DNA from: Mesotaenium endlicherianum
Lineage: Eukaryota
Direction of reading: 5' to 3'
Assembly (NCBI GenBank): GCA_009602735.1
Contig: WELA01003606.1
Coordinates: forward strand, 391,653-439,016
Length of the DNA stretch: 47,364 nucleotides
In this document: positions 1 to 47,364 of the stretch, piece by piece
Layout: every line of letters starts with the position of its first letter
Numbering within the stretch: the first letter of the stretch is position 1
Position numbers and translations under genes: made by a program
The notes under the pieces: generated by a model
The model's input: only the letters and a program-made list of their open reading frames with translations
Databases searched by the model: none
What the model was told of the DNA's origin: nothing

Positions 1-700
1 CGTGGCGGTCGATGAGGGGGACTACGGCCCTCTCCCTCAGACGCGGCTCGACGGCGCGCAAGAAGATCTCCGCGGCCTCCCGATCAGTGACAGTGCCGAC
101 ATCGCGGCAGAGGTGCACCAAGCGGCGGTACATCATGCGGATAGTCTCGTTCTTGCGTCGGAAGAAATGGTGCAGCTCGTACACCTTCTCTTCAGTTGCA
201 GCCTGGAACTCCGTCTTCAGGATGTTCCAGAAGGCTTGCACTGGATCAGCTAGCAGGGTTGCCACTGGTGGGTCCCCCACAAGCTCAGTGCGAGTCCGGA
301 GCTCGGCCTCCTTCTCACGGAAGGTGTCGCGGGCCTCGTGCGAGAGGTAGCGCATAAGCGTGTCGAAGACGTCGCGCTTAGTCAATGTGGGTGTCTTGAG
401 CTTTGCAGCCGCAAAGTCAGCCTGAAACTCTGAGATGGTATCTTCCAGATCACAGGTGCCTGGCCTACCGCTGAAGCGGTAGGCAGACCTGTCAGTCCTG
501 ACCTCGTGGTCACCTGCCATGGGATACCAGAAATTGTAGTGAGCCCACTGAGGAGATGGCTCAGAAGTAACTGCTGTGTGCTGGAGAGCCGGTTGCTCTT
601 CCTCGGCGGGTTCAGTGATAGTGCTGAGATCTGAGTCTGAGTCTTCTCCACTAACCCCTTCGTAGTATGGCTGATAAGAAAGCCCACTACGGGTAGGCAT
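1..700 (-). CDS. Gag-like ORF of family S copy 1 (partial, runs off window)
   Basis: ATG at 698-700 (- strand); near-identical to MPTRSGLSYQPYYEG... at 25948. Confidence 0.75.
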   Translation of the reverse strand, partial: MPTRSGLSYQPYYEGVSGEDSDSDLSTITEPAEEEQPALQHTAVTSEPSPQWAHYNFWYPMAGDHEVRTDRSAYRFSGRPGTCDLEDTISEFQADFAAAKLKTPTLTKRDVFDTLMRYLSHEARDTFREKEAELRTRTELVGDPPVATLLADPVQAFWNILKTEFQAATEEKVYELHHFFRRKNETIRMMYRRLVHLCRDVGTVTDREAAEIFLRAVEPRLRERAVVPLIDRH

Positions 701-748
701 ACGCTCAAGGTTCTAATTGCTTGCAGGCAAAAAGAGATCTTTTAGAAG

Positions 749-2656
749 TAAGGGAAGTGTACTCTCCAGAGTGAGCACCTCAAGATTGTAATCTGGTAGG
801 AAAACAACTAATGAAGTATGGCCTAAAAGATCACTGGAAGCACATCATGATCTTCAGAGTAGTCCTACGGCAAGGGTGTTACGTTTTTGCTTTTCGAGAG
901 GATCTTTCCTCGGTATTCAAGGAATATTTAATTCAAGTGGAAGGAAAATCTGTATAATTGTGCAAATCGACGAATACTCGAAAGAGCGAAAATGTAAACT
1001 AACGTAGAATGTGTGCTTGTGAGAGTTGCACTCACAATGACTCTTGCAAGTATATATACTTGCAAATCTTGAGGCACTGGAGTGCTTCGAGTCACCACCT
1101 AGGGCACAGGTTCATGTTCAACGAAAACGGACGAAAGGTTACAAAACCGTTCGGCCGAATGCTCCAAACGAGCCGTTTGGACGTTTGGAGACTTTTCGAC
1201 GGTTTTCCGAAATAACCGTTTCACGCCAAAGGGGCGTATTCGCGTTCACGCGACTTTTGAAAAGTCGCGATGGTTCGCGGAGTTGCGTACAGGTACTTTC
1301 GCCATGAACCGGTAGTTACGAATAACTACTTCGCCAATTGGTTAGGTGTGAACGTTTCAAACGACGAGACGCGGATTCAAATCCGCTCGGAGGCAAAGTC
1401 GCTTTGCATATTAATTGTTGTTTGAATTTTACGTCGCTTTCTTCGTATTAACGACTGGTCGTGAATGCGAAGTTTGTGACTGTGCATTATCCGAAATAAT
1501 GACAATCAAATAAACTTAATCAATCCGTGATTTATTAAGTTATCATCTCATAATTAATCAAAGTAACTTTATGAATAATGATGTCGTACTTTTGCGAAGT
1601 AGTTGAGTTACGTTACGACGCTTTTTGCAATAGTATCTTGGTCGTTTCGCCAATCGACCAGGAATTAATCGACACACACGTGTGACAAATAATTGAATGT
1701 GATGCAATCATTTATCAAATAATATGATAAAAAGTATAACGTACTTTAGGTAATTGGGAAAACGTCCCAAATACGCCTAAAATAGCTCGGATCGTTACAA
1801 AGGGCTTAAGCTGTGACTTTGCTCACCACTTGTGAAGTTCTTCAAGTGACTGGAAGCCTGGAGGGCTTGCTCTTCACAAGAGAGTAACTCAGTGGTCCTG
1901 AAAACACAAGAGATAAAAGTATAAATTTTACTGATAATCTCTGTTACTTACACCTGGCATAATGGACTTCTAAAAGATGTCTCTTCTAGGGACATCTCTA
2001 GTATTTATACTCCTGGAAATCCGGCGGGGTACGCGGCGGATCCAATGCATGTAGTCACTCTAGGAGGCTCTCCTGTGTCCACTAATGTGTTCAAGGCATG
2101 TACCAGCACTCCTATAGGCTAAGCATAACTCAAACCAATCAAAGCAAGGTGCGTAGCATATGCTACGTGTCCCTCATTGGCCGAGCTTACCTTGGGTGAT
2201 TCTACCTAGATAGCGCCTCAAAAGTGGATCTGAAGGAGTAGGTGATGCAGTCACCAAGTTATAGCCTCAATGATGCACATATACTATGGAAATGCAAAGC
2301 TTATGTAGGCTAAGGGGCTCGCAAATTTGTACGCACAAGCTAGGGGTTTTAACGGGTCACGAATAGGCAAGAATGTGCACATTGAAACACAAATTGCCCT
2401 TTGGTGAGGATCCGCTAGGGGCCGGTAGGTGACGCGGACTAGATCGCTCATATCGCGCGCGATACATGACCACATGACGCAAACCCGGTGCCATTCGGAA
2501 GGTGACTCGACGCGCTACACTTTGGTGACTTGGAGATTGAGAAAAGGTCAACGTATGGATGCGTAAAGTCTATGCAAAGTTGGCCTTCCTAGGTTGATGG
2601 TTCACACATGTGGAGCTCGGTTTCGTGCGGCAACCTCGACTCAATAAATCATGACA
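749..2656 (-). repeat. Repeat A of family S copy 1 (interrupted by family E insert)
   Basis: Homologous to 24899-25899 and 36542-37500 with several indels; TATAAATA at 2002-2009 (- strand). Confidence 0.9.
877..1799 (-). mobile_element. Family E solo LTR-like insert, copy 1
   Basis: TG...CA ends (TGTTACG/CGTTACA); 5-bp TSD AAGGG (872-876, 1800-1804). The empty site has a single AAGGG in the other A copies. Homologous (inverted) to 16005-16918. Confidence 0.9.
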
Positions 2657-4198
2657 CCTGCTACGAAAGCAGCTAGTGACGACTCACTATCTCTAGCATC
2701 CTCACAGTCAGTAGATTGGATTACTGACTGTTGCTGTCTTTTAAAGGCTGGTCTTGTCTCTCGACTTTTGGGAGGTGCTTGTCTGGACACTGCTCTCTGA
2801 AGTGACCTAGCTGCTGGCAATGGAAGCAAATCGATTTGCTGAGGCTGGTCTCGGCTTAGTCCTACCACCACCTCTTCCATAGCCGCCTCGAGGAAAACCG
2901 CCTCTACCTCTAGACTGTATGGCATTATACTCATTCTCATATCCATCACCCTGATCATCCTCAGCCTGGTCTCCTTCAATTGCATTGTAGGAACCGTGGG
3001 GCGTTTTGTCAATCTTAGACACCAAAGCATTACTCTGGCGCTTGTGATTGAACTGCTGCTGATCCCAGGCATCAGCATCCTGGATCAAGTCAGCCAGTTT
3101 CTCATACTTCTTCTCAGCGAAATGACCAAAGACTTCGGATTTCAAGCCATACCTGAAGTATGCTATCCTATACCGTTCTGGCAAGTCTGGCTGCTTCATC
3201 ATGTTCTCCAGGAACTTTTGAGCAAACTCAACAATTGAAGTGGTCGGCTTCAATGTCAGGGAGATCATCGCAAAGATAGCTTTCTCCTGCTGGTTGATGA
3301 CATCAAACTTCTCATGCAACTTATCGACAAATTCTACCCACGTAGGGTCACCGAGTTGCCGAGCCTTACGCTCTCCTTTCCATTAAAGCCACCAGTCTGC
3401 GGCACTGCCTTTTAGTAGCGCACCGGTGTGCCTGACCTTCTTGTAATCTTGTAGTTCTGGGTAGTTCTCCAGCCACTGCTCAACATCCGCGAGAAACTTG
3501 ATCAGGTAATATTTCCTGTTTCCCTCAGGATCATATTCTAGGGGAGGTTTCGGCTTGGGCTTACTAGGCCCTCGGCCACCACCACGAGTGGTTTGAGAAC
3601 CCAGTTGGTCTTTGTCCCGCAGCAAAGACATTATGATTCTTTTGTCCTCCTGTTGGGACTGATACATGGTCGCCATTTGCGACTGCATTTGAACGAACAA
3701 TGCTCCCAAGTCTACACTCTGGGGTGGTAGTCTAGCAAATGCAGCAGCAGCATTGGCATCTACTCGCTGAGTAGTGTCCTCAACAGTCCCTCTCGCTCCT
3801 GCAGCAGCAATTCCTGCCGCATTCAGCCGGTCACGTATCTGACCCAGGGGTACATTGTGTTGTACAGCAGGAGGTGGGTTCGGAACATTGGCCCTTGATG
3901 CCATAAGTTCTTCAACAGTGCGCTCATCAGCTGGCTGTCCTTCCCTCCTTCCTCTATCTTCAGCGGCCTTTGCTAACTGTTCAGCTTCTAATCTGGCTCT
4001 CTCCTCCTCAGCTTGCTGTGCTGCGACTGCGGCAATGGCAGTTGCCTCATCTGCAGCCTCTCTAGCTGCAGTATCTGCCACTGCTTCAGAATAGGTACGG
4101 GTTCCCGCTACATCGCTTTCCGCCTGGTTTTCAACATTCTCGTTATTCTGGTTCTCCATGTCTCGGGAGTTGCTAGTTTGAGACCTCGTCCTTACCAT
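2657..4198 (-). pseudogene. Gag of family C copy 1 (internal stop, frameshift)
   Basis: ORFs 3383-4198 and 2807-3319 are in frame (retrotransposon gag motif LLKGSAADWW); zinc knuckle CFHCQQLGHFREQC lies in a shifted frame near 2790-2835. Confidence 0.85.
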
Positions 4199-4219
4199 AC
4201 AAAGAAGACTGTGATAACT

Positions 4220-4231
4220 GCTCCGATACCA
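4220..4231 (-). promoter_or_regulatory. Primer-binding site (tRNA-iMet type)
   Basis: TGGTATCGGAGC 1 nt after the LTR end; canonical is TGGTATCAGAGC. Confidence 0.85.
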
Positions 4232-4232
4232 C

Positions 4233-4452
4233 TGAAATGAATCGACTTACCAAATAGGCGATTAATAATTAATAAAGATCTTTATATCAGCAAGTAATCT
4301 TTATGGTATTTTTCGTAAACTGGTTCAACGGCAAAGGACAACACTCTAGCAGTGAATAATACTTCGTAAGTCAAATGCGAGTAAACTAGCATCAATAATG
4401 CAAATCAGTAAACTCATACATAAGCAAGGTTGGAAGACAGTGCGTATCAATG
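4233..4452 (-). repeat. Partial 5' LTR of family C copy 1
   Basis: Matches the 3' ~220 bp of the LTR at 20981-21697. Confidence 0.88.
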
Positions 4453-4498
4453 TGTAATGAATCAGTATATTAGTTGATATAATATTCATTTAAATATA

Positions 4499-7400
4499 AT
4501 GTTCTGTCTGCTGCTAAGAGAGGTACCTCCTCAACCTGAAGAAGTGGTTGAGAAAAAGGTAAGCCCTCCGAAGCACCCTACTGGTGCAAAAATTGTTGCT
4601 CAGTACACGGATGTATTTAATATGCCTCCAGGACTACCCCTTAAGAGGAAAGTAGATCATAAGATTGATTTATTACCTGGTAGTCAACCACCCTGGCAAC
4701 GCACTTATGGCTTGTCATATGTGGAGAGCGAGGAGTTGAAAACACAGATTGCAGAGCTTGAGGAAAATGGTTATATTTCTCCCAGTAAATCACCGTACGG
4801 CGCACCCATCCTATTTGTTAAGAAAAAGGATGGCAGTATGCGGATGAGTGTGGATTACAGGGCCCTGAACAGAATTACAATAAAGAACAAGTATGCCATA
4901 CCCAGAATCGAGGACTTGCTTGATACCCTGTCTGGTGCTAAGGTGTTCAGTAAGATAGATCTCAAGAGTGGTTATCATCAAATCAGAATTGCTGAGGGGG
5001 ATGAACACAAGACTGCCTTCCGCAGACGTTATGGACACTATGAGTTCAACGTGATGCCATTTGGACTGACTAATGCTCCTGCTACCTTCATGGGTGCTAT
5101 GAATGACATTTTCAGACCTTATTTAGATAAGTTTGTGCAAGGTTTCCTGGATGATATTTTAATTTTCTCTAATGATGAAGCTCAGCACGCTGAACACTTA
5201 AAGACAGTCCTGGACACTCTAAGAAAAAATTACTTATATGCTAAAATGAGCAAGTGTGATTTCTTTAAAGAAATTATTGAATTCTTAGGCCACGTTGTCA
5301 GTAAAGACGGCATCAGTGTGGATCCTAAGAAAGTCCAGACCATAAGGGACTGGCCAGTACCACAGTCTGTCTCTGAAGTTAGATCCTTCCTCGGGTTGGC
5401 TGACTACTATAGGAGATTTATTGAGAATTATTCCGCAAAGGCCAGATTATTGACTGACCTTACTAAAAAGGACATAGGAAATGTTTGGGAGGAAGAGCAG
5501 CAGGCTGCCTTCCAGACCCTTAAAGATGCCCTTTGTTCTGCCCCAGTGCTAGCCGTGTATGACCCCAGCAAACCGGTGCAGGTGGTTACTGATGCCTCTG
5601 ACTTTGCCATGGGTGCTATTTTGTTGCAGCCTGCTGACAAAACCACAAAGGATGGTAAGGTACGGCAGGAGTGGCATCCTGTGTTGTATGAGTCTATGAA
5701 ATTTAATCCAGCGGAGATTAATTACTCAGTGCATGATAAAGAGCTGCTAGCTATCATTCATGTACTCAAACAGTGGAGAGCATACTTACATGGTAAAGCT
5801 TTTAAGGTGATTACAGATCATCTAGCTCTGACCCACTTTCAGAAGAAGTCCAAGCTGTCGAGGAGGGAGAACCGCTGGAGCCAGATGCTGGAGCAGTTCC
5901 AAGTCCAGATCGACTACAAACCAGGGAAGTTGAATCCTGCTGATGCACTCTCTAGAAGACCTGACTTGCAAGAAAGGAACTTTAGTCAGCATGCTGTAGA
6001 TAAAGTCCTGTGTGCACTCACTTCACTAAAGGTGAAAAAGTCCTTCCTTGAACAACTTAGGAAAGCCTACCTTTCTGACCCAACATTTGAGCCCAGCCCC
6101 ACTACTGGTATGTGTCGTGCTACCGCACTCGGGTATAAGCTCAAGGGAGGGGTCTGGGTGACGGAAACCACTTCAGGGAGGCTGAAGCTAGTCATTCCTA
6201 ATAATTTGGAAATAAGGTCTCTCTTACTGAGTCAAGCTCATGACAGTCTCCTGGGTGGACATTTGGGGCAGGCCAAAACTGTTGGCAAACTGGCAAAACA
6301 TTATCATTGGGAGGGGTTACCCCGGGAGGTCTTGAAATATGTCAAGTCCTGTGACCAGTGTCAGAGAAATAAGTCTCGGCACACTCCACCCGGAGGTCTC
6401 TTGCAACCGCTGCCCATCCCAGCTGGACGCTGGGAAACTATATCCATGGACTGGGTGGTCTCACTACCAAGAACTGCCAATGGGCATGATTCCATACAGG
6501 TAGTCGTGGATAAACTGACAAAAATGGTCATTTTTATCCCCACAACTGTCAAAGTAACTGCACTCGAAACAGCGAGACTGTTCTACAACCGTGTAGTATG
6601 CCAACATGGGCTCCCTTCTAATATCATCTCAGACAGAGACTCGAAATTCACCTCTTAGTTCTGGAGAGCTTTAATGGGGTTAATGGGAGTCCAACAGCTT
6701 CTCAGCACAGCAAACCACCCTCAGACTGATGGGCAGACTGAAAGAACTAACCGAGTTCTGCAGGAGGTGCTGAGAGCATATATTAACCAAAAACAAGATA
6801 ATTGGGATGACCTGTTGCCTCAAATTCAGTTTGCGGTCAACAGTGCGGTGCACGCGTCAACGGGCAAGACTCCGTTTGAACTCAGCCTGGGTAGAGTCCC
6901 TAAGCCTCCTTTAGATGTACTGGGGGATTCTTTAATTGACCCTGAAGGGATTGGCAACCCGCTCTCCCTCCAGTTAACTCAGGAGTTTTCTGACACCCTG
7001 TCCAAAGTCCAACAAAACCTGCACAAAGCCCAAGAAAACCAACAAAATACGTTAATCAACACCGTCAAGAGCTGACATTTTCTAAGGGCGATTTAGTCAA
7101 ACTGCATTCTTAGCACCTGTACCTCCCTGGTGTGGTCAAGAAAAAGCTGGGCCCTGTCTGGGTCGGTCCATATTCGGTGGTACGTCGTGTCGGTCAGAAT
7201 GCTTACAAACTGAACATGTCAGCTGACTACAAGAGTCACCCGGTCTTCAATGTCTCCTTCCTGGAACCATACATCAAAGGTGATGCACTGTTCACAGGTC
7301 GGTTACCTGTCCAACCGGGACCAATCCCCGCTGTCAGGGACGGCGACTCTGACAAATATGAGGTTGAGGAGGTTTTAGACGCGCGCTCGGTCCGCCGATC

Positions 7401-7542
7401 GTCTAAATATGTCATGAAATACCTCATTCAATGGAAGGGTTACGATGCCTCTGGGGACACTTGGGAATTTAAGGACCATTTGACCAATGCCAAAGAAGCG
7501 TTGAAACGGTTTCACCTTTGGGCCGCTGGAGCCCCTTCATAA
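4499..7542 (+). pseudogene. Ty3/Gypsy pol: RT - RNase H - integrase - chromodomain
   Basis: RT motifs ([32 protein letters not shown]), RNase H (TDASD...ELLAI...TDH), integrase (H-H-C-C, SMDW, SDRD, QTER, GPY), chromodomain YEVEEVLD...YLIQWKGY...TWE; a few stops/frameshifts. Confidence 0.95.
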
Positions 7543-7807
7543 CTGTCATTTCAGTTGAAACGAAAATGTGACAGGCGGTCTTGTCTCCATTTAAGTTGGA
7601 GGGGAAAATATATGACAGTTAGTGAGCGAGCGCGATAAAGGGACAGTTACGTGAATCCTAAGTGTCAGCATAGTGACAGAGGGGACAGCCTGGCCCACAT
7701 GAAGCACCTTGAGCGGAAGGAAGGAACTTAACTCACCCTCAAACACATTCATATGTTTATGTTTAGCGCACCGCAACTACGTCAACTTTTAGCAATCACT
7801 TTGTAAG

Positions 7808-7909
7808 GTAAACAGGAGCGAATCCACTATACTAATAATAACATACTTCCTGCAATCCCTATGACAAAGGTCCACATCCTACTAACTTGTGCCCTGGTTA
7901 CATGTACAG
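7808..7909 (+). other. Putative intron directly upstream of the extra ORF
   Basis: AAG|GTAAAC donor, TACTAAC branch point (7880-7886), CAG|G acceptor just before ATG 7911; same signals at 18964-19070. Confidence 0.65.
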
Positions 7910-7910
7910 G

Positions 7911-9173
7911 ATGGCTCCCACCACACAAAAGGAGGACAGAAAGCGCAAGGCAGAAGAAGCCAGGAGGACAATGGAGCAATACCAGAAGGAGCTGGCGGCG
8001 ACGTCCCTCACCAGGAGAGAACAAGAGAGGGTCCGCAGACAACAAGAGGCGGCAGAAGAGGCACAAAGGAAGAAGGATCAGAAAGCGAAAAACCTCAGGA
8101 AAGCTGAGGAGGCGAGAAGGAAGAAACAACAAGAAGAAGCGGTAGCGGTAGAGGAGGAGAAAAGGAAAAAGATGGAAGCGGACAAACAGAAGAGCTTGGC
8201 CACTTACAGGTATACTGTGGTGGGTGGCCAAAACTTCGATAACCTGAAAGAAGCATTGTTGGCAGCCCAGGAGATCAACAAGCTGGAACAGACAACACTG
8301 CTACAGAGGGAAGGAGCTGCAGCACTGGATAGGTACACCGAGACACACACTGGTGTGGTCCTTTACGAAGATTATGCTAAGATGGTGGGCTATACGGCAG
8401 AGCAGGCCCGGTACCTTGCAGATGACTCAGAAGACAAGCCGGTCTCCATACCAGGAATAGTGGGAGATCAGAGACTCATCCGGATGGTGAGCATGCGGCC
8501 CGATAGCTTTAAGGATACGGTATTCTACCTCACACTACTGCCAGCTTACAATGAAGTAGAGAGAAGGAGCTAGGAGTACTTGGCCAGGGAAGCAGGACAG
8601 CAGATGTTCTCTCCCCACTGGTTCCCGTGTAAACTGAGGAAGGCTGAGCACGGACCCCAGTACTACCAGCAGCCAACAGACTGGAGGTGGATGACCGTCA
8701 CAAATAAGAAGCAGGAGTGTGATCGAGCCCAACCGGATGACTTCCACTATGGCCTAGACGGCTATCTCATCCTACCACCTCACATTGCCCCTTGGGATCC
8801 CAGGCTGAATGGATGCCTGAGCAATATGAATGCAGAGACCAAGGAGCATAGGAGGAGGGGAAGAGACTACTTCTCTAAGGGAAAGCATGCCTTTGTCAAA
8901 TGGGCAAAGAATGCAGGCCGGATAGATATCAGCAGGCTGAAGGCCAAGCAACCTCCAGCGCGCCCTAAGAAAGGGAGGTCGGTAGACTACTCCATGTCTA
9001 CTAGGGAGCAGGACGACTTAGTGGACGAGACCCCTACTCTCTCCGAGGAGGAGGATGAGGAGGATNAAACGATGAAGAAGAAGAACAAGGCAGAGGAGAA
9101 GCATCAGCAGCTGGTACTCAGGATACCCAGGGGCAGGCAGGGGTCTTTATCGAGGGGCCTGAATCTTTATTAA
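7911..9173 (+). pseudogene. Family C extra ORF downstream of pol (unknown function), copy 2
   Basis: ORFs 7887-8573 and 8580-9173 are in frame, split by TAG where the other copy has TGG; highly similar to the 19072-20274 protein. Confidence 0.8.
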
Positions 9174-9282
9174 TTGTTAATCGCCTATTGGGTAAGTCGA
9201 TTCATTTCACTAACCTTCTTATTTTATACACGACTTTTCTTAATAAAGTGATTCTTTTCCACTCCTCTCTCATGTAGCCCTT

Positions 9283-11443
9283 CTACTCTTGCAAGGGTGG
9301 CATACCACCAAGCCTCTCCACCTTGTGTATGCAAGTCCTCGTGCACGCTTCCACTCGCGGGTGAGGGTGCGTGAGTGTGTATGGGCGCACTCCCTGCACC
9401 CTTCCCCCTTTCACCTTACAATACTCATACTTGGCATTAGGAATCCTACTAGAAAAGTGCCTATGGATAAATCGACCTTCATAAGAGGGTTGAGCTGAGG
9501 TAGTTCTTGTTGCCACCCTAGAGGGGCCAGCCTCGTTGGGATGCTGAAATGAACACATTTCATCCATGACTTCTAAGTAAGTCTCAAACCTATCTGCAGT
9601 ATTATTGTCCATCTTTATCATAATGAAAATATTCGCAATCAACCCATCCCATATGCCCCAATATGCTTGATGCCACCACTTCCTATTCACCAATACTCTC
9701 TCAACACCATAGTTCCTCTTTAGACACAAAGAATCAACCTGGTCTACAGCGTCCTTGTACAAGTTGTAATGCTCAACAACTTTAGGAGCAGGAAGCATAC
9801 GCCTAAGTTTACCATCTCTCCTGCTCTGTGTTGTAGGGGCTAATCCTGCAGTTGTAGAAAGAAAAGCACAAGATTTCTTGTCCTGCCACGTGCATGCTAT
9901 CATAGGAGGATTTTCACATATGACAGCCTTCCAATGACCCTTAGGATGACTGTTAGGCTTCATCCACACCTCCTCAGCCGGGAAATTCTTTCTATTAGTA
10001 ATGACTGTGCCTGTAGCACCATGACCAAGTCTAGGTAACTGTTGAGAAAAGTTAGGAGATGTGATTCCTCTATCACAATAAGAGTGAATAATCTACCAAC
10101 AGGAAGCATTGCTACAAGGTCTAGAACCTCATCACTCTTCAAGCCATCTCTTTCCACTCTATCATATATGATGAATGCATAACAAAATTATTTGATAGCA
10201 TCACACACAGTAAAGGATTCAATACCATACTTGTAAGGCTTGCTCGAGTTATATATTCTAATAGGACACTGCCTATTCCTAATTGGAATGGTCCTCTCAT
10301 TAACAGTCAAAGTTGCTCCTGGACTATAGTACTTCTTGAAGGTGCTCATGAGAAGGTCAGTGAATGGTTTCAATTGCCACAGTTTGTACTCTCTAGAGGT
10401 TGTAGGAAAGCACTTTCTATTCTTATTATCCTTCACATGGAAGTACCGTCTATTGTCTTTGAATCTATTTCTAGACATGAACCGGCCGAAGCTAGGAAGA
10501 GTAATGGGCCCTTTCACTAAGCACTTCCAATAGCACTTGAGACTAGGAAGAGCATGCAGGCCCATACCCATGCACAAACCATGAAAAATAACAAACTCAG
10601 TGGTAGTACGAGGCACCCAACCTCTAGCACCATGTACTGCAGCATATGGATTTGTCTCTCTTGCTAATTCCTCAGAAAAGCAAATGGGCATGAACAGACA
10701 AAGAACACCAAAGGGGAACAAGCCTCTAAAGGTCTTGTCTGCTATGCCTGTGAGACCATGATGATGGTCTGTAGAACGCTTCAGCAACATGTCGCTGTAG
10801 GTCTCACCGAGTGCTGGCAGCTTCCAGTTCCACTCATCTGGTTGAGAATCTCCAATTGCCTCCGTGTCTTCTACCAAGCCTAGGGGCAATACGTGCTCCT
10901 CCTCTTCTTTGGAGCTGCTGCTGTTCTCTTCATTGGCACTGGCACCATCAAAATCAGAATCCAAGACCTTAGACTTGCCCTTCTCTAGCCTATTTGCTGC
11001 CACCTGCCCTTTTCTGAACTTGCTCCTCCCGGCAGGAGCAGCTATCTTATTAGTCTTGAATGGGCGGCCTCTCTTTCTCTTGTCGGCTTGAGAAGAAGGC
11101 TGAGTATCAGACTCAATGTTTGTTTTGGGAAGGTTGGTCAAAGTCAAGCAAAGTAGGCTCCAGTGGCTGGTCTACAGCAGGTTGTGCAGACTGTGAAGTT
11201 TGCACTTTGGCCGGTCTCTCCTTGAACACTCTAGGCACAAGCACTTCATCAAATTAATCAAATGGCCTCAAGTGGGCCTCTACGAAGTCTGCAGTGAACG
11301 TTATCTTCTTACAATCAAACGCGAACAAGACTTCATAGAGCAACTCTCCCTTCTTTCCCTCTTTCTTCTTCACGACCTCTCCTCTCAACACGAACTTCTC
11401 GCAATTATCCTCAAACTGCTCATATGCCCAACGACGACCAAAG
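9283..11443 (-). pseudogene. piggyBac-family (DDE_Tnp_1_7-like) transposase
   Basis: Motifs MSRNRF, LTVNER (VDE with D>N), KPYKYGI, CDRG (~10070), W.DKK...LST, YN..K.AVD..D, KWW; frameshifted; N-terminal KRGRP AT-hook-like motif. Confidence 0.88.
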
Positions 11444-12154
11444 TGAAATGAATCGACTTACCAAATAACAATTAATGAAGATCTTTATATCAGCAAGTAA
11501 TCTTTATGGTATTTTCTGTTGATTGATTAAACAGCAAAAAGACAACACACTAGCAATGGACAATACTCGTTAGTCAAATGGAAGTAAACTAACCTCAATA
11601 ATGCAATCAGTAAACTCACACATAAGCAAGGCTAGGAGACAGTGCATATCAATGGCTTCTAGCCTTGGATTCAGATCTCTTTCAGTAAGCTGTACGAGAG
11701 AGTTGGCCTTGTTTTCGAATGCCAAACTCAAGGGCAATACCCAGCATATGTACATGGAATGAGTTTACTGTTCAACGGCAAGTGCGATGGCACCGCCTAC
11801 CTGGGAGTTAACCACGTTGGTAGGACCTCGGTTAACCAAATCCACCGCCATCTCCCATCATCCCGAATCGCCATCCATCCTAAGGATGTCATCTGGCCAT
11901 TCATCTAGCACACCACACCTAGATGCATATCTAGGCAATTTGCTGCTACCAAGTACGGAAGGCAACTGGCTGTCAAAAAATGTGTCAGCAAGCTGACCTA
12001 GTAGACTTCAGCCTGCTGCTCCCGGCTGAGTCATTAAACTAATAATTATATAAAGTCTAGCTGACTCAATACTAACTAAAGTTCAGCAGGCTGAACTTAT
12101 TTAACTATTATATTTAAATGAATATTATATCTACCAACATACACATTCATTACA
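11444..12154 (-). mobile_element. Family C solo LTR
   Basis: Full LTR TGTAATGAAT...ATTCATTTCA (- strand); TSD CAAAG at 11439-11443 and 12155-12159. Confidence 0.93.
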
Positions 12155-12540
12155 CAAAGAAAACAGTAAATATGTAGATAAGCAGTCCTAGGAAGTGACC
12201 CTGAGAATTTTCTCCGGCAGCCATGGCGGATGAAGTAAGAACTTCAACGAAGAAGAAGACTGTCTTGTTGCTAATTCTCGCGAATGTGCTTCATTCGCAA
12301 TGTCAATTTCAAGATTTGCCAGTACTTTAAATGTTACAGTTTGAGTTGTAACTTCGTCCGAATTCGCCGGATTCAGTCGTCGATTTAATCGCAGATTCTG
12401 TGGCACATGTGTGATCGTTTAAGACAATTTTTTTTTAAAATGGACAAATATGCAGAAAATGGTAGTCGAAACCAGCAAGGTCTCTAAATACAACCAAATA
12501 TGTCATATGCACCCTATAAGGTGCACCGGGCCATCTAGTG

Positions 12541-13205
12541 TTAAGTTCAGCATGCTGAACTTTAGTCAACATTCAGTCTGCTGGACTTTATATACTTATC
12601 AGTTTAATGACTCAGCCGAGAGCAGCAGGCTCAAGTCAACTTAGGTTAGCTTCTTGGCACATTCTTTGACAGCCAGCTGACTTCCATACTCGATAGCAGC
12701 AAACTGCCTAGATATGCATCTAAGTGTGATATGCTAGATGAACGGCCAGATGACATCCTTGGGATGGATGGCGATTCGGGATGATGGGAGATGGTGGTGA
12801 ATTTGGTTAACCGAGGTCCTACCAACGTGGTTAACTCCCGGGTAAGCGGTGCCATCGCACTTGCCATTGAACAGTAAATTCATTCCATGTACATATGTTA
12901 GACATTGCTTTCGAGTTCGGCATTCGGAAACAAGGCCAACTCTCTTGTACTACTTACTGAGAGATATTTGAATCCAAGGCGAGAAGCCATTGATACGCAC
13001 TGTCTTCTAGCTTTGCTTATGTATGAGTTCACTGATTGCATTATTGATGCTCGTTTACGTAAATTTGACTTGCGAGTATTGTCCACCGCTAGTACGTCTG
13101 TCTTTTGCTGTTTCATCAGTTAACGAAAAATACCATAAAGATTACTCGCTGATATAAAGATCTTTGTTAATTGTTAATCGTCTATTGGTAAGTCGATTCA
13201 TTTAA
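12541..13205 (+). repeat. 5' LTR of family C copy 3 (first ~55 bp missing)
   Basis: Direct repeat of ~21035-21697. Confidence 0.9.
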
Positions 13206-13238
13206 GTGGTATCGACACAATTATCACAGTAGTCGTGT

Positions 13239-16200
13239 ATGGTGAGGACTAGGTCTCAAACTAGCAACTCTTCAAAAGAGGTGAGGATAATGATAACATT
13301 GTAGAAGGGCAGGACAAAAGTCGCGTCTTTGGATCCCATACCCGCTTGGAAACAGTGCACGATGCAGGAGCTAAAGAAGCTGCTGAGCAGGCTGCAGCTA
13401 TTGTTGCAGTAGCAGCCCAGTGGGCTGAGGATGAGCGTTTAGCCAAAGAGGTAGAGGAGGCAGTAAACAGGAGAGCCCTTGATGAAAGGATGGTGGAAGA
13501 GCAGATGACAAAATGGGCCAATCTCTGAACCAACCTCCTGTGCCTACTGTTATACCTCTCCCTCAAATTCGCAGACAGTTGAGCGTAACAGGCATAGCCG
13601 GAGCGGCAGCAATGGGGAATCCCGAAGCTGCTGCTAATTGAGCTAATGTTGCTGCTGCTGCGTTTGCCGAGCTACCACCTCGGAATGTAGATCTGGGAGC
13701 TTTATTTGTTCAGATGCAATCGCAAATGGCGAGCATGTATCAATCCCAACAAGAGGACAAAAGAATCATGATGGCATTGCTGCGTGACAGGGACCAACTG
13801 GGTTCTGAAACCACCAGTGGTGGTGGCAGAGGGCCTAGTAAGCCCAAGCCAAAGCCTCTCCAGGACTATGATCCTGAGGGAAACAAAAAGTATTAGCTAA
13901 TCAAGTTTCTCGTTGATGTTGAGCAGTAGCTGGAGAACTACCGCTGCAGGATTACGAGAAGGTCAGTACATCGGTGCTCTTCTGAAAGGCAGTGCAGCAG
14001 ACTGGTGGCTGTATTGGAGAGGAGAGCGTAAGGCTCAGCAGCTCGGTGACCCTACTTGGGTAGAGTTTGTCTAGAAATTGCATGAGAAGTTTGATGTCAT
14101 CAATCAGCAGGACAAAGCTATCTATGCAATGATCTCTTTGACACTGAAGTAGACCACTTCAGTTCCTGAGGTTGCTCAAAAGTTCCAGGAGAACATGATG
14201 AAGCAGCCAAATTTGCCAGATTTGCCAGATTTGCCAGATTTGGTGTCTGAGATTGTCAAAAAGCCCCACGGTTCCTACAATGCACTTGAAAAAGACCAGG
14301 TTGAGGACGATCAGGGTGATGAGTATGAGTATCAGTATAATGCTATGCAGTCTAGAAGGAGAGGTGATTACTCTTGAGGTGGCTATGGAAGAGGTGGTGG
14401 TAGGACCAAGCCGAGACCAGCCTCAGCAAAATCTGTTTGTTACCATTGCCAGCAGCTGGGTCACTACAGAAAGCAGTGTCCAGTCAAGCACCTTCCAAAG
14501 GTTGAGAGAAAGGACCAGCCTTTAAAAGACATCAACATTCAGTAATCCAGTCTACTGACTGTGAGGATGTTAGAGATAGTGAGTCGTCACTAGCTGCCCT
14601 CGTAGCAGGTATTATGGGTCCTGCTGAACCGGATTCACTATGCATGCCTGACAAATAGATAAAGGAGACCATCAGCAATATAGATCTTCAGGGAGTGCAC
14701 AGTCTGGATGATCTTGTTCCACCTGATGTCCAACATTTCTTTGCTAAGTCAGGAGAACAATGCGAAAGTCAGGAAAAGTCAATCTCCCCCATTTTCTTGG
14801 AATGTATGATTGCAGGTAGGAAGGTAAGGGCATTTGTTGACAAAGGGGCGTCACATACTTTTATCCACAAGGACTTAGTTAAGCGACTAAGGCTGCCTAC
14901 TGTCACCCAAGAGAATAGAAAAATATTCCTTGGAGATGCCTCAAGTATCCCGGGAGGAGTTATAACCAAGCCTATTGAGGTCCAGTTAGGTTCTCGCATT
15001 GTAATTCTAACTGAAACGCTTACATTTGAGGTACTCAACACTGGCTTTTATGATATCGTGCTAGGCAGGTCCTGGCTTAACAGACATCAAGCTGAAGTGT
15101 GTTGGAGCAGAGGTACAGTTACAGTGAGAGGAGCCAATGATGGGAAGACTAACTTGGCACCCACCAGTGCTCTTCCTCTTGTCCTGTATGGATGGCAAAT
15201 GAAGGAAAAGAAGAGGCTTCCAGAAGGATGCAAGTTGCTGAATGTAATGGAGTTCATCGAAAGCTGGAATCAAAAGGAAGACAGAATGTTATGTCTGCTG
15301 CTAAGAGAGGTACTCCCTCAACCTCAAGAAGTGGTTAAGAAAAAGGTGAGCCCTCCGAAGCACCCTACTGCTGCAAAAATTGTTGCTCAGTATACTGATG
15401 TTTTTAATATGCCTCCAGGATTGCCCCCTACGAGGGAAGTAGATCATAGAATTGATTTATTACCTGGAAGTCAACCACCTTGGCAACGCACTTATGGCTT
15501 GTCTAATGTGGAGAGCGAAGAGTTGAAAATACAGATTGCAGAGCTGGAGGAAAATGGTTATATTTCCCCCAGTAAATCACCTTATGGCGCACCCATCCTA
15601 TTTGTTAATTAGAAGGATGGTAGTATGCGAATGTGTGTGGATTATAGAACTCTTAACAAAAACAAAATTACAGTAAAGAACAAGTATGCTTCACCCACAA
15701 TTGAGGACTTGCTTGATGTCCTGTCTGGTGCTTAAGTGTTCTTTAAGATAGATCTCAAGAGTGGGTATCATCAAATCAAAATTGCTGAGGGAGATCAACA
15801 CAAGACTGCCTTCCGCACACGTTATGGACATTATGAGTTCAACGTGATGCCATTTGGACTGACTAATGCTCCTGCGACCTTCATGAGTGCTATGAATGAC
15901 ATTTTCAGACCTTATTTAGATAAGTTTGTGCAAGTTTTCCTGGATGATATTTTAATTTTCTCTAATGATGAAGCTCAGCACACTGAACACTTAAAGACTG
16001 TCATTGTAGCGATCTGAGCTTTTTAGGCGTGTTTGGGACGTTTTCCCGATTACCTAAAATATGTTATATTATTTATCATACATTATTTGATAAAGATTGC
16101 ATCAGATTGAATTATTCGCCACACGTGTGTGCCGATTAATTCCCGGTCGATTGGCGAAACGACCGAGATAATATTGCAAAAAGCGTCGTAACATAATTCG

Positions 16201-18922
16201 ACTACTTCGCAAAAGTACGACATAATTATTCATGAAGTTACTTTGATTAATTATGAGATGATAACTTAATTAATCATTGTTATTTTAATTGTCACAGATT
16301 TTGGATTTTAATGCACAGTCACAGATTTTGGATTTACGACCAGTCGTTTATAGGAACAAACAGTTGTAAAAGTCAAACGACACATAATATGCAAAGCGAC
16401 TTTGCATCCGAGCGGATTCAAACCCGCGACCCGTCGTTTGAAACGTTCACACCTAACAGCTTGGCAAAGTGGTTTTTATAACTACCGATTCATGACGAAA
16501 AGCATGTGTACGCGACATCGCAAACAGTCGCAACTTTTTGGAAAGTCGCAAGAACGCGAAAACGCCCGTTTGGCGCGAAACGGTTTTTCAAAAACCGTCA
16601 AAAAGTCTCCATACGGTCAAACAGCGCGTTTCGAGCATTCAGCCGAAATGGGTTGTACCCCTTCGCCTGTTTTCGTTGACATGAATCTGTGCTTTAAGTG
16701 GTGACTCGAAGCACTCCAGTGCCTCACGTCGTGCAGGTATAAATACGTGCAGAGTCATTGTGAGTGCAACTCTCAGAAGCACACATTCTACGTTAGTTTT
16801 CATTTTCGCTTTTTTGAGGATTTGTCAATTTGCACAAGTATATAGATTTTCTTTCCACTTCATTTAAATATTCCTTGAATACCGAGGAAAGATCCTCTCA
16901 AAAAGCAGAAACGTTACAGTCATGGACACTCTGAGAAGAAATCAGTTATATGCTAAAATGAGCAAGTGTAATCTCTTTAAGGAAAGTATTGAATTCTTGG
17001 GCCACGTTGTCAGTAAGGAAGGCATCATTGTGGATCCTACGAAAATCCAAACCATAAGGGACTGGCAAATATCGGAGTCTGTCTCAGAAGTCAGATCCTT
17101 CCTTGGGGTTGGCTAACTAATACAGGAGATTCATTGAAAATTATTCTACAAAGGTCAGTAAACTGACTGACCTTACTAAGAAGGGCATAGGGTATGTGTG
17201 GGGGGAAGAGCAGCGAGCTGCCTTCCAGACCCTTAAAGATGCTCTTTGTTTTGCCCGAGTCTTAGCTGTGTATGACCCCAGCAAACCTGTGAAGGTGGTT
17301 ACTGATGCTTTTGACTTTGCCATGGGTGCTATTTTGTTGCAGCCTGCTGACAAAACCAAAAAGGATGGTACGGTAGAGCAAGAGTGGCACCCGGTGCTGT
17401 ATGAGTCTATGAAATTCAACCCACCTAAAATTAACTACTATGTGCATGATAAAGAGCTGCTTGCTATCATTCATGTGCTCAAACAGTGGAGCGCATACTT
17501 ACATGGTAAAGCTTTTAAAGTGATTACATATCACCTAGCTCTGACTCACTTTCATAAGAAGTCCAAGCTGTTGAGGAGGGAGAACCGCTGGAGCCAGATG
17601 CTGGAGCAATTCCAAGTCCAGATTGACTACAAACCAGGGAAGTTGAATCCTGCTGATGCACTCTCTAGAAGACCTGACTTGCAAGGAAGGAACTTTAGTC
17701 AGCATGCTGTAGACAATGTTCTTTGTGCACTCACTTCACTAAAGGTGAAAAAGTCCTTCCTGGAACAACTTAGGAAAGCTTACCTTTCTGACCCAACATT
17801 TGAGTCCAGCCCACCGATAATGTGTGTCCTGCTACTGCACTCGGGTATCGGCTAAAAGGAGGGGTCTGGGTGATTGAAACCACCTCAGGCAGGCTGAAGC
17901 TGGTCATTCCTAATAACTTGGAAATAAGGTCACTCTTATTGAGTCAAGCACATGACAGTTTGCTGGGTGGGCATTGGGGCAGGCAAAAACTGTTGGCAAA
18001 CTGGCAAAACATTATCATTGCGATGGGTTGCCTCGGGAGGTCTTGAAATATGTTAAGTCTTGTGATCAGTGTCAAAAAATTAAGTCTAGGCACACACCAC
18101 TCGGGGGGCTATTACAACCACTACCCATCCCACCTGGACGCTGGAAAACAATATCCATGGACTGGGTGGTAAAACTACCAAGAATTGCCAATGGGCATGA
18201 TTCTATACTGCTAGTAGTGAATAAACTGACAGAAATGGTCATTTTCATCCCCACCACTGTCAAAGAAACTGCCCTTAAAACTGCGAGACAATTCTACAAC
18301 CATGTAGTATGCCAACATGGACCACCCTCTAATATTATTTCAAACAGAGATTCAAAAGTTACCTTTAAGTTCTGGAGAGCTTTAATGAGATTAATGGGAG
18401 TCACACAGCTGCTCAGCACAGCAAACCACCCTCAGACTGATGGGCAGACTGAAAGATCTAACCAAGTTTTGCAAGAGGTGCTGAGAGCATATATTGACCA
18501 AAAACAAGATAATTGGGATGACCAGTTGCCTCAAATTCAGTTTGGAGTCAACAGTTTGGTGCACGCATCAACGGGAAAGACTCCTTTTGAACTCAATCTG
18601 GGCAGAGGCCCTAAGTCTTCTTTAGATGTACTAGGGGAGTCTTTAACTCACCCTAACGCGATTGACAATTTGGTCTCTTTCTAGTTAACTCAGGAGTTTG
18701 CTGACACCTTGTGAGATTCCAACACAATCTGCACAAAGTTTAGGAAAATCAACCAAAATACGCTAATCAACACCGTCGGGAGCTGACATTCTCAAATGGC
18801 ATTTGGTCAAACTGCATTCTCAACACCTATACCTGCCTGGTGTGATCAAGAAAAAGCTTGGTTCGGTCTGGGTCGGTCCATATTCAGTGCTGCGCCGTGT
18901 CGGTCTGAATGCTGACAAGCTG
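13239..18922 (+). pseudogene. gag-pol of family C copy 3 (Gag, zinc knuckle, protease, RT, RNase H, integrase; chromodomain deleted)
   Basis: MVRTRSQ start, CYHCQQLGHYRKQC, protease AFVDKGAS...DIVLG, RT FLDD interrupted by family E at 16005, RNase H and integrase fragments; many stops. Confidence 0.92.
16005..16918 (+). mobile_element. Family E solo LTR-like insert, copy 2
   Basis: TGTAGCG...CGTTACA; TSD GTCAT (16000-16004, 16919-16923); RT reading resumes after it; TATAAATA near 16738. Confidence 0.9.
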
Positions 18923-18963
18923 GCACTGCAGCTCCATTAAACTCCTAGTAACCATCCTGTAAG

Positions 18964-19070
18964 GTAAAAGGGAACAAACCTACCCTCCTAATACAAATAT
19001 ATTTCTCTTCCTGCATCTCCTGCGACAAAGATTGAGATCCTACTAACTTGTGCCCTGGTTGCATGTGCAG
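18964..19070 (+). other. Putative intron upstream of extra ORF (copy 3)
   Basis: AAG|GTAAAA, TACTAAC (19041-19047), GCAG|G then ATG at 19072. Confidence 0.65.
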
Positions 19071-19071
19071 G

Positions 19072-20274
19072 ATGGCTCCCACCACACAAAAGGAAGATAG
19101 AAAGCGCAAGGCAGAAGAAGCCAGGAGGACGATGGTGCAATACCAGAAAGAGCTGGCGGCGACGTCCTTCACCAAGAGAGAACAAGAAAGGGTCCGCAAA
19201 CAACAAGAGGTGGCAGACGAAGCACAGAGGAAGAAGGAGCAGGAGGCAAAAAATCTCAGGAAAGCTGAGAAGGAGAGAGAGAAGAAACAACAAGAAGAAG
19301 TGGCGGTAACAGAGGAGGAGAGAAGGAAGAAGGCTGAAGCTGAGAAGCAGAAGAGCCTGGCCACTTACAGATGTACTGTGGTGGGTGGCCAAACCTTTGA
19401 TACCCTGAAGGAAGCATTACTGGCAACCCAGGAGATCAACAAGATGGAACAGAAAACAATGCTACAGAGACAAGGAGCTGAAGCTCTGGATAAGTACATT
19501 GAGACACACACTGGTGTGGTCCTCAACGAAGATTATTCCAAAACGGTGGTGTATACAGCAGAGCAGGCACGGTTTCTTGCAGATGACTCGGAAGATAAGC
19601 CAGTATTAGTGCCTGGCATAGTGGGGAATCAAAGACTCATCAGGATGGTCAGCATGCAGCCCAATAGCTTTAAGGATGCAGTATTTTACCTGACACTATT
19701 GCCAGCCTACAATGAAGTTGAGAGGAGGTGCTGGGAGTACTTGGCAAGGGAAATAGGGCAGCGGATGTTCTCCCCCCACTGGTTTCCTTGTAAGCTGAAA
19801 AAAGTTGAGCATGGGCCACAGTACTACCAGCAGCCCACAGACTGGAGGTGGATGACCGTCACTAACAGAAAGCAGGAGTGTGATCGGGCCCACCCAGATG
19901 ACTTTCGCTATGGGCTAGACGGCTACCTCATCCTACCACCTCACATTGCCCCTTGGGACCCCAGGCTTAATGGATGCTTGAGTAATATGAATGCTGAAGC
20001 TAAGGAGCACAAGAGGAGGGGAAGAGACTCTTTCTCTAAGGGGAAGCATGCCTTTGTCAAATGGGCAAAGAATGCAAGCCGGATAGATATCAGCAAGCTG
20101 AAGGCCAAGCAACCCCCAGCTCGTCCTAAAAAAGTGCGGTCAGTATATTTTTCCATGTCCACCAGGGAGCAGGATGACTTAGTGGACGAGACCCCTACCC
20201 TCTCAGAGGAGGAAGATAAGGAGGATGAGGAAGAAGACCAGGACAGAGGAGAAGCATCAGGAGCTGGTTCTTAG
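19072..20274 (+). CDS. Family C extra ORF: charged coiled coil + unknown Trp/Cys/His-containing domain + acidic tail
   Basis: 400 open codons, conserved with 7911-9173. Terminal TAG corresponds to CAG in copy 2, so the ancestral frame probably extended further (same frame as ORF 20524-20748). Confidence 0.75.
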   Translation: MAPTTQKEDRKRKAEEARRTMVQYQKELAATSFTKREQERVRKQQEVADEAQRKKEQEAKNLRKAEKEREKKQQEEVAVTEEERRKKAEAEKQKSLATYRCTVVGGQTFDTLKEALLATQEINKMEQKTMLQRQGAEALDKYIETHTGVVLNEDYSKTVVYTAEQARFLADDSEDKPVLVPGIVGNQRLIRMVSMQPNSFKDAVFYLTLLPAYNEVERRCWEYLAREIGQRMFSPHWFPCKLKKVEHGPQYYQQPTDWRWMTVTNRKQECDRAHPDDFRYGLDGYLILPPHIAPWDPRLNGCLSNMNAEAKEHKRRGRDSFSKGKHAFVKWAKNASRIDISKLKAKQPPARPKKVRSVYFSMSTREQDDLVDETPTLSEEEDKEDEEEDQDRGEASGAGS

Positions 20275-20980
20275 GAGACCCAGGGGCAGGCAGAAGCGGG
20301 GACTCCTAGGGCGCCAAGATCAGGTGTATGGAATGTGATCCCTATTGTGGAGACAACAAGTACCCGCACTCGTTCTCCCAGCCCACCTGCCCAAGCAGGG
20401 GAAGAAGCTGATCTGACTGTTCTTGGCAGCAGAGAAAGGCAAAAATCCCCAGAGGACAGGGGTACCAGAAGAGGACGCGAAGTAGCCAGAGGTATATAGG
20501 CCACCCCCTTCAGTGAGGGACATGTGCCTCTTGCCAATGTATTTTCGCATCCTACCGGAATGCCGGTTTATGTGGGCATTAACACCCAGGTGGTTGAAAA
20601 GCAGGCTAAAATCCTTCGTTCTCCTCGAGGCCCAACTTTAGAACAAATAGGGTTCTTTAGAAGGCCAGCTGATAGATCTAGAGGGCTATCCAGATCTAGG
20701 TCCAGAGCTCAGTCTCCTGATCTTGGAGCCTTAGGAACAACCCCCTAAACATCAAAACCATCCTCCAGTCAAGCCTTGCTGGAGGTCTCTCTGTTTGCAC
20801 CCCACAACGGAAGTGGGCTTAGGGTGGAGGTGACAATTCACTGTCAATAGTGATCCCCACAGCTAGGCAACAGTGTTGAAGCAAGAGGCAGGCGGTGGGG
20901 GGTGAGACTTTGTTAGTTTCTTGACTGATAATTCTACAGTTTAATGTTGTCGAGGCGACAACAATTTGAGTTGCAATGAT

Positions 20981-21697
20981 TGTAATGAATCAGTATATTG
21001 GTAGATCTAATATTACTCATATATAATAGTTAATGAAATTTAGCATGCTGAACTTCAGTCAACATTCAGTCTGCTGGATTTTATATACTTATCAGTTTAA
21101 TGACTTAGCCGAGAGCAACTGGCTGAAGTCAACTTAGGTCAGCTTGCTGACACATTCTTTGACAGCCAGCCGACTTCCGTATTCGGTAGCAACAAACTGC
21201 CTAGATATGCATCTAATTGTGATATGCTAAATGAATGGCCAGATGACATCCTTGGGATGGATGACGATTCGGGATGATGGGAGATGGTGGTGGATTTGGT
21301 TAACCGAGGTCCTAACAACGTGGTTAACTCCCGGGTAGGCGGTGCCATCGCACTTGCCATTGAACAGTAAACTCATTCCATGTACATATGCTAGACATTG
21401 TTCTCGAGTTCGGCATTCGGAATCGAGGCCAACTCTCTTGTACTACTTACTGAGAGATATGTGAATCCAAGGCAAAAAGCCATTGTACGCACTGTCTTCT
21501 AGCTTTGCTTATGTATGATTTTACTGATTGCATTATTGATGCTCGTATGCGTACATTTGACTTGCGAGTATTGTCCACCGCTAGTACGTTTGTCTTTTCC
21601 TGTCAAATCAGTTAACAAAAAATACCATAAAGATTACTCGCTGATATAAAGATCTTTGTTAATTGTTAATTGTCTATTGGTGAGTCGATTCATTTCA
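20981..21697 (+). repeat. 3' LTR of family C copy 3
   Basis: TGTAATGAAT...ATTCATTTCA, 717 bp. Confidence 0.93.
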
Positions 21698-22091
21698 ATT
21701 GCTCCACGCGACGTGTCGCACGCGCCGCATCCGGCCACGCGGCGGATTGTTACAATCCTCCCACCTACAAGTGTGCACGTCCCGAGCACTCATGCTCCGG
21801 CACCCGTGAGGGACATTGTTGCGGGATAGTGTCCTTTTTACGCACAATCCAAAGATCGCCGTATGATCGTACCATCGACGAGTTTCGCACCCCGCGGGAT
21901 TTGAACCCTCGTCTCCTGAACACGATTGCGTACATTCGCGCTCCGATACCAATGTAGCAATACGAACAAAAAGGTAACTTGAGGTACTTTGATCGCATGC
22001 CAATTGTACTTATACAATTCAAATCGATACTTCTATCGCTCCACGCGATGTGTCGCACGCGCCGCATCCGGCCAAGCGGCGGATCGTTACA
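21698..22091 (-). mobile_element. TRIM (miniature non-autonomous LTR element), 3' LTR truncated
   Basis: 139-bp LTR 21953-22091 (TGTAAC...GCTACA on -), PBS TGGTATCGGAGC 21940-21951, ~200-bp interior, PPT GGTGGGAGGAT 21755-21765, partial second LTR 21698-21754. Confidence 0.85.
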
Positions 22092-22131
22092 CTCTCTCTC
22101 ACGCGTCTTCTCTCTTGCTCGCTCTTGCTCG

Positions 22132-22181
<50 letters not shown>

Positions 22182-22182
22182 N

Positions 22183-22224
<42 letters not shown>
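22092..22224. repeat. (CT)n microsatellite
   Basis: Direct observation; contains an N, so the true length is uncertain. Confidence 0.97.
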
Positions 22225-22230
<6 letters not shown>

Positions 22231-22321
22231 TCAACTCTTTATCAGTTCAACTCTTCGCAGAAGGAAACATGCTTGGGAAAAAAAAACTTGAAAGGGAAAA
22301 ACAAATGCAAAAGTTAGTATC

Positions 22322-24846
22322 TGAAATGAATCTTGCTTATTCAAGATTAATATATTTCATTTAAATATATAAGATCAGAGATAGGTGGAAGCGTGTGAAA
22401 TTAGGGAGCGATCTTCGCCCTTATAATGAATTCCGTTTACTCATCTACACCCCTTGACTCATTTACCGTAGTGTGCCATAGTTGCACACTAACACGAGGC
22501 ACAAGTAAGAGGCGAGCTTGAGTACTTGAGCTTCTCCTTTAGAAACTCATGGCCTCTTGCCTACCAGGCATGCAAGCATGTATAGCACATGCACAACATC
22601 AGGGGACTAAATAGCAAAGGCGCTCTCATTTAGATGACCATAATGTAGCTAAGACACATCCCACTGACTTAGGTACAAAAACATGGAATTTGTCCGCTGT
22701 GTGACCCCGAAATGTCAGAGGGCATAACTCTGCCAATACTACTCCAAATTGAGCAATGTAATGAATCAATTCATTATGTATTTAATTAATTGCATATATA
22801 AATATAACACTAAATAAGTATTATGTCAGTATACTCACATGTGCGAGTTCATCTAAATGAATGAACGTCGATGTAATGCGAGTTTTTTTACTTTGTCAAA
22901 AATGTCAGCAGGATGACTTTTGTATCACAGTGTAGTTTGTTGACTTGTTGGGAAGGTCAGCAGGATGACTTTTGTGTCATAGTATAGTTTGCTGAGATTT
23001 GTATATCAGTTATATATAGGATGTAATATCAATAGGTTGACATATAGTAAGCTCTCCTCATATTAGTCAGTATACTTAGCTTCAGTACGCTAAGGATAGA
23101 TACATTCATTTAGATTATTATTTGTAGATTGGCACATGTGACCGTAGTATACTGAAAGTCGGAAGGTCGACTGAGATTCGGTAAACCGATGTCCTACCAG
23201 TGTGGTTAACTCCTGGGTGGGCGGAGCCGTCGTCAGTCAACTGAACAATTAGGACTTCAGTCAACCGACCAATTAATATGGTCGTTATACCTAGATCCGG
23301 GGGTCCCAACTTAACGGGTTTCCCACGAAACGGCGCACCTTGCGCCGTGGTCAACCAGGTGGTCACTAGGTTCATAGCAGGCTGGGATCTCGTGGTCCCT
23401 CATTCTGGACAGTAGGCTTTACAGTCGAATTTCTACTTGCAAGTCATGTGTGCACTTTTGGGTTTGTTCTAATGACCAGCCTTCACGGAAAATGACATGC
23501 TTGCTTCGTCTGCGCTCCAAATGAAACGAACTAGATGTTTTCCGAAAGGTCTCGTCAAGATGCATCCGTTGCCGTTAAGTTTGCTCAATTTAGAGTAGTA
23601 TTGGCAGAGTTATTTCCTCTGACATTTCGGGGTCACATAGTGGACAGATTCCATGGTTTTGCACCTAAGTCAGTGGGATGTGTTTTAGCTACATTATGGT
23701 CATTCGAATGAGAGCGCCTTTGCTATTCAGTCCCCTGATGTTGTGCATGTGCTATTCATGCTTGCATGCCTGGTAGGCAAGAGGCCATGAGTTTCTAAAG
23801 GAGAAGCTCTACTCCTCAAGCTCGCCTCTTTCTTGTGCCTTGTATTCGCGTGCAACTATGGCACACTACGATGAGTGAATCAAAGATTATAGATGAGTAA
23901 ACGGAATTCATTATAAGGGCAAAGATCGCTCCCTGATTTCACACGCTTCCACCTATCTCTGTTTTTTTATATTTTAATGAAATATATTAATCTTGAATAA
24001 GGAAGTTTCATTTCAAGCAAACTCAACGGCAACGGATGTATCTTGACGAGATCTTTCCGAAAAGTCCTAGTTCGTCCCATTTAGAGCGCAGAACAAAGCA
24101 GCCATGTCAATTTTCGTGAAGGCTGGTCATTGAAACGAACCCAAAAGTGCACACATGACTTGCAAGTAGAAATCCGACTGTAAAGCCTACTGTCTAGAAT
24201 GAGGGACCACGAGATCCTAGCCTGCTATGTACCCAGTGACCACCTGGTTGACCACGGCGCAAGGTGCGCCGTTTCGTGAGAAACCCGTTAAGTTGGGACC
24301 CACGGATCTAGGTATAACGACCATATTAATTGGTCGGTTGACTGAAGTCCTAATTGTTCAGTTGACTGACGACGGCTCCGCCTCCCCAGGAGTTAACCAC
24401 ATTGGTAGGACATCGGTTTACCGAATCTCAGTCGACCTTCCGACTTTCAGTATACTACGGTCACATGTGCCAATCTACAAATATTAATCTAAATGAATGT
24501 ATCTATCCTCAGCGTACTGAAGCTAAGAATACTGACTAATATGAGGAGAGCTCACTATATGTCAACCTACTGATATAACATCCTATATATAACTGATATA
24601 CAAATCTCAGCAAACTATACTATGACACAAAAGTCATTCTGCTGACCTTCTCAACAAGTCGAGCAAACTACACTATGATACAAAAGTCATCCTGCTGACC
24701 TTTTTGACAAAGTAAGTAAACTCGCATTACATCGACATACATTCATTTAGATGAACTCGCACATGTGAGTGTATTGACACAATACAAATTTAGTGTTATA
24801 TTTATATTTGCAATTAATTAAATAAATAATAAATTGATTCATTACA
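22322..24846 (-). repeat. 3' LTR of family N (split by an inverted solo LTR of the same family)
   Basis: 22322-22756 plus 24021-24846 matches 41214-42474. Confidence 0.93.
22757..24015 (+). mobile_element. Family N solo LTR, opposite orientation
   Basis: TGTAATGAAT...TTCATTTCA; TSD AGCAA (22752-22756, 24016-24020). Confidence 0.93.
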
Positions 24847-24882
24847 ATCTCCCCAACTTAAATTGTTGTCGCCTCGACAACA
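24847..24882 (-). promoter_or_regulatory. Hairpin + polypurine tract of family N
   Basis: - strand TGTTGTCG-AGG-CGACAACA-ATTTAAGTTGGGGAGAT then LTR TG. Confidence 0.8.
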
Positions 24883-24898
24883 CTCAGCATATGATACT

Positions 24899-25899
24899 TG
24901 TCATGATTTATTGAGTCGAGGTTGTCGTATAAAATCCAAGCTCCACATGTGCAGAACATCAACCTAGGAAGGCCGACTTTGCATTGACTTTACGCATCCG
25001 TATGTTGACCTTTTCTAGATTTCCAAGTCACCGACGTGTAGCGCGTCGAAGCATCTTCCGAATGGCACCAATTTTGCGTCATTTGGTCGAGTATCGAGCG
25101 AGATAGGTGCGATCTAGTCCGCGTCACCTACGGGTCCCTAGCGAAACTTTCCTAAGGCCCAATTTGTGACTCAATGTCCCCGAAGGTGACATTGTTGGCT
25201 CTTCGTGACCCCAAGCTTTGTGCGCACAAATCCGCGAGCCCCTTAGCCTACATAAGCTTTGCATTTCCATAGTATATGTGCATCATTAAGGCTATAACTT
25301 GGTGACTGCATCACCTACTCCTAGAGGAAGCTTCCTCAATTTCCAGATCCACTTTTGAGGCGCTATCTAGGTAGAATCACCCAAGGTAAGCTCGGCCAAT
25401 GAGGGACACGTAGCATATGCTACGCACCTTGCTTTGATTGGTTTGAGTTATGCTTAGCCTATAGGAGTGCTAGTACATGCCTTGTACACATTAGTGGACA
25501 CAGGAGAGCCTCCTAGAGTGACTACATGCACTGGATCCGCCGCATACCCCACCGGATTTCCAGGAGTATAAGTATTAGAGATGTCCCTAGAAGAGACATC
25601 TTTTAGAAGTCCATTATGCCAGGTGTAAGCAACAGAGTTTATCAGTAAAGCTTACACTTTTATCTCTTGTGTTTTCAGGACCACTTAGTTACTCTCTTGT
25701 GAAGAGCAAGCCCTCCAGGCTTCCAATCACTTGAAGAATTTCACAAGTGGTGAGCAAAGTCATAGCTTAAGCCCTTGCCATAGGACTACTCTGAAGATCA
25801 TGATGTGCTTCCAGTGATCTTTTGGGCCATACTTCATTAGTTGTTTTCCTAACAGATTACAATCTTTAGGTGCTCACTCTGGAGAGTACACATTCCTTA
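24899..25899 (+). repeat. Repeat A1 (1001 bp)
   Basis: Direct repeat of 36542-37500; TATAAGTA at 25567. Confidence 0.95.
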
Positions 25900-25911
25900 C
25901 TTCTAAAAGAT
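25899..25911 (+). promoter_or_regulatory. Putative self-priming primer-binding site
   Basis: ACTTCTAAAAGAT is the exact reverse complement of ATCTTTTAGAAGT at 25598-25610, 31 nt after the TATA start; no TGG-type tRNA PBS here. Confidence 0.75.
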
Positions 25912-25947
25912 CTCTCTTTTCCTGCAAGCAATTAGAACCTTCAGCGT

Positions 25948-27138
25948 ATGCCTACCCGTAGTGGGCTTTCTTATCAGCCATACTACGAAGGGGTTAGTGG
26001 AGAAGACTCAGACTCAGATCTCAGCACTATCACTGAACCCGCTGAAGAAGAGCAACCTGCTCTCCAGCACACAGCAATTGCTTCTGAGCCATCTCCCCAG
26101 TGGGCTCACTACGATTTCTGGTATCCCATGGCAAGTGATCACGAGGTCAAGACTGACAGGTCTGCCTACCGCTCCAGCGGTAGGCCAGGCATCTGTGATC
26201 TAGAAGATACCATCTCGGAGTTTCAGGCTGACTTTGCGGCTGCAAAGCTCAAGACACCCACGCTAACTAAGCGCGACGGCTTCGACACGCTTATGCGCTA
26301 CCTCTCGCACGAGGCCCGCGACACCTTCCGTGAGAAGGAGGCCGAGCTCCGGACCCGCACTGAGCTTGTAGGTGACCCACCAGTGGCGACCCTGCTAGCT
26401 GATCCAGTGCCAGCCTTCTGGAACATCCTGAAGACAGATTTCCAGGCTGCAACTGAAGAGAAGGTGTACGAGCTGCACCATTTCTTCCGACGCAAGAACA
26501 AGACTATCCGCATGATGTACCGCCGCTTGGTGCACCTCCGCCGCGATGTCGGCACTGTCACTGACCGGGAGGCCGCGGAGATCTTCTTGCGCGCCGTCGA
26601 GCCGCGTCTGAGGGAGAGGGCCGTAGTCCCCCTCATCGACCGCCACGGTTCAGAGTATTCTCTGGAGCAGGCCTACCTCTCCGTTGAGAAGCAGAGCTTG
26701 GCCGCCGCACGGAGCAACATTAGCGATCGTGTGGGTTTAGCATCCACGGGCGTGCGCCAGGAGGCCTCAATGCTGCCGTCTTCTACGACGCGCTCGACGC
26801 CTACCCGCCAGCCCCTGTCGCAGCAGCAGCAGCCTCAGCGCTCTCAGTTGCCCCAGCAGACGCAGCAGCGCGGAGCTATGCGAGGCCGCATTTCCATGGC
26901 TGCCACTACGAGCGATCCCTGCTGGTCCTGCGGGAAGACGGGCCACTCACGCCAGAACTGCACTCTCGCGCAAAATGGCAAGCCCAGCGACTGCATTCTG
27001 GCAAGGCCAGCCACCTGCAGATCATTTGTCTGCAGGAAAAGCGCGACGTCAAGAACGGACGCGCTCGCGACAGCCCTACGCCTTCAACAGGACAGCGAGG
27101 CGCACGCAACCCTCGTACGGGTGGCCGCCCCGCGATGA
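25948..27138 (+). CDS. Gag-like protein with CCHC zinc knuckle
   Basis: 396-aa ORF; CWSCGKTGHSRQNC; a probable second knuckle is broken by a frameshift near 26995. Confidence 0.85.
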   Translation: MPTRSGLSYQPYYEGVSGEDSDSDLSTITEPAEEEQPALQHTAIASEPSPQWAHYDFWYPMASDHEVKTDRSAYRSSGRPGICDLEDTISEFQADFAAAKLKTPTLTKRDGFDTLMRYLSHEARDTFREKEAELRTRTELVGDPPVATLLADPVPAFWNILKTDFQAATEEKVYELHHFFRRKNKTIRMMYRRLVHLRRDVGTVTDREAAEIFLRAVEPRLRERAVVPLIDRHGSEYSLEQAYLSVEKQSLAAARSNISDRVGLASTGVRQEASMLPSSTTRSTPTRQPLSQQQQPQRSQLPQQTQQRGAMRGRISMAATTSDPCWSCGKTGHSRQNCTLAQNGKPSDCILARPATCRSFVCRKSATSRTDALATALRLQQDSEAHATLVRVAAPR

Positions 27139-29850
27139 TAGCAGCTACGGCCACGACGGACGCCGCATTGATGCCTGGAGCCGAATACTGCAGCTTCGAC
27201 GACGTCAGCGATGCCCTCGTGGAGGCCAACGCGGAGATTGCTAGACTCCGTGGCCTCGTCGACGTCCATAACTATGACGCGTGCGAAGCACTCCTCGCGT
27301 CCGCTCCACTATCCTACGCCACGGCACTGACAGCTGGCGCATGCACAGCTTCAGCGCACACATCAGGCTCAACGGCAGCGCCGCAGCCCCGCGCACGTCC
27401 GCATTACGACGTAGGGCCCGCTGCTAGAGCTGCAGGCGCCCGCACAGGCAGCTCTGCTAGCCCTGTGCGCAACGCTCTGACAGTTGTCAGCAGCAACAGC
27501 CGGAGTCCCGACAGACTGCCGGATGGCAGGCTGCACGACTGCGCGGTTGCGCCATCTTCCGACGCAAGCTCGCGCGCACGCGGGCCAGCCCGCAAGTCAG
27601 CGGAGGCCCCGACAGAGCCCCTGGCTTGCGCTTCCCTGCTGGCACCAGCAGGCCTCCCGTCAGCTCGCGTAGCGACAGCTGGCAGGCAGGGACGGGGGCA
27701 CCTGGCGGCGTGCACGGCTACAGCTGGTCCGGTCGCAGCCTCCCTCTCCGTCCGTGCGGCACGCCCGTGCGCAGCTCTGCGCACAGGCAGGGATAGCCGG
27801 TCCCCGCTGGCTGCTGCAGACAGCAGGCTCCAGCAGAATCCGCCATGTGGCACGTGCACGGCAGGCGAGGCCGCCTGTGCCGACAACAGCATGCACGCAC
27901 GCACGCTGGCTCACACGCGCGCCCAGCGCACTGCGCTGCCAGGTCCACGTTGCACCCGGCGACGCCACGACGTCGTCACAGCGGCAGCTGCAGCTGCGCA
28001 TAGCAGCTGCACCCACGCGCTGCCAAGTGGCGCGTGCGCGCAGGTCTGCACGGCCAGCGCAGCGACGGCCGCAGCGGCCGCCACCCTCGGTCAGCAAGGG
28101 GGGGTCCTGACTGCGCTGTGCGGCCGGATCGCCGGCAAAAGCGCCGACAGCGCACCCGCAGCTGCGCACATCCAGGGCTCAGCCCCTGCCGCACACGTGC
28201 TGCCACTTGGCACGCGCGCATGGCCCGGCTCAGCCCGTACAGATCCAGCGGTCGGAGCAGCCACCCGCAGTCAGGGGGGGGCTATACCCACTGCGCCACG
28301 CGGCCGGATGTTCGATCGCGGTGCCGACGGCCCGCGCACGGTTGCGCACAGCCAGGGCCTAAACCCTGGCTGCGCACAAAACCCCGGCAGCAGCCCAACG
28401 CAGGCTGCCGGGGGGCCGGTTAGCCCACGCATCGGGGGGAGGGCGCTGCGATCTTTGCCCGGGGCAGCCGAGATAGACGGCGCCACCGGTCCAGTGACCC
28501 TGCCCCTCGGCCCCAGCAGCCACCAGGGGGCGCCACCTGGCAGCCTCCTGGCAGCCCCGACCGCGCCAGCAGCTGCAGCAACTGCTGCAGCCGCGGCCGC
28601 ACACGCGCCGGGGTCCGCAACTTTTGCGGCCGAACCCGCGACCGGCTGCACGGCAGGCCTTGCGGCAGGCTGCGCAAGGAGTCCTGCGGCAGACAGTGCG
28701 GCAGTTTGCGCGGCAGGCTGCGCAGCAGGCCTCGCGGCGCGCCCTGCGGCAGACAGTGCGGCAATCTGCGCGGCAGGCTGCGCGGCAGGCGCGACGGCAG
28801 TTCCCGCCACCGGCTGCGCGGCAGGCGCGGCGGCAGATCTCGCAACGGGCCCCGCGGCAGGCCTCGCGGCAAGCTGCGCGCACGGCGCTGCAACAGGCCC
28901 CGCGGCAGGATGCGCGGCAGGTTTGCCGGCTGCGCCAGCAGCGGCCATTCTGGCCTGCTGCGCACGCGCGCAGCCACTCGTCAACCCCTCTGCAGTTGGG
29001 CGCGCGAGCCGCGAGCACATGCTCGCAGCACCGGCCAGTCGGCCCGTTGTTCCGCAGAAGCGCGCCGGGCCAGACCAGGGACGCCGGACAGAGGAGGCAC
29101 CGCGGCTGCCCCGTTCCTTCCGCATCCTAGAGCCCTCCACGACCTCAGCAGAGCCGACGCCACATGCGCTCGCTTCGCCTATGACGACGGTGCAGCTCAG
29201 CGCCGAGGTCATCTCTCTAGCACTGCACCGCATGCCGGCGGTCTCCTTCGCAGAGCTCGGCGTCTCCATGGAGGCAACGAGGCAGGTTGCTCAGCTGATG
29301 CTCCAGTCGCGCAGAGCCACGCTGCGCACCGCCGCCAGGTGCCCGACGGCCGATGCCGCCACCGCGGTGCGATCCGCGCCCGCGCGCCCTGCGCATGAGC
29401 GCAGGATGATCAGCACTCCTAACGCCGCGTTTTTGGATAATTCGCAGGGGATCGTGCTCGTCAACACCCAGGCGCCGCAGCGCATCATGTTCGACACAGG
29501 CGCGCAGCCGCTTCTCATCAGCCTCCGCTACTTCCGTCAGCTGGGACTCTCTTCCGCCGACTTGGAGGACTCTCCGACGCGCATTAACACCGCCGTCGGC
29601 GCGTCCAAGACCGTCGCCGGCCGCACGAGGTTAGCGCTACTGTCTGCGCCCAGGCACGGCAGACGAGACAACCATCCATCGCCACGCACTCGTCACTCCT
29701 TCCAAGTCCTTTGATGTGCTCCTAGGGCAGGACGTGCTCTTTTCCATTGGCGCTGCGGTCAAAAACTGGGCGGAGCGCGTCTTCTATCGTCCCAACTGGA
29801 GGACAGGGGGGACGCGCACCGCATCCTTGCCCCTTGACATTGTCGATCGC
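27135..29850 (+). pseudogene. Ala/Pro-rich spacer followed by retropepsin-like aspartic protease
   Basis: IMFDTGAQPLLIS (~29485-29520), then DVLLGQDVL after a frameshift (~29713). Confidence 0.8.
28640..28930 (+). repeat. GC-rich coding minisatellite (12-nt GCGGCAGGC-type period, 60-nt higher-order duplication)
   Basis: CCTGCGGCAGACAGTGCGGCA occurs at 28683 and 28743; encodes AAGC/AAGL/AADS repeats. Confidence 0.8.
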
Positions 29851-31772
29851 CGCCCAGCAGTGTCCGCTCTTTATGGCTTCATGGGGCTGGGCGATGGCCG
29901 GCAAGTGGTCAAGACCGATAAGGACGGGCCCGAGGACGAGGAGATCTCTGTGGGGGTGGACCTGCTCGAGCCACAAGACGAGGAGCCGGACCTACCTAGT
30001 GCCGAGTTCCACCTCACGCCTCAGCAGCAGGCGGATGTCCTGGCAGCCCAGGCCAGGGAGCAGATCCGCATCTGCATTGCCCACAGCGCGATGATGCGGC
30101 AGATGGCGGACGATGCCACTGAGGCCCTCGCCACGGCCAGCACAGCCATCGCTGCCGCCGCCCTTGCTCGCGGTGCGGCCGCAGCGCCTACGGCTCATCA
30201 GGGGGTCTCGGCCTCTCGCGGCGAGCCGTCCGCGAGGATCGACGTCCGCGTTTGCCACGACGTGCCTGTTGGCGTGGCCATTCAGTACGGTATGGACTCT
30301 CAGCCGCCCTCTCACAACGCCTCGCATCAGACCGGCGAGACCTGGCCTTGCACCACGGCATCCGAGGACGAGGTCATGCGGCAGGCAGCTTCTCCTGGCA
30401 GATCCAACGAGCAGTCCCTCAAGAGTGAGGAGGAGACGCAGTGGGAGCGACTGCCAGAGGCATCCGTCGAGATACTCAGCGCGGAGCCCCCGCCAGCTGC
30501 GCCTACGGCACGCAGGCAGCGCGCACCTACTGGTTTGCCCGGCTTCAGCGCACCCAGCTAGCCCATGACACACGACTGGTCCAGCAGGGCTCGCACCGAC
30601 GCCGCTGGACCCAGCCGTCCGACTGGCTCAAGTGCTCGACGAGCCACGAGTGTCGCCGCATTGCGCATTTGTTTGCGACGAGCCGGGATGCCGCGGCCTC
30701 CTCTAGCGCTGGCACACACTCCATACAGTAGCCAGTGCCCAGGCTCAGCGTCCGCGAGCCACCCCGCACGACCCCGTCTATCTGCGCCCATCTGACCTAC
30801 ACACATTGCACTAAGCCAACCATCGGGCCCGCTCGAGAGACCACTCCTCTCCGCGAGACGAGCCGCTCCCGATCGCTCACACCCCTTTGCGAGACGCGAG
30901 AGGTGACTCCCCTCCGCGAGACGCGAGCCTGCTCCATCACGCGGCCCTACGACAACAGGGAGCGCACGCCTCCTTACGATGACACGCGGGCCCGCGGGGA
31001 CACGCCGCCATACAACGATACTCGAGATCGATGCCGCACTCCGCCCTTTCGGCCCCTCTCAGCTGGCGACGACGCTCAGTCTTCTTCCGAGGCGCATTTT
31101 GTGATGCTGGCCCCTACAGCTCCGCACGCCAGCGTCCCTTGCAACCACATCGCTGGCGACTGTCCCTTCAGGTCACCTCCTCCCAAGGTGGCCCGCACCG
31201 ACAGCAGGCCGCCCAGTCGCCACCCATCTACAGCCGCCGCACGCACACGGCTCATGCCTAGTCTCCGGCAGCCCCGAGACGCGCCCGTCCCACAAGGGCA
31301 GCCCCGGCCGCGAGTCCAGCTGGCCCCTCGCCAGTTAGTTTGGTCCCCGCAGGAGGTCGACAGCTCCGAGCGCTCCGTCTGCACAGTCCCCTCTGCAGAC
31401 ATGCGCGCACGCCAGCGGGCCTACTTCGACCCGCACCCCTACTTGACTCAGCGTCCCGTTCTCGACCAGCTGGCCCACGCGGCCTCGCACCAAACTGACC
31501 GCGCCCAGCGCGACAGGTGGCAGCAGCTGTGCGTGGCCTCGGCCCGACGTCAGGCCCGCGTTGTCTCTCCGACAGCCCTGCAGGATGCGCGCCTGCGGTG
31601 GCGCACCTACCAGGACCACGCACGGGAGGAGCGTCCGCAGCCGCTCACTGACCGCATCCCCAGCCTTATGCGTGACTACGCAGACCGTGCTGTGGCCGCC
31701 CTCCGCGTGGCGCCACATCAGCACAACGGCAAGCGTACCTTCCCGCCGCCCGCTTAGCCCGGCACCCCCGCA

Positions 31773-33054
31773 ATGGGGTGTCGCCCACTTCCGACTCCTA
31801 TCTGCGCAGACGCTCTAGACGAGCGGCCCGGCGGCATCGTCCTCATCGAGCTCTTTGCCGGCATTGCCACCGAGTTGCTCGCGACCTTACAGGCCGGCAT
31901 CTCGGTGCGCCGCTATGTCTACGTCGATCCCGATCCTGAGGCCCAGCAGGTGGCCCGTCGGCAGATGGCGTTGTGCCACGAGCGGTTCCCAGACCTCCTT
32001 CCCGCGCACGCATTCCGCCGCGCTCGGACAAACTGGCCCATGGACATCCGCGACATCACCGTCGAGCATGTCACCCGACTTGGGCCCATTGACCTCGTCA
32101 TCGCCGATTGGGAGTGCCAGGGCTTCTCCAGAGCCGGGCGTGGCAGGGCGCTCAACGATCCCCGCACGGCCCTCTTTTGGCACTNACGATCCCCGCACGG
32201 CCCTCTTTTGGCACTTACTCCGCGTCCTCAACATTGTTGAGGATCGCCAGCCGCCTCACACACTCGCGTGGGTCCTGGAGAACGTGGCCGCGCGCCACGA
32301 TCACCGACCCGATGTTAGCGCCGACTTCGCTCTTTGCAGCAGCTTCGTCGGCCGCGAGGCCGTCACCGACGCTGCCCAGATTGGTTCCTTCGCGCACCGC
32401 GTCCGCGCCTACTTCACGAACCTGGCGATGCCAGGTACTCTCGAGGCGTTGGCCGCCTCTCATCAGCCTCACGCGCGAACCGTCGACTCCATCCTCGATG
32501 CCCCTTGTCTGGCCCAGCGCGTGACTGCACTACCACATCCCTCCATGGTGCGGTGTGAGGTCCTGCATGACGTCACTCGCGCGCTGCCGACTTTTGTCAG
32601 CCGCTACGACAGCGACGCCTTCGTCGGAGATCAGCGCGAGATGGTCATCGACCTGGAGACTGGCATGTTTGACAGGCTGCGTCCTGCGGAGATGGAGCGT
32701 GTCATGGGCTTCCCGCCACATCTCACACAGGTGGACGGTCTCACTGAGGTGAACCGCATTCGCCTCTTGGGGCAAGCAATTGACGCCAACGTCCTCACAT
32801 GGATTCTGCTGCAGACGCAGGCCTTGGCGCCTCTCTACGCCGCAGCTCGGCATCCCGAGCTGCCTCGGCCTGCCGATGATATGGACGATGACTCCACCGA
32901 CGATGACAATCCGGCCCCGCCCGGCACAACGTGGCATCCTCAGCGCGCAAGGCCTGCACTGCAGGCGCGCGCCCGCCCCCCCTCCCCACCGCCGCGCAGG
33001 GAGGACTCTGGTTTGCTGGTGGGGGGACGGCGGAGAGAGGAGTCCTCACAGTGA
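31773..33054 (+). CDS. DNA (cytosine-5)-methyltransferase domain within the polyprotein
   Basis: Motif I IELFAGI, III DIRDI, IV DLVIADWECQGFS (Cys 32115-32117), VI VLENV, VIII HRVRAYF, IX EMERVMGFP, X RLLGQAI. The two ORFs join in frame once the 30-nt duplicate + N at ~32185 is removed. Confidence 0.93.
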
Positions 33055-33150
33055 CCCAGGGAGTCCCGGTCACCCAAGGAGTCCCAGTCACCCTTTCTTT
33101 TTCCTTGCTCGCAGGCAGACGGTGCCAGGCAGCTGGCCGCAGCTGCCACG

Positions 33151-34700
33151 GTGCAAGTACCCGCGGCAGGCCGAGCGCCAATCGGTGCAGGGCAGGTGAC
33201 ACCTACAGCACCACAGTCTACCCCAGCGGCAAGACAGGTGGCTCCAGCTGCAGGCCAGGCGACGCCACCAGCTCCACTGACATGGAAGCTGGGGGGGACA
33301 CTCACCAAGGCGCAGGCTGCACAGTTGACGGCACTGCTGGACGAGAGGCGCAGCACCAACTTTGCCAGCCGCATGCACGATCTTGGGCGCTACAGGGGGG
33401 ACTCCATGCGGATTACTCTCACGTCGCAGGAGCCCGTTTTCCTGAAGCGTTATTGCTACAGCCACTTTGAGGATGGCTTGATCAGCGCGCAGACAGGCAA
33501 GCTGGAGGACAGCCGGCTCATTCGGGAGTCCTCCTCTCGCTATGCCGCACCCACGGTCATGCCGACCAAGAAGGATGCCTCGGGCAACTGGTCCGAGAAG
33601 AGGATGTGCGATGACTATTGTAGGCTGAACGAGGTCACCGAGCAGGACAGATATCCTATGCCGACGCCTGACGAGATCTTTGACGACATTGGCACGTGCA
33701 CTTGGTTCTCAGTGCTGGATCTGCGTCAGGGCTTCAACCAGATTCCCATCGCCGAGGAGGACCAGCATAAGACGGCGTTCTGGGGAGCACAGCGGCTCTA
33801 CGAGTGGGTGGTGATGCCGTTTGGGTTGAAGAACGCGCCAGCTACCTTTCAGAAGGTGATGGATAAGGAGCTAGCCGGGCTGTCCTTTGCCCGATGCTAC
33901 ATTGATGACGTGCTCGTCTTCAGTCAGACGTTTGAGGAGCACGTGGCGCACATCACTGCTGTCCTGGACCGCTTGGAGGGCGCTGGGCTCAAGTGCCATC
34001 CAGGCAAGTGCACTTTTGGGACCCGCGAGGTGGAGTACCTTGGCCACCTGCTCTCCTCCAGCGGATTGGCACCCCAGCTGGCGAAGATCTTGGCCATCAC
34101 AGGCATCCCACCTCCTACAGATCTCTCGCAGCTGCGGGCCTTCCTCGGCATCGCCAACTACTACCGCCGCTTCGTGCCAGGGTTCAGCGAGCTAGCCAAG
34201 TTGCTCAACGACTTGCTCCGCAAGGGCGTTGCCTACGTTTGGGGACCAGAGCAGCAGGCGGCATTCGATAAGCTCAAGGAGCTGTTGGTGAGCGATCCTG
34301 TGCTTCGGCGTCCTGACTACGCGAAGCCCTTCATCCTCCACACCGACTGGTCGCAGGCAGGGCTCGGCGCTGTGCTGGTGCAGGAGCATGACGGCTTCGA
34401 GCATGTGGTGGCCTACGCCAGCCGCAGCAACAACCGCGCGGAAGGCAATTACGGCTCCTACGAGGGGGAGTGCCTGGCAGCGGTCTAGGCGATCGTGCAC
34501 TTCAGGCACTATCTCTACGGCACGCACTTCCGCCTGGTCACCGACCATCAGCCACTTAAGTGGCTCATGACGTCGGAGCGCTTGACCGGCAAGTACGCAC
34601 GGTGGGCGCTTATCTTGCAGGAGTACACCTTCGACGTGCACCACCGTCCAGGCTCGACCAACCTGGACGCTGACGGTCTCAGCCGTAACCCGCTGCCCTC
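33151..34700 (+). pseudogene. Ty3/Gypsy reverse transcriptase + RNase H
   Basis: DLRQGFNQ, MPFGLKNAPATFQ, YIDD, LRAFLG; RNase H HTDWS...ECLA...TDHQPL...ADGLSR; one TAG (likely from TGG) at 34486. Confidence 0.95.
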
Positions 34701-34940
34701 CTCGAGGGATCTCACTGTGGCCCGCCACGATGAGGATGAGCCAGTGGCCTGGCACGCGGCGGCCTTCCTGGCCTTCACCGTGGACGGCGATGTGCGGCCC
34801 GCAGGGCTCACTGGCCTGGACATGGTGACCGTCACCACTTGGCGATTGGCCCTGGCAGCGGCAGAGGATCAGGACAGCTGGCAGCGCGGTCCCGAGGACG
34901 TGTGGGACGACGCCCCAGTGCTGCAGTACGTCACGGCCAN

Positions 34941-36203
34941 ATCACGGCCAAGGAGTTGGCACCTGATGTCAGCGCACGCGAGCGGGACCGCATCCTCAGG
35001 CGCAGCCGCGACTTCATTTTCATGGAGGGGCGTGTGCGGCGCGTGATGGCGAACGGCTCCGTCCTGGTGGTCCCTGAGCCTGCCATACGCAGTCAGCTGG
35101 TGCGCCGAGTGCACGAGTCCCTCGGGCACTTCGGTGTCAAGCGCACCCTCAGTCTTCTTCAGGCCGAGTACTGGTGGCACGGCATGACTAAGGTCGTCGC
35201 CGCTGTTGTCAGCAGCTGCACTCTCTGCGACCGTGTGCGCTCGAGCTTCACAGCGCGCACCGTTGCCCTCAGCCCCCTTCCTATTCAGGGGCTGTTCTAC
35301 AGGTGGTCGCTTGACTTGGCTGGAGAGCTGCCCAAGTCTCGCCAGGGCAACCTCTACGTCTTGGTGATGATTGAGCACATGTCCAAGTGGATCGAGCTCG
35401 TGCCCTTGCCCAACAAGGTCAGTGAGGGGATCGCTCAGGCCTTCCTCCATCAGGTCCTTAGCCGTTTTGGCGGCTGCGCTGAGGTGCTGACCGACCAGGG
35501 CAAGGAGTTCCAGGGCAGCTTTCAGAAGCTGCTGGAGCGCTCTATGATCGACCACCGCACCACCTCCCGCGATCATCCTCAGGCTGACGGCCTCGCCGAG
35601 CGCATGGTGCAGACCGTCAAGCTAGGGTTGCGGAAGTACTGCCTTGCCCACGACCGTACCCACTGGGACGACGCCCTCCCTTGGCTGGCGATGGGGTACA
35701 GGTTCAGTAAGCAGGCCTCCCTGGCCTCGCACTCTCCCTACTTCCTTCTCTACAGCCGACAGCCCATCCTGCCAGCAGCAGCCAGGACTGTGGCCGAGAA
35801 CGTCTTGGACTTGGACAGTCCCGAGACATGGAGTGCTCTTATCGGGCAGCGTGATCAGCTCTTTCGGCGCCTGATGCCCATGGCCATGGATAACCTCAGT
35901 ATCGCACAGCATCGGAACACACTGAGGTACGCCATGACTCGTGGAGGAGCCTATCATCCGCGGGTGTTGCAGTTTTCCGCAGGTGACTTCGTGTACCTGC
36001 GACGCCAAACGAAGAACACCCTCGACACCAGCAGCTCGCCGGTCATCCTGCGCGTCAAGCGTGCCTTGGCGTCAGGAGTCCTGAAGCTGGAAGGCGCAGA
36101 TGACCGTCTTCACAAGGACCACACGAAGAACTGTGGGCCGTGCCACCTTCCTAACCTTGACTTGCAGGTCCGTCCCCGCGACGCGCGGCCGCCCAAGGAC
36201 TAG
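34941..36203 (+). CDS. DDE integrase (HHCC + rve core)
   Basis: HESLGHFG...CTLC; SLDL, TDQG, LAERMV; no tyrosine-recombinase motifs seen. Confidence 0.93.
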   Translation: MTAKELAPDVSARERDRILRRSRDFIFMEGRVRRVMANGSVLVVPEPAIRSQLVRRVHESLGHFGVKRTLSLLQAEYWWHGMTKVVAAVVSSCTLCDRVRSSFTARTVALSPLPIQGLFYRWSLDLAGELPKSRQGNLYVLVMIEHMSKWIELVPLPNKVSEGIAQAFLHQVLSRFGGCAEVLTDQGKEFQGSFQKLLERSMIDHRTTSRDHPQADGLAERMVQTVKLGLRKYCLAHDRTHWDDALPWLAMGYRFSKQASLASHSPYFLLYSRQPILPAAARTVAENVLDLDSPETWSALIGQRDQLFRRLMPMAMDNLSIAQHRNTLRYAMTRGGAYHPRVLQFSAGDFVYLRRQTKNTLDTSSSPVILRVKRALASGVLKLEGADDRLHKDHTKNCGPCHLPNLDLQVRPRDARPPKD

Positions 36204-36389
36204 GCGTGCCAGATCTGTCACAGCACTGGCCAGGAGGCCAAGATGCTGCTCTGCGACAGCTTCAACCTCGGCTTCCACATCGGCTGCCTCGACCCGCAGC
36301 TGGCCCGCGTGCCAGTTGGAGATTGGTTCTGCGGAGACTGCACTGAGCTAGCCTTAGGCAGCGTACACAGCCTATCAGCTAGATGCTGA
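36204..36389 (+). pseudogene. PHD finger, in frame after integrase (separated by one TAG)
   Basis: ACQICHSTGQEAKMLLCDSFNLGFHIGCLDPQLARVPVGDWFCGDC fits C4HC3 with the fourth Cys changed to Phe; not in the ORF track. Confidence 0.9.
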
Positions 36390-36394
36390 GAGCT

Positions 36395-36403
36395 GGGGGG
36401 GGA
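36395..36403 (+). promoter_or_regulatory. Putative polypurine tract (G8A) preceding B1
   Basis: Lies just after the pol stop and immediately before the repeated segment. Confidence 0.65.
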
Positions 36404-36539
36404 ATTAAAACATTTTCGACTTGACTCCCTTTTTGGCTATAACGCCACATGTATTATAGACTCCATTGCAGCACAGCCTGCTTGCCTATGATGTGTTGCT
36501 TATGCCTATGGTGCACACTCGACCTCGTAACGCACGACA
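36404..36539 (+). repeat. Repeat B1 (136 bp)
   Basis: Direct repeat of 37501-37636; ends CACGACA. Confidence 0.95.
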
Positions 36540-36541
36540 AC

Positions 36542-37500
36542 TGTCATGATTTATTGAGTCGAGGTTGTCGTATAAAAACCAAGCTCCACATGTGCAGAAC
36601 ATCAACCTAGGAAGGCCGACTTTGCATTGACTTTACGCATCCGTATGGTGACCTTTTCTAGATTTCCAAGTCACCAACGTGTAGCGCGTCAAAGCATCTT
36701 CCGAATGGCACCAATTTCGCGTCATTTGGTCAAGTATCGAGCGAGATAGGTGCGATCTAGTCCGCGTCACCTACGGGTCCCTAGCGAAACTTTCCTAAGG
36801 CCCAATTTGTGACTCAATGTCCCCGAAGGTGACATTGTTGGCTCTTCGTGACCCCAAGCTTTGTGCGCACAAATCCGCGAGCCCCTTAGCCTACATAAGC
36901 TTTGCATTTCCATTGTATATGTGCATCATTGAGGCTATAACTTGGTGACTGCATCACCTACTCCTAGAGGAAGCTTCCTCAATTTCCACATCCACTTTTG
37001 AGGCGCTATCTAGGTAGAATTACCCAAGGTAAGCTCGGCCAATGAGGGACACGTAGCATATGCTACGCACCTTGCTTTGATTGGTTTGAGTTATGCTTAG
37101 CCTATAGGAGTGCTAGTACATGCCTTGTACACATTAGTGGACACAGGAGAGCCTCCTAGAGTGACTACATGCACTGGATCCGCCGCATACCCCACCGGAT
37201 TTCCAGGAGTATAAGTACTAGAGATGTCCCTAGAAGAGATTATCAGTAAAGCTTACACTTTTATCTCTTGTGTTTTCAGGACCACTGAGTTACTCTCTTG
37301 TGAAGAGCAAGCCCTCCAGGCTTCCAGTCACTTGAAGAATTTCACAAGTGGTGAGAAAAGTCATAGCTTAAGCCCTTGCCATAGGACTACTCTGAAGATC
37401 ATGATGTGCTTCCAGTGATCTTTTGGGCCATACTTCATTAGTTGTTTTCCTACCAGATTACAGTTTTGAGGTGCTCACTCTGGAGAGTACACATTCCTTA
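36542..37500 (+). repeat. Repeat A2 (959 bp)
   Basis: Copy of A1 with a 42-bp deletion near 37238. Confidence 0.95.
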
Positions 37501-37636
37501 ATTAAAACATTTTCGACTTGACTCCCTTTTTGGCTATAACGCCACATGTATTATAGACTCCATTGCAGCAAAGCCTGCTTGCCTATGATGTATTGCTTAT
37601 GCCTATGGTGCGCACTCGACCTCGTAACGCATGACA
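37501..37636 (+). repeat. Repeat B2 (136 bp), element 3' end
   Basis: Ends CATGACA, followed by TSD TACT. Confidence 0.95.
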
Positions 37637-38470
37637 TACTTTTATTTAAGAATACACTTCAATCAACTAGGTGAAGCAAAGCAAGCAAAGAAGACACGAG
37701 CGTAATATATTCACCTACCCAGTGCAAGTGAAAATAAATCACAACAAACTGTCATGCAAGCAATCATCTGACTTCACAATCAACAATTGAAGACATGCAT
37801 GGACATACCTATACTCACAATAGTCCTTCCAGTTGAAAGACACAATAGAGCAGCTCATTACATGCACACCACACCCAAATCAAACAGCCTCCTTTCGAGG
37901 TCAAACAATGAAAGAATGTCATTAAGGCTCAGCCTACTGAACAAAGCCTTTTCTCCTTCTCTTGGTCTTCAACTCCTGCCGTGCTCACATCTTGAAAGCT
38001 CCTCACAAGCAATTTCTTGTGACTTAGGTACCTGATCAAAATTCAGCGAACTGAAGGAAGAGGGTGACCAACTGATTTGATGGCATTAAATGCCCTTACA
38101 AGATGAGTAGCATCAGGTTAATGAGCCCAAGAAAATTTTAAATTAACCACATTTTCTGAACACACTAAGTTCAAAGAAACATATGGTTTTGAGCAATATG
38201 CTGGTCACCTCAAGCAGGTCCCTGATGTGCCATGCACTATTGCTACCAATCCCAACTTATGGTAGTGTACTTACTCAGTTAGTACGTACACTCGCTCAGG
38301 CAGTGTACTGCAACTCACAGTCCACACCAGTCAGTCACTGATGCTCCTGATATTAATGCAGTACATACATAGGATGTGGCAGTGTATGACTCAGTTAGTA
38401 CATACACTTGCTGTTGAGTATGCAGGTAAGCACAGCTTACTGAATACTCCTAATACACATCCCATCTTCC

Positions 38471-38505
38471 TCTCCCCAACTTAAATAGCTGTCGACCCGA
38501 CAGCT
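38471..38505 (-). promoter_or_regulatory. Internal second hairpin + PPT-like module in family N
   Basis: 16-nt identity with 24848-24863, preceded by an 8-bp stem of different sequence. Confidence 0.65.
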
Positions 38506-41200
38506 CTAACCACATAAGCACACCAAAAAGTGCCTACGACTCCGCATCATAGGAACCACACAGAGTGACAGTCACAGAGGATTGCGGAGGTACTAGTGGG
38601 TGGAGGAGAATCAACAAAGGAACACCGAGAGAGGACACAAAGTGCAAACACCCAAGTCAGCAAGAAAGAAAGTCCCCCCCCCCCCAAAAATAAAATTGTC
38701 CATTTTTCAGGATTAGAGCAATGTCCAGAGTGGCATAGGGTAGAGTGTACTGCCATTCAGACCCTCTCACCATAAAGCTCTATCCATGAATAACCCAATT
38801 TCAAGCCAGCGTATTACACCCCTCCATTTGGAAGTGTAGATAGCATGCTATGAGATAAAGACAACCGACCCCATTAGTAAGTTCCTCCAATACCAAAGAG
38901 TAGCTCAGTTAGCTGACACTACCTACGCATGCATACAATGACTCATACGAGTCATTCCTAGCAAGAAATACGCCAAAATGACAACCACCAAATAGTGAGA
39001 GTCAACAATCCAAGTGAAAAGGGAACAAAAACAACCAACTGTATCATAGTTCTGATGTTACAGGATACTCCCTCCTTCAGGCCTTACTGTCTGAAATTGC
39101 CCAGAGGACAGGTGGGGAAGCGTCGCGCGGCAGCGTTCAGCATGCCAACTCCTCGGCCTTTCTTGACCTGTATGTCACCATTGCTCCACACTCTGCTTGC
39201 TGGTCTCAGTCTGTCAAACAGACAACAAGCCAGTGTGTAAGTTGCCTTCCATGAGCTTAGCTACGCGTGGTAAACACCACACCCTAGTTGCATCAGTCTA
39301 CTCAAGATCTAATGACTCCATCTTACATAGTTCCCGGGAGGGCGAGGCAAACATTGGGATCACATAGACTCAACAAATGACAATGGGCAAACTCAGTATA
39401 GCTCAAAACTAAGTTCCTCTCTGGAGGCACATACATGGCACCTATTGCAATTGCAGCAAGCACTTAGCAAGCCAATAACAACAGCGTGCATATATCATTG
39501 GTAAGACTTTCGCACTGTAACCCCAAGCTAGCAAGAAGAATGTTTGTGCATCAGACTGAACAAGATCATTCAAGCCATGCATTGCGAGAACGTCTATAAT
39601 GTCGATGGTCTCTTCTGTCTTTACTTAGGTGTGCATAGTGAATCTATTACAGCAGGGCCCATTTTACACCTGCTCTACGGTATGCTAACGGCGATCCACT
39701 ACCTCTAGCACCCGGGATGCAAATTCCATGCACCTGACGCATATACAAATGCATCTTGCATGCTACCTAGCATGCGCCTCTAGCGAGCTCAGTTAGCTGC
39801 AAGGCCGGCAGAAACTTAGCACACTGCTAATATGCCCAGATCGTCCCTATGACGAAGACACAAACCTCCTTACACTTGACCAAGTGTACAGGTGGCATCC
39901 AAAAACAAATAGCCAACTGGACCTAAGGCAAGTAGTCAAACCCCCTCTAGTATCCACGTTTACTTTCCATACGTCAGTCAACACACCGTACAGACCTAAG
40001 TCTCGATATGCACATCTATCTGCTTATCTCGCTGGCTTCGACGAGCCACAATCTCACAGTAAGACATGTCACGCACCAAGCATGGCAACACCAAGAGCTA
40101 GTTCAGCTCAAGCACTCAAAGTACTCATTCATCGCGGCTGCTCTCGGACACTTATCCTCTAATAAGTCATGCAAACTAAAGAGAATCGAAAGCCCTTGCG
40201 TCCATAAACCCAAGCCCCTAAACCCTTCAACCACATTAGGTCAAATAATCCAGCAAATTGACTTAACCTAAGTCAGCAATCACATGAGATCCGCATCCAA
40301 AAACCTCTGCACGCTGACTAGACTTATCTTAAGCTTAAACCCCAAGCTCCTACAATCCCATCAAGCACCACAAAAGCACCGTCTCACACATAGCATTCAA
40401 GCACAAGGCACATACCCTAAACCTTCCAGCACACGTCAATGTGGCAAACGAGAGGAGCACACAATGTCACAGCCATGGTTGGAAAAAAAGGGTATCTGTA
40501 GAATGCCATTGTTGTTGTTGAAGCCTCTTCTCATAGAAGTTGCAGCATGCTGAAGCTTGTGGACGACGTAGTGCACTTGGACCGTGGCGACGACTTGTCG
40601 TAATCCATACTTGGAAACTTAAGTTAGTAAATCATGTGTGCACGCACTGTCTCATGTGCTCAGCACATGCAGCCATACCCAAGCTTCCTCAACCTAGCTA
40701 CCACACATGTAATGAGAGAGGTACGTCTCTTGCAAAGCAACAAGCTTAAACCCAAAGCGATTGCACAACCGACTGACAAGTCCTCTAGCACCGCTGGAGT
40801 GCACACCCCTCTCTATACTAGCCGTGGATTGCATATAACAACACACAACGACTATGATCAAGTGAGATAAATGAGTCATATCCAGCTTGCTATGATGCAA
40901 CTCCCTTGAGGCTGCCCTTGATGCTTGCAGACACCTCTTCCATCAAGCCTCCAGTTTAGGCTTCCCGTTGCGTGGATTTGTACACAAGAGGCTAGGAAAG
41001 TCAAGTTAGTATGCCGCATAGTACATTGAGCCTAGAAACACACTAGGTGAGCAAGTGGAAGGATCCTGGACAGGATGTGCAATGCTCTACATCATACACT
41101 TCCCAAGCTCCACCTAGACTCATCATACCACATAAGTAAGCCTCACACACCTACCTCATGAGACAAAGAAGACGAGCACGGACATTCAAGAAAAGACTTA

Positions 41201-41212
41201 GCTCTGATACCA
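41201..41212 (-). promoter_or_regulatory. PBS (tRNA-iMet) of family N
   Basis: TGGTATCAGAGC, 1 nt after the LTR end. Confidence 0.92.
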
Positions 41213-41213
41213 C

Positions 41214-42474
41214 TGAAATGAATCTTGCTTATTCAAGATTAATATATTTCATTTTAATATATAAGATCAGAGATAGGTGCAAGCGTGTGAAATCAGGGAG
41301 CGATCTTCGCCCTTATAATGAATTCCGTTTACTCATCTACACCCCTTGACTCATTTACCGTAGTGTGCCATAGTTACACACTAACACGAGGCACAAGTAA
41401 GAGGCGAGCTTGAGTACTTGAGCTTCTCCTTTAGAAACTCATGGCCTCTTGCCTACCAGGCATGCAAGCATGTATAGCACATGCACAACATCAGGGGACT
41501 AAATAGCAAAGGCGCTCTCATTTAGATGACCATAATGTAGCTAAGACACATCCCACTGACTTAGGTACAAAACCATGGAATCTGTCCGCTGTGTGACCCC
41601 GAAATGTCAGAGGGCATAACTCTGCCAATACTACTCCGAATTGAGCAAACTCAACGGCAACAGATGCATCTTGACAAGATCTTTTCGAAAAGGCCTAGTT
41701 CGTCCCATTTCAAGCGCAGAACAAAGCAGCCATGTCAATTTCCGTGAAGGCTGGTCATAAGAACGAACCCAAAAGTGCACACATGACTTGCAAGTAGAAA
41801 TTCGACTGTAAAGCCTACTGTCCAGAATGAGGGACCACGAGATCCTAGCCTGCTATGTACCCAGTGACCACCTGGTTGACCACGGCGCAAGGTGCGCCGG
41901 TTCGTGGGAAACCCGTTAAGTTGGGACCCACGGATCTAGGTATAACGACCATATTAATTGGTCGGTTGACTGAAGTCCTTATTGTTCAGGTGACTGACGA
42001 TGGCTCCGCCTACCCAAGAGTTAACCACATTGGTAGGACATCGGTTTACCAAATCTCAGTCGACCTTCCGACTTTCAGTATACTACGGTCACATGTGCCA
42101 ATCTACAAATAATAATCTAAATGAATGTATCTATCCTCAGCGTACTGAAGCTAAGTATACTGACTAATATGAGGAGAGCTTACTATATGTCAACCTACTG
42201 ATATTACATCCTATATATAACTGATATACAAATCTCAGCAAACTATACTATGACACAAAAGTCATTCTGCTGACCTTCTCAACAAGTCGAGCAAACTACA
42301 CTGTGATACAAAAGTCATCCTGCTGACATTTTTGACAAAGTAAGTAAACTCGCATTACATCGACATACATTCATTTAGATGAACTCGCACATGTGAGTGT
42401 ATTGACATAATACTTGTTTAGTGTTATATTTATATATGCAATTAATTAAATAAATAATGAACAGATTCATTACA
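41214..42474 (-). repeat. 5' LTR of family N (1261 bp)
   Basis: TG...CA ends; flanked by PBS and TSD. Confidence 0.94.
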
Positions 42475-44294
42475 GTATCTAAAAATAATTGTAGGGAAAA
42501 ATTTCTTTTGACCGGCACGTGCCACAAAGTACGAACTTATACGACATGTTCAACGTTACGTTGACAATTGAAGTTCGTGCCTTTTTCTAAGTAAATATTA
42601 TTTTTAAATATAAATCAACACGAACGAAGCGAACAAGGCTTTAAAAACAACACGAACTATAGCGAACAAGCGAATTGTAAAACTTAGCGTACTTGCATAC
42701 GGCGTAATTCTAATCAAAAGGGGCTCGACAGCAACAAGCATGACAACTTTTATTTCATGACTTAGTGAAATCTCCAAAAAGTTTTCTACTTCTCATTTTT
42801 CCTTACAAGAAAAGAAGCGTCTTACTTCCAAATGGACTTTTGCCCAAGTTGAAGGGTACACAGGTAAGCAAATTCTAGTTTGTAAAAATCACGTCTAAGC
42901 AGAGCACAAGCAATACCAAGTTTCAGAGAAAATCGCCCTTCAGGCTTTCGCTATTCTTCACAAAGTCACCACTTACAAAACTCTGAACTACAGCATCTAT
43001 GCCGGCCTGGCTCGAGTCTTCCGCTCAAAGTCGCGCCTAACAGTTCTTCACTGCTGGCTGGGCTCATTCAATTTTTACTGAGGGCTCTAATCTTGTTAAC
43101 TCTGCTTTTGTTTCAGCAATTTGACAATAAGGAGTTTTGAAAATTGAAGAACTAACACATCACTCACCATTTTATGTGCTTTTCCGCACGCTTGTCATGT
43201 TCGTCCTGAAACTGCGCTAGAATCTCCTAACAGATCCAATTTGTGAGCTCTCTATCCTTTCTAACATGGATTCCGCCTTGGGAAGTCCTACTTCTTAACT
43301 TTTCTGATAGAAAGCGTGAGGAGGCTAGAAACTTCAGCATCGGCAAAAGCAAGTCGCTTTGGCACCTGGGCCCTTGGGAGCTCCTTTCTCCTCCTCCTTC
43401 GCGCCTTTTTTCCTTCTTCCCTCTGCTCTCTCTCTTCTTCGCCTTCTTGCTTCTCTGGAATAGAATGTGCTAGGCAATGAAGGCAGAGTGTGCAAGGCTC
43501 GTGCCTATCTCAGGCACTAAGCAAACTGCCCTCTTCTGAGGTTGCCGTGACTTAGTCACATTTGCATGCATGCATGTTCCACCACATGGATGTCGCTGCA
43601 TGCTTTAAGTTATGTCGCGTCACTCAGTTTGCATGCAGGTCATGTGACGGTTGCGCGTGACGACTTAACTTCCCAGTCAACGGACGCCTATGTGGCCATC
43701 AACCCCATATCTCTGAGGTGGCATCTCAGTTGTGGCAGTTCCACCCAAGGGCTCCCGCTAAATTGGCCTGCTTACTTAGCGTGGCCTGACTCCTCCATCG
43801 ATACGCTAGCTGTGGGTCAGCTTCCTTGACCTGGCGGCTGCTGACATGGACCGTTTGCGGGTCCTGGTGAGGTCAACATTCCAGCTGAGTTGGCTGTCAA
43901 ATCCCCGCTCATCACTGAGTGTGACTTTTGACTAGTCGCAGGCGACTAGTCACCCTTACGTGTGACTTGCATACTTCAGCAATTTGGTCGGTGAGTCAAT
44001 GGTTACTTTTCGTACCTGTGGCCGCAGTGACTTGCGCCACGCGTGCCTCGCCGTCCAACTTTTATAAGTCGCGACATCAATCTCAATGTGTATCTTAGGG
44101 CCTGTATCGTTCACAAATTAATGTATGTTTTGTCTTTTAAAAATGTTTATTTGACCAGAGGGAATGTCATAGTGATAAGAATTGGAGTAAATGATAATTT
44201 TGGAGTACTAGAAGAATATATCAAGGAATTAGGCATATATAGTTTGTTTAGGAGTAGAGTACAAGTGCATGTTTGGATTCGGTTGCAATTCTTT

Positions 44295-45232
44295 GGGTAA
44301 ATTGCGAAACTACCACTCTCAAGTTTTTTATTGCAAATCTACCAGTTACTTCCAAACTAATTGCAAAACTACCACTCGCACATGTAAATGGCGTCCACGT
44401 AGGACCTACACGAATAAATGACGTGCCACATGATTTCGCATGGTACCCTATCTGACACACCATTTCTCTCCTTCGTTTCCAAAATCTTCCACCACCACAT
44501 TTGTAACTGACCCACCTCCACGAAACAAACTGCCCAAGGACGCCACAGGTATTTCTTCAAACCTATTTCTTGCGCCTTATTTTTAAAACCCTGTATGTTC
44601 ACAAACTATATCCATCGCATTCCCTGCTATTTCACATACCAAACGGAGTCACAACAAGCTAATTGTGGCGACTCACTGGTAAGCAAAGGGGTTAGTTATT
44701 AGTGGCACATTTCCATTGATGTTGCTTGTGGCTATTCCTTCGTCTTTCTACGCATACCCCACCGTTTTTAACTGTGCAACCATGGGATCTGAAGGATTTT
44801 AGTTACAATCGTACTTGGGTGGAGAAGGAATGTAGAGTTAGTATAAGCAAGTTCACCCCCCAAGCTACATCCGCCAAGATTTTAACCACCATAAGAAGTA
44901 GCTTGTTTTAGCAATGAGTTAGGCCTTGGGTGTGCGTCCTCTATTGCCAAAATTTTGCGTCCTTGGGCAGTTTGTTTCGTGGAGGTGGGTCAGTTACAAA
45001 TGTGATGGTGGAAGATTTTGGAAACGAAGGAGAGAAATGGTGAGGCAGGTATGGTCCCGTGCGAAATCTTGTGGCACGTCGTTTATCCGTGTAAGGCCTA
45101 CGTGGACGCCATTTACATGTGCGAGTCTGGTGCAAGTGGTAGTTTTGCAATTAGTATGGAAGTGAGTGGTAGATTTGCAATAAACAAACTTGAAGGTGGT
45201 AGTTCTTCAATTTACCCTTTTGCAATTTACCC
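44295..45232. mobile_element. Mutator-type non-autonomous element (MULE-MITE)
   Basis: ~250-bp imperfect TIRs (44295-~44543 / ~44955-45232) starting GGGTAAATTG; 9-bp TSD CAATTCTTT / CAATTTTTT (8/9). Confidence 0.82.
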
Positions 45233-47001
45233 CAATTTTTTAGCCAAAATGAGCTAAAACACTCAAGGGTCCAGTTTCCACATTTCATGAAACTACGCCA
45301 TAGCACACGCCGGAGTGCAGTAGAGGACTACATGCTATGTAAACAACGTGAGTTCGATATTCCGATCGAACCCGTCTTTCACGCTCGATCACCTGTGAGA
45401 GCGACCTTTGAAACCTCCAAACTTGCATTTCGTTTGCACATGCAGAGCCCAAGTTATAGACAGCAAGAAGAGCAAGATAGTAATTGCAGTAGGCATGGGC
45501 TTCTATGTGGCAGACGACGGGCGAAAAGTGAAAGGCAGGGAAAGTGCGTAAGTACTTCCGAAATTATGGTAGTGGAGTAATGCACGCGAATGGGCATAAG
45601 CGCCGCGCTTAGCTTCGGTTGAGGGATCCGCCCTCGGGGTATTCCGGGCTTGCAGCAACACTGTTACCATTTTACCACCAATTTTCGTAGAAGAGAGGAT
45701 ACGATCACCGGTGCTGGAACTGCAGTGTCGTCGAGAGGCTTTACGTATGGATATACGACTGCACCTTGTTTTATGTATGTTCGCCTGCACTTAGCCTGGT
45801 GCATGTCCGCAGGGATACAGGCCTCGAGCCTCTTCTCTACTACTCATCGGTCGCTTCACTTGTCAACCGGGATTGTCTTTAAAAATCGATCAGGGCAGCA
45901 GGAATATCTTGTCTCTGAGAGGACCATACTTCTTCAGTAGGAAAGAAAGATATGTTCGCGTGAAGCAATTGAGTTTGTGGCGATCTGCATGTGCGCGGCA
46001 TCACCAAATTCGTTGACTTCCTCTATTTGTGGTGCTTTTCATTTCACGATAATCTAGAGTGAGAGACTATGGCTCAGTCTAAGTAGCTAAGCTTCATGCT
46101 ATCCTTGTACTGTCAATTCTTCCTCCATTCTTGAAAAATCTCCTTTGCGATTGACAGCAATAGTGATGGTATTCGAGCTTTTTTTTTATAAGATCTGTGT
46201 TCTTTCTTTGCTTGGCATGGACAAATGGCATGGGATGCGTAAATCCATCTGTGGACTCCCCCTATCCCCCATCTTCATTTCATAACTTCATAACAGACCT
46301 CTCCAGGGCGCTGTACACCTACTTAGGGGCTGCTACTTGGAATGCACAAGAGGTGCCATTTTTGAAGCTCCAGTGTTTCCCTCTCTCCCATGCCTGCCAG
46401 GGTGGGGTGCAGGAGCATTTGGTGTCATCTCTTCTTGATCAAGTGCTAGGAGCTTGTCACGCTCTCATCCTTTGTGACACGGCGTCTGGAGCCGCCACGC
46501 TGAGTTGAGACATAGTTAACATAGTTGGTTACGAAAGACTATTAGAAAACCTACGAATAGAGACATGATTGGATCTGAGGGCATGATTGGAATTGAGGTA
46601 TAACTGGGGCAGTGGTCAAGCTTCAGTCTCTCTCGCAGCAGCAGCGCCAGCTGCTGGCTGCTAGCTGATAAATTACCGCCCGCTCTCAAAGGGTTGATTA
46701 GAGCTTAGAGCCTGGAGCTTCTTCCAGCTGGCGAGTGCGCGGCTGGAGATTGGAGAAGTGAACACCTGGACCCCGTGCAGTGCTCTTCTTTAGCTTCATG
46801 CAGAGACCCTGGGAGAAGCGTCCAGGCCTCACAGGTCCAGTGGCACCAGGACTGGGAAAGTAACGCCAAACAGATGCCCCTTGGCGAGAGGACACGCTCA
46901 GCGTGTGTGGCATATGTCTCTGCTTCGCCTCGCTGCCTTGGAGAGGCCGGTGAGAGGCCAGCCAGCTAGCCAGCGAGGTGTCGCATTCTGAAAGGGCCGC
47001 C

Positions 47002-47364
47002 ATGGCGCAGCAGCAGCCGGGTGCTACGTATCACCACGGTGGGGGAGGGGAAGATCAGACCCTCCCCAAGAAGGAAGGCCTTGCCCCCTGGGAGGGTCAC
47101 GGCAGGGCGGGGTTTGGGGCCAGCGGGGGATTAGGGTTTGGGATGAGCGAGTTTGCCAGTGTCTCAGACTACTACAATGCCAGGGCCAGGGGCAGGGAGC
47201 GCCCTGAGCGCCTGCGTGCAAACGACCCTTCGGGGGGGGCCGGAGAGGCAACTGAGGCAGTGGCAATGGCAGCCAGCCTTGTAGACTTGGAGAACTTCGC
47301 CACCTGGCTGCCGCCCCCAGGCGAAGATCCGGCGGGGCCGGAGGAGGAGGAGGAGAGGGAGGGG
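47002..47364 (+). CDS. Start of a probable host gene, possibly FAB1/PIKfyve-type PI3P 5-kinase (open to window end)
   Basis: GCCGCCATGG Kozak context; 121 open codons ending VDLENFATWLPPPGEDPAGPEEEEERE, which resembles from memory the plant FAB1 motif VDFEN..WLPP.PEDEE.ERE; short match only. Confidence 0.4.
   Translation, partial: MAQQQPGATYHHGGGGEDQTLPKKEGLAPWEGHGRAGFGASGGLGFGMSEFASVSDYYNARARGRERPERLRANDPSGGAGEATEAVAMAASLVDLENFATWLPPPGEDPAGPEEEEEREG

Follow-up and report, generated by a model that had tools for sequence, protein, structure and literature searches.

Layout of the element

The window, a stretch of 47,364 nucleotides from Mesotaenium endlicherianum, contains a Ty3/Gypsy-type retrotransposon with a split terminal repeat, of which one part (A) opens the element on the left while B-A-B closes it on the right. 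Self-BLAST, junction print-outs and a profile search place its parts in the order TACT-A1-gag-PR-Dnmt3-like-RT-RH-DDE integrase-PHD-G8-B1-ac-A2-B2-TACT. The first-pass annotation had read the same arrangement, bounded by a target-site duplication (TSD) and with TGTCATG/CATGACA ends, and self-BLAST and junctions bear it out, with B1 at 137 bp instead of 136. The features are as follows.

1..2656, minus strand: another, independent copy (only its left part), with 88-96% identity to the main copy
24895..24898, plus strand: left TSD TACT, identical to 37637-37640
24899..25898 (end 25898/25899), plus strand: A1, left repeat, starts TGTCATG (self-BLAST); corresponds, within the inferred B-xx-A LTR, to the 3' part of U3, R and U5
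25567..25572, plus strand: TATA-like box TATAAG, about 25-30 bases upstream of the self-primer segment; role inferred
25592..25610, plus strand: self-primer segment, lying where transcription is presumed to begin; 18/19 pairs with 25899-25917
25899..25917, plus strand: primer-binding site (PBS) of the self-priming type, directly after A1
25951..27138, plus strand: gag-like ORF with zinc knuckle (zf-CCHC, E 0.004)
29457..29630, plus strand: aspartyl protease domain (PF13975, E 6e-5), closing a long Ala-rich frame (26724-29714)
31758..32919, plus strand: Dnmt3-like C5 cytosine methyltransferase (PF00145, E 1e-5)
33055..34626, plus strand: reverse transcriptase (RT) and RNase H of Ty3/Gypsy type; best solved-structure match Ty3 RT, E 2e-63
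34941..36203, plus strand: DDE integrase with H2C2 finger (rve E 1e-13, H2C2 E 4e-17)
36207..36345, plus strand: PHD finger (PF00628, E 2e-10), continuing the integrase frame beyond a stop codon
36395..36402, plus strand: G8 polypurine tract (PPT), directly before B1
36403..36539, plus strand: B1, 137 bp, ends CACGACA; start of U3 in the inferred LTR
36533..36548, plus strand: internal att junction CACGACA-ac-TGTCATG; the 2-bp spacer separates two putative integrase ends
36540..36541, plus strand: spacer AC between B1 and A2 (junction print-out)
36542..37499, plus strand: A2, second A copy, without 42 bp containing the self-primer segment
37500..37636, plus strand: B2, 137 bp, ends CATGACA (junction print-out)
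37637..37640, plus strand: right TSD TACT (junction print-out)

A1 and A2 differ by 18 mismatches in 959 aligned bases and by the 42 bp missing from A2, a part that does occur in other copies found in contigs of public runs. B1 and B2 show four differences in 137, and the A2|B2 joint consists of the end of A1 joined exactly to the start of B1. The second copy, which lies within another Gypsy element and begins with TGTCATG at 2656, runs from A straight into the PBS and gag with the same internal sequence as the main copy, and is itself interrupted by a nested insertion (about 877-1800). Within the window no empty copy of the insertion point turned up. The Dnmt3-like methyltransferase, the PHD finger, the self-priming signal and the second copy are absent from the first-pass annotation.

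Coding domains

The Dnmt3-like domain finds its best solved-structure matches in DNMT3A/B/C. Its frame is interrupted near 32155-32187 by a short duplication containing an N, which is missing from the contigs of three runs; for the second DNMT piece a full HMMER search returned 388 matches and a word-based search against longer proteins none. The RT/RNase H frame has an in-frame stop at 34486-34488. The coding region being broken, the window copy is not itself the active parent.

The DDE integrase called in the first-pass annotation is upheld by both profile matches and by the catalytic residues D125, D185 and E220. The usual D-E spacing of Ty3/Gypsy integrases is 35, and the D-(34)-E spacing found here is one residue below that of foamy virus integrase; the value of 34 recurs in all 47 related proteins with a readable motif, and in 28 of 29 loci. 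Pfam gave no match to a tyrosine-recombinase family in 27 reading frames of the element, no chromodomain was matched in its scanned reading frames, a tRNA gene search found no tRNA genes, and Rfam had no match within the element.

Priming signals and the proposed repeat

A PBS after the 5' repeat and a PPT before the 3' repeat are both present, but they bound B-xx-A rather than the TG...CA unit. The pairing between self-primer segment and PBS closes a predicted fold (z -3.3), and the continuation from the end of A into the PBS is found in 18 contigs of run X1. Among 16 elements, the self-priming complementarity exceeds that of all 40 control 22-mers in 11, and the self-primer sequence differs in each of three families. 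A TATAAA-like box lies at the equivalent place in most related loci, where a G tract also precedes B1. Along A2, at the place corresponding to the self-primer, the sense RNA depth of run X24 steps up from about 16-21 to 53-86. These observations support the reading of the first-pass annotation that the LTR, taken from PPT to PBS, is B-ac-A with the att site inside it: the priming sites bound B-xx-A as the repeat, and the TG/CA integrase ends lie within. The A|B joint is likewise crossed by sense RNA, with counts of 7 and 10 reads. Separately, 13 RNA ends are stacked at 37474 and may mark a poly(A) site or be duplicates of a single molecule.

Related loci

A metagenome scan for related RT, covering 9 of 64 parts and short-contig assemblies, yielded at least 80 loci with 36-52% identity, among which 25 independent ones carry a B-xx-A-B 3' end. 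These 25 fall into two families with repeat sequences unrelated to each other, and the window family is additional to them. The arrangement that the first-pass annotation proposed to look for in independent copies, A-ORF-B-xx-A-B with 4-bp TSDs, thereby recurs: TGTCATG/CAYGACA-type ends are common to all, and among 15 complete elements including that of the window the TSD is exact in eight, has one mismatch in four and two in two, and is lacking in one. At the att site the spacer is 2 bp in 28 of 29 independent junctions (the remaining one, L043, is unreadable).

Could the element be an ordinary A-B...A-B retrotransposon altered by a one-off rearrangement, a tandem insertion or a misassembly? 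The window does have four unknown bases (N), and the contigs that match it are short. Against this, the second window copy has the same left end and A|PBS join, other copies in public runs show the A-to-PBS, B-to-att-to-A and A-to-B joins with different flanks at the start of A and the end of B, and the 3' block is common to the 25 independent, distant loci. No B-to-PBS or tract-to-A joint occurs among the 15 joints listed (there are 88 further ones). A loose pattern search for ordinary-LTR junctions gave 18 tract-to-A and two B-to-PBS matches, none of them positioned at the 3' block, with L064 alone inspected. We regard such an accident as exceedingly improbable for the window, and at the family level these sequences rule it out; they support the view that the split layout characterises the family and the clade. 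Two full direct LTRs around the integrated element are absent, A lying on the left and B-xx-A-B on the right. Since the Ty3/Gypsy protein features are present and paired full LTRs are not, the element is Ty3/Gypsy by its proteins and a structural variant by its ends.

Ten independent loci carry A-ORF-B copies, with TSDs in L021 and L040. Their use as evidence for 1-LTR circles was set aside, as B1-B2 recombination or assembly collapse yields the same form. A long repeat pair at L070 was dropped as part of the element because it belongs to another one.

Junction scars and possible routes of integration

Within a copy, B1 and B2 share 134 minority bases, against 82 +/- 10 and a maximum of 120 in 500 permutations, and no column of their alignment tells B1 from B2. 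This pattern supports a B2 remade from B1. The A|B joint, with length classes assigned by hand, is exact in 16 of 25 loci and altered in nine, by -3 to +132 bases, although some changes of 1-3 bases may be later slippage as the joint is AT-rich; the difference from the att spacer in this respect gives a Fisher p of 0.0006. No altered joint recurred at a second insertion, and the extra 132 bases at the A|B joint of L074 are the polypurine tract with its upstream sequence. On these grounds the A|B joint behaves like an end-joined junction made anew. An origin of the att spacer from flanking DNA was rejected, as spacers do not follow the TSDs; the spacers AC, GT and AT could all derive from GC by transitions.

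The reading that we favour, and hold to be somewhat probable, is that a Dnmt3- and PHD-carrying Ty3/Gypsy element of the form A-ORFs-B-xx-A-B replicates as an LTR element with a B-xx-A repeat, and that its integrase cuts the internal CA-xx-TG after the cDNA ends have joined, instead of trimming linear DNA ends as related elements do. According to this scheme the transcript would start inside A1 and minus-strand synthesis would be primed by its first bases pairing with the sequence just behind A1, while the G tract before B1 would prime the plus strand, a first step that both sequence and RNA support. Reverse transcription would then generate [B-xx-A]-ORFs-[B-xx-A], and the joining of the U5 end to the U3 end, as suggested by the junction scars, would create the A|B joint of a 2-LTR circle. 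The integrase would nick each strand after CA at the att 114-176 bp from the A|B joint, the two opened ends would be inserted with a 4-bp stagger, and the other att would be retained as B1-xx-A2, the template for the next round. The choice of att may be governed by proximity to the joint, which is a guess. In a symmetric 2-LTR circle the opening of either att should also yield A-B-xx-A-ORF-B, and this mirror layout, with B before A at the left end, was seen at none of 29 independent left ends (L055 was left out of the count), so that the model needs a bias which it leaves unexplained.

The circle is suggested by the junction scars only, and the same final sequence is predicted by a second route, which we consider possible but unlikely. 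Here the integrase would cut the internal att of the 5' LTR of a linear cDNA and insert both halves, and host end joining would then link the U5 end to the short B piece across the resulting chromosome break, giving A|B with no free circle. The A|B scars and the homogenisation of B1 and B2 would be the same, B is indeed short in all three families (114-176 bp, with A at about 290 to 1000 bp), and the 5' LTR is presumably finished first in reverse transcription, which could explain the missing mirror form. Every insertion would, however, pass through a chromosome break, and about two thirds of the joints are exact in length. The proposal of the first-pass annotation, that end joining is followed by the opening of one att of a 2-LTR circle, accordingly stands in part: the freshly made A|B joint and the derivation of B2 from B1 agree with it, while the absent mirror product speaks against it and a linear cut with later joining would give an indistinguishable outcome.

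Since RNA reads cross A|B, this joint may instead be templated or splinted. Read-through RNA including A2|B2 would then supply the joint, in the manner of PAT/Ngaro elements, and the right end would be rebuilt from the parental B2. The layout is that of split-direct-repeat tyrosine-recombinase elements, as given in the relevant passages of PMC7192593 and PMC5890265, and the majority of exact joints would fit as well. Altered joints that each occur at a single insertion, the polypurine-tract sequence at the L074 joint and the canonical plus- and minus-strand priming signals bounding B-xx-A speak against such templating, and transcription starting in A2, or of solo A-B copies, could account for the A|B reads. 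We judge such templating improbable.

Comparison with known systems

Insertion sequences of the IS3, IS30 and IS21 type are DNA transposons without reverse transcription, in which a DDE enzyme opens a short-spacer junction of abutted ends on a circle, the spacer being derived from flanking DNA. In the window element the spacer AC does not match the flank TACT and appears inherited. With canonical Ty3/Gypsy elements it shares the gag-PR-RT-RH-IN order, the DDE integrase, TG...CA ends, a 4-bp TSD and a polypurine tract (features as listed in part of PMC6317226); unlike them, it lacks paired full LTRs, has its priming sites and integrase ends at different places and shows D-(34)-E. PAT-like and Ngaro elements have the same A-ORF-B-A-B arrangement (in the passages concerned of PMC7192593) with a tyrosine recombinase; in the window element the integrase is of the DDE type, the TSDs are 4 bp long and no tyrosine recombinase was found. 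Self-priming in place of a tRNA primer is also described for Tf1/Sushi and Tcn1 in a section of PMC6317226; the window element differs from these in having no chromodomain match and a PHD finger at the integrase end.

As a precedent for the cleavage proposed here, foamy virus integrase cuts the circle junction on both strands after CA and leaves a 2-base 5' overhang, according to the portion of PMC1180852 concerned. Both foamy virus and HIV-1 offer a parallel to the cleavage proposed for our element, with CA-spacer-TG cut on both strands at the 2-LTR junction, and the foamy overhang matches the 2-bp geometry here (passages of PMC1180852 and PMC4372172). In those viruses the att arises where the two ends meet, and integration proceeds mainly from linear DNA (as stated in part of PMC4372172), whereas the window element has its att written into the repeat, at a place separate from the joint of the ends. 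Foamy integrase reportedly fails to integrate such circles, to go by a title in the reference list of PMC1180852.

The first-pass annotation knew of no such description for a Gypsy element; the layout is on record. The legend of Fig. 4c in PMC5890265 (de Mendoza et al. 2018) notes a DIRS repeat structure with Gypsy domains for KnitGypsy-Dnmt3 of Klebsormidium nitens, and the paper, in the part concerned, gives the DIRS structure for SymbioDIRS as A-coding-B-A-B. KnitGypsy-Dnmt3 resembles the window element in its Gypsy Pol with a Dnmt3-related domain and in the DIRS-like repeats, compared by the figure legend only. The section concerned makes no mention of its termini, its att junction, a TSD, how it is primed or how it might integrate, and treats it as acquired by K. 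nitens; the lineage reported here occurs also in Closterium, a liverwort, Scenedesmus and metagenomes. 'KnitGypsy' is not named in three supplementary text files of that paper, and its supplementary figures may hold more. In RT trees built solely from fetched database matches, without REXdb references, a Klebsormidium RT (P0011) groups with the window element on one side of a 100/99 branch, P0011 comprising RT-RH only and possibly not being a KnitGypsy-Dnmt3 copy. The split layout on a Gypsy element was found only in PMC5890265, and no integration model for it was found, in a literature search with most subscription papers and Repbase outside its scope. The repeat layout is already known, and the mechanism was not found in print.

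Significance

Circles with two LTRs have long been regarded as dead ends. For retroviruses a back-up role only is ascribed to them in the relevant part of PMC4372172. Because full copies of the present lineage keep the end-to-end joint and a separate, templated integrase site, circle integration by a DDE integrase is directly testable with exact substrates; if this is true, the ability of such an integrase to open a short internal site in circular DNA would make it interesting as a tool as well. Pipelines that require paired LTRs with TG/CA ends, as set out in a passage of PMC6317226, would miss or mis-size such elements, and this may be why no clade name for the lineage was found in the literature covered. 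We give an even chance to the broader view that these elements form an old green-lineage Ty3/Gypsy clade, in charophytes, bryophytes and some chlorophytes, in which the att would have moved inside the LTR and the end-joined 2-LTR circle would have become an obligatory precursor, convergent on the layout of tyrosine-recombinase elements and on the circle chemistry of IS3-like DDE transposases, with a lineage-wide change of one residue in the D-E spacing of the integrase.

The split-repeat element and its family

The repeat arrangement that the first-pass annotation read between 24899 and 37636, from the TGTCATG/CATGACA ends to the bounding duplication, is confirmed by self-BLAST of the window, which recovers the same repeats, and by a read-out of the junctions.

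Features of the split-repeat element
Both ends of the element: target-site duplication (TSD) TACT
From 24899: A1, starts TGTCATG, followed by the internal region
Between the internal region and B1: G8 tract
36403-36539: B1, ends CACGACA
Between B1 and A2: spacer AC
From 36542: A2, starts TGTCATG
37500-37636: B2, ends CATGACA, followed by TACT

A1 and A2 differ at 18 of 959 bases and by a 42-bp gap in A2, and B1 and B2 differ at 4 of 137, so that the two pairs are of about the same age. The coding region, disrupted by stops and frame changes, encodes a zinc knuckle, protease, C5 methyltransferase, reverse transcriptase (RT), RNase H and DDE integrase, as well as a PHD finger. Ty3 is the best solved-structure relative of the RT, and DNMT3A/B/C are the top matches for both pieces of the methyltransferase. 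The DDE integrase of the initial reading holds, and tyrosine recombinase families have no match in the 27 reading frames of the element.

The split layout is shared within the family. In a second copy, on the minus strand from 2656 to 1 of the window, the start is the same TGTCATG and A joins directly to the same internal sequence; this copy is nested in another Gypsy element, an uninterrupted homologue of which lies at 14610/14611. Public sequencing runs hold many further copies, and a survey of their junctions over window 36520-37700 found 18 contigs in which the A end leads into the primer site, variant copies that read from B through the internal CA-xx-TG site (att; xx, 2-bp spacer) into A, a different flank before the A start in 7 and 15 RNA reads, and one contig that crosses from A into B, reaches the B end and enters another flank. 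Joints from B to the primer-binding site or from the G tract to A are absent among the 15 joints listed, with 88 further joints beyond these.

Neighbouring elements in the window
2657-7212 and 14220-18922: ordinary Ty3/Gypsy family, two copies, nested and broken; its RT groups with a Vitis match, and one of the copies hosts the second split-repeat copy
7842-9173 and 19036-20274: repeated ORF (up to 412 aa, coiled charged stretch, no Pfam match) downstream of ordinary-Gypsy integrases, which may be an additional ORF of that family
9283-11171, minus strand: broken transposase matching DDE_Tnp_1_7
22321-24846 and 41213-42474: non-coding elements, one inside another, with inverted arms of 435-830 bp (91-95%) and internal repeats of 53 bp
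44295-45217: further inverted-repeat element with arms of about 250 bp
46954-47364: GC-rich ORF that begins here and continues past the window end; no Pfam match

Priming signals support an att inside the LTR

The G tract adjoins B1, not A2. The bases 3' of A1 are complementary to a segment within A (in the window, 18 of 19 positions pair) that lies ~25-30 bases past a TATA-like box, and two other families have the same complementarity with different paired sequences. In 11 of 16 elements this self-primer match is better than any of 40 control 22-mers, and the pairing forms the closing stem of the fold predicted for 25590-25930 (z -3.3; 1 of 100 shuffles equally good). The proposed self-priming is of the same mode as that given for Tf1/Sushi and Tcn1 in the portion of PMC6317226 consulted. 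Reads of the poly(A) RNA run X24 imply sense RNA; their depth climbs from about 16-21 to 53-86 where the self-primer segment belongs, and 17 of them terminate within it, while run X23, with 77 reads, is too thin for the step to show. The reads are mostly 90-99% alike and hence derive from other copies. The 42-bp deletion in A2 (37234/37235) takes out the segment, which other copies retain, so the deletion looks like a one-off.

With the minus-strand primer site at the A end and that for the plus strand at the B start, B-xx-A is the repeat that is reverse-transcribed, which puts the TG/CA ends in its interior. The internal att, part of the LTR first proposed from the sequence, is well supported by the G tract before B1, the pairing after A1 and the X24 depth step.

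A lineage-wide layout

A profile built from the RT and 36 matches retrieved 80 metagenome loci (36-52% identity) from 9 of 64 parts of the scan, and A and B were mapped on all of them. B is followed by A after the integrase in 32 of the 80 rows, or 28 once four duplicate insertions are removed; 25 of these run on into B2, two reach the contig edge and one meets other sequence. B then flank is found in 12 rows (10 independent), and the remaining 36 carry no B after the integrase owing to an early end, an interruption or a different lineage. These loci comprise two repeat families, unrelated in sequence to the window repeats save at the ends. Across 29 independent junctions, window included, the att consensus is CAYGACA-xx-TGTCATG, with sporadic changes; 28 junctions have a 2-bp spacer (AC 9, GC 6, GT 6, AT 4, AA 1, TA 1, TC 1), and in one the spacer is unreadable. 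In 15 complete elements including the window's, the 4-bp TSD is exact in 8, has one mismatch in 4 and two in 2, and is absent in 1. The shared layout sought in independent copies is present at 25 distant loci, and the split layout is a lineage trait. The second DNMT piece is matched in 51 of the 80 loci and the PHD finger in 42.

In an RT tree of 39 rows, hand-picked from search matches and free of reference clades, a 100/99 branch splits 25 rows (the window, split-layout loci, Klebsormidium, Closterium, Calypogeia and Scenedesmus) from 14 other Ty3 rows; a quick 101-row tree concurs. Judged by these tree neighbours, the host may be a streptophyte alga or a bryophyte. All 47 related proteins with a readable motif, and 28 of 29 loci, have an integrase D-E spacing of 34, one residue shorter than in foamy virus integrase. 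The DNMT domain follows RT in 50 proteins and precedes it in 9 (P0121-P0281, e.g. P0160, Scenedesmus); judged from these sequences, its position defines two domain orders within one lineage that extends into chlorophytes.

Several loci depart from the common pattern. L071, L072 and L077 lie outside the lineage, with the integrase upstream of RT in L071 and L077. L009 (4144-13221) holds an A-ORF-B copy within another LTR, and its apparent duplication is of 7-8 bp instead of 4 bp. A solo A-B unit in L059 (12886-13343, minus strand) is inserted in a full element; it has TG/CA ends as well as a duplication of ACCA, and would be the product of A1-A2 recombination or of cutting both att sites.

The A|B joint and the route of integration

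The joint of A2 and B2 is the A1 end fused to the B1 start, exactly so in the window. Its length is exact in 16 of 25 loci and altered in nine (+1, +1, -1, -1, -2, -2, -3, +18 filler and +132; classified by hand), and the att spacer is free of such length changes (Fisher p 0.0006). The 132 extra bases, in L074, are polypurine tract plus sequence upstream of it, which is what plus-strand mis-priming ahead of end joining would produce. Mis-priming scars of this kind occur at retroviral circle junctions. Within one family (22 loci), the count of minority states common to B1 and B2 of one copy is 134, where 500 permutations gave 82 +/- 10 and at most 120, and no column separates B1 from B2; the own partner is the best B match in only 5 of the 22, so the signal is modest. 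A identity correlates with B identity over 12 loci (rho 0.67, p 0.017). RNA spans A|B in 7 and 10 reads, as a joint templated by RNA would have it, an origin that we regard as quite improbable.

From the directly seen features (layout, ends, spacer, TSD, priming complementarity and junction scars) we propose that reverse transcription would yield [B-xx-A]-ORFs-[B-xx-A], that the cDNA ends would become joined, and that a staggered cut at CA-xx-TG would leave two ends with 2-base overhangs. A circular intermediate is likely. Precisely this cut, with the same geometry, is made in vitro by foamy virus integrase at its circle junction (PMC1180852, in part), and circles of HIV-1 can be a source of integration upon drug reversal (PMC4372172, in part). 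The 2-LTR circle opened at one att, as initially envisaged, fits the layout, ends and joint scars. A simple circle has two equal att sites, however, and opening the other would give A-B-xx-A-ORF-B; B precedes A at none of 29 left ends (32 examined; one mis-called and two duplicates dropped), so the circle model needs an att bias. B is short (114-176 bp) relative to A (290-1000 bp) in all three families, and the att in use is therefore the one nearest the A|B joint; that proximity causes the bias is a guess. The order may also be reversed, with linear cDNA cut first and its ends joined afterwards, which we consider unlikely, if less so than an RNA-templated joint.

Relation to known elements

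The split-repeat layout is shared with PAT and Ngaro, for which it is given in an excerpt of PMC7192593. It is not new for a Gypsy element, although the annotation knew of no description: KnitGypsy-Dnmt3 is described in Klebsormidium nitens, and the Fig. 4c legend states in one sentence that its repeats are arranged DIRS-like and its domains are Gypsy, so the layout is already in print; the text examined of that paper (PMC5890265) yielded no ends, att, priming or mechanism. For a PHD-bearing Chlamydomonas Gypsy, PMC9940879 (in part) mentions subparts of the LTR and a left LTR that is short by 8 bp, and REM1 is mentioned in the part seen of PMC2774666. No integration model for split-repeat Gypsy elements was found in the literature searched. 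The lineage is probably that of KnitGypsy-Dnmt3. The window element is a real, lineage-wide variant of the Ty3/Gypsy design, and the split-repeat Gypsy lineage is far broader than reported.

Follow-up and report, generated by a model that had tools for sequence, protein, structure and literature searches.

A probable self-priming signal in a Ty3/gypsy retrotransposon with split repeats and a DDE integrase from Mesotaenium endlicherianum

A retrotransposon located in a stretch of 47,364 nucleotides of Mesotaenium endlicherianum DNA (contig WELA01003606.1, positions 391,653 to 439,016; the whole stretch is termed the window) probably primes reverse transcription with its own RNA. The self-priming is likely because a distant relative of the element, L073, keeps the pairing of the predicted RNA 5′ end with the primer-binding site (PBS) through compensated base changes. 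The element unites a probably Tf1-like priming mode with a split-repeat layout and a DDE integrase, and falls outside the Tf1/sushi group with respect to the chromodomain and the CA end of the 5′ repeat.

Domain content and repeat layout

On the basis of its domain content the element is assigned to the Ty3/gypsy retrotransposons. Gag, protease, reverse transcriptase (RT), RNase H and DDE integrase follow each other in the Ty3/gypsy order, and the polypurine tract (PPT), the TG...CA ends and a target duplication in the Ty3/gypsy range of 4–5 bp are present (Table 1). Tyrosine recombinase families were found neither in the nine scanned element frames nor in L073. Likewise, the window frames and L073 gave no chromo match, a PHD finger standing in place of the chromodomain. 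The coding region has several breaks and the window also contains Ns; an intact homologue of the methyltransferase is carried by L073.

The element is built as A1-PBS-genes-PPT-B1-AC-A2-B2 and spans TGTCATG (24899) to CATGACA (37636), flanked by the TACT duplications. Instead of a pair of whole LTRs of equal length next to PBS and PPT it has the order A-PBS ... PPT-B-A-B, which corresponds to the A-coding-B-A-B arrangement of split-repeat elements. The 5′ repeat terminates without CA before the PBS, namely with CCTT in the window element and with TATTC in L073. At the A1-PBS joint CATTCCTT is followed by ACTT, at the PPT-B1 joint the G8 tract is followed by AATTAAAAC, and at the A2-B2 joint CATTCCTT directly precedes AATTAAAAC, such that the last base ahead of the PBS directly adjoins the first base behind the PPT (one A being ambiguous). 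The A-B joint is accordingly a fusion of both predicted cDNA ends, and the coincidence of the PBS edge with this joint is what the permuted-LTR model put forward in the initial annotation demands. The element ends GACA and TGTC, in turn, meet 2 bp apart at the B1-A2 transition, inside the repeat. Both repeat pairs have diverged alike (18 of 958 sites between A1 and A2, 4 of 137 between B1 and B2; Fisher p 0.34), which would follow from each pair having become identical when the element inserted. The primer sequence is missing from A2 of the window copy owing to a 42-nt deletion equivalent to 25597-25638, which is likely to be a later microhomology deletion since the corresponding stretch of copy 1 has AGAGA at either side.

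Within repeat A of copy 1, positions 877-1800 constitute a solo LTR (TG...CA) with a 5-bp duplication CCCTT, which is 84.5% like 16004-16918 on the other strand.

Table 1. Coordinates of the element and of copy 1 in the window
Feature	Positions	Strand	Remarks
Copy 1 primer-binding site	737..749	-	
Copy 1 repeat A	750..2656	-	starts with TGTCATG at 2656, no B ahead; solo LTR inside (~877-1800)
Copy 1 predicted self-primer	1966..1978	-	31 nt past TATA at 2009
Left 4-bp target duplication	24895..24898	+	TACT
Repeat A1	24899..25898	+	1000 nt; start TGTCATG = left integration end; end CATTCCTT, no CA
TATA box	25567..25574	+	TATAAGTA; TATAAAT in copy 1
Predicted self-primer (predicted RNA 5′ end)	25598..25610	+	ATCTTTTAGAAGT
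Primer-binding site (PBS)	25899..25911	+	ACTTCTAAAAGAT; adjoins A1
Gag-like frame with CCHC knuckle	25936..27138	+	E 0.004, below Pfam cut-off
Long frame, aspartic protease at its end	26724..29714	+	E 6e-5
C5 cytosine methyltransferase domain	31758..33054	+	two frames split at an N; PF00145 in 31758-32180
Reverse transcriptase and RNase H	33055..34935	+	stop within
DDE integrase (H2C2 + rve)	34941..36203	+	
PHD finger	36204..36347	+	3′ of integrase; stop between in window copy, in frame in L073
Polypurine tract (PPT)	36388..36402	+	G8 at end
Repeat B1	36403..36539	+	137 nt; adjoins PPT; end CACGACA
Internal att-like site	36533..36548	.	CACGACA-AC-TGTCATG; integration ends face to face, 2-bp spacer
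Repeat A2	36542..37499	+	98.1% identical to A1; 42-nt deletion removes primer sequence
Repeat B2	37500..37636	+	97.1% identical to B1; end CATGACA = right integration end
Right target duplication	37637..37640	+	TACT

Pairing of the predicted primer with its binding site

The TATA box and the 13-mer 31 nt further on were found exactly where the initial annotation had placed them (starting at 25567 and 25598, respectively), and the 13-mer is the exact reverse complement of the boundary segment 25899-25911. This pairing is the sole Watson-Crick stem of at least 9 bp within 24899-26000. Its length alone is unremarkable, a 13-bp stem anywhere in 1.1 kb having been obtained in 180 of 3000 Markov simulations, while its anchoring at the repeat boundary is striking: the complement of the boundary 13 nt occurred in none of 20000 simulated A1 repeats (analytic p ~3e-5 for a position anywhere in A1). 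An extension of the stem to 21 bp was discounted, as it is located upstream of the start predicted for the RNA and L073 does not have it. The claim that priming would begin where the A homology ends stands insofar as the site adjoins A1, but the true end of A1 is 25898; the BLAST homology reaches 25902 by chance run-on, and the edge is fixed by the A2-B2 and PPT-B1 joints. Both halves are indeed intact in the diverged copy 1, but this conservation loses its weight as evidence and was not used as support, because the two copies share 96% identity over the 3′ part of A and 26 unchanged bases are expected with a probability of 0.34, i.e. in about 35% of cases by chance. The PBS of both families, the window element and L073, lacks the initial TGG; a mature tRNA 3′ end is therefore ruled out as primer.

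Among 33 surveyed genome-contig loci one, L073, belongs to the clade of the window element. It is a collapsed whole element with the same domain set, its RT is 55% identical to that of the window element and its best match among solved sequences is Ty3 Gag-Pol (E 7e-100). A stop separates gag-PR-DNMT from RT-INT-PHD and the frames are otherwise open. The non-coding DNA of the two elements gave no BLAST match at E 1. The longest stem of L073 within 6630-8800 is formed by ATCTTTGTCAAGT (7239) and ACTTGACAAAGAT (7415) and has the same 13-pair frame. Covariation, which had been suggested as a check of the priming signal, is borne out: ten pairs are the same, the three central pairs are changed on both sides and none is broken. 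The chance of three compensated changes amounts to 1/27 to 1/64, the covariation (3 of 3 pairs) coming from a single comparison with one independent distant family. When the partners are swapped between the two elements, the pairing energy falls from -14/-16 to -5 kcal/mol, a loss of about 10 kcal/mol. L073 also has a TATA-like box 29 nt upstream of the primer, a G7 tract, a B repeat of ~107 nt, no CA before the PBS and, at 7048-7063, the att-like site CACGACA-GC-TGTCACG. The latter is found as well in L116, the second contig of the same bin (91% alike), which has an uncollapsed 3′ end of the order PPT-B1-att-A2-B2-flank and retains the primer sequence in its 3′ A repeat (A2). B1 and B2 of L116 are equal over 106 nt and both differ from B of L073 at the same 5 sites. 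The A-B joint of L116, a contig without its own PBS, is 1-2 bases short of the B1 start, and the joining of ends is thus not always flush. L073 (G001:C201) and L116 (G001:C148) are eukaryotic retrotransposon contigs in a cyanobacterial metagenome bin and represent contamination.

Further relatives were sought in several collections. Another 400 genomes of the same phylum yielded no clade member. A metagenome scan gave 5 loci with 33-43% identity, the two long enough (L001, L003) being devoid of long repeats; viral contigs gave 67 loci with distant RTs only (29-36% identity) and no match to the integrase-PHD query; and plasmids gave one irrelevant RT of 40% identity. In five further RT contigs of G001, neither a primer frame of this kind nor such an att site was present. 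A pattern search for both primer halves over all collected loci matched L073 (with its duplicate L113), the window and L032, the last of which was set aside as a chance match with halves 4.2 kb apart. The PBS pattern matched twice in G001, the second match being L122, as against two matches for a control.

Sequencing reads over 24700-26500 were examined in the runs X23 and X24 (RNA), X1 and X9. The RNA reads stem from other copies, as an identity of at least 99% was found in 0 of 66 and 3 of 294 of them. First mates are chiefly minus-strand, which in a usual stranded library corresponds to plus-strand RNA. In X24 the depth is 17 over 25554-25614 and rises from ~25615 to 50 and then to 82-98. 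The sole pile of read ends, consisting of 11 molecules at 25627, lies 29 nt past the predicted start and occurs in one of the two RNA runs; X23 has no depth step at the position of that in X24. A transcription start near 25600-25627 fits the X24 reads with its exact place unfixed, and an RNA start at 25598 is loosely supported. No reads from A into the PBS were seen, and the depth is 0 at 25920-25980 in both RNA runs. The listed loose ends at the end of A run into B (25 + 14 reads in X24, 8 in X23), apart from 4 in X23 that go elsewhere, and those directly ahead of 24899 are mixed (7 and 20 reads), the pattern to be expected from other insertions starting at this position. It is solo A-B units or the 3′ repeats of other copies that are transcribed, and the internal region hardly. 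Poly(A) reads over 24899-25899 (X23/X24) derive mostly from a single strand and extend into B, the host flanks ahead of 24899 being mixed.

In folding calculations an RNA beginning with the primer gives pairing probabilities of primer and PBS of 0.96, 0.96 and 0.87, which drop to 0.58, 0 and 0 with 100 nt added upstream. With a 5′ extension of 30 nt the window stem still pairs (0.99), and folding hence does not fix the start site in the window. The side helices of the Tf1 pretzel do not rise above shuffled sequences, 28-222 of 500 shuffles matching them in all six tests. Hairpins extend across the predicted start in L073 (7228-7255) and in the window (25577-25604), and would mask part of the primer only when upstream RNA is present. 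The hairpin is strong in L073 and leaves the pairing unblocked in the window; it could mask the primer in 3′ copies. Sequence variants within the stem also occur. A subfamily with an extra T in the T run of the primer accounts for 11 of 18 reads in X24 and appears in one X9 contig (depth 7 of 18.5) and two X1 contigs (0.2% of depth). The A run of the PBS, in turn, is longer by one A in 15 X1 contigs (25% of depth) and one X9 contig (3.3 of 7.3). The two insertions would compensate each other but were not counted as support, being unlinked and having disagreeing shares in X1.

Proposed replication and integration route

On balance we favour a route in which the cDNA is self-primed, its ends become joined and the integrase cuts the internal GACA-NN-TGTC site. 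We place good confidence in the cutting of joined ends at the internal site, and a more moderate one, comparable to that in the complete route, in a covalent circle as the joined form. Priming, circle and cleavage are all inferred from the anatomy of the DNA. The loss of the primer sequence from A2 of the window copy and RNA reads in which no leader with primer and PBS was seen speak against the route. The RNA would start at 25598, 31 nt past the TATA box, and its first 13 nt would fold onto 25899-25911. In analogy to Tf1, RNase H would then free the primer, and minus-strand DNA would begin at 25898. Following standard LTR chemistry, the minus strand would jump to A2 and the plus strand would begin at the PPT edge at 36403, resulting in a linear cDNA B-A-genes-B-A whose ends lack TG/CA and would offer no integrase signal. 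Subsequently, as suggested by the A2-B2 joint, A of the right end would be joined to B of the left end, most simply in a two-repeat circle. A 2-bp staggered cut at the B-A site beside the PBS might then generate two CA-3′OH ends with 2-nt 5′ overhangs. With the cut placed behind CA on both strands and a spacer of 2 bp in between, ends like processed retroviral ends are formed. Such ends would correspond to the processed substrate that integrases of this class normally use, and the 4-bp duplication would result from strand transfer. The cut at the PBS-side site would give precisely the order A-genes-B-A-B, and a solo A-B of normal appearance would remain if A1 and A2 recombined.

Since a symmetric circle contains a pair of B-A sites, insertions of the mirror form A-B-A-genes-B are also expected from it. 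None of the 3 informative copies has this form (not significant), all three being A-genes-B-A-B. This sole form would be explained by an end-to-end jump of the RT, in which the plus strand at the A end switches to the minus-strand 3′ end and recopies B, the integrase acting on an intermediate bridged in one strand, with self-priming kept. The seven bases (CACTTGA) that the A-PBS and PPT-B edges of L073 have in common would guide such a jump, and the joint of L116 that falls 1-2 bases short agrees with it. However, the corresponding edges in the window family have only one base in common; we regard the jump as unlikely, yet as an alternative to be taken seriously. Self-priming itself would be dispensable if the selected stem closed a 5′ leader for packaging or translation control and a tRNA fragment or another RNA acted as primer. 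Covariation indeed demonstrates pairing, not priming, the pretzel helices are unsupported and the window holds no tRNA. On the other hand, the 13-mer has its 3′ end directed precisely at the cDNA start base required for the A-B joint, and the PBS differs between the families at three central bases, which a conserved host primer would hardly allow, and a mere leader stem is thus improbable.

The likeness of the A-B-A-B layout to that of recombinase-type split-repeat elements (PMC5890265, as far as the repeats are described there) and the RNA reads passing from A into B would also be compatible with copying from the RNA 3′ end in B2, the A-B joint being inherited and the PBS a relic. A relic PBS would not covary, though, and the two B copies of one element remain identical to each other, as in L116; moreover, the scanned frames contain no tyrosine recombinase and the element has a DDE integrase, a PPT and a 4-bp target duplication instead, which makes this reading very improbable. 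A2 and B2 alone resemble a normal TG...CA LTR, and with the Ns and broken frames of the window one might suspect a chance match in an ordinary element (LTR = A+B) affected by rearrangement or misassembly. This suspicion is already largely refuted by a layout common to two independent insertions and a distant family, by the abutment of PPT on B1 and PBS on A1 with an intact target duplication, and by the anchored chance of ~3e-5 together with the covariation.

Relation to known elements

Self-priming is known from Tf1/sushi elements, plant Tcn1 elements and copia TAR (PMC6317226, PMC4600332, bioRxiv 2022.12.06.519325). According to the relevant passages of these papers, Tf1/Tf2, Tj1 and the Tf1/sushi and plant Tcn1 clade carry a PBS right behind the 5′ repeat that is complementary to the predicted RNA 5′ end and has no tRNA match; the PBS of the window element likewise lies directly behind the 5′ repeat and is complementary to sequence inside it. 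In contrast, Tf1/sushi/Tcn1 elements have a chromodomain, a three-helix pretzel and two whole LTRs whose CA end precedes the PBS, whereas the window element has split repeats, no CA, a PHD finger and an unsupported pretzel. The CA end of the 5′ LTR before the PBS is used as a criterion of the self-priming group in the pertinent section of bioRxiv 2022.12.06.519325. The designation Tf1-like in the initial annotation therefore holds for the priming mechanism but not for the family, given the missing chromodomain, the missing CA and pretzel helices not above shuffles.

The closest description with regard to the layout is that of KnitGypsy-Dnmt3 from Klebsormidium nitens (de Mendoza et al. 2018; PMC5890265), which carries a cytosine methyltransferase in Pol and, according to the legend of Fig. 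4c, repeats arranged as in DIRS elements; the window element combines both of these features as well. The A-coding-B-A-B order is spelled out in the same paper for Symbiodinium DIRS, and its account of KnitGypsy-Dnmt3, where it treats this element, names neither a primer nor an att site and offers no target duplication or model of replication (PMC5890265). Our literature search met the name KnitGypsy-Dnmt3 in PMC5890265 only, and the passage of bioRxiv 2026.05.21.726589 that names Gypsy-DNMT3 gives no repeat structure. A K. nitens RT (P0010) is 53% identical to that of the window element, which does not imply identity with KnitGypsy-Dnmt3. The layout A-coding-B-A-B is shared with the split-direct-repeat tyrosine-recombinase elements (PAT/TOC/Ngaro; SymbioDIRS-Dnmt3), in which it is taken to reflect a circular intermediate. 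Elements of the PAT/TOC/Ngaro type, however, integrate by a tyrosine recombinase, whereas the window element has a DDE integrase, a PPT, a PBS and a 4-bp duplication.

DDE enzymes cut end-to-end junctions in a comparable manner at the circle junctions of IS3/IS30. The integrase of foamy virus cleaves a palindromic circle junction, and the foamy-virus/HIV 2-LTR circle junctions, as far as described, thereby resemble the proposed reaction of a DDE enzyme on a palindromic end-to-end junction (PMC1180852). The retroviral att sites differ in being located at the cDNA ends, with linear DNA as the normal substrate; those of the window element lie inside the repeat, and the joined form would consequently be obligatory.

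The Chlamydomonas reinhardtii element Gypsy-7a_cRei (Craig et al. 2023; PMC9940879) is likewise a Gypsy element with a PHD finger and is described as active. According to the legend of Fig. 6, the terminal 8 bp of its right LTR are missing from the left one (PMC9940879). This difference would be the look of an A-genes-B-A-B layout with an 8-bp B; Gypsy-7a_cRei is a candidate relative, with a putative B1 and self-primer. Named relatives of the window element occur in charophyte algae, a liverwort and chlorophytes. We see about an even chance that in a clade of PHD-bearing Ty3/gypsy elements, widespread in green plants, the integrase sites have shifted from the cDNA ends to the middle of the LTR, and that the self-primed, obligatorily end-joined (circular) cDNA of this clade is integrated by a retrovirus-type integrase through circle-junction cleavage, Gypsy-7a_cRei possibly being a naturally active example that laboratory strains of Chlamydomonas already contain. 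In a protein search, Gypsy polyproteins with PHD were common in chlorophytes (Chlamydomonas, Tetrabaena, Pleodorina, Haematococcus, Scenedesmus), and PF00145 was present in ~28 of the 120 listed ones, counted by eye; DNMT-gypsy elements are accordingly not confined to charophytes.

Within our literature search, outside of which subscription papers, theses and Repbase reports lie, nothing connected gypsy elements of the split-repeat type with self-priming or with an internal att site. Self-priming is known, and the layout had been noted once, in the KnitGypsy-Dnmt3 legend, without a mechanism. Linear cDNA is regarded as the form from which LTR elements and retroviruses integrate, and end-joined circles mostly pass for dead ends. 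If the proposed route is true, a natural family uses end-joined cDNA as its only integration route, and the old question of a circular precursor would become testable with a defined 16-bp site. Moreover, a self-primed lineage would be added outside the chromodomain-bearing Tf1/sushi pattern, a repeat layout noted earlier but left unexplained would find its explanation, and LTR-finding programs would be predicted to miss or mis-bound such elements.

The window contains several other mobile elements. Positions 4478-7212 and 16916-18922 are two copies (87.6% alike) of an RT-RNase H-integrase region from a second, unrelated gypsy element, and two frames at 9283-11171 (minus strand) encode a piggyBac-like transposase (DDE_Tnp_1_7). 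The segments 22321-24846 and 41213-42474 as well as 11441-13203 and 20981-21700 are nested LTR families that have long internal hairpins and share a 58-nt motif. The pair 24016-24846/41644-42474 encloses the methyltransferase-bearing element, the insertion being located 50 nt from a PPT-like tract at ~24849. Finally, 44295-45217 is bounded by a terminal-inverted-repeat pair (261 nt, 88%) and is MITE-like.

Follow-up and report, generated by a model that had tools for sequence, protein, structure and literature searches.

How an LTR retrotransposon that carries its own cytosine methyltransferase, and whose terminal repeats are split, might complete its replication cycle, and what the enzyme might contribute, are the questions raised by a locus in Mesotaenium endlicherianum. 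We analysed a stretch of 47,364 nucleotides around it (contig WELA01003606.1, assembly GCA_009602735.1), hereafter the window; coordinates are those of the window, and features lie on its forward strand unless stated otherwise. The DNA methyltransferase (DNMT) domain sits between the protease and the reverse transcriptase (RT) of a 12.7-kb Ty3/Gypsy element (24899–37636). Comparison with Pfam gives the order zinc knuckle, aspartic protease, DNMT, RT, RNase H (RH), DDE integrase (IN) and PHD finger, and thus the Gag-PR-RT-RH-IN order with a DDE integrase that is expected of Ty3/Gypsy. The gag-like region (25948–27100) contains the zinc knuckle (zf-CCHC, E = 0.004, below the cut-off) and matches the gag of Klebsormidium nitens KFL_013780020, and the aspartic protease (FDTG, 29457–29630) also scores below the cut-off (PF13975, E = 5.9e-5). 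Stronger matches are obtained for RT and RNase H at 33274–34700 (PF00078, E = 3e-30; PF17919; PF17917), for the integrase with its H2C2 zinc domain at 35079–35900 (PF17921; PF00665, E = 1e-13) and for the PHD finger at 36204–36347, which forms the C-terminus of Pol (PF00628, E = 2e-10). The GC-rich linker between gag and protease includes a 12-bp tandem array (28623–28944) that reads as an Ala/Gly/Cys-rich repeat.

Is the domain a genuine C5 methyltransferase, and of which class? In the six-frame translation, the core motifs follow one another in the canonical order at 31830–32820 (I, ELFAGIA; IV, IADWECQGFS; VI, ENV; VIII, AHRVR; IX, EMERVMGF; X, LLGQAID), within a domain that spans 31773–32830 and retains the catalytic Cys, ENV and RxR. 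The original prediction had reported this order and the retention of Cys and ENV from the letters alone, and the PF00145 search that it proposed confirms the N half (E = 5.7e-6, 26.4 bits against a cut-off of 22); the C half had no match in the Pfam scan. The two halves are separated by an N at 32185 between two exact 30-bp copies (32155–32215), which we regard as an assembly gap artefact because relatives lack the insertion and continue directly from the N half into the C half. At 34940 the window has a further N gap, which the contigs of three DNA runs leave out. The best PDB matches of both halves are DNMT3A/3B/3C (E ~1e-5 and ~6e-5), and a family profile built from 32 relatives and both window halves (34 rows) ranks DNMT3A (E = 2e-27) ahead of DRM2 (1e-11) and HhaI (4e-10). 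For a natural relative, P0122, the predicted structure (pLDDT 94.5) also returns DNMT3A/B as its first fold matches. By sequence, profile and the relative's modelled fold, then, the domain is an unrearranged C5 cytosine methyltransferase of the DNMT3 type, nearer to DNMT3 than to DNMT1, DNMT2, DRM or the bacterial enzymes.

A comparison with relatives and with human DNMT3A corrects the view that motif IV (WECQ) and motif X (LGQA) are atypical. We compared 116 relatives that have both DNMT halves, drawn from 161 proteins examined and including a few near-copies. At motif IV, W occurs in 102 of them, E in 64, P in 41 and the Cys in 115; motif X varies around G..D among the relatives, and human DNMT3A itself reads LLGRS there. 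Given these counts and the DNMT3A motif, both variants are normal for the clade.

The ends of the element are less conventional. It starts with TGTCATG, ends with CATGACA and is flanked by identical TACT tetranucleotides (24895–24898 and 37637–37640), so that TG..CA ends and a 4-bp target site duplication, as in other Ty3/Gypsy elements, are present in this one insertion. Two complete terminal LTRs between primer-binding site (PBS) and polypurine tract (PPT), however, are not found; the unit is permuted and the left LTR is split. Self-comparison resolves the termini into two repeats in the order A1-coding-B1-A2-B2. Repeat A1 (24899–25898, 1000 bp) begins with TGTCATG at the left element end and likely contains the promoter. 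It is followed at the other end by B1 (36403–36539, 137 bp, ending in CGACA), A2 (36542–37499) and B2 (37500–37636, ending in TGACA). A2 is 98% identical to A1 (divergence 1.9%) and has a 42-bp deletion over the predicted transcript start. Just past that start in A1, the segment 25620–25680 is intron-like, with GT..AG borders and a pyrimidine tract. A second, partial copy of the family, 7.7% diverged, lies on the reverse strand at 1–2656 and contains repeat A, the PBS and the start of gag, with an LTR nested at 877–1800.

The boundaries of these repeats coincide with candidate priming sites. The 13 nt directly behind A1 (25899–25911) are the perfect reverse complement of 25598–25610, the predicted RNA 5′ end. 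Complementarity of 12 nt is not attained at any of ~21,000 background positions, nor 13 nt in any of 200 shuffles, and both words of the pair are retained in the second copy (1–2656). The PBS, which abuts the end of A1, has no tRNA-type TGG; its arrangement resembles that of Tf1, with a 13-nt complement at the LTR boundary and a predicted start 31 nt behind a TATA-like box (TATAAG, 25567–25572). At the other end, a run of eight G residues (G8, 36395–36402), the putative PPT, abuts B1, and G-runs are likewise placed in relatives. The A2/B2 joint consists of the sequence that precedes the PBS followed by the sequence that follows G8, with nothing lost or added. B1 and A2 meet as element ends placed back to back around a 2-base spacer, GACA-AC-TGTC (36536–36545), which resembles a joined pair of attachment sites. 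Because PBS and polypurine tract bound it, the true LTR is B-NN-A.

These boundaries suggest how the cycle would run, and we consider it probable that a gag-pol element with split repeats of the form A-internal-B-A-B replicates via an end-joined two-LTR circle, which its DDE integrase would open at the internal palindrome. Transcription would start near 25598, and the RNA's own 5′ 13 nt would prime the minus strand at 25899–25911 in a Tf1-like manner. G8 would prime the plus strand, and ordinary reverse transcription would yield a linear cDNA with two B-NN-A LTRs. The ends of this cDNA, which would have no TG..CA, would then be joined to give the A/B joint. The integrase would cut after CA on both strands of GACA-NN-TGTC in the left LTR, and insertion with a 4-bp stagger would split that LTR into A-internal-B-NN-A-B. 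The DNMT, captured early in the clade, would most likely methylate CG sites of the cDNA, either ahead of insertion or in the course of it. The idea of a cDNA circle is well supported by the end sequences, independently of the DNMT. As expected of collapsed repeats, no metagenome contig shows the last A-B unit, and the support for the circle itself comes solely from the A/B joint of the window.

The joint and the TG..CA ends would be explained equally well if no covalent circle formed and, after the same priming, RT jumped from the right to the left end of the cDNA and copied B, with the integrase trimming at the internal palindrome. This route could also account for the single form of insertion observed: a circle has two such junctions, and cutting the other would give A-B-A-internal-B, which does not occur among the left ends available, so that the circle needs a bias that is as yet unexplained. 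All three left ends that we have (the window element, its second copy and the metagenome locus L018) are of the A-internal-B-A-B form, and one complete insertion with a target duplication, that of the window, is available. A precise extra jump and a precise stop would, however, be required in every cycle, and blunt end joining of LTR cDNA is common (PMC4372172). We therefore judge the template jump improbable.

The A-B-A-B layout is also shared with split-repeat elements that use a tyrosine recombinase, so that a DIRS- or Ngaro-like cycle has to be weighed, in which the RNA would extend as far as B2 and the inner B-A junction would serve merely as a template for restoring the ends. Our Pfam scan of ten frames matched rve and H2C2 and no recombinase, so the DIRS order is not that of this element. 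A DDE integrase, TG..CA ends and a target duplication are present instead, and such a cycle does not predict repeat boundaries exactly at a PBS-like site and a PPT. It appears very improbable to us.

The internal palindrome was also sought in distant relatives. From metagenomes we fetched 48 loci with a motif IV pattern, all of them collapsed contigs, and wherever RT or RNase H is present the DNMT lies behind RNase H. Sixteen of the 48 extend 500 nt or more beyond the pol stop and are testable. Thirteen of these 16 (~10 distinct families) contain the junction CGACA-GC-TGTC, in which a CpG immediately borders a perfect palindrome of 10 bases; the count is partly post hoc as the fixed 8-base motif was picked after the window and four relatives had been viewed. 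In 12 of the 13 loci a run of six or more G precedes the junction by 60–220 nt, and the junction is absent from 190,133 nt of the coding parts of those loci. The junction is missing from L004, L009 and L014 (the real tail of L014 is short). A scan for junctions with perfect arms missed the B1/A2 site of the window and returned noise.

This recurrence bears on the suggestion that the layout is a one-off, produced from a truncated normal LTR element and a solo LTR or by misassembly at the 3′ end. The window does have N gaps with artefactual duplications, and A2 plus B2 on their own resemble a TG..CA solo LTR. However, the junction recurs behind the PPT in 13 distant loci, the second copy has the same left end, a 4-bp duplication surrounds the whole element, and a corresponding layout is published for KnitGypsy-Dnmt3 (PMC5890265). 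This reading is largely refuted, and we regard it as extremely improbable.

Returning to the proposed cycle, further traces of it appear in the relatives. In L018 a second occurrence of the sequence behind the junction lies 7 kb upstream; because an unrelated flank precedes it, it fits a left end. Inverted pairs of 12–15 nt exceed shuffled expectation in four of eight relatives (0/200 shuffles for L025, and 1, 3 and 8 for L047, L032 and L020), three of which have a TATA-like box ~30 nt upstream; in L002, L008, L018 and L038 the pair is not above chance. Because the metagenome loci are collapsed and those with RT or RNase H place the DNMT differently, the complete layout of the window type rests on the window and on a published figure legend.

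That legend belongs to the description of KnitGypsy-Dnmt3 from Klebsormidium nitens (de Mendoza 2018, PMC5890265), a Gypsy element with a DNMT in Pol. The original prediction was right that Gypsy elements bearing C5 methyltransferases are known from Klebsormidium. Its further suggestion of a possibly novel pairing of the domain with split LTRs does not hold, because the domain and the split repeats are both in print for KnitGypsy-Dnmt3: the legend of Fig. 4c calls its repeats DIRS-type and its domains Gypsy. Later work (Morozov 2019, PMC6338049, and a 2025 survey, PMC12344493) repeats the finding and, as far as the available text of these papers goes, adds no mechanism. The window element shares with KnitGypsy-Dnmt3 the Gypsy domain set, the DNMT3 domain between protease and RT, the DIRS-like A-coding-B-A-B repeats and the RT clade; it differs in its host, in sequence (~50% identity in RT, 34–37% in the DNMT) and in the stops that flank its DNMT. 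It is a new member of the KnitGypsy-Dnmt3 kind, of a different family. The text of the 2018 paper offers no mechanism for the repeats and does not mention a primer site, PPT, internal junction or duplication; its supplementary figures may show more on the repeats. What looks new here is the working of the split LTR, with the self-priming site, G8, the exact joint, the TG..CA ends with their 4-bp duplication and the internal palindrome. In the full-text literature, which leaves aside subscription journals and Repbase Reports, we found no description of a self-priming site, an internal palindrome or a circle route for a DNMT-bearing Gypsy element.

Individual parts of the scheme have counterparts elsewhere. 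Tf1/Sushi elements and Tcn1 (Neumann 2019, PMC6317226) likewise have a PBS complementary to the 5′ LTR rather than to a tRNA; theirs are ordinary terminal LTRs with a chromodomain, whereas the window element combines a DNMT and a PHD finger with a putative attachment site inside the LTR. PAT, Ngaro, VIPER and SymbioDIRS-Dnmt3 share the A-coding-B-A-B layout and a proposed circular intermediate, and SymbioDIRS also carries a DNMT3, but they encode a tyrosine recombinase in place of the DDE integrase, protease, TG..CA ends and 4-bp duplication of the window element. Circles have been proposed for DIRS, with another enzyme (PMC7192593). Foamy virus and HIV-1 integrases are reported to cut the palindrome of joined attachment sites (PMC1180852, PMC4372172), as envisaged here. 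In those viruses it is the cDNA ends that form the palindrome, with the circle as a side route; the window element encodes its palindrome within the LTR, its cDNA ends would lack TG..CA, and integration would always depend on the joined form. We also considered Troyka (Kojima 2025, PMC12440569), which has unusual Gypsy-like termini, and rejected it on account of its CG..CG ends, 3-bp duplications, ordinary LTRs and restriction to animals.

How widespread is this kind of element? A HMMER search returned 391 clusters of relatives at E 0.001 or better. Among the best 150 of the 391, 48 also contain RT; in 41 of these 48 the DNMT follows RNase H, and in the other 7 it precedes RT. A PHD finger is present in 44 of the 150. 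Both streptophytes and chlorophytes have such relatives, in which the DNMT occupies one of two positions: K. nitens KFL_013780020 has zinc knuckle, protease and DNMT, and KFL_009030040 the order DNMT, RT, RH, IN, which is also that of Closterium; a Scenedesmus relative reads RT-RH-DNMT-IN-PHD. Tetraselmis is a further named organism with a DNMT relative. In some relatives (P0297, P0189) a chromodomain (PF00385) or a G-patch (PF01585) has been added to the DNMT-PHD polyprotein. A word-index search among long proteins with the C half of the DNMT gave no match, although the HMMER search did, and viral contigs contained no relative of the window RT.

The closest named RTs (~50%) are those of the liverwort Calypogeia, K. 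nitens and Closterium; the Calypogeia entries are gene models of RT alone, and we saw no DNMT joined to them. In a FastTree phylogeny of a subsample of 100 RT-RH rows, the window element groups with the elements of Klebsormidium, Closterium and Calypogeia (SH 85–87). This group is sister to the chlorophyte-type elements with RH-DNMT-IN order, and the whole is separated from other Gypsy elements with SH 97; the chromodomain Gypsy of the window falls far from the DNMT element. Resolution is poor in the DNMT tree, which places long branches together and does not settle whether one capture or two gave rise to the two positions of the domain.

The original prediction also treated the methyltransferase as part of a single polyprotein. 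The window copy is broken, with frameshifts near 27000 (in gag), 29642 (behind the protease) and ~30625 and with stops at 30559, 31755, 33052, 34486 (in RT-RNase H) and 36201 (ahead of the PHD finger). Other copies have a sense codon in place of the stop at 30559. The DNMT is flanked by in-frame stops at 31755–31757, after which an ATG follows at 31773, and at 33052, the latter between DNMT and RT, which share a frame. The latter stop belongs to a segment (33052–33114) that also holds a short tandem repeat and a pyrimidine tract. The tract ends in CAG, in phase with RT, and this CAG at 33114 may be a splice acceptor. Hence the statement that the domain is in frame but for single stops stands for the two flanking stops and fails on the protease side, where breaks at 29642, 30559 and ~30625 have to be bridged. 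The DNMT runs into RT in 13 proteins of relatives, and 12 of 43 further long proteins end 93–178 residues past the DNMT. A single polyprotein that includes the DNMT is thus likely ancestral, as some relatives read DNMT and RT through; for the family of the window it is unsure, given the flanking stops and the many relatives whose open reading frame ends ~100 aa past the DNMT. Six loci of the RH-DNMT-IN type (L002, L013, L020, L025, L046, L047) have a recurring frame break or single stop 300–500 nt upstream of RT, and this recurrence suggests programmed control of Pol levels.

Whether the enzyme of this family still works is a separate matter. The window DNMT departs from the consensus at 7 of 37 near-invariant columns, compared with 0–2 departures in 98 of the 116 relatives and five or more in only 6 of 116. 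One departure directly precedes the W of motif IV, where the window has aspartate and 116 of 116 relatives have glycine; we take this glycine to line the cofactor pocket. Contigs of run X1 (700 on the domain) show no majority difference from the window at 5 of the 7 positions, the motif IV glycine included, and the erosion thus seems to belong to the host family and not just to this copy. The stops at 31755 and 33052 are not among the majority differences either, a weak observation as they lie 15–18 bases from the edges of the compared stretch. We had considered the aspartate and the two flanking stops as private damage of the window copy, a notion that the X1 contigs do not support. Where the window does differ from the X1 majority (32 places), 20 of the changes are T or A against C or G, in CG (10), CHG (7) and CHH (3) contexts. 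Its own changes in the core DNMT, 15 non-synonymous and 9 synonymous, look neutral. This pattern reads as ordinary decay under host methylation after insertion, and the window copy of the DNMT is probably inactive.

Among relatives the enzyme is under purifying selection: dN lies far below dS in related metagenome loci (L002/L013, dN 0.003 and dS 0.091; L025/L046, pN 0.07 and pS 0.79), in agreement with the expectation that a functional domain would be kept and conserved by other members. That selection, together with the intact catalytic Cys, ENV and RxR, the coverage of the domain by contigs of three DNA runs and the unbroken passage from DNMT to RT in 13 relatives, could be taken to mean that the window family's DNMT is still an active CG methyltransferase made within one polyprotein. 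We regard this as unlikely, though conceivable, in view of the five departures shared with X1, the rarity among relatives of five or more, the two flanking stops (with the caveat on their position) and the lack of CpG depletion. The observed/expected CpG ratio is 0.8–1.1 in the coding parts of the element, compared with 0.27–0.43 in four neighbouring elements, and ranges from 0.29 to 1.18 across 25 related loci; the missing depletion could also be explained by recent arrival in this host. No match to the DNMT was listed for RNA runs. In one RNA run with the same species label as X1, of which 6% was read, 123 reads fell on the element; none of them covered the DNMT or exceeded 95% identity, and we treat this as uninformative about expression.

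For the clade as a whole, the most likely role of the DNMT, by analogy with SymbioDIRS-Dnmt3, is CG methylation of cDNA. Methylation of cDNA by a retrotransposon DNMT was proposed in PMC5890265, where SymbioDIRS-Dnmt3 methylates CG in yeast and the Klebsormidium enzyme gave no methylation in yeast, a result that was called inconclusive. The idea that the element methylates its own cDNA is doubtful for the host family of the window, judging by the erosion of its enzyme. That methylation might influence which junction is opened is speculation, based solely on the conserved CpG beside the palindrome. On balance, we lean slightly towards a broader scenario, in which an old and large clade of green-plant Ty3/Gypsy elements with DNMT3 and PHD domains has moved its attachment sites into an LTR palindrome, the circle has become the obligatory precursor, and the DNMT3 may mark this circle, via the conserved CpG, to shield it or to choose the junction.

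The accepted view is that the DNA inserted by retroviruses and LTR retrotransposons is linear and that two-LTR circles are by-products or a reserve. If the scenario is true, there is a natural lineage in which end-joined DNA is the required precursor of a DDE integrase, integration from circles becomes testable in algae, and a reason emerges for keeping an enzyme that marks cDNA. A possible link of LTR elements to circle-forming insertion sequences also comes into view. LTR finders that seek two terminal TG..CA repeats likely mis-annotate the whole clade, for which the 8-base junction behind a G-run offers a simple marker.

The surroundings of the element are rich in other repeats. Ordinary chromodomain Ty3/Gypsy elements lie at 4233–7542 and 2641–4246, with a second copy at ~12988–18922, and show strong CpG depletion (observed/expected CpG 0.29–0.36); we take their primer sites to be tRNA-iMet-like. 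One of them carries the second copy of the DNMT family within its gag region. An uncharacterised, coiled-coil-rich open reading frame of ~410 aa is present twice (7842–9173 and 19036–20274); it follows the chromodomain Gypsy pol and may be an extra open reading frame of that element. On the reverse strand, 9283–11171 contains two frames that resemble a piggyBac-type transposase, and 44295–45217 is a MITE-like inverted repeat with arms of ~260 bp around 410 bp.
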